Of a stretch of DNA of 64,000 nt, positions 1 through 64,000 are shown piece after piece. Where the stretch lies: positions 2,974,864-3,038,863 of the forward strand of contig NW_019091360.1 in the NCBI RefSeq assembly GCF_001949145.1, in the 5' to 3' direction. How positions within the stretch are numbered: position 1 is the stretch's first letter; each line of letters starts with the position of its first letter. Under the pieces are notes generated by a model that made no database searches, was not told where the DNA came from, and worked only from the letters and a program-made list of their open reading frames with translations. Source of the stretch: Acanthaster planci (taxonomy: Eukaryota). The translations under genes and the position numbers were made by a program.

Positions 1-2270
1 AGCAGTAAATATGCAATTTTGATTAACAGTAGAGAGAGAGTTTTCCCTTGACCCACTGGGCACATGGAACGACAGTAATTCGTTCTAAGACGCTACTTGC
101 ATCCAGCACGATGGAGAATCATGAACCAGTGAAGATTGAAGAGACTCATAAATTCCTGAAGACATTATTCATAACATTAGGGCGTTTGGGTTATATACAA
201 CTACACTAGACGATGAGTCACGAAACAAATCCACTTTACTATAGAATATTTAGTGTTCATCAACTCATATAGTCCTAATTTGTAAAAGTAGATTGGAATT
301 AAATTTTACAACAGCTATTTTCATCAATACTGCCACACAGACAAACGTGGCAAAAGTGCACGACAAACAAAAAGACGTATGTAGGTTTGGAAAGGGTACC
401 TGTATGGCCTACCATACACTTAGCTGTTTCAAGGGAATTGTTGTTTATATCCAATTTTTTACTCCCAAAAACAAGAACAATGAGACTACCTACAATACTA
501 CCGGTAGACCTTTCATGAACAGCGCATTAACTGGACGGATGGATTTAAAATACTAAATTTGCATGTATTTTATTTGTATTGTTCAAATCGGGGAAAACCC
601 ATCGAACACTCAGTTCAATGATTTTAATATTAAATCGCTCGAAGTACTCTTAAAGGTTGGATTTTCAAGTCATGCTGTAAGCTCGATTCATGTTACGTTT
701 ATCGCTGATGGCATGGTATTTAGTCTACAAAGTTGTTAAATATGACAAAGCTGATTCATTACTCTTTTTTTACTGCCTTGGCATTTTTAACCGTATTAGC
801 GTATTAGTTAAATCTATGGTTCTCATATAAAGAGTCAGGCTATCGGTCTGCGAAAATAGGCGTTTGAAAAAAATTATTTGCTTCCCCCCTTAAATTCTTC
901 ATATTATAATTTTTCTTGACAGGGTTGGCGACATAGCAAACAAGTTTTTTTTCCTCAGCTGGAGTTAAAAATAAGGGTCGGTCAGACATGACTTTCAAAA
1001 CAAGTGGTTCTCGTAACATCATGGTATTATTTGCTCAATAAATGTACGTGATACTCAACTTCTTTTCATTCCTACATTTTATGGAGCATCCTAAACAACA
1101 GTTTAATTTTGAATTTGAAAGTGCAAGCAGTGAAAGATTTTATGTTTTTATTTACTTTTTATTATCAACAACCAGGACAACATGAACGTAGTCAGAATGG
1201 CATGTTGCAAATATGAATAATGACCACTCAAAGCTTCTAAAGACTGCATAAAATCATTCAGTTTTCACTGAGTGATCAGTCATTTAGCCTTTGTCGATGG
1301 CTATTCAGGATTATGCCTTACACACATGCTCTTGTGTACAATATAACAAATGTGGAAATAAATTTCTGTTGAATTAAGTTTGAAAGAAAATGGTTGAAGA
1401 CGATAAACTGTCGCTTCAGGCTAGGATCGAAATGTATTTATCATCCTCAAACTCGCTGCTCGTTTGATGGCTCGGGAACGGTTTTTTCTGTCACCGCATT
1501 AGATGTAATCGTAGTATGACACACCGATAAGGTCCTAAAGGCTTCCAAGAATAACCACCAATTCAACTTACCTATACGCCGCGGTGATCGACTAAGCTCA
1601 CGAATGTATCAACAGCACCTCATACGAGTGGCTTAAGTGCTACCAACAGTACATCCAGTGGGGTGATGTGCTCACAGCATGGCGGTGCACCCTGACGCTT
1701 GGAACTGGTAGAATATTGCTGAAGAAAAAAAAAATCCAACCCAGCTGCGAACATGCGGTAGCAGCACAGACGAGGTTGAAGGAGAGCATCCGTGTACAAT
1801 GCACGCTTGCTTGCATTCATCACCCAGCAGGTACAGGCTCAACATTTACGCTTGAAAAATTAATGACGTTTCAACCGGGGACGATGTCTGCGCTTCAGGG
1901 GGGACAAGGGAATGCCCACAGTTTGGAGGCGAGCGACGCTCGGCATGGATTCTCAGCCTACTTCAAGTGGGGAATCCTGACTCGTGGAGTGCGGTTTTCG
2001 CTCTGTTCACTGCGAAACAACGCGACCGAGGATGCCTGACACAGTGAAGGCAACCAGGCTAGGTATGTTTTTAACACGACGGCACGTGAGCAGCGTTCCA
2101 CTGAGAATAGTCTACTCATACGCCGGGGTGTTCGGGTTTCAAAACGGCCTTGCTTGAACTTGCCCGAATTTGGCGGTTCAAAGACGGTAAGGTAGATCGA
2201 AAACAAAGCACCTGACGTCAAGCCAATTTAAATGTTCACTACCATTGAGTCGGAGTATGGCCTCGCTAAT

Positions 2271-2343
2271 CCGCTTGAGAAGCACCCCCTCATCGGTTGA
2301 AAAGAGCCATGTTGGTCGGGAGTGCTCATTTTGTCATTAGCGA
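2271..2343 (+). repeat. Dispersed repeat family 2, partial copy
   Basis: CCGCTTGAG.AGAAGCACCCCCTCATCGGTTGAAAAGAGCCATGTTGGTCGGGAGTGCTCATTTTG core, shared with five other loci. Confidence 0.7.
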
Positions 2344-3235
2344 TTTGACCCAGACAATTATACCCTCAAAATCATTGCTTGCCCATTGATTTCGGCTTGT
2401 CAATTGGAGGCATTTTCTTCTTGTTTGAAACCGAGATTAGTATAGTATTCCTTTCACAACCAAACAATAATTGGTTGGCCTGCACGATTATGAAACCAAT
2501 CTTTGATAATCATCCTTCTAATTTCCAGCATCATGATTCAAGGCATGCTCACACGAAGCTCCAGTCCACAGCAAGAGTCAAGTGCCGTGGACTGCATGTC
2601 TCGCCCCGAGTAGGCGATATCAACGAACCCCCCCCCCACACCAACCTCTCCCAAACGCGCCAAAGTGGCGGCCTAATAACGTCTAGCAAGAAAACATTAT
2701 GACAGATCTTTGTCAGTACGAGGACGATTTGTACTGAGTCATATCTCTCTTTGGCCAAGATATGTCGGCAGATTTGTCGCGAATCGTGACGTGTGCTTGA
2801 CTGGAGGGGGGCCTAATTGATGGAAAGGAAGCAAAGTAGAATACCTACCGCGCAGTTTTTACTGTGCACTAGCAAACATTAATTGTTATGACCCAGATCT
2901 CTACTTCGAAATTCCTCAAGATATCAAGAAATATCAACTAACTCCAACCTGAAATTTTAACTATCAAGGTCCTTCTACATTAATATAAATATTAAAAAAA
3001 CATGCGACTGTTGGATCACCTAAATACTGTTTAAAAGGCTGGATCTGCACGATTCAATATATAAAATGGAGAAGTGCTAGCCTACGGCGGCAACTTCAAT
3101 CGGCAATTTGTCAACTTCAATCAGTTGTGTCAAGTGCAACTCAACACAATTTCTTAGCATATGAAAGTTAATGTCTGCATGTCATGTAACATGTGCTTCA
3201 CATCGACTTCAGTTCAGAATCCCAGGCTTTCTAAT

Positions 3236-3406
3236 CAGATGAATTTGCAAAGTGCACCTCCAAGAGTTTGCAACACGTTGGCCAATCACAATGTGTGAAA
3301 TCTGTCGACCCAATGCACATTTGGAAAGGGTCGACAGATTCCGTGTGTTGTGATTGGCCAACTCGTCGCAAACTCTTGCAGGCGCACTATAGTGAATCGC
3401 CTGTAT
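3236..3406. mobile_element. Palindromic ~170 bp MITE family 1, copy 1
   Basis: Inverted arms (GTGCGCCTCCAAGAGTTTGCAACGCGTTGGCCAATCACAAT...CTGTCGACCC) around a short TTTGGAAA spacer; four copies in the window. Confidence 0.75.
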
Positions 3407-4186
3407 GAGTGTCTGTCAACTAGGCAGCCTCAATAACAGGGAAGCCTCAATAACTGGGTAGCCTCAATAACTGGGTAGCCTAATTACATTGCTTCAACAT
3501 CCTCATTAAATGTAAATTAAAATTTACATTCTACATGCTACCATGATCAGTACACTTGGATTTAACCAGCATACTTGGATCACTGATGCACCAAGGAAGG
3601 AATGGTATACTCTGATATTTTGTAAAGCGTGCCCTTTTCTCCATAAGTGTGATCTTTACCAGTAGTACTTTGTGAAAAGTGCCCCTTCCCAAAAGGTGCC
3701 CTTTTTCGTCCGAATATTTTGCAACTCGATCGCACGTGAATTCTTTTCTACAAGTGCCCTTTCCCCGTAAAGCGCCCCTTTTCAAGGGTACACTTTTACA
3801 TGGAGCCCTTTACTAACATCACAAAAAACATCAAAAATCAGGTTGACATGTGGGGAGCACTGCCTGTGTAGTCCACTACCTATGTGCTTTGAACAGCGCC
3901 ACCATTAATGGATGGTGTTGAACCCCTCTCCCTGTTGATATTTTGAGGGTTGAATGGCTAGTGACCCAAAAAAAAGCCTTGCCCAGTGCCCCCATGCAAT
4001 GGCCTTGTTATGCCTTTGCACAGTTGCAAAGTTTTGGATTGCACACACTCTAAGTCAGTGCCAAGATGCTTTTGATGTAACAAGACATTTACTTTATAGT
4101 GAATGTCATTGGGAGATGGAATGTCCTGCAGTACCCAGCAAGGGAAGTGATGGTGTTGGGTAAGGAGGTAATTCCAGCACTTAATC

Positions 4187-4362
4187 CTCCTTGAGTAGAA
4201 GTACCCCCTCATCAGTTTGAAAAGAGCGTTGTTGGTCGGGAGCGTTCATTTTGTTGGTAGCGACGCGCATGCAAGTCGTTCGTGAACCAGCAAAGTTCAG
4301 TTCTGACCAAAGGAGCCTAAGTAAATAGCGCCCTCAAGCTCTTGGTCCAGCTTGAGGCCCGT
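4187..4362 (+). repeat. Dispersed repeat family 2
   Basis: Same core plus the 3' part ...GAACCAGC..AGTTCAGTTC.GACCAAA...AGCGCCCTC..TTGGTCCAGCT. Confidence 0.7.
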
Positions 4363-4471
4363 AAGGCAGTTCAGTGATTTCTAACCCGATTACAGTTGAT
4401 GGAAGACAAATCCTGGTGCTGATCCAAGTAGGACTGGACAGATTTTCCAAGAAAAAAAAAATTCAACTTAC

Positions 4472-6093
4472 CTTTACCATGAGGCAGGCTGTTCTGGGAT
4501 TTGATTGCACTATGACAGTCTCTGGTGCCATCTAGTTCAGTAGCTGTCTCCTGAAGGCTGGAGAGGGGGGTGAATATCAACATGTTTAAGTTGGCATAAC
4601 ACCAATAGTTAAGTTACAATGAATCAGTTCAGATGATTGTGAACAAGGTATACATTTTCTATTTTCCTCTTTTCCATACCTTTGGCAACAGACTAAAGGA
4701 AGCATGACACTGAAAACAGTACAGCCTAATTGTAGCACTGACAGAAAGAATTAGATATTTATAACCCACCGTTGAAGGGCATCAGGAAGAGAACTGTCTT
4801 AGATTAACCGCCCTTCCATGCTAAGTGTTTTAAAATTAATAGTGCAACCCAGACTTAATTATTAAGGCTCTATGTAAAAAAGCTGTTTTACTAGATTCCC
4901 TCCATATTGTAAAACTGATTGTTTCCCTAGATTTTCTATTCCTGTCCACCTGTGGGGGGGGGGGCTAGGGTACAAAGTACAATCTTTCTTTCCTACAAGA
5001 ATGGGGAGGAGGGCGGAAGAGGGGCCAAAGGCCACATACACCTAAAAAAGAGACTGAAAAAATATTTTAGGAAAAATGATAAGATCATGGCAATTTGGGA
5101 GATCAGGAACATGCCTTCCCCCAAGAAAAAAAGTTTAGAAGTCTGATAAAATTGTTCGGAGAAATAATGAGAGCATTGCAAGTTTTGGGTCTTATCATTT
5201 TCCCCTTCCAGAATCAAAGCCCAAACATGGAGCCTCACCCCACAGAATGGCCATATTAAAAAGGTTACGTGACAAAATTCCAAATATAAAAAAGATTTTG
5301 GCATCCCAACAAACTCATATTTTTCTATAGAAATGCAGGTGGTGCAGCTCCTAACATGGTGCACTTTTGAGGCAATTCACCTCTTGTGCCTTGCAGGAGT
5401 AAATTTTCTTCAAAAAATTTCACAATAAATTAATTTTATCAAAGTCCCCATATTCTGATTCAAAAATCTCAATTTTACTCACCCAATGAAAGTTTAATTT
5501 GGCTTTATTTTCCATTATTTTTTAAAGTACAAGATGAACTCTTGTTAATGTGCCCAAAATACCAAAATAATTTTCTAACAAACTTGTAGTTAGGTATGTA
5601 AACAGAGGTGATAACAAGTTCTTACATGTTTAGGCCTATATGGCAGTTTCTGACATCTTTTGAAGTGACCCTAAATTCTTTCCCGATTTCCAGACACCAA
5701 CCGTGTTTGAATTTCTGATCAAATTTCATGACACTGACATTGTTCACAAAGGTTCAACAGCATCATCGCAAGTTTCACCACAAATTTATCAGACCTTACC
5801 TGTTCGAGACATTCGAAGCACCACGAGGCCTCCGAGGCACTGTGTAGTCTATGATGGCAAATAACTTTCTGTGTAGCCTACTACTGAGTACTAGTTACCA
5901 CTAGGGCCTACCACTGTACCAGCCAGTCACGCCAATAGGCCTACCAACAACTCACAAATATCTTTGTCATTTTCCGCTGAAATCGCGTGTCTTTGAGTAT
6001 TTGGTGACTTGAGGTTAGGTCTGTCCAGCTTAAGGACTCACATTTTGGTGGATAACGCCCAGCCTCACTGAATTTCCGTGGAACTGCCGCCAT
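4472..6093 (-). CDS. 5' exons of an unidentified spliced gene
   Basis: Exons 6042-6093 (donor gtgagt), 5800-5848 (gtaagg) and 4472-4557 (gtaagt) join in frame as MAAVPRKFSEAGRYPPKYYTVPRRPRGASNVSNSLQETATELDGTRDCHSAIKSQNSLPHGK. No homology recognised. A further exon-like segment lies at 1572-1718. Confidence 0.35.
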
Positions 6094-6240
6094 TTCTGAC
6101 TACGCACGGGAGCTCTGCGCCGCAGACGTTCAGCCGCCATTTTGCCAAATCCCAGCAACAAGCCGCTGAAGACAGCGCACGCGCAGTCCCAGACGTTCGA
6201 AAACTAGTACACCACCTCCTTCGGTTTCGATTAAGATGCA
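6080..6240 (-). promoter_or_regulatory. CpG-rich promoter-like segment with two YY1-type AAAATGGCGGC motifs
   Basis: GCCGCCATTTT occurs at about 6086-6096 and 6133-6143 inside a locally GC/CpG-rich patch, next to a first-exon donor site. Confidence 0.45.
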
Positions 6241-7725
6241 GTTTTCGGATCTACCGGAAGGTTTCCAATTTGAAATGGAACTATCCAAGACAGCCTCTTC
6301 TCCACTTGAATGAAAGGGGACTCTCCACTGAGATTAACAAGAGATTTGTCCAAATTAAGTTTAGCTGTGACATCGTTTAAGTTGTAGATGCGTGTTAACT
6401 AAATAACAGGGGAAACTAGAATGCACGCTATATTTTTTTTATCATTTCACGATATTAAGTGGGGAAATCCACGAAGAACAGACATGGGAGGGGGGCGTAC
6501 AGTTACGCCCACGCCCTAATGGAACAAAAATCTGAATTTCCACACCGCGTCGTTTAGGCCTAAATACACCCAAGTGGTAACGCAATAAAACGTTTTGGTT
6601 CTTAGGTACACGAATAATGAAAGCCAAAAGAGAGAACAAAACCGACGGATAGATCTAAACGTGAAGTGCGTCGAATGAACGCAACAGAATGTTTTATTAA
6701 CAAAATACTTGCTGCACGCCTGGGATCATTTGGGGGAAAGGGGAAAAACAAAGAACATACTAAATCCACATTTACTTTAGAATAACAGTGAAGAAGTTTG
6801 AAATTATGAAAAACATTACTTGCTGCCAACACTACTTTACAACACGGTGCAAAATCATGGAAAACTATAATCATTAACTGGAAATTTCAGAGGTATTTTT
6901 TCTACAAAGTGAAACAAAATAGTGGAAAATGAAACACTGCTATGGCAGGAGGAAACTCCTACTCAGGAAAACATAATGTGACTTGAATATACAATATTAA
7001 ACTCTGTGTACGGAAACTGGTGGGTACGTTAAGGTAATGAATGAGTCCCCAGCTCCATAATAATCAGCAAAGAACTCTTTTCTGTACTTAAAAACAAAAC
7101 ACATTTTGGCGTTTTAACATTTTACGACTACCTTTTCTAAAAGGTGAACTTAAATACTCATCCTTCTCTTTTGTCATTGATTACGTTTAATTATTATGAT
7201 GAATTAAATGGAATGGTACTCTGACACCTGATTACTGGATTAAAGTTAAATCAATCAAAAGCAATGAAATTTGTACTAGTCGACGAGCACCGGAAAAATT
7301 TATTGCCCAAAAGGGGGCGCTATTCACGCAAGGTTGATTGGTTTAGTTGACCTTGAGTAAAAAGGGGTGGGGACTTATCACAGGAAACAAGTTATATACA
7401 CAATGACTTTTCTGCTGCCTTTTTAGCACTTGATGTGTTAATATTCAATAACTGTAGAAGTACATTTGGAAATAATTTTTTCATGTATTAGTACAGAACT
7501 CGATCCTTCCGTTCTCAGTGGCGTTTACACAGAGGGGCAAATTCTCTCTCTTGCGGACATAAGGCTATTTTTAAAAGAAGTGAATGCTCAATTTCTTTAA
7601 AAATGGCCGAGCATCTTCCTTTGGATGAGGAAGGCTTCTTACCGTGAAAACAATTCAATCAGTTCCGAAACAAATCCAATCCGTGCCCCAGATTAAAAAC
7701 CCTGTTGGCTACTGACTACAACCTC

Positions 7726-7731
7726 TTTATT
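7726..7731 (-). promoter_or_regulatory. Candidate polyadenylation signal of copy C
   Basis: AATAAA on the minus strand about 230 nt downstream of the copy C stop codon. Confidence 0.4.
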
Positions 7732-7959
7732 TAGGTAACAGTTTTTTACTTACTGAGTTTATCAAGAGTATATTTGTGATCTAATATTATCCTGTGTACT
7801 ATAATTGTTCTCCTATAGGCAAGAGTTACTAAAGCTAAAAATTACTAAATATTGGAAAGTTTATCATAACAGCCTGATCCTTCGACTATTCATTCTGAAG
7901 ATTTTGAAATTTCGATTTACAAAAATGGTACAACCTCTGCAATCACTTTCATTGGCTAA

Positions 7960-10900
7960 TCAGTCCCCCTTGTCTTTCGGTTCAATGACGTTCTTCTCTG
8001 GGTTGTACTTGACCGACATCCTACAGGGGAGGGAGCTCACGTAAGCTCTAATGATGAAAAATAAGTAAATAAACGAGTGAAAGTTTCAAAAAGTCACAGC
8101 ATACTGAAGCTAGCAAAGGGTGCTAATGTTCCAAGCTTTACACTCATCTTACATACTTCATCTATGAACTGAAGTATAGGTCTTCTTATATCTACTTCCA
8201 TTAATGGCTTGGCAAGATGTGATGTATTCACAGTTACAAGCGATAATTACTTCTAATACAAGTCACAATTTTGGGGAACTTGAGACTTGACTCAGACAAA
8301 AATGACTTGTATAATTTGACTTAAGTTTGACGTGGAAGAAATTGACTTAGTACTTGACCAAATTCGATTTGTTGATATTACCTGAAAGTTTGTCGAAATA
8401 AAATACAAGAAACAAGATACAAAAAAGCAATTCTGTCTGACCTCGTAATACTGATGTCTTATTACAAATATCAGCATATAATGATGAAAAAATAGACAGA
8501 AAAACAAGGCACTTCATCAAAGAATGTCAGAAAGTGCACAAGTACCATTTCAATTGTGACCTCAGACAGGCCTTTAAAAATGACTTTAGAACTTGATTTG
8601 GTAAAGGTGACTTGTGAATTGACTTCGGAAGAACTGACTTTCGTCTTGACTTGGGAGAAATCGATTTCTGACTTAAAGAAAAATGACTCTGTTGCAACGC
8701 AGTAAGCCACAGCCTTATAGGTCATGGTGAATGCTTGACTGTTTTTTTTTCAAATTCCGTGGACGATACATCCACAGTGAACGATGGCATTAAGCATTGC
8801 TTAACCATTAGAAAACTGATTTTCTGTGACCAAATTCATTTCTTCTGCACCCCCGAAGAATGAAGACTTTTTTCTACTGTAGAATATTGACCTGGACTTA
8901 CCGTTAGAGGGCGCCAATGGTCTTTTACAGGAAGTGAGTACAACTGTCATTGAACTGTTTGTCACCAGTATTACGATATCGTATCCCACATTCAAGCTGC
9001 AATAGCATTGTCTACTGACCTAGCCATCTGTTCCGCTTCCTCGATGCTCTCTGAAACGTAGTACACGTCTTGGTACTTGTCCAGATCAATATCCGGCAAA
9101 GACGCTGCAGCCTCAATCTCAAGAGGGCGCTTGACCGCTTTATCCGTGAACACGTGCTGGAGTGGATGGTATAAGATTTCACGTCAGTGTCATTTTCATC
9201 AAGAATTCATATAATTAAAACGACTGCAATTATTCCCACGCCAAAATGACGTAATGAATAAAAGTTTTGGGCGCGTCGGTTGGTAGACCCCGATGGAAAA
9301 TATTTGGCTTCAAACTGCTTCCGCGAAAGGACTGTCACGGATTTGCAGCATGGACTGAATAGTTGAACCGTTGAATTCCAACCTGAATGGACCCTCAACA
9401 GATGGTGCTGTAGCCCGAAGTGGACTAACGGCAAACACTTGAGATTTGAAAATAGTGAATCCCCAACTACTGCAATCTGTCTGCAAGTATAATGGGGGGC
9501 GTTACCTCGAGTTCGTTGGAGCCCGAAAGAAGCAGAGCACCGTAAGCTTTGACCTCTGACCCCTCCCGGCACAAACCTGCCTCAACCGTGCTCATGTATA
9601 CCTGTTCAAGAAGGTGGTTATGTTATAGTTAACGCTTAGTCAGCAGCTTATCAGACGATTGCCCCATGCTAAGAATCCTCTTTGAGCAACCGTGACGTCA
9701 CATTTGGAGAGCCATGGAAGGGTTCTACAGGATGACTTGAGTGCTAGTTCATTTACAATTGGCGGTGAAGCTGAACTACATCAATATAAAGTGAACTGTT
9801 ACATACTATTTGTGACGGTGCTGTGGAGAAAGGAGCCCCAGTAGAAATGTTGCTTTTAAAAGAAATTACTGAACGTGTGACTTACTGATGCGATTTTATC
9901 CAGAATATGGTCTGGAGTACCCAGCGAGGCAAGACCAATGTCCTGGCGGAAGGAAGCAGACACAGGAAATTGAATAAGAAGCACCTTGATTTAATCTCCA
10001 TCGACGTGCTGCTGAAACAACATATGAACTTCACAATAGTCTGTGTTCGAATTCACAAACGAATAATTCGGTAATTAAATTTTTTTGTTTCTGTTATCCT
10101 TTGTTCGAACATGAACCGAATTAACCTTTCTCTTGTCCAATATTAAACCTCGACATCGTTAACTTCCATCCCTCGGAGTTCTTAGTGGTAACTGTAAACA
10201 GTCACGCTCAAACAAGAAGTCGCTCCTATTCTGCGTGCACGTTTGTTTTTACGAACCGCTCTTGTCTTGTTTGACGAATGGCAAATGGCACGGCTAAATT
10301 TAGAGAAAAAATTCTGCACGGCTTCATAAAGCAAATACCATTGATTCCCGGTCAAGGTATAGAATAAACCCCATATGGCACGAATAGTAAACACCTGTAT
10401 GCGTCTTTTTTATTACACACGGAGTTAACAAACAAAGCAGCAAACTGAATAAACAAAGAGGCTTTTTCAACCCAATTAGCATCAAATCTCCCTGAAAAAA
10501 GTCAGAGATACCGGTACCCACAGCGTATCGTGTCACGTGGGCTTCATTTCAATACTTCTCTCGCAACAATCGACCAATTGACAATGTCTCTGTGTAAAAA
10601 CCCATGAAAAAGTATTTACTGAAACCATGATCAAACATATACAATGACATCGAAGAAATATGACCAAATACCACAAATTAACCTGAAGTGGGCAATGTTG
10701 ATGATGATAATTTCTCTTTCCCGCTTTTAATTTCCACAATTCATGGCGATCTAAAGTATTAAAATGTCTGCAGAAAGCTCTGGTAGTTACGGGCAATGAA
10801 AGTTTTGGCATTCGCAATGATTATGTGCATATTGATATCGTTTTTCGAGACGTAACTTTAATGTGATTCTTCAGCCTGGAGTGAAAAATGAAGTGATCGA

Positions 10901-13900
10901 TTTTTCCCACGTCATAGCTATCCCTTGCAGTTCGGACTTGCCTGTGAAAACTGGGCGAACTCAGCGTCGCACAGAAGCACGGCGTGTCCGAGGATCTCAT
11001 GAATAACATCCCTACGAGGAAAAAAGAAGATCAAGGCGAAGTCCCTTCTGAATAACAAGGAGGACGACACCAAAATAGCAGCAAAACAGTCATTATCAGC
11101 CCCGAGCAGGACCAATAGAGGGCGCAATTTTTTTCTAAGAAACGCAGACTCCTCTGGTCGGAACTGTATATTTCGCTGTTTATGAAATGCTCGCGTTATG
11201 GTCGCATTGCTTCCAACAAAATGAACACTCCCGACCAACATGGCTCTTTTTAACTGATGAGGGGGTGCTTCTGCTCGAGGCGGAAAACGAGAAATAAACA
11301 TGCAGTTAAAATACATGTACACAACTACGACGGCGTCTAACAGCAACAACTTCAGGAGCACGGTAGCTCCTTTTCGCTATTATCATCAACAGAACATCAA
11401 CATCAACAACAACAACAACTCAGTTTCTTTGTAACCCAGTTGCCTTATTAAGGCTGAATCTCCCGGAAAGAAACGAATAATTCTGCTTCTAGTTACATGC
11501 ACTAACTATTCCTTATTTGTTGTAATGATGATAATTTGTAATGTACAAAAAATGAAAAAAACGTTGCTTCTCGAGAGGCTTGGTTGACCGAAAGTTTGCC
11601 TTTACACCCAAGTGTTTAAATAGTGGATTATTTGATCTGACTTAGCCCAAGTAGATCGACATACACGTTGTAAAATGCTGTGACCGCGATCGCGTCACTT
11701 GATATTTCCAGCTACAAGGGAATATTAGATTTTGTTATACTTACGGCTCATTTGTGAAGAAGGCCCCGTCACCATGACGCACATACTGTGAAGAGCAAAA
11801 CACGCGAAATGCGAGAGCAGCCAGGAAGTCACGCGGTGTCATGAAAGTAGAAACGGGGCGAAGTCGGAAACCAGTTTTTCCTGCCGATTTAAACAATCAG
11901 TGAAACTAATGAATGAATTTTATGTTGCTTTGAAAAAAAATTAAGTAAAAGCAACAAATAACTCGACTCATGGCAGAATTGCTTTAGTCTACTCAAACTA
12001 TATTTAGCTTAATTTAAACAACATGCAAAAGTTTGGAATTTCCAAATGGTAAAAATACAAACAAAAAAAAGAAACAAATTCCCAACTTTTTGAGCCGGCC
12101 AAATTAAGGCAAAGCGACTTTCCATTTTATTTTTCACAGTCACAAAGAGTTGCCGATGATTTTATCGAGAACCAGCCTTTTCGACCAGTTCTAACGAGCG
12201 CAAAAAAATGAGAAAATCAAAATGACAAATTCGAGTACAGATGTTTAAACATTTCTAAGTAATAAATGAATCTGCATAGTTACTTCTCAAGTAATTAGAC
12301 ACTTTCTCCAGGTCTGGAATTCGGTGGGCGGATATGTCGCACGCTTCCAAAAAGGGTGCCAACAAGTTGTTGAATTTAGTACAAGCGTGCATGGGGTAGA
12401 GAAGCATCAGTCTGTTGTACGTTCGGGCCCATGTCTCCAGTTGGCTCGCCGGGTAGATCATCGATGGAATGGGTGTGCCGCTGAAATGTACCCAAATCAA
12501 TGAATTTTGCATTTTAGATGCTACCATTCTCCAACTGATGTCATTTCACGGAATTCCAACTCAAATCTAGAGAGTGCCCTGCCCCGCATAAAAAGGTGCA
12601 TGCAAAAACTGTTCATTTTAAACCTAGAAGTTAACTGATGGTTCCTTCACAGGCTCTAAAGAAGAAAGTGTTAACTTGAGGATACTTTCTTACTTTTATA
12701 TCATTTGATTATGGCGATCCAGAGTTATGCCTCTGACCCGCTTAAAACGTCGAACTTCTGCCGTGTCCATAACGGTGCAAGGTTTTAATTAGACACGGCT
12801 GAGAGTCGACGTTTAAAGCACTTGCTAACTTTCTGACGGAAGTTTGACAGGTCTCGTGGCTATCAACAGCAGGAGAGCGGCACGGCTTCACACGCCACAT
12901 ATCTACCGTGTGTAATTTAATTTTGGCATTACCATATTCCAAACTGTAGTGGTATCATTTGAAAATGCGCGTGCACCTGCTGCAGTTGTTTTCGTTTCGG
13001 CATCAAATCCACTGTAACATTTTCCTCTTGGGTTTTCCAAAACCCGTTTTGGTGACTGACCCGCCCCACATGTCATGTTTCTGATGATGGATTCACAAAC
13101 CTTTTTAAACAAACTCCACAACAAAATGGTCAGTTTCATGCAACAGCACGATTATAATCTCCACTAGCGAGTCTTTATAGATCCCCAACCTATACCTTGG
13201 AGATATTGGAAATTATATGGGCCAAAGTGTTTATTCTAAATCGTGTGTAATGCGAAAGACAGGAATGTCCAAGGTTGCTCTTTGAATTATTTTTCTGAAT
13301 TGGTATTCAGCCTCATATTTATAGCCAACCTGCATTTTGGACTAAATCTCTGACAAAATCAGCGGAGGTTGTGAAATTTCTTTGAAAGGAGGAGCAGCGG
13401 ATGTATCAAACAAAATAATCAAACCTGCCCTTTTTATAATTATCACCTGCAATACATTTGATCACAGAAAAAAATCTTTCGTGTCTCGTTTCCTGGTGCA
13501 CCATGTTGGAAAAAACCGCATTACGTTCAACAGAAAATTGACGTTTGAAGCAACTGCCCAACTTTTGTCGCTTTTATGTCAATTGCAGCTAATAGAACTA
13601 CACACAGCAGAAGTCGATGTTTGGAGCGATCCTCGGTACAAACATAAGCCATCAAAACTTTACGGAAACACTGTATAAACTGTTTGCTCTGATGCCATGT
13701 ATTTCTCGGGGGCTTTTTTCTATCCGGAATCTGTGATTCTTAGGTCGTGCCCGAAACCGGCATTTCCTCAGATACGGCTTACTCACCGCGGTCCGATCAA
13801 AAAACAAAAACAAAAACAAAAGCTATACGCCAAGTTAAAGAAAACCATCAAATCTGCAGCGGCGGTAACAAGTCATTATTTGCAAGTCCAAGCCAAGTCA

Positions 13901-16813
13901 CGGGTCATTTTTTGCAAGTCCAAGTCAAGTTACAATTCATGAGCTGGTAATTGCAAGTCAAGTCACGAGTCACAAAAATAGCGTCTTGAGTCCAAGTCAA
14001 GTGACTCGAGTTACTCTGCAAATCAGGGCGACTTCATAATCATATGTCGTACCAAAAAAATCATTCCTTGAGACCGAATTTAGAGCAGATGCATCGTGTG
14101 CAAAAGGCTGTGTAGCTCAAATATATTATGTTGCAACTGCATCTCAGCCCAACCTTACATTACCTGACTCCACTTATCCAAACCAATTACAAATAAACCT
14201 GTACCAACACAATCCTGTTGTATTCGAAACAAGGAGGGACAGAGAGGCCTATAAAAATGACGTTCAAGAACTGAGCATTTGGTTCTCGTTTTGTAACCGC
14301 AATATGTCCACTGTTTGCTAATGAGAGCTAAAGGGAATGCGAAACCCCGGTGCATTTCATATTTACACAAACAATGCAGATTACCTTACAATAAAATCAA
14401 TTGTCAATGTTTAATCATCAAATGAAGACAAAAGGTAGAAGGTTATTTCAATAATGTTTGTATATGTTGCCTTGAAATGGTATAATATTAATATTGATCG
14501 CTGTGCTTGTTCACGTACAAGGGTCCCAGATGGTACTGAATTAAAAATATGCAGAAAGAAGATTACATTTTTTATGTACTCGCGGAAGGAGATGCTTCAT
14601 ACATACATTCAAGTTCTTTCAGGCGTAGGAGTCGATGGCAGTCGATATAAGTATCCAAAAAAAGGAAATCTCTACTTCATAAATATTAATATTTACTGTA
14701 ATTTTATGGTTACGTCTTCACTTCCTAATGTGCTTTATTATCGAAGACAATGACGTATGGCGTGGCCTTTAAAATCAGTCGAGTCTGCCATCAGTTTAGA
14801 ATTTTGTTTTCAGCCTAATGTCAGAGCATAGGGAATGCACATAAGAATGCCAGAATGAGCAATGCAAAATTGACGTTCCTTGGGAGGCTGTGAAGAAAGG
14901 TTTTTCTATAAATTGGGGGTCCAAAAGTGTGACATTTTTGTGTTCCGTTACACCGGACCTGTGTAATTTGACATGACCATATCAGTGAAATTGATTTCAA
15001 ACTATGTCAAGTTGTTTGGCAGGAAATTTGCATTAATTCGTCACTCTTGAAAATCAGATAATTTGTTCTGAACTTATTTAAATCAAATATCAGATGTGAC
15101 AGGGACACGAAAAAAATCAGACCCCTAATTTATAGAATGACCCATAACCGTGTGCTCATAAAAACAGGACAGAGCAGTTCGCGCATTTTATTGACTTCGA
15201 AAATCACGCAGTAATCCGCTTCATGCTCCGCCTATAAATGTCGCAGATGCAAACCTCAGCCAGAACAAAATGAACTCACAGCTTGTAGGTTTTCGTCACG
15301 AGTTGGCATTTCCGTCGGAAGCTTCGATATTTGGCGTCGTCAAAGCCCTGGAGAGAAAAAAAACCAGAGAAGATTCTCTGATAACAAAATAGTGCATGAC
15401 GAATTTGTAAGAGTCAACTTCAACCGGTAAAACTTAGACATGCCGAAAAGAAATCAAATTAAATTATTGATGAGTACTTTTACAGAGCGACATATCTTGC
15501 TTTGTTTTAAAGTTCTTTTTGCGTTGCAGTTCGGTACGCCAAAATGACAGACTATATCATTAAAAAATCATTAAAAAATTAATGTATTGTTACAACTCCC
15601 AAAACATCCAAAGTGCGCAACGACAGCGTGCGTTACACATCGACATTCGGAGCAACATGGTAAATACCCAGGCAAAAGTGTTCATGAAAACCTAACTGAA
15701 TTAGAAATGGCAGATATTTAAGCGGTCGTATCTGTTCCCTTTATTCGAATAATGAGACGGAGATTTTCTACGCACTGTACTACAGCCTTGAAACCCTGAG
15801 CGTGTTTTATTGAATATAAAGGGAACAAATGAAATATTGAGAGCACAGACCTTTGAACCGACAAATGTAACCACGTACATAGGTAAGATCATGTTGGTTT
15901 CTTTTGTGCATTAACAGTGTGATGATCGAGAGTGTTAATGAGTTAATTGTATACATTATTAACCGTGCATGACTGGAAGATGTCACAGAAATGGTGGTAG
16001 GTACAAAGTTCAGCGAATGTAGGCGAATAGTATGAAAACACTTGTATGCTTTGGAGGCAATGAGCTACAGGTCCTAATTCAAACATATTTTATCACTACC
16101 ATTTACGATTGACAGGCCAAAAATTAAAGTCGAACTGTCAAACAAGGTTCTTTACACACCTTCACATTGGGCTGGATGACGTCGTACACTTCCCTGGTCA
16201 AGGAGTAGTCTAGCTCGGCAAAGTTTCTTGGAAATTCTTTCGAAACGAACCGGAGGAAAAATATCATAAGCTGAATGAAAATACGCACGGTAACGCGCTT
16301 TTTTTCTGTCTGTAGGTTTTTATTGGGTTTCCGGGTTTGGGGGCTATTTTCTCATTCTCCCTCTGAATTACTTGAGTTTTTTTCAAAGCTACAAATCTAC
16401 CAGTACAGGGTACAGATCAAAAGGAAAACTCCTGAAAACCTGTTATCAAGTTTTCAATCAGCCAACGTGTGGTCAGGAGAACAGTCGGTGTGGTCGGTGC
16501 AAAGATCGGTTAGTCCAAACGATATGGTTCTTTGCCCTGGTTGGGAATTACAGGGTTACCTAAAGCAGCAGATCGTCCTCAAATCATCAGATTTAAATTT
16601 GGTAACCCAAAACAAAGATACCTGACAATGATTGTCGAGAAAAAAAATGCAACTTTGGGGTCGCATTTTGGGGGACTCGCCATGTAGGAAAAAATGTGGC
16701 AAATCTTGGAAAGCCTTGGCTTCTTTACGGACAGTAGAGTACCTACCAACTTCGTCAGAACCATCGGCAACTGGGTGGGTAACACAGCAGCTGTCGTCTG
16801 GAAACTCGGACAT
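7960..16813 (-). CDS. Divergent aromatic amino acid hydroxylase, catalytic domain only (copy C), 10 coding exons, about 330 aa
   Basis: Exons in transcript order: 16747-16813 (MSEFPDDSCCVTHPVADGSDEV; least certain), 16160-16236 (EFPRNFAELDYSLTREVYDVIQPNVK), 15280-15347 (GFDDAKYRSFRRKCQLVTKTYKL), 12284-12480 (GTPIPSMIYP...HAC...IPDLEKVSNYLR), 11745-11880 ([45 protein letters not shown]), 10942-11011 (DVIHEILGHAVLLCDAEFAQFSQ), 9886-9942 ([19 protein letters not shown]), 9506-9601 (VYMSTVEAGLCREGSEVKAYGALLLSGSNELE), 9020-9156 (HVFTDKAVKRPLEIE...KYQDVYYVSESIEEAEQMAR), 7960-8047 (AYVSSLPCRMSVKYNPEKNVIEPKDKGD*). Exon sizes 68/197/136/70/57/96 match PAH exons 5-10 and the same exons in copies A and B. 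Total 993 nt in one open frame. Confidence 0.88.
11100..11284 (-). repeat. Dispersed repeat family 2 (reverse orientation, intron of copy C)
   Basis: Reverse complement of the family 2 core. Confidence 0.7.
13857..14015. repeat. CAAGTC-motif repeat, probably a DNA transposon end; related patch near 8230-8400
   Basis: Multiple CAAGTC/CAAGTCCAAGTC motifs. Confidence 0.45.
14899..15144. mobile_element. MITE with TTCTATAAATT.GGGGTC inverted ends (intron of copy C); related partial copy near 41442-41620
   Basis: GGTTTTTCTATAAATTGGGGGTC...GACCCCTAATTTATAGAATGACCC. The internal sequence recurs in intron 11 of copy B. Confidence 0.6.
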
Positions 16814-16930
16814 CTCGATACTTCTATGCAGTGTCAAAACACAGATCAAACGGAAGAGCAGGAAAGAATTATCAATATGAACATTAGTTATTAACATCAA
16901 TTATCAGTTGGAATCCTGTGTAGATCTCAC

Positions 16931-17196
16931 CTATCTTAATACCTCTCAGATGATGGTGCGCACCGTTGGTCGACACGAAGACACTTCTTCGCTATGACCA
17001 CGTCAGCGACTGCGGTCCTTGCTGTCCGTGCTCGAGATGACTAACTTTTGGCCGTGTGCGCCGTTTCGACTTCGGTCCAAAGAAACCCCGCGACGATCGA
17101 GCGTTCCACCGCAGCAGGCAGGTCGGGTAAATAGCAGAAGCTGTCGGCAGCAGCTGACTCTGGAACCAGCAAATGAACGCTGCCTTTGATAGGCCT
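16931..17196 (-). other. Probable non-coding 5' exon of copy C
   Basis: GC-richer segment bounded by a tag acceptor and an ATAG|GTGAGA donor, with stops in all three frames. It lies just upstream of the ATG-containing exon whose acceptor is at 16823. Confidence 0.4.
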
Positions 17197-18263
17197 ACAT
17201 GACAATATATATGGGACGAGCGGTGCACCCGTTAAAGATGGAATCACCTGGCTTATGCAACAAATGCACAGATAAAAGCAAAGCACACATGTGGAGATGC
17301 TGTTCAACTCAATCGGAATCAATTTACATAATGGTGTGTACAAAAAAGAAAGACACAGGAAGCAGTTAAATACGCCGACAGTGAAATCAATTGTGAGAGA
17401 TAGGCTATTTGTGTTGGTTGTGTACTTGACCGCTGCGTCCAGCCCCCCTCCATTACCAGTTGCGTAAAAAGTGACCGTTATCCTGCGTTTTATTTAATTA
17501 CCTCTAGTGGTCGAGCACCTGGATCATATTCTCTCAATACAGGGATCTCTCCACAGGAGGGGGCGTGTCTCGCCTCATCGTTTTCAGTACGGTGCTCACA
17601 AAAACCGGCGACATTACAACACTTCACAAACAGCTAGTATTGCCATGCATCAGAGTGATACTCAAACGGGCCTGACAGATTTCGAGTCTAGATTTTAGTG
17701 GAACCGTAGTGCTGAGGTCACTACGAGAGCGAACCAGCCCATTTGGGATTGAAAGACTGAGCAGTGCAGCGCCGCAGAATCGATTCGGAGTTCAGCTTTC
17801 CGTTCAATCTGTACGGCACATTTTATTTTCAACAACACGGCTTCCCACGTACCAGCCTTATGAAGTGTAAAACAATTATTAGCTTGTAAAAGCCAACGTG
17901 AACGGTCGAATGTTTGGCTACCTTTAATAAATATTGATCTAGACTTTGGGAAGCAAATTTGACTACGTCTATTTTCTAGTACAACAGCTGTTCCGTTTGG
18001 GCCCGTTGCGGGCTTGTAAAATTAGTCTTCTAATACCGCCCTTTACACTTTTATTCCTTTATTAAAACAAAAGATTTCAATTAAAAAAGCCCTCAGTTCG
18101 ATCCGCCTCGGACTTCCATCCCACGCTAAAAACCAAGGTGCTAAATCCAACACTTGTTGAGTTGTGGTCAGTAAAAAGTCTTTGAAAGTGTTAAATCCCA
18201 TCACGCTGTACATGCATATTAAATCCAATATTTTATATTTTAAATACAGTATTTAACTATTAA

Positions 18264-18432
18264 TACGGGTGATTCACAATAGTGCGCCTCTTAGAGTTTG
18301 CAACGTGTTGGCCAATCGAAACGCTCGAAATCTGTGGACCCTTCCCTAAACGTTCATTGGGTTGACAGATTTGGCACTGTGATGGGCGAACGCGTTGCAA
18401 ACTTCGAGGCGCAGTAGTGTGAAACGCTCGTA
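18264..18432. mobile_element. Palindromic MITE family 1, copy 2
   Basis: TA-CGGGTGATTCACAATAGTGCGCCTC...GAGGCGCAGTAGTGTGAAACGCTCG-TA, flanked by TA. Confidence 0.75.
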
Positions 18433-20282
18433 TTAAACGTTTTAAATGCTGATTCAACGATATTAGGGAAAACTATTGAAGTAACACTTAAAATGTTGAA
18501 CTGACTCTTCAACTGTTGGATCTGATATTTAGAGTGCTTGGTTTAACATTAAAAATTCTGGGTTCAGAACACTCAAAAGCGTGGGCGCTGACCACGTTTT
18601 ATGTAAGTGCTCGATCAACAAAACCGCCTCATTACAACTTTATCCCTCATAAAAATAGAAGACCTTCAATCATTAAATACATATGTAAGGGGATACTTTC
18701 TTCAAAGTTCCACCCCCAAATTTTCCTACTTTGTTTAGCGTATCAGTTCAATGACCAACATTAAAATGTCCCAAAGGTTAGTTTAAAAAGTAAAAGTTAA
18801 CCACGATAAGATATCGTTTTTAACCATAAAAAGTCCTATTTACAAAAAATGGTATCAAAGTTATAATGAAGACAAAAATCCGTTTAAACGATGTGGTATA
18901 TGTATACAGTACTTACAAGGATACTGATAGTGTAGCGTGCATCATGGATATGACCAATTTAAACACGCTTAAAATACAAATCTGAATCTAATACTACACG
19001 ACAAACGGAAAAACCAGGGTCGCATCGGATCAAATTATTGTCGAGATTTTGATAAAGTGCACTGAAAGTTTGATGCATGAAATTGTTATTAGGAACGATT
19101 ACCTGTACAGGACGTTAGAAAATCGGAGACTGCGGTCGTTTGGAATGACTCAGAAACGGTTCAGATTCAGACGTCTCGTGAGCTAAACTCGATACAAGAT
19201 TTGTTCATGTGTGCTAGTTAGGAAAATTGACTTTTAGAATCCCACAATCCGCCAGACGCCTTGCCGTTCTGGGATGCCTTGGCAAACGCGGATCGACACA
19301 TAGAAATTATGATGTGGATGATGTAAATATACGATTTTCATCTAATTCTGTGACAGAAACATTATGACCAACAAAACTATAGCTGGGTGGCAAAATGACG
19401 CTAGAGCCACTTATAGAAACATATGTTTACAGCCTATCGCCTCATCCTTATCTTCTCTTATCGATACTGTTGTATCGTTCTATCCAAAGTTTCCCAGTTG
19501 TGCTTATCGGCCCATGATTATTTTTGTGCACGTGTTTACCAAATACATGAATTGTCCCATAAATAATTAGGGTCTTATGCTTGCCGACCTGATTATGATC
19601 ATTTTATGTCTTTATCATCTAAAATAATTGTGAGGAATAACACAAGAAGCGAGCTGCGTGTGTATTTTGTACTTCTAGTGCTGCTCGCGGCTTGCATAGA
19701 TACTAATCTAAAACCCAAATCAATAGACGTAAAATATAATGACGTCACGTTTTGTTTACACGTGCGCTTTCCCACCTGACTGCCATAGAAAAGTGCACGT
19801 GTAAACAGAGCGTGACGTCATATTTGGATTGAGCAAATTCGTTCTTAATACTATTGGTTCGGTGCGATTTTGGAATGATAATTTGAACCAGAGGTAACTT
19901 CAAGATAATTAGTGTTTTTCCTTAAGAAAGACGGAAGAAAAGGTTTGAGTTTAACAGTGCTGGCATAATCTGGAAATCCCGTCTCCTACTAAATTACCAA
20001 CTTACGAAATGTGCTTGCAGATTTTTTTGGGTGTTTAGTGTATTTTAACAATTATCGTTTATATTATGACATTGCAACACTTCACAAACTAAGAGGGCCG
20101 GAATTTCGTTATCCTACGCAAATATCATTTAAACGTCTATGACAACTAGCCAGTAAATAATGTCATATAGTCAAATTAATCGATCCTTCAGGCAGTTCAA
20201 TAATTTTCCCATAAAGTCTGTCACTCATCTGAAACGTCCGGCAAGTTTCTTCGTGAAGAATTCCAGGCATAATCGGGTCTGT

Positions 20283-23200
20283 TCAAGACACTTTGTCGAC
20301 AGCACCGATCAGGATGTTCAAGTCACCTTAAGGAGAAAAGAAAAGAGCGACAGATATTTTGAAAAGAGAGAGTGAGATGAAGAGGGATGAAAACTATCAA
20401 TGAGCATAAACTCGAAATGAATCCCCTGTCATTGTTAGTGGTTCATCAGTTCGTTGCTGATGCATGGAAAGGAAAAACTTCTGCCGACGCCCAACATGAT
20501 AAACATGCCCGCGGGAACACATATTTCTTAGGGGGTGCTCAGCTTGTAAATAAAATTTCAAGTCCAAGACCACTCAGCACGTCATATAAGCTTGTGTTTC
20601 AACTAGGCTAAGGTTTTTATATCAAGCTGTGCCGTAATTTGAGAGCACCAAAATGCGACCATTACGTCGCGCGCCCTGGTCGCGCGCTGCTTGCACAGCG
20701 CGCCCAAGCCAAATACCTGTAGTCTGGATACCAGACCCGGTGATTCCAACTATTCTCGTCGAAGACTTTTTATCAATGCAGCCTTCTTTGGGCAGGGAAT
20801 AAGACTGCATAGCCAAACAAAAATTGGCTGCGTCCGAATCTGTTGTCTAGAGCTAGGTCTAGGACTTTGCTCCTTAGGAAATATAGCCTACATTGTTGAG
20901 ACACCAAGACATTAGACCTAGCCGTAGCTCTGGAAGCCCGTTTCGGACACGGCCTCTGAACGAACGGACTCCGACATGAATATGCAGATATTTGACTGGC
21001 GTTCTGTGCTCTTGAGAAGTGTATTGTTTAAGAAAAAGTTACACTGCTAATTGTAATCATAAAAATCTAGGGTTTTTGGTGGATATCTGACATTGGTGAG
21101 TCTAATTATGTTTGTGGCTTAACGTGGTCAAAGTTGGGGGTGCTATGTTGCATACCAGAACCCCCATCCAAAAACCTAGGGGTGCTTCAGCACCCGAAGG
21201 CCCCCTCCCCCGTTTCCGCGGGCTTGATGATAAAATAAGAGAAAGGAACTAAGGCTTTGTCCCACTGTTATGGCTAGGGCTATATAGGGGCACGACGTGC
21301 GGCTAATGGCCCGTGGCTGCATGCGGCCACTTCCCATGTGCTACTCGAGCAATTCGTCATTCGATTTAGACACGGCTTGACACTCTGATCCGGCTTATCA
21401 GCTTGTGCAGCCAGTTTATGGCTGCACAGATGCATGAACTGCATCATGACGGGGTCGGCCGATTCGCATCATAAAGGCATCAGTGGGCGGGGGGGGGGGG
21501 TAATTGGAAACCCTCCTTTGTGAATCTGGAGACAGACGGCCGATCACAATAACTGATGCCTGCCCTCGTGCTTTCCTCCAAACTGCTAGGCTTGGCAACC
21601 AAGCCTTGGCTGGAGTCCCTGAATCTGTCACTGAGAAGTTGGCCAACAAAATGGGTGCCCAGACATCATGAGCAACTCAAAAGAAGTAGAAGTTTGTACA
21701 AAACAAACAGGCAAGTACATACAGGGACACTGGTGGACGAGTTGAGAGATGGGGATTAATTGAGTGATAGAAAGTATAAGGAGGAGGTTCAGTGGTGCTA
21801 AGGCAATGAGTCAGTCCGGTCTGTTTCACTTTATTCCAACTGCTTGAGCATCGATCCGTAATACCAATGGTTTGAGGGGTAGGCCTAGTAGGGAGAGCTG
21901 AGGAAAGGTGAACTTGATGGAGAGTCGGATCTGAGACAAGGTAGACAAGGAGGACAGATTAATTATTTGATCGTCATAAAGGTAATGCAGGGTGGAGAAG
22001 CAAGACGGGCAACGTGATTTACCTCGGATAGACTGGGCCAGCTCCTTCAGCTGTGTCTTCTTCTCCAACACCTCCACAGACTGGGTGTAGGGATCGTAGC
22101 GGAGCAAGAAGGGCCGTGGTATGCTGGAGGTATACTGTCTGTCAGTGAAGATAAGTAGAGCAATTAACACTTTCCTATCGTGTTGCCATGGTGATGGGTT
22201 CAAATTAATCAAGTTCTCAATACAGTCTCTCAGAAGTCAATCACAAGTCAAACAGTCTCAATCACGTCAAAAGAAAATTTTTTTATATGGTGGTTTTGAA
22301 AAGTTATTATCACTGCCTAAAAGGCAATTGCACAAGTATTACAAAAACAAAATTAAAAAATCTCTAAAAGGAAATCCATGAAGTGACATGAACTTGAACA
22401 TGAACTATTAAAGACAAATTAACAAATTACCAAAATGTTTACCTGTACAAGAATCCACATCTCCTGAAGAGAGCCATCATGGCAATGAAATTAGCTTTTA
22501 TTAAAGGGCCTAATTAGTTCTGTTCTGAACAAATCGTGAAGAAGACAATTCTCTGTTAACTGGTGATCCTCTGTGACTTTATAATCATCTTCCGACTCAC
22601 TTGTGATCCCAGTATGTTACACAGTTTCACCCTTCTTTGGTATTTATGTCTTTTAATTTCCTTCTTTATTTCCTTTTATTCATCATCAAATAGTGAAATT
22701 GGCGTAACTTTTGCCTTCAGCTATTGTCATGTCTTTTATCTCTTATCCGTCCTTTGTTTTCGTCTAGTAGTTGCTCGCGTTGTTGTTCTTGTTAGGTCTT
22801 ATGTCTCAAAGGCTATTTTTTACAAGTCTTGGCTTATTCAACAGCGTCATGCTCTTTTCTTTTCTCATTTGTACATGGACTACTTTTTCTTTATCTCATC
22901 AAAAGTTCATTAAAATGTTCTTGTTTTTCACTTAGCATCTGAAAAACGTTTGTGTACATCCACTTTGCTAATTTCAATATACCGAGTTTATTTAATTATC
23001 AATGTATTTTCCTAAGTTTATCCATTTTCTTTAATTCCTATGTAACTCAATGATTGACGTATTTTCTGAACAAGGGTATGGAATAAAATGGCTTCTTGAA
23101 ATTGAAATTGATTCCAGTCTTTCGATGATATCATTGCTCATTGAAGCTTATTAAAAATTAATTCACCAATCTTGGCCTCAAATCGAGAGGCTTATTTTTT

Positions 23201-26200
23201 TCATGGAAACCTCCTCTATGACAGTACCTCATTTTATTCTTGGCGTCTTCAAAGCTCTCTGCTATGAAGTAAACTGGCTGGAAACCCTCCACGGGGTACT
23301 TTTGCACCGCCATCTTAGCCGGGTCGAAGGGTTTGAGTTCGGGCTTGTCAGTCAGACAGTACTGGCAGACAGGGTTGGTTAATGTTCAAAAAGTAGTGAA
23401 AATAAACAGGAATGCCAAACTGTAGCCTAACAGGGTTGTTGTCGTCCCATTCCTTGCATTTGGATCTTTTTTGGCCGATATGATGAGAAAGAATAAGGAA
23501 GCAATATGTTGGTTGTCACTTCATTAAGAGTCATCACTCTTACAGTCCGTCCGTGGTGCTGTTTATCAAGCTGTCTGTTACCTATCTGTCATATGTTTGA
23601 TACACTGTAAAAACTCGGGTGTTAAAATCAACACTTTTGGGTGTTATCAGATGACCACACCATAGGGTGTTGCTTTAACACTGATGATGTTACTTTGCAC
23701 ACCTATAAGTGTTACAGTGCACTAGAAGGTGTTACAAGTAACACCAAAATTTCAACACTAGTGAAAAGTGTTGGTGTAGCCTTCTGAAAAACCGTGGGTG
23801 TTACATTTAACACCCCAGTTTTTGTAGTGTAGTCTTTCACATCCGTTCTAGTTGAAATTAAGACTTGTATAAACCAACTAAACAACTTTTGTTTGTTTAT
23901 GTGCTGTTCACCAAATGTCGAAGGATACACATTAGCACGGCAGAAAAATGGCCCTATAGAGCCACCAATGTGGTCAATCCAGGATTTCTCTCCTGGAGAG
24001 ACCTGTGTATGTTCTTTTAGTCTTACCTGCAGTTCCCCGAAGGAGGACAGCAGCCCAGCACCGTATGCTTTGCGTTGACCATTCTGAATACACATCCCGA
24101 ACTCCACAATGAACCAGTAGCACTGACCATGCGTGTGGGGGGGGGTTGGTAATAATCCAAGAAGATTTTTAAGCTTACTAATTCCCTAGTATTGCATACA
24201 TACAACGATTTCTATAGATAACCAATATTGGCAGAAACTATTATTTTATTAATAATTTTGTTAACTGGTACACTCTAATACCTGATGCTTTCCCGACAAA
24301 CGTTCATCCCGAGTCAAGGACATCAGGAGTTCCTTACAGAGCACTTTTGAAAAGGTCAACTAATGATAACTTACTGTTGACAGCTTTTCTAAGTATTCGT
24401 CAGGTGCACCAAGAGAAGCTAAACCAATATCCTGAGAGTAAAGGAGAAACAAGTCAAGAAACAGTATAGTATCAACCAACAAGGCTTGCCAGGCAAGTGT
24501 TTATCTCCAACCGTCCCGAGCATTAAAGCCAGTGATAACTTTTCTACACAAACCCATTAATCGCATGATATCTCCTGGCATATAGTGGTAACCATTGCAT
24601 TTTTAAATGGAAATATGCACATAACACTAATAAAAAAAACCTAGCTTACTCACACACCAACTGGATTGGAACATTGGACCCTCTGCTCACAAGTAACAAC
24701 CACACTCATTTAAACCTTCTGAGGGCGGGTTCAGACCCAACGCGGAGGGGGCGAATTCGATTTTTTGACGGACAACAAATTTGCAATTTTTATGACCTCT
24801 GTCAAAGGTAAGTGAAACACCTTCTGCTTGGTTCCTTTGACATGGCCGCGCTGCCCCCATCTATCAATGTGCAAAGTGGGCACTTAATTATTCTGAATCA
24901 AATGCTTTTTTCTGTTTTCGAGAATCATTTTTTCACTTGCGAGTTGGAAACGAACAAAAGCGAGAATTATACGCAAAAAGAAATCGCATCCTGAAATCTT
25001 ACCTGCGAGAACTGGGCAAAGTTGGGATCTGCAAACATGGGCACGTGTCCAATCAGCTCGTGGCAAATGTCACTGGTGATAACAAGAGATAATGTCAGTC
25101 CGTTCGGTATTCCAAGAGTGGAGTCCCCACATGAAGTGCGCCCGAGGTTCGTTCCGGTGCCACGGTCTGCGTGTGTGCATCAGTGTGGACATACGCCGAC
25201 CTGCTTGAACCTCCAATGACCATGCCTTTTGAAATTTACCTATCTGGCTCATTATCCATCAATCTGTGACAAGTTTAGGAAGTCAATTTTTTAATTTTCT
25301 CATTTTCAAATATCTGCCGGTATCGTAACTGTATTCTTCAGAGAATAAGTATTTGTTCAAGTGGTTATTGTTTTATCATTGAAGAGGTGCCATTCCCCTC
25401 AACAAAAATTTCTCCATTGTTTTGTTGAACGTCACAGCTATTCCCCTCGAACGTTGCAGCTTTTTTATCGAAAAGGTTAGTGTCGATGTAGACTCACGGC
25501 TCTGGTGTGTACCAAGGGTTGGATCCGTGCCTGATGTACTGGCTACAGTGGAACACACGGAACGCCAAGGCAGCAAGGAAATCCCTTGAGGAAATCAATC
25601 CAGCCGATGGGCGGAGGGTGAATCCAGTGCGATCTGGCCATTGAGGGGAAATTTGACCAAAAAAATCAACTAACAAAACACATATAGTCACTTCGCTGAT
25701 TTTTTTCAAAATGCATTCTTGCTACGGCGTGGGCAAACTCGAAATTGCTACAAAACATCACCCCAGGCAACAATCTGCTTGCTGGCTGTCAAAAAGCTGT
25801 TAGATTAGTGTCTTTAATGAATCCCTCTGCTCTGTACAGATGCTGAGGGTGAGCATGTGCTTTACCTTTGAGGAAGTTTGAGACATCTTCAAGTTGTGGA
25901 ATGTTGTCCTCTCGGTAGCCACAGTTCTCCACCAGGAGAGGGAACATGTGGTTGAATTCCCGGCAGGCGTGGGTGGGGAACAGCTCGGTCACCTTGCCAA
26001 ACACGGTGCCCCAGGTCTTGATCTCGTTGATCGTGTAGGTGACGCGGGGAATCGGGGTCCCACTGGAAAAGGCAATAAGACAAACGATTTGCATATGAAC
26101 ATTCACTTTTGTTTGGAGAAAGAATTAGGTTAATATCTAATGTTGGACAGTGATATTAACTCCAAGGTACTCACTATTTGTAGTTGAAAGCAATGTCAGC

Positions 26201-29200
26201 GAATTCTTTGCGCCTGGCGTGGTACGCAAGATCAGCGAAGCCCTGTTGAAGCAATATGGGTAACAAGTTAATAGACCTATACTAAACAAATTCGGCTGTC
26301 TTCCTTTTTCAAAATCACCAGAATTTACATAATTTCATAACAATGGAAATCAAACAAAAATTAGTGTCATAATAGTTTCAAAGATCACACACACAGGTCT
26401 GTAAATTTTAAACCAAATTTATCTAAACCGAAAATTATGTTCACAGTGGGCATTAGTCCGAAATTTGCGTACTTGCTTATTTTCCTGTTATTCTGATGAG
26501 ATAGATTAGTGAACAAAATAGCTGCAAATATAGGCCACGTTCACTGAAAACTTTTCAAAGCAACGAACACAATGTTTGCTACAAGATAAGGTAAGAGCTT
26601 TAATATTGTTAATGGCTAATGCATTTAATAGATTGCAAATAAATCAATTTGCTGAAGCTACTGATAACAGAAGAGCTTGATTTAATGTCAGACGAAAGCA
26701 ATCACACTACAGACCGTGTACCAAGTGTTCCCGAAATCGTGTGTTTTAGTCAGGTGGCGCTGATTTCTATGTGCAACGGTTATCGACAGAGATATTACTC
26801 CAGTCCAAAAAGAGGATCATGAGATTTTTAGGTGTTGCCTGGTGGTCACAGAGAGGCAGACGAGTCAAAGCCGACTATTTTTCCCAGCAATATGCGCGCA
26901 CAACGCCGGCCGAAACACCAGAGGGCACATGAAAAGTAGGAAAGTAGCGTGAAAGTAGGTCACACAGTGAGCTTCTGGAACCCTCGCGCAGCCCGTCTAT
27001 GGGGCGTTTATTTGGGACTGCCCATCACGTTCTACAATGTCTGGAAAAATGTTTTCCAATTAAACCATCCTAAGAAACACTTTTGTCGGAATTTTAGCTT
27101 TGAGTTCAAGAAATATTGTGAAAAAATTACCTGCAGATGTGTAAGAAACGAATTTCATTAGGTCTAACGATCTCCCAACGCCGGCACTATTGTTGCTGGG
27201 TCTAAGTGTTAAACCGTTTGCTATCACGTCATGCACTTACATGAGAACAAGAACGTATGACTTCGTGAAGATTTACCTCCCTACAGTCGATGGGTTCTAA
27301 ATTCAGTCGGGCTGACCTGGTGGAGTTCTTGTCAAAAAAGTTTAGATAACACTTCAGAATTTATCCAATGTAGATCATCCCTTCAAATTCATTTCCTTCA
27401 AACTCTGCTAAAACTAACTTTGTTCTCCTGTTTATTTCAATCGTTATACCTTACGGCTATCAGGAAATAATATCTTAACTTTTCTGTTGCGTACGAACAC
27501 CTTGAGTTGCACTGGTCGTTATGTATTTTTTAGAGTTTCGGAAGTGAGAGGTCAGTTTTGGCGTCAAACGTTTCTTTTAGCTTCAATAAATTAATATATT
27601 AGTTAAACTTTTACACAGACAGTTTATGGAGTCGATTTTTTAAGTAAATGAATGAAAAATAAATGCAAAATTCATGCACATTATCTGTCCAGTTCAAGGG
27701 TTTCGGTAACGCGCCATCAGGGTCAACTTGAGGCTCTATTCTCATTATAAAATACCAAGAGTCGATCGTATGAGGGCGTGCTCTGCATCCTGTGCGTTGA
27801 GCTCACAGACATAATTATAAACTCATAGACTGCCACACCGCATTCCAAAACTGTACATGAACATTTCGTGATATGCACCGCGCCCAATTAAACTCAAAAC
27901 AATCAAATTCACCCCTCAGTATGGATAATTTACGCAAAGGTGAAGAATTCCATCCTGGAAATTCTATAAAACCATTTTTCAACTCCTTTATAGTCCTCTA
28001 TAGTCCACATGGATTCAAAATAATGCGGTTGGCAACATTTTGAAACAAGGTGCAGTGCAGTATCGAACAAAAAGCGAACATATTTTGAGAGCACAATGTA
28101 AACAAATACAAGTGTATCAGGAATAGCATACAAAGCTATCTTGACAGCCTTCACTTTCAAAAATCAGCGTTGCAGATCGGCCATAACTCATCCAATTTCG
28201 AGGTGTCCCAAACGACAGGAGTATGGTATATGGGTCTTTCACTAAGGGGTGCTTCCCTTCAACTCGAATGAGTGTGCATTCGGCATGAGCTCTGGGGTTA
28301 GGTGCTCTTATTGGGGATACGTTCTGCCAGGCAGAAGGACTCCGCATCCGCCTTGAGCAGAAGCACTCCCTCATCGGTTGAAAAGAGCCATGTTGTCGGG
28401 CAGTGCTCATTTTGTTGGTAGCGACGCTGCTGTAAAGTTTGTATGTCATACTCGTTTGTGAACCAGCGAAGTGCAGGTTCCAGCAAAGGAACTAGACTGC
28501 ATGGTTCCGTTCCGTTCGTAGTCTCCGGACGTCTTACAGTCGTCCTCCTAACGTAGGGCCTGGTAGCGAGTAATGAATCCGGCAGAATTCTGCCGGGTGT
28601 AAGTAAATGAGGAAACGATGCGCGCTCAATGTACAAATCCTCAAGCAGGAGCTGATAGCATATTTTGCTTTTTTCCTCTTCGTTATCGAAAATAACCATA
28701 AATTATTCATTTATCTAGAATTTAGAACGATAACCACTGATTTGAAATAAAATGGTGTAAAATAATTTATTGATGATAATCATTGAAAAAATACAATACT
28801 ACACCGTGATCAAAAGAGGCTTAGCAAAGGACAGGTACTTGTGTTTTATTCACCTCTCTGCTTGAATGCGTTTCCAGTCAAAGGCTAACTGCTGTTGGCC
28901 CGACTAAAACTTGAATATTCAGCATCCAAATTGACAGGGCTAGCTACCGTCCCTATATTTTTTATAATAGGGACTGGGACCAGTCCACAAAGGACCCCCT
29001 TGCCTTTGCTAGGACAATTACGACCTCTTTTGCTCCAGCTCTGGGCTCATGATTTAATCAGCAAAACCGTTAGTTTGTACCTGAGAGTACACAAGATGCT
29101 CTGTTGTCTTACCGTTCATGGACCCCTTGGAAATCAAGTTTGGGCTCTCCATTGGAGTCCCCCAAACCAGCATTGTATCTTGACTGTTATGAGTCGTCCA

Positions 29201-32200
29201 AAGAGCATCTTTGGGACCTCATTTACGCTAGGAAGGGGTTTGGCCGTCGCATTACTGGCTTTACAGCGCAGTGAACCTACGATACGACTTCGTTAGCTTC
29301 TTTCTGTCGAATTTGCATAAATCAAACCGGCCAGCATCCTCTCAGGTGAAGCAGGAACAAGGAAGAAGTGCCAGGGATTAGTTTCTTCCACCTGCATACC
29401 CCATTCAATCCTAATTACTTAACCACGAGACGCCGACTCAACATATTTTAATGTAGAGGCATTATGCTACAAAGAATCTTCATTTCTTGTAGTTTGTTGT
29501 TTGTTTGTTTGTTTGTTTTTCTTTTGTTTTATAATTAACTCACTGGATAGTCCGCCTCGAAATCTGCTCCATATCCCACGATGCTCCGGGCAAGCGTATC
29601 CGTATCCTTGATCTTTCTCGGGAACCACGGGACTGGAAGGCGAGGTAAGCCGTCAGAAACAACCAAATCACGGGTCAAATCTACTAATGTGCTTTCTCCA
29701 AATTCCCTTTAATTTGCAGTTACTTACGCTGGGTGGGCCTAAAAAGGGTTCTACTCGTCTATAGCACACTCGTACCTCTGCAACGAAGGTTGTCTATAGG
29801 TTTATTGATAGATGGGAAATGAAACTGTAATCTTGTATTCCTCTCACTGAATGGTTGGAGTTATGCAATTTGCCCTTTCAGTTAACATGTGATACTTAAT
29901 TGGGATGGTTTCAATATAGACTTACTTACAGAATCTTGGCTGTAAATTCTTATTTGTTTAAAATTGGTAAAAGAGATAACAACTTGTGTTCTCTTTTGTA
30001 AAGCTGAGAGTGAAACCTTGATGCATCACTTTTGTACTTGTAAGTTTTCCACCTCTTTTTGGAATCAGATCGGAGATTGGCTTAAAAATACCCTGAACAC
30101 TGATATTTTTTGGATAACAAAACTACCCTTTTCGCAATTTATGATGATTCCAGAAATGTACTCAATTTAATTATCTTGCTTTGCCGTTTCCACATTCATA
30201 AGGTGAAAATGGTTTTGTGCACGATTAAACTCTTCTTCAGCGTATGAAAAGTGTTTGAAATCTTTTTGAAGTTTAGTGAACAGTAAAGTACACTTGCAAA
30301 ATAGAAGGTTTTCCAGGCACGCTGGGCCGCTGTCAGAGTGATGCAAATCCAGGAAGACACGGTTCAGTTGCATATGTTTAATATCAAGTTTTGAATCCAA
30401 ACTTGCCCTTGGAAATCATTTAAGAGAAAAGATGCTCGCTCGCTTATTGACATATACGAAAACTTGCTTGGAAATCTTCAATAGCGATGTATGAAAATCT
30501 AACAATTTTTTGCGCACAAATCAATGCAACATTGAGAGTTGGTGTTAGAACCACCAAAAGTACCATTACATGGTACTTTTGCGTATGGATATGCAAATTC
30601 ATATTAGCATAAAAATCACAAAGGCCACAAAATACAGGGGAAAAAAAGCAAAACAAAACTTCAATTTCATGGATTAATTTCAGTAATCTTTATCAACTTA
30701 ACATAATTTCTTCAACTCAGACCGACCCCTTCACTCATACTTGTGGGTATCATAGTTATTATCCTAACTTACTTACTTAGTAACTTACTTGTTTTTTTCT
30801 CTGAGGGAGGCGAAAGCACTTGGACATACTTTGCCTTCTCTTTCAGCTTATCCAGGACAGTGTCCAACTTGTCCGCCTTCTCTTCGCAGACTATCAGGAA
30901 TTCGTAGTCTCCTTTGTCTCGCTTGGACAGGCGAGACTCAATCAGCGACAAGTTAATGCCATACTCCTACAAGAAAATATGTGAACTTTGCAAATGTAGT
31001 ATGTTCTGAGCCAATATGGCTAAGAGGTCAAAGTAGAAGGGAGCACCGGTATTTCTCACAAGACTGGGTGGGATTCGCGACATGGCCCAAGTTTCAATGC
31101 GTTATGACAATATCCAAGCTTAATTTGATTTTTTTTTTAGTTTAAACATGGTACGTACCTCGAATATCATGAGAGTGCGAGCAAGAATTCCTACTTTGTC
31201 TTTCAACCCAATTACGAGAGCTGTGTGGCCATTCTCCACCGTCAGTTCTGAATTACCATTCTGCAGATGATCCTATGAATCAGATCCAAATTGACAGGAT
31301 GAAAATGACAGGGATATTAAAGGTTCGATATTTGAACACTATTGAGGACGTCGGGCAACTGAGTGCAAGGAGCTCAGACAGTTGCTTTCAACCAGACTCG
31401 ACGGTGCCCAAAGCATGCTTGACGACGCCCATGGTTGACGAATTAAGAATCTGAATGTTAATGTCTTTTGGGGTATGTGCGAATACCAATGGTACTATCG
31501 TGGATCGTGCGTTCTTGGAGCTTTTTTTTTTTTGGAGCTGGATAAGCCTGACATAGTTTGATTACGAATCCGCCCACTCAGAAACGTAATGTTAGAAAAA
31601 AAAGAAAAATCTTAGCATTTTTTTTATAACCAGCACGATTTTTCGTGGTTTTTTTTTAAATTCCCAACGCAGCGTTTTGAGTCAGTTTGAAAAAAAGTCA
31701 AAGTTATTTTCCCTTCATTGTACCAAAAGCACTTAGGCCTGTATACGTCTTTTAAATATAGTGTAAGTTAGGTGTGTAAGTGCATTTTTCCCGCCCTCCT
31801 AACTCACGATATTTCATACTATATTTGTAATCTAATAGAATAAAGAACTCTCGGCCATAGAGAAAAATTTTGAGAACAAAATCCCCATTCGTCCCTCCCG
31901 AGCCCTCACCCAAAACATGGATGACGGGCTTGGATAAGTTGGTTGGTAGGAATGGCGCACGTGCACCTGAAGGTCGTGAACCGCGCGAATGTAGCATGCG
32001 CAGAAAACTGCCATGGCACACGGACTTCATTTGTAATGCCTTAAATTAAACGCAGAGGTCATTGAAGCCACTTGTGGCCATCTTACCGCGCAAAATACAA
32101 ATGTAAAACAAAGGCTTTGCTTGCCGTTCGGATCATGGCATCAGTTGTTACAATGGCAAGCGAGCCAATTCACCATCACCTTGTATTCGGCACCATAAAA

Positions 32201-33696
32201 TGGCCGCCTGTGGCTTCAATTGGTACAATGGCAAGCGAGCCAATTCACCATCACCTTGTATTCGGCACCATAAAATGGCCACCTGTGGCTTCAATTGGTA
32301 CAAGGGCATTGCGAGTATAGCTGATCTTTTATGTGGCGTCCGTGCCCTTTAAACCACGTTCCCCATATCGCACATACTGCAGTGTAGGGGGCCTACTAGA
32401 AATATAACTGGTAAATTAATTTTATGCTGTTAAGAAACAGTGACTGCACGTATGACCAGCCATAGAGGTCATACTTTTCAAAACTGAATACTGTTCATTG
32501 CCTGCAGTTTGCCATTGAATTAGGACTCTGCCTTTACAAAACCATTTTATATACCCGTTTTTACCAATGTGAGGCACAGACCTTGCTCCAAGCTGGATCA
32601 TTTACGCCTTTAATACCGGCCTCACGCATAACTCGGCGAACAGCCTGTAGCAATCTGTCCCATAAACAAGCGAAGCGTGGCTGCGTATTTATATGGCACT
32701 GAGTTCAGAAAATTTACTGGAGGCCGTATATTTGGGGTGGTGGGGCTCCGGGGAAGCTGCATGGAGGGGACGTTAGGTTGGCCAGAGGGGTGATAGATGG
32801 TGACTGAGCTCATAGTATGGTCTGAGCTAATAGTATGGTCTGACTGGTTCAAGAGGTGCGTTTAAAATATGGGCGATTCACAATAATACGCCTCCAAGAG
32901 TTTGCAGTGCTTTGGCCAATCAAAACGTGCGAAATCTGTCGACCCAATGCGGCTTTGGAAAGGGTCGACATATTTTGCGCATTGTGATTGGCCAACGCGT
33001 TGCAAACTCTCGAAGGCGCACTACTGTGAATCGCCCGTTTTGGGGAGCAATCTTTCCTGTAAGAGTTGAAACGACTTTTTCATAGATGTGACCTGTAGAT
33101 ATGGGCAAAACCTGCTGGTGGGATCCGCAGCAAATATTTCAATAATTCATCGGCTTACAGGGAATGTGCGCCCGGCAACGATGACTGCTTCAAATTTTTG
33201 TATCAAAATCTACAGCCTAGGGCCTACAGTGTATTTTCCATACAAGTAATCTTTTTTGACATGCTGGAGCGAACTATATCAACTTGAGTGGGCTAAACCT
33301 CGTGCAAGGAGAAATGTCAGGTTGAAACTTGCATGACAGGAGAAAACGGTGGTACTAGATTAATAAAAATCTCCGTAACGGCACAAAAAACTGGGCAGCC
33401 TGAGATAAGAGCGAAAATGGTGCACTCAAGAAGCAGGAGAGCGGGTATAGGGGTGTGGTCGTGCTGTATTACCATGTGCTGAATTAACAAATTCAACAAA
33501 GTGGCACAAGTCATGAAAGCTAAGAATAACAAGAAGACAGTACCAACAAGAGAGCCCATGGGATGAGTACATCTTGTAATAGTATGAGCCAAGGCAATGG
33601 GGAAGAGGCATCTACTAAATCTCAACTTACCGTGCTGGATCTCAACAATCTGCTAGATTGAAACCCTCGTTTCTTGTCAGCCGAGCCGCAGTCCAT
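20283..33696 (-). CDS. PAH: Phenylalanine-4-hydroxylase-like gene (copy A), 13 exons, 454 aa
   Basis: Exons: 33631-33696 ([22 protein letters not shown]), 31159-31272 (...[16 protein letters not shown]), 30789-30966 ([14 protein letters not shown]...), 29544-29632 ([11 protein letters not shown]...[10 protein letters not shown]), 26175-26242 ([23 protein letters not shown]), 25866-26062, 25498-25633 ([18 protein letters not shown]...YTPEP), 25003-25072 ([13 protein letters not shown]), 24375-24431, 24027-24122 (CYWFIVEFG...[12 protein letters not shown]), 23228-23361 (...KYPVEGFQP...), 22023-22138, 20283-20326 ([14 protein letters not shown]). All introns are GT-AG and the 1365 nt frame is open. 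It has the ACT domain, catalytic domain and C-terminal helix, with PAH-type W326 and V379. Confidence 0.93.
20826..20954. mobile_element. Short inverted-repeat element (MITE-like) in intron 12 of copy A
   Basis: GGCTGCGTCCGAA...CTAGAGCTAGGTCTA / TAGACCTAG...TAGCTCTGG...TTCGGACACGGCC. Confidence 0.5.
23603..23829. mobile_element. MITE with CACTGTAAAAA terminal inverted repeats and TA target duplication (intron 10 of copy A)
   Basis: TA|CACTGTAAAAACTCGGGTGTTAAA...TTTAACACCCCAGTTTTTGTAGTG|TA, with internal GGTGTT/AACAC motifs. Confidence 0.75.
28348..28490 (+). repeat. Dispersed repeat family 2 (intron 4 of copy A)
   Basis: Family 2 core sequence. Confidence 0.7.
29830..30190 (+). mobile_element. 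Non-LTR retrotransposon (LINE) 3' fragment with RT-associated zinc-binding region, in intron 3 of copy A
   Basis: Remnant reads W-F-Q-Y-R-L-..-RIL..N..LFK followed by [20 protein letters not shown]. It is broken by stops and frameshifts. Confidence 0.65.
32149..32303. repeat. 75-bp near-perfect tandem duplication (intron 1 of copy A)
   Basis: TACAATGGCAAGCGAGCCAATTCACC...GTGGCTTCAATTGG occurs twice, starting at 32149 and 32224, with one mismatch. Confidence 0.9.
32868..33038. mobile_element. Palindromic MITE family 1, copy 3 (intron 1 of copy A)
   Basis: GGGCGATTCACAATA...AGTG/TGTGAATCGCCC terminal inverted repeats with the same internal arms. Confidence 0.75.
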
Positions 33697-34786
33697 TTCT
33701 ACTTAAAGGTTTCGCCGAAACCCTCACGAGGACGTGTGAGGGACACAGACGATAAAACGAGATAGTTTTAACTCACCAGGCAAATAAAAGAGGCTAGAAT
33801 ACCTGTCATGGAATGGTTGAATTGCACGGTTATTTTTTACAGAGCCTCAGTGGGTTAGTACAAGCCAACAATCGAGCTCTTCTGCTCACATATCCGTGCA
33901 ACTGACAATGGTCTCTATAGCGGCATTCTTTTTACTCCAGTGTTCCGCACACGTTCTGGACGTAGCTCTAGGGAACGAGAACTGGCCACCGAGGTCGACT
34001 GATGGCCACCGCGTATGTCAGAAGGTTCGACTACATTGTATTTGTCGAGCACTTTTGTTAATTTAAGCTACTTCCTTTCATTATGTGTGTCTTCTTCAAA
34101 GAGTGCTTTTACCTCCAAAAGAAGTCCACAATCGTGCTCAGAGAGTTAGTTTTTCTATTTGGGGGAAATGCTCAAAATAAGCGTGCATAATTTTATGTAA
34201 GTCATGTATTGTTTTCAAAATGACGATGAGGCTTTAAACGATCACATTAATCATTCAAAAACGATCTTATGTTGTGGTTCAATGAAAAAACAACAAAACG
34301 ATGGATTGGAGGGATGGTAACAAAAAGCCTGAGTTGTGAGTGCAAATGGACTAGGTCGACTGCAGGGAGATGGCCAACGAAGGACATGACCCCCTCCCAA
34401 AACAAGGGAGCCATTTTAATGAAAGGCGAAATGTTGGTCCACTTTGTTTCCCTTCATTCAAAAGGCGGGTAAAAAGTCTCGAAACGTTGCCTTAACTAAA
34501 GAAAGGCCTGAAAGATTGAAAGAAAAACTTCAAAGTTTTGGTACTATTCCCCCCCCCCCCCGATTTGCCCTTCCCCGAAAATGTGGTTCTGAAGTTTCCT
34601 TGCGTTAGTTGACGAAGGGGTCAGGAGGAATCTGATTTCACGCCGATATCAGACTGATTTCACGCCGGTAGTTAGACTTTCGGTTCAGAGATACAAGTCA
34701 TCAAACTATTATTATTTTTTAAAACTTACTTTGAGTGAGACTCCCAAAGATGAGCACCGCCCTCATCACTGTTAAACATCAAGTTA

Positions 34787-34980
34787 TCCGCCTCAAGCAG
34801 AAGCATCCCCTAATCGTTTGAAAAGAGCCTCACTGGTTGCGAATGTTCAGTCTTGTTGGTAGCGATGCATTCGATGTGTTCACTTCCTAATCGTTCGCGA
34901 ACCAGCGACGTTCAGTTCCGACCAAATGAGCCTTCGTTGCTAAGAAAACAGCGCCCTCTCTTGGTCCAGCTCAAGGGCCC
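34787..34980 (+). repeat. Dispersed repeat family 2 (upstream of copy A)
   Basis: Family 2 core plus 3' part. Confidence 0.7.
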
Positions 34981-35986
34981 ATATTAGAGGTGCTATTGCT
35001 TTACCCGGCGACACACTAAATATAGCTGCAGACAACCCGGCATAGGGTGACAGGCTTGCTGCTGCTGGAAGTAGTGTACCAATCTCATCTGCATCAGTCG
35101 GAGACAGAGCCCAAAATTCAAACCCTGCGGGGAGGGGGAATGAAACTCCATTGAGTGTAATTATTTAGTTTCACTCCAATGGAGCAACTTCCATGCGTAG
35201 GCCACAATTCGCTATTTATATTAACCCGGGCATCACGCTGGGGAAACCAGACTTGAACAAAGGTTACAATCTTGGGTACAATCCTGGACAAAATTCTTAT
35301 CTCAATAGGAATTTAAGTCCGACATTTCAACAGGGGAGGCTTCCATGAGGCACGAAGACTGGTCTCCTCTAAAGAACCATTTTCCCGTAGGAAAGCACGT
35401 GGTGTGTCTCAAAACAGTTATGCTGATCAGTAGATAGCCGAAAAAGCAAAACCATGAGGGAAACTATCCTATACTATAATGTTGACGACGGCGAGACCAG
35501 AATATTTTGGATGTTTTCGGAAAATGGAGGAAGTCCTCCTTTTTGTTACGTGACAAAAGGTTAGTCAAATTTCTTATTATTATTTCTGATCTTTAATCAG
35601 GGTAGCCAGTTCACATTTTAGTGTGGTCTTCCACGGGGCCCTGGGAAAAAAGCTACGAGAGCAAAAATAGTAACAAAGGTGACATTTACAAATTGTTAAA
35701 GGAACAGATATTCACAACAATAAATAATATAGTTTTAAAATAACAAGAGTATATAAATCTGAAATTTTAACAATATGTGTGGTCTAGGAACCAGACTACG
35801 AGTCTCATCCAATAGAATTTTGAAAGGGGATTATAATTAATTGTCCAACAAAAATTTTACCGGCAGTGATCACCAAAACTATCCCTACAGTGCTATTAAT
35901 TGGCCTGAAGCCTCAAAGGAGGATATACCCCGATTCATACATGTGTGCGTGAATCTACATATGGAATGACATCGAAAAAAAAAGGA

Positions 35987-36246
35987 NNNNNNNNNNNNNN
36001 NNNNNNNNNNNNNNNNNNNNNNNNNNNNNNNNNNNNNNNNNNNNNNNNNNNNNNNNNNNNNNNNNNNNNNNNNNNNNNNNNNNNNNNNNNNNNNNNNNNN
36101 NNNNNNNNNNNNNNNNNNNNNNNNNNNNNNNNNNNNNNNNNNNNNNNNNNNNNNNNNNNNNNNNNNNNNNNNNNNNNNNNNNNNNNNNNNNNNNNNNNNN
36201 NNNNNNNNNNNNNNNNNNNNNNNNNNNNNNNNNNNNNNNNNNNNNN
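35987..36246. other. Assembly gap
   Basis: Run of N between copies A and B. Confidence 1.
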
Positions 36247-37984
36247 ACCGCCCTCTATCGATGGATGATTTTACGAAGTAAGCTGCTATATTGTGAGCAT
36301 CATGGAAAATGGACTGGTCCCCGTCCCTATTGCGTATTGTTTTCCTGGGAAATATAGGGGTAATTATTATATATGGGCGTGGTTAACTGCAAGCTCGATC
36401 AGGTTCGTGGACATGTAGAAACTTAAGTGCTGAGGTAAATGTCGGGCGATTATGAGAACATCCTCCAACCAACTATTCCCCACCAAGAAAACAATTTACT
36501 ACGTATAGACGTGAACCCTTAGCTTGTTGATTTCAAGTATAACGCTCTTCTAACAGAGCTACCATGCAAGTCGGCAAAGAAAGGAAATTTTATTTTGTTT
36601 TGTTTTATACTTAAACGTTTGTGTACCCCATTTATGATAACGCGAGATTATGAGAACCCGAGCTAGAACCCGCTTGGAAAACTTACAACCATCTGTCTTT
36701 CTTTTGCCGCTTTGAGGTGCACTTGAGCTCGAGGCAGATAGGCTCATCCAGAACTAAATTAAAACCATTACTGTGTGAAGGCGCAACGCCCGTGAGTGGG
36801 CGGTACGCGCGCGCTCAACACCTCTTCGACCAATGAGGTGTTGCGACTTGCCAAAAGAATGCGCGCTGAAGTTGAAGAACTCACGCGTGAGCATTGATGT
36901 CTCCTCGGTGACCTCGAATAGGCCTAAATCTGAAGGTATCTGGGTCCTACACACTATGGCCGGAGCATCACACAAAACAAACTCAATGTACCAATCGTTT
37001 CAAAAAGGGCATACCTTGAATCAGATGCTGAAATTTATCCCATTTCGGATGTTAGCAGTTTCCGTGCTAAGGCAAATTTGAGGATTAAAAAATACAAAAT
37101 CGCGGCTCGCGGTTATCGATTTTGAAGTCGACTTTCCGCTCTGTCTGCTGGCATTTTAGTAACTCCATTTCCCACGAGCCACCCCGGTAAATGTTAACAA
37201 TGAACTTGTAAATGCCAACGGAAATCAATCGCATACTCGGCTACTTTTACACGTTATTGATCAGGCTTCGGCTTTCACAGCTCGGGTTTCGGAAGTAAAT
37301 TTGACCGTTGACACCTCTCCAGGACAGCAGGTGTTCTGATTTTAGCCCGGGATTGACTTTGGCGCCACTTGATCGTATTTACGCGGTCGGAAATTGGACG
37401 GTATCATTGAAAAACATGCAAATCACAATATCAGAGTGCAGAAAAGATTTTGAAATTCTTCAAAACCCATATCTTAACAGGCTACTGTCATTCCTTTGGT
37501 AAGTCTGAATTTCATAAATACCAAACATAATTGAAGAAGGAACACTTTCGAATCTTGAACTGCATGTACTGTACATGATGTAGCCAACATGTATGAACAT
37601 ACAAGCAGAGACATTTGATTGGAAACTTTCACCGAAAAAGGGTAAGAATACTCGGTTTTAATAAATGCTCACATTTCAAGACAGTACAACAATGCACAAT
37701 AAGTTGTGTCAAACTGAAACAAAATAAGAGGCACAAATAAATCTTTCCAAGATGCTATTTTTAACAAAACACAAGTGGTAAACAAAACATGCAGTGGGTC
37801 AAATGTAGCGAAGTATTAACTGCAATGGGACGAACCCAACATTTCATGAGAATAATACACAACTTGGCAAAAGAATATCATGTAGCCTAATCCAATGCCC
37901 CCAAATGGGGGCTATGACTACGGTGTCACGCTCGCATGCAAGCGGTGCGCGTGCGTTGAGTACCTCTTTTTCCGTGGGCTCTGG

Positions 37985-38123
37985 CCTGGACCAAGAGAGG
38001 GCGCAATTTCCAAGCAATGGACGCTCCTTCGGTAGTAACTGCGCATCGCTAGCAACAAAATGAGCGCTCCTGACCAATATGGCTTTTTTCAACCGATGAG
38101 GGGGTGCTCCTGCTCAGGGCGGA
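37985..38123 (-). repeat. Dispersed repeat family 2 (reverse orientation)
   Basis: Reverse complement of the family 2 core. Confidence 0.65.
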
Positions 38124-40474
38124 TAGGGAGCCGTCTTGCCCAAATACGGGCATGTGTCAGGGTTGAGAACACGCGCGCGAATGCCGCCGTAGTTAATGCG
38201 TCTCTTCGTGTGACTCTATGCCAAAATAACGAGTACGAAAGGATTTAAATATGCTTCAAAAACAAAACCGCCGAACAAAGCAACAACGCACAGGCAAAAG
38301 CACCACCTCCCTAAAAAAAAAAGAAGTAAGAAATTCTGAAGAAAAAGTCATGATCTTAACAATCCACAGTTATAACTTCTCTGATTTCAACCATTCCCAC
38401 ACAAGGCAGCAACTCTGAATAAACTTTTCAAAAACAAAAGCAAAAGGCCGAACGACCAAACAAAAAACATTCAAAGCAAAAACAAGGCTGACATGTCAAC
38501 AACTGTAAACTTTCATCACTTGCGGTTTGCTCACGAATAATAACAAGTTGAAAGCTAAACAAAGATTTTTTTTTTCCTCTCCAACGTCTGTGCGGTAGAA
38601 CTCACTGGTGAGGGACCCTTACCAGTGCCGGGTGCGAGGGGTCACACCTACCTACGCCCTCCATAACACAAAGACCCCGCCATAACTGAAACGCGACAAC
38701 ACTCACAAGTAACAACAACCTCATCAACCTCTTACCTTGATTAACCTTCTTATATACACAAACATGTAGATTATCTGCTGAAACAAGATACAGGAAAAAA
38801 ATTTGATAAAAAACATTACGAGAATACTTCATTTAGTTCTCGATACTATGTGCTTGGCATGACAGGCAAAATAAAAAAAGTCACGTGTAGTTTAAGGAAA
38901 TAAAATACTGTAGATTTTCAGCCAGCACCACGAAAGTTTGAATGCTGAGAATAGAACTACAGTAGGTGAAGTAATATTTTCGGAATCTCCGATGTCTAGC
39001 GAAATAATGAGAAGAAAATATGAGAACTGATACCAACTCATCCACTGGCATTTCTGCCCTAATTAACAGCAAAGACAAGGCTATTGCAAATCACTGATTT
39101 AGGCTGATTATAACCAAATAAGAAAAATCATCGGAAACATCCAATCTACAAAAATGATGAGAAGGAAAAAAATGGGTCTAAAATTTGGTAAAAACATATC
39201 AAGTAATTACCACATTGTGTCTTGATTGGCCAAGAGAAAGTCACATGGCATTTGCTAATTTGGCTATACGTGTATTGTGCTTTTACAGCTAAAAGAACTG
39301 CACTTTTAACAACCAGAGTACCAAACCCCTAGCAACGATTATTAAAACAATATGCATGACCACTGGTCTGTGTACAAATTCCTTTTTAGGTGCGCGCTGC
39401 ACTCATCCCGAATGCTAGTGATAGAGTTGGGTTTCCAACATTTCGTGAAGAGTTAAATTGGAAAGTGCTGCAAATTTCCAACAAATTTCTGATTTAAACA
39501 GCCGCAAAGTTTATGAATATTTAGATCAAATTAATCAGTTAAATCAATCAGAACCTGCAGGAGACATGTTGTGAAATAAATATTGGCAACTTTATCTGAA
39601 AATTTGGCCTCGGGGAAAAATTGACATGCTCCACAGATCACCTCAGGAGGTTGGTTTCACTACACCACTCAAAGTAGTCAAAATTATACTTCTAAATCAA
39701 TGTCAAAATGCAACACCACAGAGCTAGCTAATAAAGCAATGAATAGAGTGTAATATATCTTTAAAAGACAAAAATAATCCTTTCTAGATGAACTGAACAC
39801 CTCAATGCAAAGTAAACCTCGATGCAATAGTAGCAATAAACTTGAATAAAAGATTTAGATATATTTCTTTATCAAATGATTCTGAAGTGTTTGCCTACGT
39901 GAAATAAATGTGATCGTATCTCTACAAGACAAAATGCACTTTGTATAACGAACTCACAATCAGAGATATTTAACTGAAGGTAACCTGCATTTACATGTAA
40001 ATTCTCCTTCTTCTGAGCTTGTAGTAAAGATGCTACTTTTGTACTTTGCCTTTTCAGGCTAGAAGGCCAGCTACTAAGCTCAGAGGTCAAAGTTCACTCA
40101 TGACTGTGAAACATTCTCAGTATCCATGCTCAATGCTGCAACTTCCAACTATTGTGCCATTTTGATTTTCATTTCCATGAGTGTTGTGGCTGGTCACATG
40201 TAGATGTACTCTGGCCTTATCATGAAATCCCTTCTTTTCAAAGCCACTGACAATTATTAATGTACAAATTCTTGATTCTTTGCACTGCTGTGTGCTTGAA
40301 ATTTTAGCGTATTTTAATTCTAGTTGTAATGTATCTCGATATATTTTTAAGGATTGAAGAAACTATTAAACTAAGTCAACTAAAATGATTACACTTATTC
40401 ATGCCATTTTTAATTACTTCTGAAGTGCCTTGGTGCGATGCTCCAAGAAGATTCTGAGGAAAACTTGGGCTTGT

Positions 40475-43400
40475 TTAGGAGACTTTGTTGACAGCATCGA
40501 TCAAGATGTTTAGGTCCCCTTTCAAGGCAGAAAGAAACAAAACTGCAATAAAAGGCTCTGTATGCATATCAGTCCCATGCAACTAGTTCACTTTTTTTAT
40601 TCTTCATTTTATGAGCACATTAGTTCAAGCGTGGCAGAGACAATGGACGAACAGAGACAATGGACTGGCATGTGTGACTGAAATGTTTACTGCCACCAGG
40701 TGTTTCCTATTTAGTTAATTCTATTAGTATAATTCTAGGATTTAAATATTTCCAAGTCCCTTTCTAGCCAAGGTTAAAACTTCCTGTCCACTTCCAGGAA
40801 AAAATTGTGAAAATGACATACTATCTGAGGTCATATTTGCATTCCACCAAGTTTTTGGGAAGCAAATGTGAAGATTGGTTCACCGAGGTTATCGATTTAT
40901 GAAAGAAAACAAATTGGGGCTTGTAATGTTATAGAAGCAAAAATTGTCTATTCAAATTTAATTTTGCCCATCCTCAGGCCGGACAGGTGGACGGGTGGCA
41001 AGATGAGACACTGAGCCGGAGTAGCAAAAATGATGTGAGATACGGGCAACCTGACTTACCTCGGATAGACTGGGCCAGCTCCTTCAGCTGTGTCTTCTTC
41101 TCCAACACCTCCACCGACTGAGTGTAGGCATTGTAGCGGACCGAGAAGGGCCGCGGGATGACGGAGGCAAATTGCCTGGAAAAGAGATTGATGAGCAACA
41201 CTTCCTGATCTGTGCACTTGATAACATACAGCTGGGTTTCCGTTGCCTCAAACTTGTGTGTTTACACGCACACCCTCTTAACTTCTGGAAGAGTTTGGCT
41301 ACAATATTAGTGCACTGTAATTAGGAATTTATCTGACCTATGAAATACAGGACTAGAAGGGTTTGTAACTGCTCATGAATCCTTTTACAGATGGTATATT
41401 CTCCTATTGGACTGGTATCCTCAAAAACCACGATATGGTCACTCTATAAATTAGATTTGAAGTGTGTCATTTTTGTGCCTGTTACACTTGACCTGTGTAA
41501 TTTGATATTGAAATATCACAGAGATTGACTTTAAAGGATTTTGTTTGGCAGGTAATTTTCATTACTCCATTACTCTTGGAAATTAAAGCATGTGTTCTAA
41601 ACTTACAAAATCATACGTCAATATCATACATTAATTTGTGAATGACTTGCAAGTCACTTATAATTTGGCTTGTCACTAGTGACTGATCTATGGTAAATTG
41701 GTATTGATTCATGACTAACTTCAGATTCTGTAACTGACTTGTGACTGGCTTGTGATATGACATGTTTGTGACCTGTGACTGACTTGTGACCTGACTTCTG
41801 ACGTGACCTGGGATTGACTTAAGACCTGACTTCTGATATGACCTGTAATTGACTTGTAATCTAACTTCTGACGTGACCTGTGACTGACTTGTAACTGGAC
41901 TTCTAATATGACCTGTGATTGACTTGTAGACAGCGTTCTGATGTGACCTGTAATTGACTTGTAATCTGACTTCTGTAATAACCTGTGATTGACTTTTTAT
42001 CGGACTTCTGATATGATCTGTGATTTACTTGTAAACTAACTTCTGACGTGACCTGTGACTGACTTCTAACTGGACTTCTAATAAGGCCTATGATTGACTT
42101 GTAGACGACGTTCTGATGTGACCTGTAATTGACTTGTAATCTGACTTCTGTTATAACCTGTGATTGACTTGTAATCGGACTTCTGATATGATCTGTCATT
42201 GACTTGTAATCTGACTTCTCATATTATCGGTGATTGAGTTGTAATCTGACTTCTGGTATGATCTGTGATTGAGTTGTAATCTGAGTTTTGATTAGCTTAT
42301 TCAAAAAATTCAAGATTAAAACCTTCAGTTAGATCAAGTTTACAAATATTAGGTCTTACCGACCGGCAAATTGTTAATTATTAAACCATTATAAAATCAG
42401 TTGCAATATTGCACACAATTGTACTTTATAATCACTACAATAGCTTCTCAATTTCAATTCCTTTTAAATTTTTAAATGAATAATTTACTTTTGGAGTCGT
42501 TGTAAGATTTCTGTTGCTTTTCATTTGAATCTACTTGAAAAAAAGCCTCCATAGTGCAATTTTTCTCATTTAAACAAAGAAAATTCTCTCTTTTTACTAA
42601 TTTTGCATTAGAATATTCATATTCGGAAAATAGTATTCGAATATTTGATAATCGATCGAATATTCAGATACTCGGCACAGCCCTAGTGATTTGACTTGTG
42701 ATAGCCTTCTGACCAACTTGTGACATTTGATGATGTTCCTGAGGTCTCAGATTCAAACCCTGATCCAGTCCATTTCTTTCTTCATGTTCACTTTGATTAT
42801 GGTTTCCACAGCTTAATTTCTGTCCCTGTAACTAGCTTTTCACACTTTAAATCTACATATTAAAATGAATATACCTCATTTTATCCTTGGCGTCTTCAAA
42901 GCTCTCTGCTACAAAGTACATTGGCTGGAAACTGGAGAGGGGGTATTTCTGCCCAAACGTCTTAGCCGGGCTGAAGGGTTTGAATTCAGGTTTGTCTGTC
43001 AGACAGTACTGGGAAATAAACGGAAACAACAACTGACACAAGGAAACAAGATTGTGAATAGGAATCTTCCATTCTTTACGTTGGAACTTTATGTTCGGTG
43101 TTTTCCTAAATATGGTGAGAAACAAAGGAGACAGTCAGAAATGTTGGTTGGCACTTCATCATGCACCTTGTATGTCTGTCTTGCTAATTTGGCTGTCTGT
43201 CTGTTCTCTAGCTGTTTGTCATTTGTCTATTGTTTGGAGTGAGTTTCCGAGGTCTACTGGGTTAACTTGAAGACGTGCATGCTGCCCGTCTTCCAATGGA
43301 CCGTTAATGTAGCTGAAGCATAGTCACTGTTCACTCAGTTTTCATACACATAGAGAAATTTGCAATACAAACATATACCAAGTGTGGACATTCCTGTTTT

Positions 43401-46400
43401 CGTGTGGTAAAGAAATCTCAGAGTGATACTAATTTATCTGGCACTGTGAACTGCGGTTTCCTTTACTGTTCTTTGTTTTGCCAAACCTAGCCCCAAATAT
43501 GTATAAGACTGTTCTTCAGAGAGGAGAGTAACCTCATGTGGACCTTGCTTAGTCCAAACAAGGTTCACATGAACCCTTCACTATGTGGACCCATTTTGTT
43601 CTCAAGCCACACAATGTCCACTCAAGAAAAGCCAATACTTGCAATGTTTTCATTTTGGTTCCAAATCTTACCTGCAGTTCCCCGTAGGAGGACAGCAGCC
43701 CAGCACCGTATGCTTTGCGTTGACCATTCTGAATACACATCCCGAACTCCACGGTAAAAAAGTAGCACTGACAAAACAGGAAAAAGTACACATACATGTA
43801 TACACACTCAAAATCAGTGATTATGAAGAGTTTTTCATGGTATTTTAATGAGCCCAGCTGGAAAAACTTCAAAACCCCCAGTGAGTGCTTAATACATGCA
43901 ACTACTACAGGTTTGCTGTAGCAATATGTTACAATCTCTTTTGCATTATTCAGGTCTATATCCATACATATACTAAAACAAAGTTTTAGTTTTTGCAAAA
44001 CAACAAAATATTAGGCGGAAGTATCTACTCATCACAGGAGACTTTTTTTATGTCTTCAAACAGTTTATGTATAGTTTCTAAGCAAACTAAATGAGAACTT
44101 ACTGTTGACAGCTTCCCTACGTATTCATCAGGTGCACCGAGAGAAGCAAGACCAATCTCCTGAAAGGAAAGTGGAAAGTGTCATATATGCCTGAGATATA
44201 AAAAGGCTTCAGCAGTCACATATTTAACTCCAGTCTTCCTGGACATGAGATAACGGATACTAATCTTCCCCTATCTTCCCAGCGTAGTGTTGCGGTAGTC
44301 TGGTTTTCAGATGTAAAGGTCAGGTAGCCATCATTGACCAAAACAGACCAAGGGGCAATGCAAGATGTAACATCTTGAATGCAACTAGTGCATCTCTGTT
44401 ACTTTGTAAAACTCAGTGTCAGGCAAAAGCTGCAATGAGTATTAAAAACATTTTTTTTCAACAATGCAAAGCCAAAGAGAAGGAAAACAATTTTTACACT
44501 GTGGACATTTGGAAATAATAAAGACAGTCTCCAAAAAGTCAATGAGTAGTGGTTTGGAAATTTCAGACAGTGATGGAAAGATTCAGAAATTCCTTCTGTT
44601 TTGGTCAAGCAACTGTGGTGGCAACCAGACCTGAAAATAAATCTCAACTGGTCAACACATTCGGTCTGGAAACCAGACTAACATTGTAGGTCCATTGTAG
44701 ATTACCCTCCAGTTAACACCCATACCTAATTAAATTTCTGAGCAAAAGCAGTGGGCTTACTCAATCAGCACACAGCAACTGGATTCGAACCCCTTACCAC
44801 TGGATCACAATCAAGTCAAAAATTCTCAACCTCCTACAGGGTGGATCCCTACGTAATTCTAAATCAGACACCAAGGCTTATTTTATTTCCAAGAATCAGC
44901 TTTCAATTTTTTTTATTCACAAGTGAATTGAACACCACAGAGAGCCAATAACACAACCTCAAATCTCACCTGTGAAAACTGAGCAAAGCTAGGATCAGCA
45001 AACAACGGCACATGTCCAATCAGCTCATGGCAAACATCACTGTTGGTAAGAAGAAAAGACAATTACATGATGGAAAATAATTGTTCGTCAGACATTAAAA
45101 TCAATCTACACGGGTATGCGTAAAACATGAGGTCACTTAATCGCAACTTCAATTGGCTCATACAAGTTTAGTTGATGGCAGTGACAGAAGACATCATTTC
45201 AAATAAGTGCATATGGCGCGGAACTAGCCCCACACATAGGGCTGTGGTGGCGACAGATAAGAGACAGACTGTAAAAGAGAGCCACTACAGCCCTACGTAT
45301 GGGGCTAGCACGGAACATGCGCGAGATCAGTTTTATCGGCGCCCTGGTGTCATTCTCATAATGCGTGAAATAACCTGTGTAGTACAGCACGCATGACCTG
45401 ATGTGAGTTAATGTTATTATCAAAATGGTATTTTATTAAAATCATCATCATAGCTAAGAAAGTTGCATTGCACATGTATGATTTTACCAAAAAACATTAC
45501 AAAAAGACAAAGAGAAATACAATAAATCATGAGCTTGTTAGATTATTAAGACATACACGGATGACAAATTACTACAAAGGTTGGTCAAAGCCTTGAAGTA
45601 CCCACAAGCTAGAATCAGCGTAGGCACAAGCAATCCACAGATATGCTGGGTGATCTCTAGGAAGTCACACCATGTGGGGATTGCAGAGTGCCGCGTGTGG
45701 ATTTCTGGCAGTGCTAGTGCAGATTATTCAAGAGTTCTTTCATAATAATTGTTAATGAGTCTAATAGACTGAAACGTAATTGGGTAAATGGAGTAACTGA
45801 TGAGAACATTAAACCCGCTCCTTTTGATCTTACCAACAAATCTTACTGCTACGCACAAGTTTTAATTGTTACATCTGTGAACCGAGTCACTCGTCAATTA
45901 CCAATTGCATGGTTTTATACCGGTATTTCCACCAAAACAACCCCATAACCCTTAGATTTCTCATCAGACTCCGGGCAAAGGCATAGTTTAGGTTAGGTGA
46001 CTTTTCCACAGACTAAAGGTAGGTTTCCTAAACTCGTACAACCTAGACTGGCTTGTAAGGAAATCATGCTACGCAGTCCAATGGCTTTGTATTGTTACTG
46101 ACACCGTGTGCATCATTTTTGTGCTTATATGTAGTATTTGGATTGGACCTATTTCTAAGCATGATTAAAAGTAGGCTTTTCATGTCAAACCTATGTCTCG
46201 CACCATAAATTTCTTTGTCTGCTGGTAGAAGTTTACGACCGGTTTACTTACGGTTCTGGTGCGTACCAAGGGTTTGACCCGTGCCTGATGTACTGGGTGC
46301 TGTGGAACACGCGGAATGCCAAGCCAGCTAGGAAATCCCGGGAAGAGAGAAGCCCTGCCACAGGACGCAGGGTGAAACCTGTGCGATCTGGCCATCAAGA

Positions 46401-49400
46401 TGCAAAAAAAATTGGTGAAAAATCAACCGGGAAACCAACACAATCTGGGTGACCTTGTCAACAGACTTTTCTCAGCCATCTGGATAGGGAACCATCAAAC
46501 GGCTGTCAAACAAGTCACTCTGTCTGTCACTTTTGATAGTGATCAAGAAGTATTGGCAACAATAACNNNNNNNNNNNNNNNNNNNNNNNNNNNNNNNNNN
46601 NNNNNNNNNNNNNNNNNNNNNNNNNNNNNNNNNNNNNNNNNNNNNNNNNNNNNNNNNNNNNNNNNNNNNNNNNNNNNNNNNNNNNNNNNNNNNNNNNNNN
46701 NNNNNNNNNNNNNNNNNNNNNNNNNNNNNNNNNNNNNNNNNNNNNNNNNNNNNNNNNNNNNNNNNNNNNNNNNNNNNNNNNNNNNNNNNNNNNNNNNNNN
46801 NNNNNNNNNNNNNNNNNNNNNNNNNNNNNNNNNNNNNNNNNNNNNNNNNNNNNNNNNNNNNNNNNNNNNNNNNNNNNNNNNNNNNNNNNNNNNNNNNNNN
46901 NNNNNNNNNNNNNNNNNNNNNNNNNNNNNNNNNNNNNNNNNNNNNNNNNNNNNNNNNNNNNNNNNNNNNNNNNNNNNNNNNNNNNNNNNNNNNNNNNNNN
47001 NNNNNNNNNNNNNNNNNNAGTCCCCGGCTGGTAGTGGTTAAAGATTTAAAAATTTAGTAACTTATTTAATCTAATTAAATGATTCAGACAGTAGTTTTGG
47101 ATTTTGTTGTTCTGATAAGTGGACTTGCTGAATTCAACAGGGATTGTGTTTCTATGTTGCAAAGTTTAGGTGCACATATGGCAGCCTATAAAAGGGTCCA
47201 ATATTTGATAATGCTCAACATTGAAGATCAAGGCATAAAGCATTCTGGCCAGTGATCAACATACAGGTTTGAAAGCAAGAACATGCTGTTGTGGGTACCA
47301 TTAAAATTGGAAAATAATGTCTGGCATGCAGAGATGAACAAAATTTTACAGTTTACATCTAGACTCTGAAAGCTGACAGTCTGGTGGTCAGAAGTACAAA
47401 TGAGTAACAGGCATATGCCGAGGTCAGGTCATCTTTGCCACACATTAACTAGGGAACCAAGTCATAGCGCTGGTCAACAAAGGGCAGATGCCGATGGGGG
47501 AGCCCATAGGGGAAGTCTTTGGGGTGCAAATGCCCTTCTCAAGCCCCCATTCCCCCTACGCCACCACAAAACATTTTGGTTCAGAATTTGAACAGAAAAA
47601 AAATGAACTGAACAGCATTTTTTTCTGATTGACGTCACAGCAACAGCACCATCGGTTGTCCAGAAAAGCTCGGAAAATGTTTCGAAAAAGTGCAATCTTC
47701 AGTAGAGTTAACCGTGTGCAAAAAGTCTACAAACATTTGACTACATGGACCTTTTCAAAATTACTTTGGAAGAACTGAATCTGTTCTGCTAAGATGTGCA
47801 TGAGTGAGCAAGTTGTACACCACACAGGAAGTTAATGACGACCTGTTTCTTTGCAATGCTAACATCACAGGCAAAATCAAATCCGCTACGAAAAGTCACT
47901 TCAGATGATTTTTTGCACACGGTCAAACAGCTTTGAAATTATTCTTATTTTTATATAATGATTCACTTTGCTCAGGTTGCTACTAAGAGTGAGTATGTGC
48001 TTTACCTTTGAGGAAGTTTGAGACATCCTCAAGTTGCGGAATGTTGTCCTCTCGGTAGCCACAGTTCTCCACCAGGAGGGAGAACATGTGGTTGAATTCA
48101 CGGCAGGCGTGGGTGGGGAACAGCTTGGTAAGCTCTCGGAACATGGTGCCCCAGGTCTTGATCTCGTCGGCTGTGTAGGTAACGTGGGGAATCGGGGTCC
48201 CACTGCAAAGACAATGAAGACGCAAAATTTGCATTCGAACATTCACTTTGTTTGAACAAAGAAGGTTAAGGCCTGAGGTTGGAGAGTGATATCAACTCCA
48301 TGGCAAAGACAGTGATGATGATGAGAACACCCAATATCACAAACCGGTTTCAGAAATGAAGATAGGATTGGCGCTTCTTTGGCTCATTGTGACAATGATT
48401 CCAGTCCAAATTGGCGCCTATGATGTATCTAGTTTTGGTCTATAGAGATTGGGAGGGGGAGATTTTTTCCCCAAAACAATACGGATGTTTCACAATACTG
48501 CGCCTCCAAGAGTCTGCAAGGCGTTGACCAATCACAGCTTGCGAAATCTGTCGACCCGATGCGCGTTTGGAAAGGGTCAACAAATTTCGCACTCTGTGAT
48601 TTGTCAATGCTTTGGAAACTCTTGGAGGCACACTATTGTGAATCACCCATATTGTCTTGTCCACGAAAGAACCCTTCACCCTCAAAAGGTGCTAGCACTG
48701 TCTATAAAATGTTGCTCTTGGTTCCTAATAAATTAGCAATAAGTTCCCCGGGGGTAATTTGTTATTTGATTGAAACCTGACAATAATCAAATCATCCGAA
48801 CGAATTTGGGATACAGCTTTTTGTTTCCACTTAAAAAACAAAAAATCTAACTGGTGACAAGAATCGTTCATAATCTGCTCTGCTGCAGAGAACTGATCTC
48901 TTCGCTGGCTTCTGCTTCAAGTACAAAGTCAGCTTGCAAAGGTCCATGGATAATCGGAAAACACAGTACTTTGGGGTTTAAAGATCGGACGCTGGGGGCA
49001 CGGTATACACAGGGAGTCTTACACAGTCTGATTGGTTACGAGCCAAAAACTGACATCAGGCACAAATACATATGACATTACTTTTTAATCCTCTGTATAC
49101 TTTGTTTTCACTCATGTGAAAAACATAGGATATTCAGGAGAGTTGGTATTTGCGATACATCAAGTTGACGTGAACTGTATACATCAAAAGTTCCATGTGT
49201 AGCCTATCATAAATGAAGTTGGAAGTTCACGGTTTGTATCAAATACTAAATTCGAGCACTGTTTGTTGATAAGACTGCGAGCGAGGCCGTTGGTGGTTTA
49301 CACAATTTCACCTTGAACAACCACTTCGGTTAACAGCAACAAAGACAAGTGATGTCCAACGTGTAACTGCAATTTCATTACAACTCACTATTTGTAGTTG

Positions 49401-52400
49401 AAGGCAATGTCAGCAAATTCTTTGCGCCTGGCGCGGTACACAGGATCAGTGAAGCCCTGTGGAAGCATCAAGGGGAATTAAGAAAATTCATTACTTGCTG
49501 TACAAGAAATTTGGAAAGTCACAAGGAATGGATAAATCTGTAACTTTTACTCAACAAACAAAACAAAAAAACCACGAAATTTACATCTCTTTAGACTTAA
49601 AATCACTGCACTTCCAAAATACATTTGTGCGCTATGTTTTTGTCCAAAAATGTATGCTATATGCTTTTTAAATTGTTATTTTTGTAGGATAAAAAAGACT
49701 GCTGAACCAAAATATCTACAAAGTAGTGAGGTTGTGTTATCAACAAACAGAAGGGCGGCATCTGTGTGATCGGTGCAGTGACCACAATATATTAGCTCCA
49801 TGATCCGTAATTCCGTTTACACATTAAATACATGTACATGTAGCTTATGAATTAAGTGACTGCAAACAAAATTAATTTGCCATGGGCTACAGGGTGATAG
49901 TACAGCAACATGTAGGTAAACAACTTGAACTGTTGGGCAAATGGTTTGGCTCAGCTCTGTGGAAGCCACCTCGTTTGCATAAAGCCTTTGCTTCATTTGA
50001 TGTAGAAGCAAACATCAGCAGCATTTAATATGCTAGTGGCATTCTAAGAAATTATAAACTACTACAACCTTTTTTAATAACGAAAGAGGGAGTTTAAAAG
50101 ATTCCTACCTGATGTAAATAAAATTAAAGACGTCATCAAGGCAAAGGAAATTCCTACATGAACATCATTTTTCCTACTCAGGCATAACAGATATGGACTG
50201 TAACTTTGTTAACCTGAATGTGGCCTTAATGTACAGTGAATATGTACAAAATAGATGTGATTATGTGCTACGCACCCTTTGGTCTAAAGAGGGCGCTACA
50301 CTCTGCATCACTGTGAAACACCGCTGCTTCTCTAATTCTCGCGCTTGAAACATTGTGGCAGCGGTGGTAATTAAGCATCATGAACATTCATAGAAGCTTC
50401 TGCAACTAATGTTTATCTGCTGTTGACAACATTTCTGGCCTAATTGGCACAATATTTGGCTGTTTTCTGAGATCTGTCATGCAATGTGACTGATTTTCAC
50501 TGCATGTAACCTACTGTACATATGGACATATATAACTGTGGCTAATACGCCTATATCATTTTTGTATATACACTGTAGGTCATTCCATGAGGTTAGGGCA
50601 CAACTTGTGACAGTTTCCATTGTTACGTGGGTTCCGTAAAAATGAAAAGCTATTTCCCTGCATGTGAATTCCAAATTATACATCTTGCAAAGGCTGAATA
50701 CAAAGGTGTGTATTATTTTTACAGAGTAAATGGCCAACTCTACTGGTCATGACAGGCGGTAAAAGTTACAAATGTAACAAGGACACCGTCCCAAATTGTG
50801 CCCCAACCTCCTGGAATGACCCCTATGTGAATTCTGCCAAGTTAACTGGAATAATGGCCATCTCTCTCTCACAAGGACATCGACAAATGACTCTTCATCA
50901 CTCCAAGTGTAATCTCTGCTCTCTGTTTTGCTGATACATCTACTGCATGTGAGTACTGTTGGCTACACCATAAACTGAATCTCTGCTCTCTGAACAAAAT
51001 ACTCCTGGAGCCAGGGGTACCCATGGAGCCTTTTTAATAGCTCCATGTGGTACCCAAGCTGCTTCCAGCTCTAATAATGTGGAGCAGTATAAAGAGCCAC
51101 ACATCAATCCACCGTCGCAATTTCATGCAAGTGCCAAGGATGCATCCGAAGAGTGGAAGAGGTGGCGTCAAATATGGGACTTTATTGTATTCTCAAAAAC
51201 CTAGCAAGCCAGACTGAGGCTTACCAGACTGCACTATTGCTCCATAGCATTCAATTTGATGATCCTGCGGACAGACAGAAATGCTCAAAGATTCTGGAGA
51301 AATCTGACTCACATTTTCTGGGCCAACGTCAAGAATTTTCTGAACGATTCAAATTCAACCATTGTAACCAAGAGCACACTGAGCAATACATTTCTTCAAT
51401 CCGCAACATGAGCAAAACATGTGGCCTCTGTGAGGGTATGACAGACAAACTCCTGACGGACCGCCTATTGATGGGCGTACGTGATGATAAAATGAGAGAG
51501 AAGATGATGGCACCTTATGATCTCACTTTGACCAAGGCAATTGACATCTGCAAAGCAGTTGAGGTGGCAACTTGCAGATGAAAGCCATGAAGACGGAAAC
51601 TGTATAAAAAGTGAAACCGAAAAAAATCTGACAAAAAGCCACCAAAAGTCAAAGTAGCACCCCCTCGCAAAGCTCCAGTCGTGAAATTGGGAAACCGTCC
51701 ACTAGGCGATGCAAGTTCTGTTGTGCCAACCACCCTATGAAGAAGGAGCTTTGTCCAGCCTGGGGACGTACCTGTGATTCTTGCGGTGCAAAGAAAAACA
51801 CTTCAGGAGGTCGAGTGGGCAAGAATCACCGTATTCATGCAGTTGAAGAAGATGGATACACGTCTCTGTCAGCAGAGAGTGTGAGCTGTGTCACGGCGGG
51901 TATTGTCCCAGTGACAGGTGATAACAAGCCAGTGCACTGCACCATGGAAATCAAGAGTGAGCCAGTGCGGTTTCAAATTGACTGTGGTGCAACTAACAAC
52001 TTGATTCCTAAGAAATATGTCACTGACGTCCAACCAGCTGATATCGAGCTCAAAATGTGGAACAACTCCTGCATGAGTGCTGTTGGCAAAAGCAAGGTAA
52101 AGCTTTGTAACCTGGTGACACAGAAAAAGTACAAAGTCAAATTCGTGACTGTAGACGAGGACCTCACACCTCTCATTGGTTGGAAAGCTGCTGAACAGAT
52201 GGGACTCATCACCGTCAACTAAGACAAGTTCTCTCAAGTCCACCATGTTACGCCGACTCATGCTGACTTCATCAGTGAATACCCTGATGTTTTCAATGCA
52301 TCTGCCACTGGTGCTCTGCCTGGCCAAAGAATACACTTTACCGTTAGCTCAGATGCCAAGCCTGTAAACCGTCCCACACGAACAGTTCCTGAGTCACTCA

Positions 52401-55400
52401 AACCTGCTGTGAAAGCTGAGCTCGAGAAATTGGGATGTGAAAGTAGAGGTTGATGAGCCCATTAGATGGGTCAGTCAAGTGTCTGTAGCCCAGAAGAAAC
52501 TTGGTTCTGTCAGAATCTGCATCGATCCTGGTCCCCTGAATAAATACCTCAAAAGGGAGCACTACACCCTTCTCAAGGTACTTGAGACAACCGAGAGAAT
52601 TGTCTTCTGGCCTGGCATGACATCCGAAATCCGCCAGTGGATCGAGTGCTGTGAGACATGCAGAAAGTATGAGGTATCCCAAGCCAAAGTCCCATTGATG
52701 TCCCATGACATACTTGAGCGACCCTAGGAAAAGCTTGCCATTGACCTGTTCCACCCCCACTACTACCTGTTGCATTGGAATCCCCAGCATCACTTGCCAA
52801 CCCAAATCCGGAAACCACTACCACTACTAGAACACAAACACTACGCAGATCATCCCGCACTCGACATGAACCACTTAAATTCCAAGACTGTGTTCAATTC
52901 TAACCACAAGTTAAAAGAACAGAGCCAGACCAAAATCGACTGATTTTCCCAATCAGTTTTAATGTGTTCTGTTCTATACAAAACTAAAACCAAAAGAACC
53001 GAATTCTACAAAAGCTGCTCTCCACCAAGATTTTTGGATTAAAACACACACAAAAAGTAGTTTAGTTTTTTTCAAAAAGTAGTCTAGTTTTGCATGTTCC
53101 ATTTAACCATTTAGTAATTTAGACTTGGAAGCCAGCACTTGAAGGCTCCTATTGCACTACAGCACAATTACAAAAACACCTGGGCCTACTTCGAGTAGCT
53201 GTTGCTCTGCATGCATATCGACCACGTGAAGGCGTAACTTTTGAACTCTGATTACAGACTCAAAAAAATCAAAAGGCAACAGACTGTTGAATACATGAAC
53301 TCAATACACCCCAAATCAACTACAGTACAGTATTTGTAAACTTATTTGGAAACTCCGTGTTAATTTAAGTCAGAGGAGGATGTTACAATATGTGCTATGC
53401 ACCCTTTGGTCTAAAGAGGGCGCTATACTCTGCCTCACTGGCTGCTTCTACAAAGTGCAGAACTTGAATGAATACTCGTGAAACTCGTGTCGTTTTTTGT
53501 GTCATACCAGCGCTTGAACCATCTTCATCACGATTTTCAGAAAAATGAGGAACAATTTCGTAGTGTTCTTTGTTTAGATTGGCAGACAAGCATGCAGATC
53601 TGGGCTTACAGTGATTATAATATCTCAACTCACAGAGAGGTCACGCTGTGACTTATGGCGTCATCGTACATAATGAGTACACGTGTTGAGTGCCTAAGAG
53701 ACAACACTACCAATTTCACGACATAAGATGCCAAATTTCGTCACCACCTGTTACATATACATGCTTATTGGTTTGAATATTAAACAGGATAAAAAAATTA
53801 CAATGAAATTAATAGCCTTCAGTATATCCCGTAATTCATGATCCATGCAACGTTGAGAGGTGTCTTATCACTGGGTAAACTTGGCATGACCACGGTTACC
53901 AGTTCATAGATCACATCTATGCCATGCAGTGTTTTGTTTAATGCAGCAACTTGACTCTGAGGAATTTCAAAATTGACTGTGTGGTTATGAGAATGCGGTG
54001 CAGTGACAAGAAGCTGCAAAGTACAATGCTTCTGAGTTCAAAAGTCCGTCAAAACGGAATTTAGACTTTATCCCAAGGGGTGGAAGTGGGAGGGGCTTGG
54101 TTGAAGGTGGGGGGTGTCAGTAAAACAGTTTACTCACAGGATGGTCGGCATCTAACTCTGCTCCGTAGCTCAAGATGTTGTTGGCAAACTCGTCCGTATC
54201 CTTGATCCTCCTTGGAAACCACGGAACTATAAGTGGAGAAGAGATGCCACAAACAAACACATTCAATCCGTGTGTACATGTAACTGGGAATAAGGCAATG
54301 GTTTTTGCTGAAAACAAGCTGAGAATGGTCAGTGGACATGTATGGGAGATGCTTATGGCACAAGCTGTGTGAACATGGAACTTGACAGCGAAACCTGCCC
54401 AGGTTAAGAATAAAATGGGAACTATAGCTAATATTTCTACATTGGAACAGCAACTTGGAATCCCAAAACATTCCACACCGGATCTAAAAGAATATTACTT
54501 TTGAGGCTGGTAAGAGCCTGGAATATGGAACATTATGGAATTTGCAATTCTTTTTATTTAAAAAAAGCATATCTCCTTAGGGAAGTGACAGCTTGGATTT
54601 CAATGTCGTGAACTCCTCATTAAAAAATAAAAAAATGCTGATGAAACAACTCACTGTGACAAGCGATAGAAATGCTCTTTGTTTTCTCTGACAACAAACA
54701 TCAGGCTAGCCAGACGCATTTGACATGTATTTCCATACACCTCGGATAAATTCACTCTACATGTTTACAAGACACTTCTACACGGCCTCCCTGCCTTGGT
54801 CATATATGAGCCAATACTTGCTCCAAAATCTGCATTTTACTTTCAACCTAGATGACCCTCAAGTTTGCTTGAAGGGTATAGTTTTCTTCAAGACTTCAAG
54901 TCCAAACTTTTGCAGGTCGAGACCAAGACTGAAACCTTGACTTCTGAGACCAAGACGGAGACCGAGACCAAACATTGCTTTACACTTTCTACCCAAAGGT
55001 AAACGAGGACAAGTGGCATAAGAGGATAAATTATTTTGAACATATCAAACAAAAAATTAACATATAACACCAGCAAACATAAATATATTTAATATTTCTT
55101 CAAGATAGATTTTGGATTTTTTGCCCTGCCCGACGTGTATTAAATGAGTAAGTTTACTTGAGAGTTCATGGAACAGCCTGTGTTGATTGTATAAGGGAGT
55201 AAGAAATACACTGTCTTTATTCAGTAAAAACGGATAAAATTTACTATAAAATCAACATCCATCTACAAAACCCATCCTTGGAAATATTTCTTCAAAACTT
55301 TCATTTTACCTCTAGGAAATACAATATAGTTGTGAAAGGCTGCATACTTATGATATGTCAATATCATTACCAAGCGTATGGTTTAATTATGACCATGACC

Positions 55401-58400
55401 TCCCAAGCCTACTTGGATCTAATTTCAACTAAGATGTATGGCATATTTCCTTGTGTGCCGGCAAAAGGTTGTAAGCGCGCTTATGCCCTTTTGCCAGGAA
55501 GCATGATCAGAGCAGAAAAAAACAGAAAAATGTAGGAAACACACTTTTTATCAAGTAAAAACGGATAAAATTTACTACAAAATCAGCACAGGCTGTACAA
55601 AAAGCAACCTTTGAACAACTTATTAAATGACGTGGAATTTTTTTTAACTTTTTCCAAAGACAAAGTGAATATCCAAATAAGATCTGGTAGTAGAATATGT
55701 ACATTTATCGGCTTATAAGTGACAACGTTGATTACTTTATTAGTAAAAAAACCAAACGAAAATAATATATATATGAAGAAACTAATATATATAGGATGAA
55801 AGTGAAGTAAATCCTAAACGAAACAAGTAAAGGGAGAACCAATCTATATATAGGACAAAAATACATTTAAAGTACAAAGGTGGTTTATATAGGACGAAAA
55901 ATAATTGATACATGATCATATCCGTCGTGTTGAGCAATACTTTCCAAGGCTGTCACCTGTGCTGGAAATACTACATCCTGCATTGACTAGTCTCCATTCA
56001 TGCATCAATTTCATTCTTTATCATAAAAATTTGAACATTATGGTGTTGTATAATTTACATCCATGTTTGGAAACTAGACTCGTTTGGAGGTCAGCTGGTG
56101 AGTGCGTTCATGAGTGGTAGCCATAGGTGCACACTTTGTTGTGGTCTCGACAGGTCTCGAGGGGCAGACCCAAGACATTGACATCCGAGACCAAGACCAG
56201 CACTTTCGAGACGTGTGACCAACCCTTCCAAGACCAAGACTCCAATAGGGCGAGACCGAGACCACAAAAAAGGTCTTCAGGCGGTCTCGAGACCAAGACC
56301 AGGTCTCGAGACCTACAACACTGGTTTAATGGAAGTGTACAAATTGGGCTAGTCATCAGGAAACCTTTCAGTTCTGTTTGGATGGACTGCACGTGAAGAC
56401 TATCCACATGTTTAGCTAAGCAAAGACTCCTAACGGAGCTTTTATGGAGGATACTTAGGGAGCTCTCATTAGCATAAATCAGATGACTGAGACTGTTATC
56501 ATGACTTCTCTTTCACAGCCAAGCAGGTTGCAGCTCGTCAATGGACTGGTACATCGAATCTGTATAAGAGCTAATGCAGTTCTCACTTCAGGCGAACGTG
56601 AAATGCACAGTGTATTGGATGTCACGCATCCTTGGCAATAAAATTTGCTCAAGCTCCACTTTTGCAAATGCAACGCACCAATACATGTATTTAAGCTGGC
56701 ATTAGAGTTTCACGTTCGTGTTTACTTTCACGCCAAGCATTTGTCTCAAATATGAAAATTAACAGCCCATTGCAGTACACGTCATGGTAGTTTCCTGGGG
56801 CTATCATTGAGGTTAAAATAAGGATTTACATGTATGCTTGTCCATTTTTCTATGGTGTGACAGTGACTGGCTTTCTCTCATAATGCCTTGTATGTATCTA
56901 AACCTTAGACAACTTATAAAATTGTACTTCGGATGTCATTACAGAACATGAAATTAAACTAAGACATGTAATGACCAAAAGCAGACGTGACCACACAACA
57001 TTCCTGAACAAAATGTTGAGGTAAAAGTTCCACGGACAAAAATATTTTTGGTATTTTTAGTTTTCACTTTGGTTTTTGTGCTCAAACCATTGAAAATGTG
57101 ACAGTGTGTTCTGATGTAACCTTCTCGTTTCAAAAGCTGATAAAGGGCGGAATAAAATTGATCAAGCCAAGTATGTTTTGTCCAACTCTTTTGCCCAACT
57201 TTAATGGCATTCACTGCTGGCTATGTCGCGGTCTGCTGACCGTAATGACGTGGCTTACTTTTCTCGACAGAGCCTTTTCGTCGATGGATAAGTGCAATGA
57301 TTTCATGTGCAGGGGGCAGAGCAGGATGGTGTCACATCGCAAAGCATGATGGGTAACATGCATGGGTTTGAAAATAAAGCAAATAAACAAAAAGAAACCA
57401 AGATTAACCACTTCCAATTAAAACACAAAGGGCACATTAACTGTACTTGAAATGTTTCCATCCACCTTTCCTCGCATTCACTGAACCAAATTGATCAATA
57501 TGGATCCATTTCAAAAACTCACAATCCAAATACATTACCCTGATGGCAAAACGGGCTCATTAATGAAGTCAACTTAAAGGCTCATAAAAAGCTTTGGAAA
57601 ATGTCTAATTCCCAAGGTATCCATTATTGTACTGCTAGGCAGGGCGGTTTGATTCCACCATGGAAGCTTGAAGGCCATTTTCCATTTTCTCACAAAGTGG
57701 AATTACAAATTCTCTTGGCATGTATACATAGAAAGAGAATAACTTTCTCATGGTAAGGACAAGACCAAGCTTTTGAAAAGTTCACTGATTGAAAATGGTG
57801 CACAGTGAAGCGGGTGGCAGGGTGTGGCTACATGAGGCATTGGAATGTCGGAGAGAGTGGCATTTGCAGCCACGACACTTCACAGTTTGTTCATTTCCGC
57901 AAAAAATGAATTTATATGCACATGTTTTGACTACTTCGTATGTCATCTATTAGTGTTGGTTTCCAGAAGATCAAAAAAGGTATAAACCTTCGGGAGCCGG
58001 ACAAGATTTTCCCAGAGTTTTTCTTCTTAGAATTCAGAGACGAGGTTTCATTTCTGGGTTTTCGCCGGTCCAAGGGTATTAAGGTATTCAACAGAGAGAT
58101 TTCGAGGTATAAAATCTTATTTTGGAACATTGTTCGATTGATGTATGATGTATTGTATCTATAAGTAACGAAATGTTTGATTCCACAGCACGAGTAAACC
58201 AGTGGAATGACACAAAATTATAAGTTGTTTTGGGGTGTTTAAGCTGGAGTGTTGGGACTGAGTTGAGATCTGGTTCGGGCCTTGCGTCTGGTTTCAATGA
58301 TCGAGTTTCTGGGATGAGAGCTTCTACAGCTTACTCGTATTTTCTTCTTGGGAGCGCGACAACACGTGGACGTATGTTGCTTCCTCTTTCAGCTTATCCA

Positions 58401-59456
58401 GGACAGTGTCCAACTTGTCCGCCTTCTCTTCGCAGATGACCAGAAACTCATGGCTGCCCTCGTCCCCCTTGGAGGGGCGGGACTCAATGTGCGACAAGTT
58501 GAAGCCATGTTCCTACGGCAAACAGAAACAGGTAGTAGTAAGTTAAAATTTGTCCTCGGCAAATGTGGCTGCCCAGGCTGGGATTCATCTCCAGTTTTGA
58601 AGGCATGCAACAGCTTAGACAATCTTTAAAGATGCCCTCCCAAAACTACCAGTAGTGCCTGCATCCTAGTCTAATCCTTAAGTGACTTATCGGCAACTTG
58701 TCAGTGAGCAAGCCTGAACACTGAAGTTACCATGAGTAATCTTATTTCAGCATTTCCCCTGCGAGCGGGAACAAAAGAGGGCGCATTTTGTTCGCGTGTG
58801 CTTTTACTAGCACAGGACAGGCTGACCACACACGGACCATTTTTGCATGGTGTCTGTGTGTGCGCCTGGCACGCACCTGAGCCAAGCTGAAATACTTTCC
58901 ACCAGCCTGTCACTTCTTTGCCGGTCTAGGCACACTGTAACTTGGGCAGCTAGCTAGCCATAGGTACATCGATTTACGGCCGCGAATATATAATGTCAGG
59001 GTAAGGTTCTACCTCACTAGTCTCTGATGAGTCACACACCCAACGCTCAAACTCAAGCCCCTCAGCTTTCTATCAAGCCATTACAAAATGATGTCCACAC
59101 TTCCTGAATGTATTCCAACCCTCTGATTGATTTGGACGTATTTTAACCCTCTGAGTGGTTTCAATTGTATTTTCCATCTTTTGCTACTGGTACAGCATGG
59201 TCTTCCAATTATCTCCTGATGCCGTCCAGCGAGATTTGCTCAAATGCAAATTACAAAATGCCCGTTAACTTTTTGCCGACCGTAAAAAATACTTAAATAA
59301 TTAACTCATCACCTGTTAGAAAATCACTGTCCACGTTAATTTTGTACATACTTCAAATAACTTGAGAGTGCGAGCGAGTATTCCAACTTCCTCCTTCAAG
59401 CCAAACATGAGGGATGTACGGCCATTCTCCCCTCTCACTTCCGAGTTACCTTTCCC
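40475..59456 (-). CDS. PAH: Phenylalanine-4-hydroxylase-like gene (copy B), exons 2-13; exon 1 not identified
   Basis: Exons: 59352-59456 (...[18 protein letters not shown]), 58335-58512 ([14 protein letters not shown]...), 54138-54226 ([29 protein letters not shown]), 49389-49456 ([14 protein letters not shown]...), 48006-48202, 46252-46387 ([44 protein letters not shown]), 44970-45039 ([13 protein letters not shown]), 44103-44159, 43672-43767 (CYFFTVEFG...LLSSYGELQ), 42875-43008, 41060-41175, 40475-40518 ([14 protein letters not shown]). All introns are GT-AG and the 1290 nt frame is open. Confidence 0.93.
41730..42288. repeat. 35-bp minisatellite with a 175-bp higher-order repeat (intron 11 of copy B)
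   Basis: Unit is approximately GACTTGTAATCTGACTTCTGATATGACCTGTGATT. The variant pattern beginning at 41861 recurs at 42036 (5 x 35). Confidence 0.85.
44296..44680. mobile_element. MITE with TAGTCTGGTTT terminal inverted repeats (intron 8 of copy B)
   Basis: TAGTCTGGTTTTCAGA...TCTGGAAACCAGACTA. Similar single ends occur near 20719 and 35783. Confidence 0.55.
46567..47018. other. Assembly gap
   Basis: Run of N in intron 6 of copy B. Confidence 1.
48480..48651. mobile_element. Palindromic MITE family 1, copy 4 (intron 5 of copy B)
   Basis: Same inverted arms and spacer as the other copies, flanked by TA. Confidence 0.75.
50256..53439 (+). mobile_element. Degenerate, internally deleted Ty3/Gypsy-like LTR retrotransposon in intron 4 of copy B
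   Basis: Gag-like remnants at about 51090-51800, aspartic protease motif FQIDCGAT near 51970, RT N-terminus (WVS...[19 protein letters not shown]) fused to an integrase Zn-finger ([19 protein letters not shown]). A direct repeat TATGTGCTA.GCACCCTTTGGTCTAAAGAGGGCGCTA.ACTCTGC.TCACTG occurs near 50262 and 53389. The second copy follows the polypurine tract AGAGGAGGA and a TG start at 53381. Many stops and frameshifts. Confidence 0.85.
50578..50823. mobile_element. MITE nested in the 5' part of the Gypsy element
   Basis: TA|GGTCATTCCATGAGGTTAGGGCACAA...TTGTGCCCCAACCTCCTGGAATGACCCC|TA. Confidence 0.7.
56140..56323 (-). mobile_element. DNA transposon end with GAGACCAAGACC subterminal repeats; matching segment near 54890-54972
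   Basis: Reiterated GAGACC(A/G)AGACC motifs ending GTCTCGAGACCTACAACACTG, which gives a CAGTG terminus on the minus strand (hAT-like). Confidence 0.55.
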
Positions 59457-59970
59457 CTGTCACAACAACAAAAGGAAAAACCCAGATCAAAATTCGTGAA
59501 CCAAGGTCAAACTCACATGATGAAAAACTGAATTATGTTTCTATGATATATGATTATGATGTCAATTGCTTAAAAACATCACATCAACCGATAGATGAAT
59601 CGTCCAGAATATGTCACTGCCTGATTCATTCCAATGCATGACATAGACATGGTGCAGAGGACTGCAATAATTCTGATCCATATACGTGTAGTGTTTAGTA
59701 AATTCATGAAGAATGTGTTAAGTCCCCAATCGCTCAATATTTCTGAACTCAACGATTATGCAGGCTTTCATTTCGGTGGGGATTTAATTTGGATGATAGA
59801 CGAAATGATCCGTGGAATCCATGTGCTGTGTCTCCTCATGAATATCAATCTTATAAACATTCTTGCGTATACTGGTATGTGTTATTATACGCACACATCC
59901 AAGCATCTTTTTTTAATTAACCCTAAAGGAACCGGGGGAGGAATCCAGAGACCACTCCATCATTTCTTCA

Positions 59971-60082
59971 GCAATAACGTTGCAATGCAATAACGTTGCA
60001 ATGCAATAACGTTGCAATGCAATAACGTTGCAATGCAATAACGTTGCAATGCAATAATGTTGCAATGCAATAATGTTGCAAT
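59971..60082. repeat. 16-bp tandem repeat, 7 copies
   Basis: (GCAATAACGTTGCAAT)x5 followed by (GCAATAATGTTGCAAT)x2. Confidence 0.9.
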
Positions 60083-62299
60083 GTATTATTTTCTTGATTA
60101 GGCTTTGGTGAATCTCGTCAGTATTGTCTTAAGATCATCACTTTCATGGAAATTTGGCATTTAGACATTATTCTATAGAACTGCTCACTGACAAGACAAC
60201 TGCCCATGGGCCAACATGCCAGTGATAACAAAACCAGTTGTAATACATGTAGACATTAATGTTGACTCTCCAACTTTCCCTTTTCCCAATCATCTTGAAA
60301 TCAACTATTAGTCTTTTCAATTTGTTACATATCCATTTAAAAGGTCATGACAATCATATCATGATGACAACTTCAAATTTCATTTGTGTGCAACATTCTT
60401 GTGTTGACTTTAAAGAAAATTGTAAATCTATTTATAAAACTATACGTTAAATGTTCACAATAGTACCTACATGGGCAATTGGGAAATAACTTGAAAAACC
60501 TTGAATTCCTTGGAATTCACACACTATACCTAAAGATAGTTTTTATTTCAACAATTCGGAATTCTGTTTAATTATTACCAGTGAAGCAGAACACAATCAG
60601 CCTTTGAGTGTCATTACAGACTGCCAGTTCTTTTCATCAAGTAAAAAGCACTTTATCTGAAACAGCGTTTCACTGCACATGGAGCACCTGCTGGCCAACT
60701 ACATTAAACCACAAGTGCATGTACAAGTACATAGCGTTAACATGTAATTGGCTGGTATCAACTGCAAGCAACAAAATTTAACTGGCCATTCATTCAATAG
60801 GCGCCAGATAATGGTGTATTGCCCTTGGAAACCGTTGACGCATAACCCTGTTCTGATGGGCCCGAGTATTGCATCCTGTAGGCCTACCCGCACAATCTAG
60901 TGGCCTTTATTTTGCACCACCAAGAGGGCTGGTAAAATCACACACATGTATTTTTATGTCTGGCTGACAGTCACTGTCATTACAAAAGCTACAAAATGAT
61001 TTAATCGGTGTTTTAAAAAAAATCAAATGAAATGTGTAAATTTGACTTTTTAGAGCAATGGTGCAAATGTTCATTTTGAGGTGAAATGATCACACACCGG
61101 CCTGGGTGTTGTTCCAAAAACCTTTGGTTTCAACTTAACAAAAATAGTTTTCTCGTCAGCCACACATCTCAAAGCCCTGTACAATTTTAAGGAAATGGAC
61201 AATTTTAAAGAACAAGAAACCAATAACAAAACCAAATTTAAAAATCCTGTTAAAATGAAAACAAAAATGCCTGCTAACAAAGATGAGTTTAAAGACTTTT
61301 AAGAGTTTCAAAAGAAACAACAGATTATATTTCAGCTACTTAAGTACTAAGATAGACAACCGCTGTACGTAGTAAATCATTAATTTTTACAGAAATCAGT
61401 CGAGTTCTTTAATACCTCTTCACGTGCCTCTGCACGGACAGACATTGAAATTAGAACCTACATGTATGCAAATTTAATGTCACAACTGGTAAGCAGATTT
61501 TGTTCTGGATGTCCATTCTTTGACAACAACAGGGAATATCGACTTTGCAGGAGCATGATTTTTGTCCACTAAAACTGCAGTGGACACGCTTGTTCAGTTG
61601 TTGGAGGTGCTTGTGAGCGTTGAAACCCTTTTAGAAATTTCCAACCACTAGGGGAAATCCTGCTGCATTGATGGGCCTTCTTACTGTGTTTTGTGTCAGA
61701 TACCGGTTGGGAGTTTTGGGAGCACTGCTGCAAAAATTCTTCATCAGCTATACAGAAATATAAACACTGTAGATGTAAAGTTCTGAAAATCACATTTGCA
61801 AGGACATATCTGTCCGATTGAAGGTGACTCGAATCCCACCCCACACCACCCCCCCCAGAAAAAAATAGTCTCAAGGCCAACACTTACTAAGTTAAAGTTC
61901 ATACATTAGAAAGGACAAACTGTGCTCTTTGTCTTGGCGTATCATTAAGTTTGGAATTCTGATAAAAATGGTTGTTACTCACATGAAAATGTCAATTCTA
62001 CAGATTAAAATAATAGAACGTGTAAGATTCTCTTCAAGGCTTTTTTCTCTCTTTTGGCAGGCGTCCATTTCCTCGTCCGATCTCGCATTTCCTTATCTAC
62101 GTGTACCTCAGGCTTACAATTACATGGCACATCTTACTCAACTGTCACAGTTAGAAACTGTCCATTTTTCACAAGATCATATCAAGATAGAGCATAGAAG
62201 TCAATCCTTTCTAAATGGGAATCAACAGCTGTTTTCATAATTCCCCCAAGTTCACTACTTCCCTCATAAGTTTGGACATTAATACTCAGTAAGTGTGGG

Positions 62300-64000
62300 G
62301 GGTTACAAGCCCTTGGCCAGAGGCCAAAGATGAAAGTTCATCTACCAGTATACATATGTTTACATTTGTCCCGGTCAGGTCGATCAGGTCAGGGTCAGAG
62401 CACAAAGGGTGCAGATGGCGCTGTGCGATCCTCTGGAAGATCTGCCATCTTCTACTCGCTGTGGTCTATAGAGGCGTCGGCAAGTGACACAGTTCTGAAC
62501 CACCTGTGCAACTGCTCTGGACCCTTTTACAACCCAGAAACCACGTGCTCGCATTTCATTCTGAGTGATGCCCTTTCCTTGGTGTTGAACCTTTCGATGG
62601 AAATGTCAAATGAGTGCAAGCATGATGGCACTGTCGCTTAGGAGAATGACTGGGTGTCCCATGTCATTAGGGAGTTGTGGAAGTCTACCCCCTACCCTAA
62701 GGGGTTCCCGGGCCATTGACATATGGATCAAGGTCACGGATCCTGCTTGTGTTCTTCACAACCTTGCCCTCCGTCAAAGTCTGGACCTCTTCAGAGAATG
62801 CTTTCCTTTGCACCAACTGCAAGAAGTAGGCCTCTGCCTTCTTTCTCTGTTCCACCAATGACCCTCGTTTATCACCCATTACCACCAGTCGCAGACAAAC
62901 CAATACGCTTATCATCCTGGGCCAGTCTGAGATCTTTGCCAAGCGCTTCAGCAAGTCAAAGTGCTCAGGATTGGTGTTGCCTACAAGGAGACTTGACTTA
63001 ACCTCGGGATTCCCAAGCTTCAGTTCTGGAGTAATATCTTCAAGTCTGCGATCTTTATCCCAGAAAAACTGTGGCCCTTGGAAGTATCAAGCCTCCTTTA
63101 CACTTTTCCAGCACTGAGTCTTCTTGATGCATGATCAGCAGGGTTTTGATCTGTGGACACGTAGTGCCACTGATTGGAAGAGGTCCTTTCTCTGATGAGA
63201 TGCACTCTACTGGCCCCGAACGTGTGGAACGTTCGGGCCTCGTTATTGAGGTACCCCAATAAAACTTGAGGATCTGTCCAGAAGAACGTTTCTGCATCCT
63301 GCAGCTCTAGCTCATTTTTTAGTAGAGTGCTCTTCTTTGCAGACACCACTGCAATGGTCAACTCTAATCTAGGTACAGTAACTACCCTGAATGGTGCAAC
63401 TCTGGACTTCGCGAAGACAAAGCTGCAATGAACATATCCTTTATTGGAACTGAAACTCCTTCAAATTGTGGTAGCTCTTCAAACCATTGCTCCCATGCAG
63501 GTCACAGGGTTTGAGGGATCTCCCCAACCTATTCCACAGCTGCACATTTCTTAAAGGATGTTTTTTCCTTTGAGTACCACGGGTCATACCACGAATGCCA
63601 CGCCTTGAGCTGGGCTGCTTCTTGTGTGAAATTTTGAAGCAGAGTTGGTCAGATGAAATGTTCCACCAAATCTCTAGCCCTCTTTCCAGTGGTTCATCAA
63701 ATTTGAGGTCCAAGCCAGTGACATCGATGGAGCACTCTGACTCAGGAATGTCTTGCTGTTTGATACAAACTTGTGGAAACATAGGTCGTCCCTCTTTCTG
63801 AGGTCGATAGCTTCTGTGGCCAACTGGATGGCTTTCTCGGCAGTTGGAATGCTAGTGATACCATCGTCAACATAGAAATATCTTGCTCTGAAACTTGAGG
63901 CCAAAGGAAAGTCCTTCTTGTGTTCCTCATGATAGATGTCTCAGGCCATAGTTCGTACACCCGGGCGAGGATGCTGCGACTTGTGTCATCGCCCTCCCAT
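62300..64000 (-). mobile_element. Degenerate BEL/Pao LTR retrotransposon pol fragment
   Basis: Frameshifted motifs: RT FYVDDGITS, Pao-type TVPRLEL and FFWTDPQVLLGYL...WHYVSTDQNPADHASR, and downstream AE...LVQRKAF...LDPY. Runs off the window end. Confidence 0.85.

Follow-up and report, generated by a model that had tools for sequence, protein, structure and literature searches.

A catalytic-domain-only member of the family of aromatic amino acid hydroxylases in sea stars, with a rebuilt substrate pocket and a candidate new activity

Genes and other features of the locus

The window, i.e., the whole stretch of 64,000 nucleotides of Acanthaster planci DNA that was analysed, carries two full-length PAH-like genes (copies A and B) and a shorter gene belonging to the family of aromatic amino acid hydroxylases (AAAH), which we will call the catalytic-only gene (Table 1). 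Its ten minus-strand exons, running from 16813 to 7960, splice into 993 nt encoding 330 aa plus a stop codon without any internal stop, just as an earlier note on this DNA had proposed. AG is found at all nine acceptors and GT at eight donors, the donor of intron 6 being GC. The spliced contigs of runs X1 and X2 confirm this GC-AG intron, and those of X5 break there; the read data place it one base off, inside the stated ambiguity, which is consistent with a GC donor. Eight of the nine introns share codon and phase with copy B, and the first agrees in phase and is displaced by at most two codons in a poorly aligned stretch, so that the claim of PAH intron positions holds as well. With exon 4 as the query, one protein among 26 candidates was retrieved, identical to the spliced model. 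The product is also identical to RefSeq XP_022104913.1/XP_022104923.1 ("phenylalanine-4-hydroxylase-like", Acanthaster planci). The gene is thus already annotated, though by an automatic name alone, and the earlier description of it as hidden has to be dropped.

Table 1. Coordinates of genes, transcript parts, and repeats in the window (residues in PAH numbering)
Feature	Position	Strand	Remarks
Second non-coding 5' exon	17501..17545	-	One contig; upper end estimated from contig size
Non-coding 5' exon	16931..17254	-	Alternative donors 16931 and 16943; both forms have stops in frame ahead of the ATG
Coding exon 1	16747..16813	-	ATG and 22-residue low-confidence N-terminal peptide where PAH has its ACT domain; transcribed exon starts at 16823
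Coding exon 2	16160..16236	-	Catalytic domain begins; Y138 loop diverged
Coding exon 3	15280..15347	-	Spliced model and transcripts
Coding exon 4	12284..12480	-	Spliced model and transcripts
Coding exon 5	11745..11880	-	Pterin-binding loop A246S, G247T, L248F, L249M; F254 kept; H264C, P279N; R270 (codon 11779-11777), T278, P281 kept
Coding exon 6	10942..11011	-	Iron ligands H285 (11001-10999) and H290 (10986-10984); E286; GC-AG intron next
Intron 6	9943..10941	-	GC-AG
Coding exon 7	9886..9942	-	Spliced model and transcripts
Coding exon 8	9506..9601	-	Y325, W326M (9595-9593), F327S, iron ligand E330 (9583-9581), F331A (9580-9578), G346L (9535-9533), S349 kept, S350G (9523-9521)
Coding exon 9	9020..9156	-	377-379 specificity loop, I-D-L
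Coding exon 10	7960..8047	-	Stop precedes the tetramerisation helix
3' UTR, about 1.25 kb	6702..7959	-	Transcripts; poly(A)-signal-like hexamer near 6698
Copy B (P0123, XP_022104506)	20283..33696	-	Full-length 13-exon PAH-like gene with ACT
Copy A (P0380, XP_022103100)	40475..59456	-	Full-length PAH-like gene, mapped without its first exon
Retrotransposon remnant	51093..52724	+	Copy A intron; aspartyl protease match below cut-off, integrase zinc-finger match
Retrotransposon remnant	62700..63851	-	Pao/BEL peptidase A17 match
Degenerate tandem repeat	41611..42328		Copy A intron; repetitive minus-strand open frames
Dispersed repeat family 1	3158..3433, 18257..18472, 32834..33138, 48432..48780		Self-matches in both orientations, MITE-like
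Dispersed repeat family 2	2181..2386, 4184..4333, 11119..11376, 28120..28702, 37847..38245		Several copies of this family and of family 1 attract many partly matching RNA reads
GC-richer patches	1575..2050, 4470..4560, 5800..6250		3' of the catalytic-only gene; minus-strand donor-like ends; no Pfam match in one frame tested; RNA depth near zero
Assembly gaps (N runs)	35987..36246, 46567..47018		One between copies A and B, one in a copy A intron

Domain architecture and expression

The only domain found by Pfam in the catalytic-only protein is Biopterin_H (PF00351; 326 bits against a cut-off of 22.7), which covers residues 24-324. No Pfam match to the ACT domain (PF01842) was obtained, whereas the neighbouring PAH-like genes do have one, and tblastn with two full-length PAHs detected no trace of ACT in the stretch from copy B to exon 1. 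An upstream ACT exon missed by the model can be rejected on this ground and because in-frame stops stand upstream of the ATG in both 5' transcript forms. At the other end, residue 330 is the last, some 24 residues earlier than in copy B, so that the tetramer helix is absent; the same is true in Asterias. The protein is thus indeed confined to the catalytic domain, as first described. Its predicted model (pLDDT 82) has a normal AAAH fold with PAH as the best structural matches, and superimposes on the PAH ternary complex 1mmk with a Z score of 40.5 and an rmsd of 2.1 A over 305 aligned residues. In the ESM Atlas, nothing was retrieved beyond PF00351 clusters.

The gene is real and expressed. 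Contigs of 2515 nt in X1 and 2573 nt in X2 span all nine coding junctions, and X5 contigs span eight of the nine; we presume these three runs to be RNA given that their contigs are free of introns. Among the junctions listed, raw RNA reads cover at least five in X13 (1-2 reads each), at least five in X16 (2-6), and at least two in X17 (1 each), whereas X10 and X14 have none. The mapping of RNA to the junctions that had been proposed therefore yields spliced transcripts, as contigs or reads, in at least six of the eight runs, from four studies (again among the junctions listed). Two coding differences are listed for the gene in RNA, both synonymous.

Orthologs and selection

Intact and equally truncated orthologs are present in Asterias amurensis (319 aa) and A. 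rubens (328 aa), both named "TPH1-like" by NCBI. They sit on records equal in length to those of each species' PAH, which suggests that the linkage to PAH is conserved in Asterias. Patiria and other further orthologs were not found among proteins of 115-2000 aa (exon 4 query), 181-578 aa, and 175-795 aa, although PAHs from Patiria, sea urchin, sea cucumber, and crinoid were recovered in one of these searches. The second-best match by score, P0124 (821 aa), was set aside as a two-domain TPH-type protein with F331/G346 that is not a close relative.

The catalytic-only proteins of Acanthaster and Asterias are 63% identical, as against 89-90% for PAH across the same split, so this clade evolves fast. 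Identity within the catalytic region amounts to 44% with copy A and 41% with copy B, as against 82% between the two copies; the protein has, as had been noticed before, diverged well beyond the distance between them. Against 34 reference rows, Acanthaster and A. amurensis have the same residue in 75 of the 86 family-invariant columns and in 117 of the 220 other columns. Of these invariant residues, 20 of 86 have been lost in Acanthaster and 28 in Asterias (pterin-loop A246 and G247 among them), and at 17 the two sea-star lineages share one and the same replacement. The intact orthologs and the concentration of conservation at family-invariant sites support the view, already put forward in the earlier note, that the gene is under selection.

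Phylogeny and origin

Trees were built from 51 rows and then from 29, once 10 divergent unnamed rows and another 12 that were long or redundant had been removed; where a row had no name, a TPH label was assigned by motif. The row A_Acanthaster represents P0271 and not copy A of the window, the two differing at 13 of 335 residues. The sea-star catalytic-only clade receives full support (100/100), and its stem measures 2.7-3.1 changes per site. In the 29-row tree, which like the other holds no echinoderm TH or TPH, it stands on the side of PAH, with unstarred support of 83/76, and is not part of TH plus TPH (99/96). Of four placements compared by AU tests, none is rejected, be it with asteroid PAH (p = 0.49), TH (0.33), TPH (0.37), or copy B (0.26), and the earlier assertion that the protein lies outside PAH, TH, and TPH is not upheld by them. 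The clade shares 3 of 16 asteroid-PAH, 11 of 33 copy-B, 5 of 19 TH, and 6 of 13 TPH diagnostic states. Its tandem position favours a PAH duplicate that predates the Acanthaster-Asterias split, an older fourth AAAH lineage being a possible alternative. Horizontal transfer of a bacterial Phe 3-hydroxylase (Phe3H) was rejected because the gene has nine introns of the PAH type and its product scores far higher against animal enzymes, so any likeness to Phe3H would be convergent.

Of the eight A. planci sequences included in the AAAH tree in the accessible part of PMC10244343, five are labelled PAH, two TH, and one TPH. A PAH-labelled one, which stands high in that paper's table of unstable sequences, may be the catalytic-only gene, which that part of the paper does not discuss. 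With a separate TPH and TH in the species and full-length PAH genes adjoining it, the catalytic-only gene is supernumerary.

Active site and substrate pocket

In PAH numbering, taken from sequence alignments, H186, H191, and E231 of the catalytic-only protein correspond to H285, H290, and E330, and this 2-His-1-Glu site is present in all three species. The Acanthaster protein also has E286, R270, Y325, and S349, so the ligands and anchors named in the earlier note are indeed kept in that species. In the clade as a whole, F254, R270, P281, Y325, and S349 are kept in three of three species, but E286 is replaced by Asp in both Asterias orthologs. What that note overlooked is the replacement of W326, F327, F331, G346, and S350. 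The side-chain pocket shows W326M/S, F327S, F331A, G346L, S350G, and Y377I, with position 326 varying (M or S) inside the clade, and P281 is the sole residue retained of the Phe pocket W326/F331/P281/G346/S350.

Phe recognition is assigned to H285, S349, R270, and T278 in the accessible part of PMC8003416, ring stacking to P281, W326, and F331, a water network to Y277, G346, S350, and E353, and pterin contacts to F254, L249, S251, and G247. Of the residues listed there, the catalytic-only protein keeps four of four for substrate recognition, one of three for stacking, one of four in the water network, and one of four for pterin, where at least some contacts run via the backbone. Judging from its sequence, the protein has likely retained the binding of an L-amino-acid backbone.

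A census of positions 331 and 346 covered 377 proteins (396 rows, 359 with both sites). F/G occurs in 323 of the 359, including the tabulated PAH, TH, and TPH references, and the A331/L346 pair in three, all in the sea-star clade. L346 (3/360 rows) and S327 (3/368) are likewise restricted to the clade. Outside it, a non-aromatic 331 is accompanied by a non-Gly 346 in seven of eight rows, compared with 16 of 348 otherwise, the rows being related and not independent.

We take Phe at 326 and Tyr at 248 to be TPH-type determinants, and Asp at 379 (TH D425) to be the TH-defining one. In the clade, position 248 is F and 326 is M/S, so this TPH-type combination is not present. Position 379 is Leu in all three proteins and Asp in human TH; as 377-379 reads I-D-L, the TH-type Asp is missing too.

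Comparison with known enzymes

Animal PAH (PAH/Henna) is resembled in fold (TM about 0.85), identity (41-47%), intron positions, iron triad, and the retained R270/T278/S349/F254, and the catalytic-only gene stands in tandem with PAH genes. Unlike animal PAH (PF00351 plus ACT PF01842), the protein has neither ACT domain nor tetramer helix, evolves much faster, and carries P279N/S, P292V, and an altered pterin loop in addition to the changes at 326, 327, 331, 346, and 350. TPH and TH share the fold, 39-43% identity, and some states (L294, H356, I421) with it; unlike TPH it has M/S instead of F at 326, unlike TH it has L instead of D at 379, and a regulatory domain is absent. It thus belongs to PF00351 but lacks the traits of domain and pocket that define PAH, TH, and TPH.

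With bacterial Phe3H, the common features are a single catalytic domain, a small residue in place of F331, and a larger one in place of G346. The exact residues of Phe3H are also absent from the catalytic-only protein: the pair is A/L as opposed to C/T (C/S in SfaA), as read off the published alignment, and 346 has no hydroxyl. Introns are present, and W326, F327, and S350, all retained by the bacterial Phe3Hs in the alignment of PMC7027792, have been lost. The loss of P279 and the presence of D286 were set aside as Phe3H-like signs, since both also occur in Chromobacterium Phe4H (PMC7027792). Scores are about 260 bits to animal AAAHs and 45-92 bits to the bacterial PhhA structures compared.

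What the protein may catalyse

The pocket is rebuilt and differs at the two positions that are also altered in the bacterial enzymes making meta-tyrosine, which makes a product other than tyrosine likely. We infer such a new activity from residues alone. Our tentative reading, which we consider plausible but still short of probable, is a BH4/O2/Fe(II) hydroxylase whose target would be a non-canonical position on the ring of an L-amino acid, likeliest the meta position of Phe or a close derivative. The Fe(IV)=O species would form as in all family members. F331A, W326M/S, and F327S would empty the pocket floor and G346L would add a bulky wall, so that the shifted ring would present C3 and not C4 to the iron, as with C187/T202 in bacterial Phe3H. 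Without ACT domain and tetramer helix, the enzyme would be a monomer or dimer free of phenylalanine allostery. The gene would have arisen by duplication within the PAH array, with the housekeeping role left to canonical PAH copies, and its product might feed specialised metabolism, e.g., meta-hydroxylated isoquinoline alkaloids.

In the Streptomyces Phe3H, C187 aligns with F331 and T202 with G346 (Fig S22 of PMC7027792), and together they set the regiochemistry. The C187A variant remains active and gives 100% meta product; T202S gives 80%, and T202A gives 67% and is >45-fold slower than T202S. Citing earlier work, the same paper states that T202G and T202G/C187F move the product toward para. 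Since it credits the hydroxyl of T202 rather than bulk alone, a leucine without hydroxyl counts against meta hydroxylation in the sea-star protein.

A further step, which we regard as doubtful, is that sea stars evolved a Phe meta-hydroxylase independently of Streptomyces, with m-tyrosine or 3,5-dihydroxyphenylalanine leading to isoquinoline alkaloids of the imbricatine type. Imbricatine is a starfish alkaloid with two meta-placed phenols, for which the review PMC9103826, in its accessible part, proposes a polyketide origin; alkaloids of its isoquinoline type are rare in marine animals according to the accessible part of PMC11050936. The compound comes from Dermasterias, and its link to the catalytic-only enzyme is one that we infer. 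In the literature, we found no report of imbricatine or enzymatic m-tyrosine in Acanthaster or Asterias. A search for the catalytic-only gene or an animal meta-hydroxylase likewise returned nothing relevant from a coverage in which subscription journals are mostly absent. To our knowledge, no animal enzyme is yet known to carry out such a meta hydroxylation.

The same pocket could also have been enlarged to admit a substrate instead of re-aiming phenylalanine, in which case the protein would be active as a pterin/iron hydroxylase but would take another and bulkier L-amino acid (Tyr, Phe, or Trp in substituted form, or one with a non-aromatic side chain). This is possible, though we would not call it the expected outcome. 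Small or aliphatic residues have replaced W326, F327, F331, and Y377, with R270, T278, and S349 retained, the bacterial meta enzymes retain W326 and F327, and the 17 invariant residues with the same replacement in both lineages would amount to a conserved new pocket. Given the loss of W326, F327, and S350 and the variable position 326, a larger substrate or a loose pocket fits as well. However, G346L means more bulk and less room, it is for regiochemistry that the joint change at 331 and 346 has been documented, and the analyses point to no candidate substrate.

It is unlikely that the protein is impaired or uncoupled (a pseudoenzyme, pterin oxidase, or iron/pterin-binding protein) and retained for another role. 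Such a fate would agree with the loss of 20 to 28 of the 86 invariant residues, the altered pterin loop, and the very long stem branch of 2.7 to 3.1 changes per site. It sits poorly with the retention of the three iron ligands, F254, R270, P281, Y325, and S349 in all three species, and D286 is also found in active bacterial enzymes.

Slightly less credible again is an ordinary, unregulated Phe 4-hydroxylase or Trp 5-hydroxylase comparable with bacterial single-domain PhhA or truncated mammalian constructs. PAH and then TPH are indeed the top structural and sequence matches, position 248 is aromatic, six of the 13 TPH-type states are present, and the Asterias orthologs go by the name "TPH1-like". 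The tabulated PAH, TH, and TPH references, however, belong to the 323 of 359 rows with F331/G346, and the genome already has full-length PAH neighbours and separate TPH and TH sequences.

A pseudogene or gene-model artefact, to which the shallow raw-read depth and the two of eight runs (X10 and X14) without a junction among those listed might point, is very improbable in view of junction support in six of eight runs from four studies, intact orthologs in two Asterias species, and RNA coding differences that, as listed, are both synonymous.

Significance

Animals have three recognised pterin-dependent amino acid hydroxylases. The catalytic-only protein of sea stars would be a conserved, expressed fourth AAAH type, which as one 330-aa domain is open to direct test by standard assay. 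Should it be a meta-hydroxylase, it would have converged with the bacterial enzymes at two residues, by a steric instead of a threonine-based path to meta selectivity, and would offer a candidate step for starfish alkaloids as well as a new biocatalyst. Should it act on another substrate, the chemistry of the AAAH family in animals would still be broadened.

Other family members with altered pockets

In seven further divergent proteins of the family (P0163, P0199, P0203, P0204, P0214, P0245, and P0258), positions 331 and 346 are both changed (V/A, V/S, T/A, L/R, N/A, M/A); these may be additional enzymes with altered regiochemistry.

The neighbours of the catalytic-only gene deserve a mention as well. 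In contrast to the PAHs of Asterias and Patiria, copy A (P0380) carries T278A and, at 326, the Phe of the TPH type; it may have shifted toward tryptophan. Copy B (P0123) is accelerated, with a branch of 0.23 compared with 0.04 for P0271, and shows V245S, T266S, and T328I; its 11 states in common with the catalytic-only gene are among 33 private ones. P0271 (XP_022102432) is itself a fully canonical PAH gene that lies outside the window on the same 4,409,325-nt scaffold, which thus carries four or more genes of the family, of which three have altered pockets.

Follow-up and report, generated by a model that had tools for sequence, protein, structure and literature searches.

A conserved sea-star aromatic amino acid hydroxylase with a substrate pocket changed at the meta-determining pair of bacterial phenylalanine 3-hydroxylase

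Introduction

Three aromatic amino acid hydroxylase genes lie in tandem on the minus strand of the window, by which we mean the whole 64,000-nucleotide stretch of Acanthaster planci DNA analysed (contig NW_019091360.1, positions 2,974,864 to 3,038,863). In the last of them, copy C, several residues that surround the substrate ring in PAH are replaced, and an initial annotation read this as an enlarged pocket with a changed substrate or regiochemistry, possibly meta-hydroxylation. The locus therefore raises the question of whether copy C is a working gene and, if so, what reaction its product performs. No paper on the gene or its accessions was found in the literature searched (most subscription papers lay outside its scope), and the main text of a family phylogeny (PMC10244343) does not mention Acanthaster, although its supplements or tree files may include the copy C protein.

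Results

Gene structure and transcript of copy C

The features of copy C and its two neighbours are given below, with residue numbers following PAH.

7960..16813, minus strand: coding span of copy C, 10 exons, 993 nt, 330 aa; catalytic domain only
16943..17545, minus strand: two 5' untranslated exons (about 16943-17193 and 17502-17545), from X1 contig joints and splice signals
16747..16813, minus strand: first coding exon, a short N-terminal leader without ACT domain (upstream stop, Pfam)
16160..16236, minus strand: lid-loop exon, 77 nt (89 nt in copy A), matching the PAH 118-147 region; Y138 region unconserved
11745..11880, minus strand: pterin-binding loop exon; G247T, L248F, L249M, S251P; F254, R270, T278, E280 and P281 kept
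10942..11011, minus strand: iron-ligand exon; H285, H290, E286, P292V; GC splice donor
9506..9601, minus strand: pocket exon, 96 nt; W326M, F327S, E330, F331A, G346L, S349 kept, S350G, F351S, G352N
9595-9593, minus strand: W326M, by alignment to rat PAH
9578..9580, minus strand: Ala331 (F331A), at the position of C187 in bacterial phenylalanine 3-hydroxylase, by the published alignment and our own
9533..9535, minus strand: Leu346 (G346L), at the position of T202 in the same bacterial enzyme, by the published alignment and our own
9523-9521, minus strand: S350G, by alignment to rat PAH
9020..9156, minus strand: loop exon, 137 nt; 377-382 loop (Leu379) and one inserted codon
7960..8047, minus strand: last coding exon, ending about 24 residues short of the copy B end; C-terminal helix absent
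20286..33696, minus strand: copy B, a full-length PAH-like gene (P0123) with ACT domain; W326, F331 and G346 intact
40478..59450, minus strand: copy A, a full-length PAH-like gene, first exon unlocated; W326F, T278A

When joined, the copy C exons translate exactly to P0001, a 330 aa Acanthaster planci RefSeq record named PAH-like (XP_022104913.1). An in-frame stop lies 37 codons 5' of the first coding exon, with no in-frame ATG between them. A 2515-nt contig of run X1 lacks each of the nine coding introns as well as two 5' introns; that X1 is an RNA run is a guess, but the contig itself is spliced. It covers both of the exons on which the initial annotation was based, and its two listed coding differences from the window are synonymous. 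Of the 11 intron joints listed, raw RNA run X13 contains six, each supported by 1-3 reads, and raw-read runs X10 and X14 contain none. The spliced contig, the synonymous differences and the fact that Asterias orthologs share the pocket (see below) led us to reject sequencing error or a pseudogene, and copy C is a live, intact, spliced gene. The intron following the exon for H285 and H290 has a GC donor (10942-10941, minus strand), and this joint is present in the X1 contig.

Both neighbouring genes have peculiarities of their own. Copy A carries W326F, the tryptophan hydroxylase residue, and T278A, at a substrate-anchoring residue (exons 43767-43672 and 46387-46252); it is otherwise the most PAH-like of the copies (70% to human), yet no plain PAH. 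Copy B has T328I, L249I, T266S and a diverged lid loop, with T266S and Asp305 in common with copy C. It is represented in X1 by low-depth fragments only, which give no ranking of expression because X1 was picked via copy C. Very deep coverage with loose ends was seen at about 11200-11290, 14900-15150, 18260-18410, 20830-20960, 23600-23750, 28340-28400 and 32890-33020. These stretches are short and intronic or intergenic, some with opposite-strand joints, and probably represent dispersed repeats, for instance small inverted-repeat elements. Assembly gaps occur at 35987-36246 and 46567-47018 (712 N in total), the second inside an intron of copy A. No biosynthetic gene was recognised by eye beside copy C among the 94 frames in 1-7600.

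Domain architecture and fold

The only Pfam domain of the copy C protein is Biopterin_H (PF00351; 326 bits, cut-off 22.7), while copy B has an ACT domain as well. The protein also stops ahead of the C-terminal helix of other family members. This helix drives tetramer formation in the family, and the hydroxylase of the copy C clade is probably monomeric. The predicted model (pLDDT 91.1) keeps the PAH fold (TM 0.88) and matches the PAH ternary complex 1mmk with a Z score of 43.8 and an rmsd of 1.6 over 306 residues, two TPH entries lying within 1 Z. An atlas search returned family clusters only. By domain and fold, copy C is a member of the biopterin-dependent aromatic amino acid hydroxylases.

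The active site

The pocket exon (9601-9506) encodes VYMSTVEAG...GALLLSGSNE. A gap-free alignment of this exon to rat PAH 324-354 confirms the four replacements first annotated there (W326M, F331A, G346L and S350G). Comparison with copies A and B likewise bore out the one-codon insertion in the loop exon (137 against 134 nt), which contains IDLDKYQ. The extra codon sits just ahead of position 377 and places Leu at 379. The residue at PAH position 379 governs Phe versus Tyr specificity; TH has Asp there, so the loop of copy C gives no pointer to TH-like specificity. Changes beyond those originally reported are F327S, F351S, G352N, P292V, P279N, Y277F, residues 246-251 and a lid exon 12 nt (four codons) shorter than that of copy A (77 against 89 nt).

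Active-site residues of the family have been listed in several studies (the portions available of PMC8003416, PMC10586264 and PMC8790617). According to the first of these, Phe is positioned by H285, S349, R270 and T278 and its ring stacked by P281, W326 and F331; G346 and S350 belong to a water network required for substrate binding, and residues 247-251 are named as BH4 contacts. Copy C keeps H285, H290, E330, E286, F254, R270, T278, E280, P281 and S349. In place of the ring cage P281/W326/F331 with G346 of animal PAH, it has P, M, A and L, so that the animal cage is not preserved.

The initial annotation expected two lost aromatic side chains to enlarge the pocket, which is partly right. With residue volumes taken from general knowledge, F331A (-101 cubic angstroms) and G346L (+107) sum to +6. 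Because these two changes cancel, the net opening arises at 326 and 350, and the net side-chain volume change is -88 cubic angstroms in copy C and -162 in the Asterias amurensis protein. The pocket is, judging from its sequence, better described as reshaped or re-aimed than as enlarged, with spare room at 326.

Orthologs in sea stars

Copy C has orthologs, 61-63% identical, in Asterias amurensis and A. rubens, which belong to a different order from Acanthaster; across the catalytic columns, identity in the clade is 63%. All three proteins have A331, L346, G350 and V292, as well as Leu at 379, and the Asterias proteins have the same cut-down architecture, ending at the same alignment column. 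They differ from copy C in having Ser at 326 (Met in copy C) and Asp at 286. The 2-His-1-Glu iron ligands H285, H290 and E330 are present in all three, as are R270, T278, P281, S349 and F254. At the pterin site, the alignment shows F254 kept, E or D at 286 and an altered 247-251 stretch. Since the Asterias orthologs share A331, L346 and G350, copy C is part of a conserved sea-star clade and not a decaying copy.

In a search with a two-sequence profile, the sea-star proteins scored 678-716 bits and the next match 296. Among the matches listed (the best 120 of 205, 120 of 530 and 150 of 2999), the clade occurs only in Acanthaster planci, Asterias amurensis and A. rubens. Outside the clade, P0229 alone scored very high among the 50%-cluster representatives listed (best 150 of 2999). 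It was rejected as an ortholog, being a two-domain flatworm tryptophan hydroxylase with 37-39% identity.

Rarity of the pocket changes

For a family background, 372 other proteins were aligned and the 351 with E330, G332 and G344 in register were used (21 dropped), a set biased to PAH and TH. None of the 351 has A331, L346 or G350. Position 331 is F in 335 and F or Y in 342, and G346 is present in 329. In counts uncorrected for kinship, G346 is missing in seven of the eight others with a non-aromatic 331, compared with 15 of 343 with an aromatic residue there. Such coupling fits a shared functional switch and may equally reflect packing compensation.

At a broader scale, 116 positions are at least 95% conserved among 225 canonical matches. 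Copy C or the A. amurensis protein differs at 41 of these, and at 19 all three sea-star proteins have the same derived state (two positions being alignment gaps in each count). Such a pattern would fit an initial shift after which new constraint set in. Six further proteins of the family (P0267, P0294, P0314, P0323, P0334 and P0350), one of them named from Didymodactylos carnosus, combine a non-aromatic 331 (V, T, N or M) with Ala or Ser at 346 and keep W326. From these residues, they would be further candidates for altered regiochemistry.

Origin of the clade

Copy C is about equally distant from PAH, TH and TPH (42-44% identity). It scores 286-306 bits against the NCBIfam models of these enzymes, which have cut-offs of 655-706, although its shorter length lowers the scores. 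At eight of 16 positions that separate PAH, TPH and TH, it resembles none of them. Two free trees placed the clade outside PAH, TH and TPH, unjoined to copies A and B, with a stem length of 1.15 to 2.3 changes per column. When groupings were forced, p-AU was 0.33 with A and B, 0.084 with B, 0.070 with TH and 0.048 with TPH. Grouping with A and B is thus not rejected and that with TPH is borderline rejected, in a tested tree that left out eight of 37 rows and held no echinoderm TH or TPH. Given the tandem position of copy C, a PAH duplicate is the most likely, though tentative, origin.

Discussion

Possible reactions of copy C

The initial proposal of a changed substrate or regiochemistry appears well supported by the residue comparisons, and these include specific evidence for its guess of meta-hydroxylation. 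Phenylalanine 3-hydroxylase (Phe3H) of Streptomyces coeruleorubidus has C187 in place of the ring-cage Phe and T202 in place of Gly (PMC7027792), and the portion of the supplementary alignment available equates them with human F331 and G346. Phe3H variants gave 100% (C187A), 80% (T202S) and 67% (T202A) meta product, and T202G/C187F, from earlier work cited in the same paper, was the strongest shift to para (PMC7027792). That A331 and L346, conserved in two sea-star orders, fall on exactly these positions is suggestive, not proof, of a meta-hydroxylase acting on phenylalanine or a ring-substituted phenylalanine. By this analogy, we put such an activity at not quite an even chance. Several points count against it. 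Leu346 lacks the hydroxyl of T202, which is credited with a part in the mechanism (PMC7027792), the bacterial proteins retain the W326 and S350 that copy C has lost, two members of the substrate-binding water network (G346 and S350) are replaced, and the joint change at 331 and 346 may be a matter of packing alone. Since 41 of the 116 conserved sites are altered, a coincidence at these two is also less surprising.

An active pterin-dependent oxygenase that works on some other amino acid, without a meta switch, is unlikely in our judgement, though it deserves serious weight. With the aromatic cage gone, it could attack a bulkier aromatic substrate, such as a halogenated tyrosine or tryptophan at some unusual position, or else a benzylic carbon or a side chain that is aliphatic or contains sulfur. 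The ability of PAH and TH to oxidise benzylic as well as aliphatic carbons counts in favour of this reading. So do the variation at 326 among orthologs (M or S), the net loss of 88 to 162 cubic angstroms of side-chain volume (by the same generally known values), and an aromatic 248 with Pro251 (two of three orthologs), which recall tryptophan hydroxylase. It is also consistent with the loss of F327 and with that of W326 and F331, which together with P281 are the three ring-stacking residues listed in the available part of PMC8003416. It leaves unexplained, however, why it is the known meta-determining pair that carries both conserved changes, and the eight of 16 separating positions at which copy C is unlike PAH, TPH and TH indicate no known substrate. 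It is improbable that the protein has ceased to hydroxylate amino acids and acts as an uncoupled pterin oxidase or as an iron-, pterin- or amino-acid-binding protein. In favour of this, Leu346 could obstruct the ring site, four codons are missing from the lid loop, the pterin loop is changed at the 247-251 BH4 contacts (PMC8003416, in the part available) and the clade has a very long stem (2.3 changes per column). Nevertheless, the iron ligands and amino-acid anchors are all intact in three species of two orders, the orthologs are 63% identical over the catalytic columns, and the coding differences in the X1 contig, albeit at two sites only, are both synonymous.

That copy C is simply an unregulated PAH, TH or TPH of drifted sequence seems improbable too. 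Databases name the proteins of the clade PAH-like or TPH1-like, the gene is in tandem with two PAH-like genes and the fold is unchanged, all as such a reading expects. It is at odds with the nearly equal distance to PAH, TH and TPH (42-44%) and with NCBIfam scores of 286-306 bits against cut-offs of 655-706, a gap to which the short length contributes. The near fixation of F/Y331 (342/351) and G346 (329/351) in the family argues the same way, and copy C has neither the Asp379 of TH nor the Phe326 of TPH.

A predicted meta-hydroxylase and its possible role

If copy C is a meta-hydroxylase, iron, pterin and oxygen would form the usual ferryl oxidant. Removal of the Phe331 ring would open space on one side of the substrate and the side chain at 346 would push from the opposite side, so that the ring of the substrate would rotate and present carbon 3 to the oxidant, as with C187 and T202 in the bacterial enzyme. 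Without Trp326, a ring substituent, for example a 4-methyl or hydroxyl group, would find space. Because Leu346 cannot do the job of the T202 hydroxyl, we would expect the hydride shift to be normal and the regioselectivity imperfect.

The product would be expected to enter a specialised metabolite, not phenylalanine breakdown. In bacteria, meta-tyrosine enables Pictet-Spengler ring closure (PMC7027792). Imbricatine, from the sea star Dermasterias imbricata, carries two meta-placed phenols on a tetrahydroisoquinoline, for which a polyketide origin has been suggested (PMC9103826, in the text available). Dermasterias belongs to the same order as Acanthaster, and a meta-hydroxylase with spare room for a ring substituent could, we infer, yield this phenol pattern. 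Fuscusine is a second sea-star isoquinoline; its name had zero occurrences in the literature searched. That literature, which included the accessible parts of PMC11050936 and PMC10820953, contained no report of imbricatine from Acanthaster or Asterias, and its coverage, with few subscription papers, gave no link between meta-tyrosine and sea stars. Our fullest proposal, a tentative one, is that an animal pterin-dependent meta-hydroxylase arose independently of the bacterial enzyme through changes at the same two positions and feeds alkaloids of the imbricatine type. Equally tentatively, copy C would then define a fourth, sea-star-specific branch beside PAH, TH and TPH.

Phenylalanine 3-hydroxylase had not been found in eukaryotes as of 2019 (PMC7027792), and meta-tyrosine in animals was treated as a product of oxidative damage in 2021 (PMC8707607, in the part available). 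If the proposal is true, an animal meta-tyrosine enzyme would alter the oxidation-product view, the same regiochemical switch would have evolved twice at the same two positions, and the meta-phenol pattern of sea-star alkaloids, so far unexplained, would gain a candidate gene in the host. Even without meta activity, a conserved and probably monomeric hydroxylase whose pocket has been rebuilt offers a natural test of the features that determine substrate and position in the family. The replacements originally annotated are part of something larger: copy C is a conserved, spliced, regulation-free sea-star hydroxylase with its pocket changed at the meta-determining pair.

Comparison with known hydroxylases

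Animal PAH (human, rat, and copies A and B) and copy C have in common the fold (TM 0.88), the iron ligands and R270/T278/S349, and six exons of copy A (68, 197, 136, 70, 57 and 96 nt) have identical lengths in copy C. Copy C differs in lacking the ACT domain and C-terminal helix, in its shorter lid and in its rebuilt ring cage; it is 43-44% identical to copies A and B, which are 83% identical to each other. Tyrosine 3-hydroxylase belongs to the same family and likewise reacts at ring carbon 3, as predicted for copy C, but it keeps W326, F331 and G346 and has Asp at 379, where copy C has Leu. Tryptophan 5-hydroxylase resembles the clade in its aromatic 248, in Pro251 (two of three orthologs) and in the lack of Trp326; its F326, Y248, F331 and G346 correspond to M/S326, F248, A331 and L346 in the clade, which therefore does not have the TPH pocket.

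To check the register with the bacterial enzymes, ten bacterial loci were fetched by a motif containing C187, their Phe3H activity being assumed from likeness. All ten have Ser or Thr at 346, have lost P292, and keep W326 and S350. One of them, an Actinocrinis Phe3H-like protein (L003:946-1788, plus strand), has Cys331/Ser346 and a 377-383 loop unlike that of the other nine. Copy C is 26-30% identical to the ten proteins and 41% identical to human PAH, which speaks against kinship with the Phe3H group. Given these identities and the six exon lengths shared with copy A, the match to Phe3H is convergent, and horizontal transfer from bacteria was rejected on the same grounds. Likenesses to the Phe3H group (Phe3H, SfaA, NpsK and SsaX) comprise a small residue at 331, a side chain at 346, the loss of P292, Asp at 378, an aliphatic 379 and a protein consisting of the catalytic domain only. 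Asp is also tolerated at 286, being found in Phe3H and Chromobacterium PAH, as in the Asterias orthologs (PMC7027792, available part of the supplement). The two nevertheless differ in the residues themselves, Ala331 and Leu346 in copy C against Cys331 and Thr346 (Ser in SfaA) in Phe3H. Copy C, moreover, lacks W326 and S350 and is an intron-containing animal gene.
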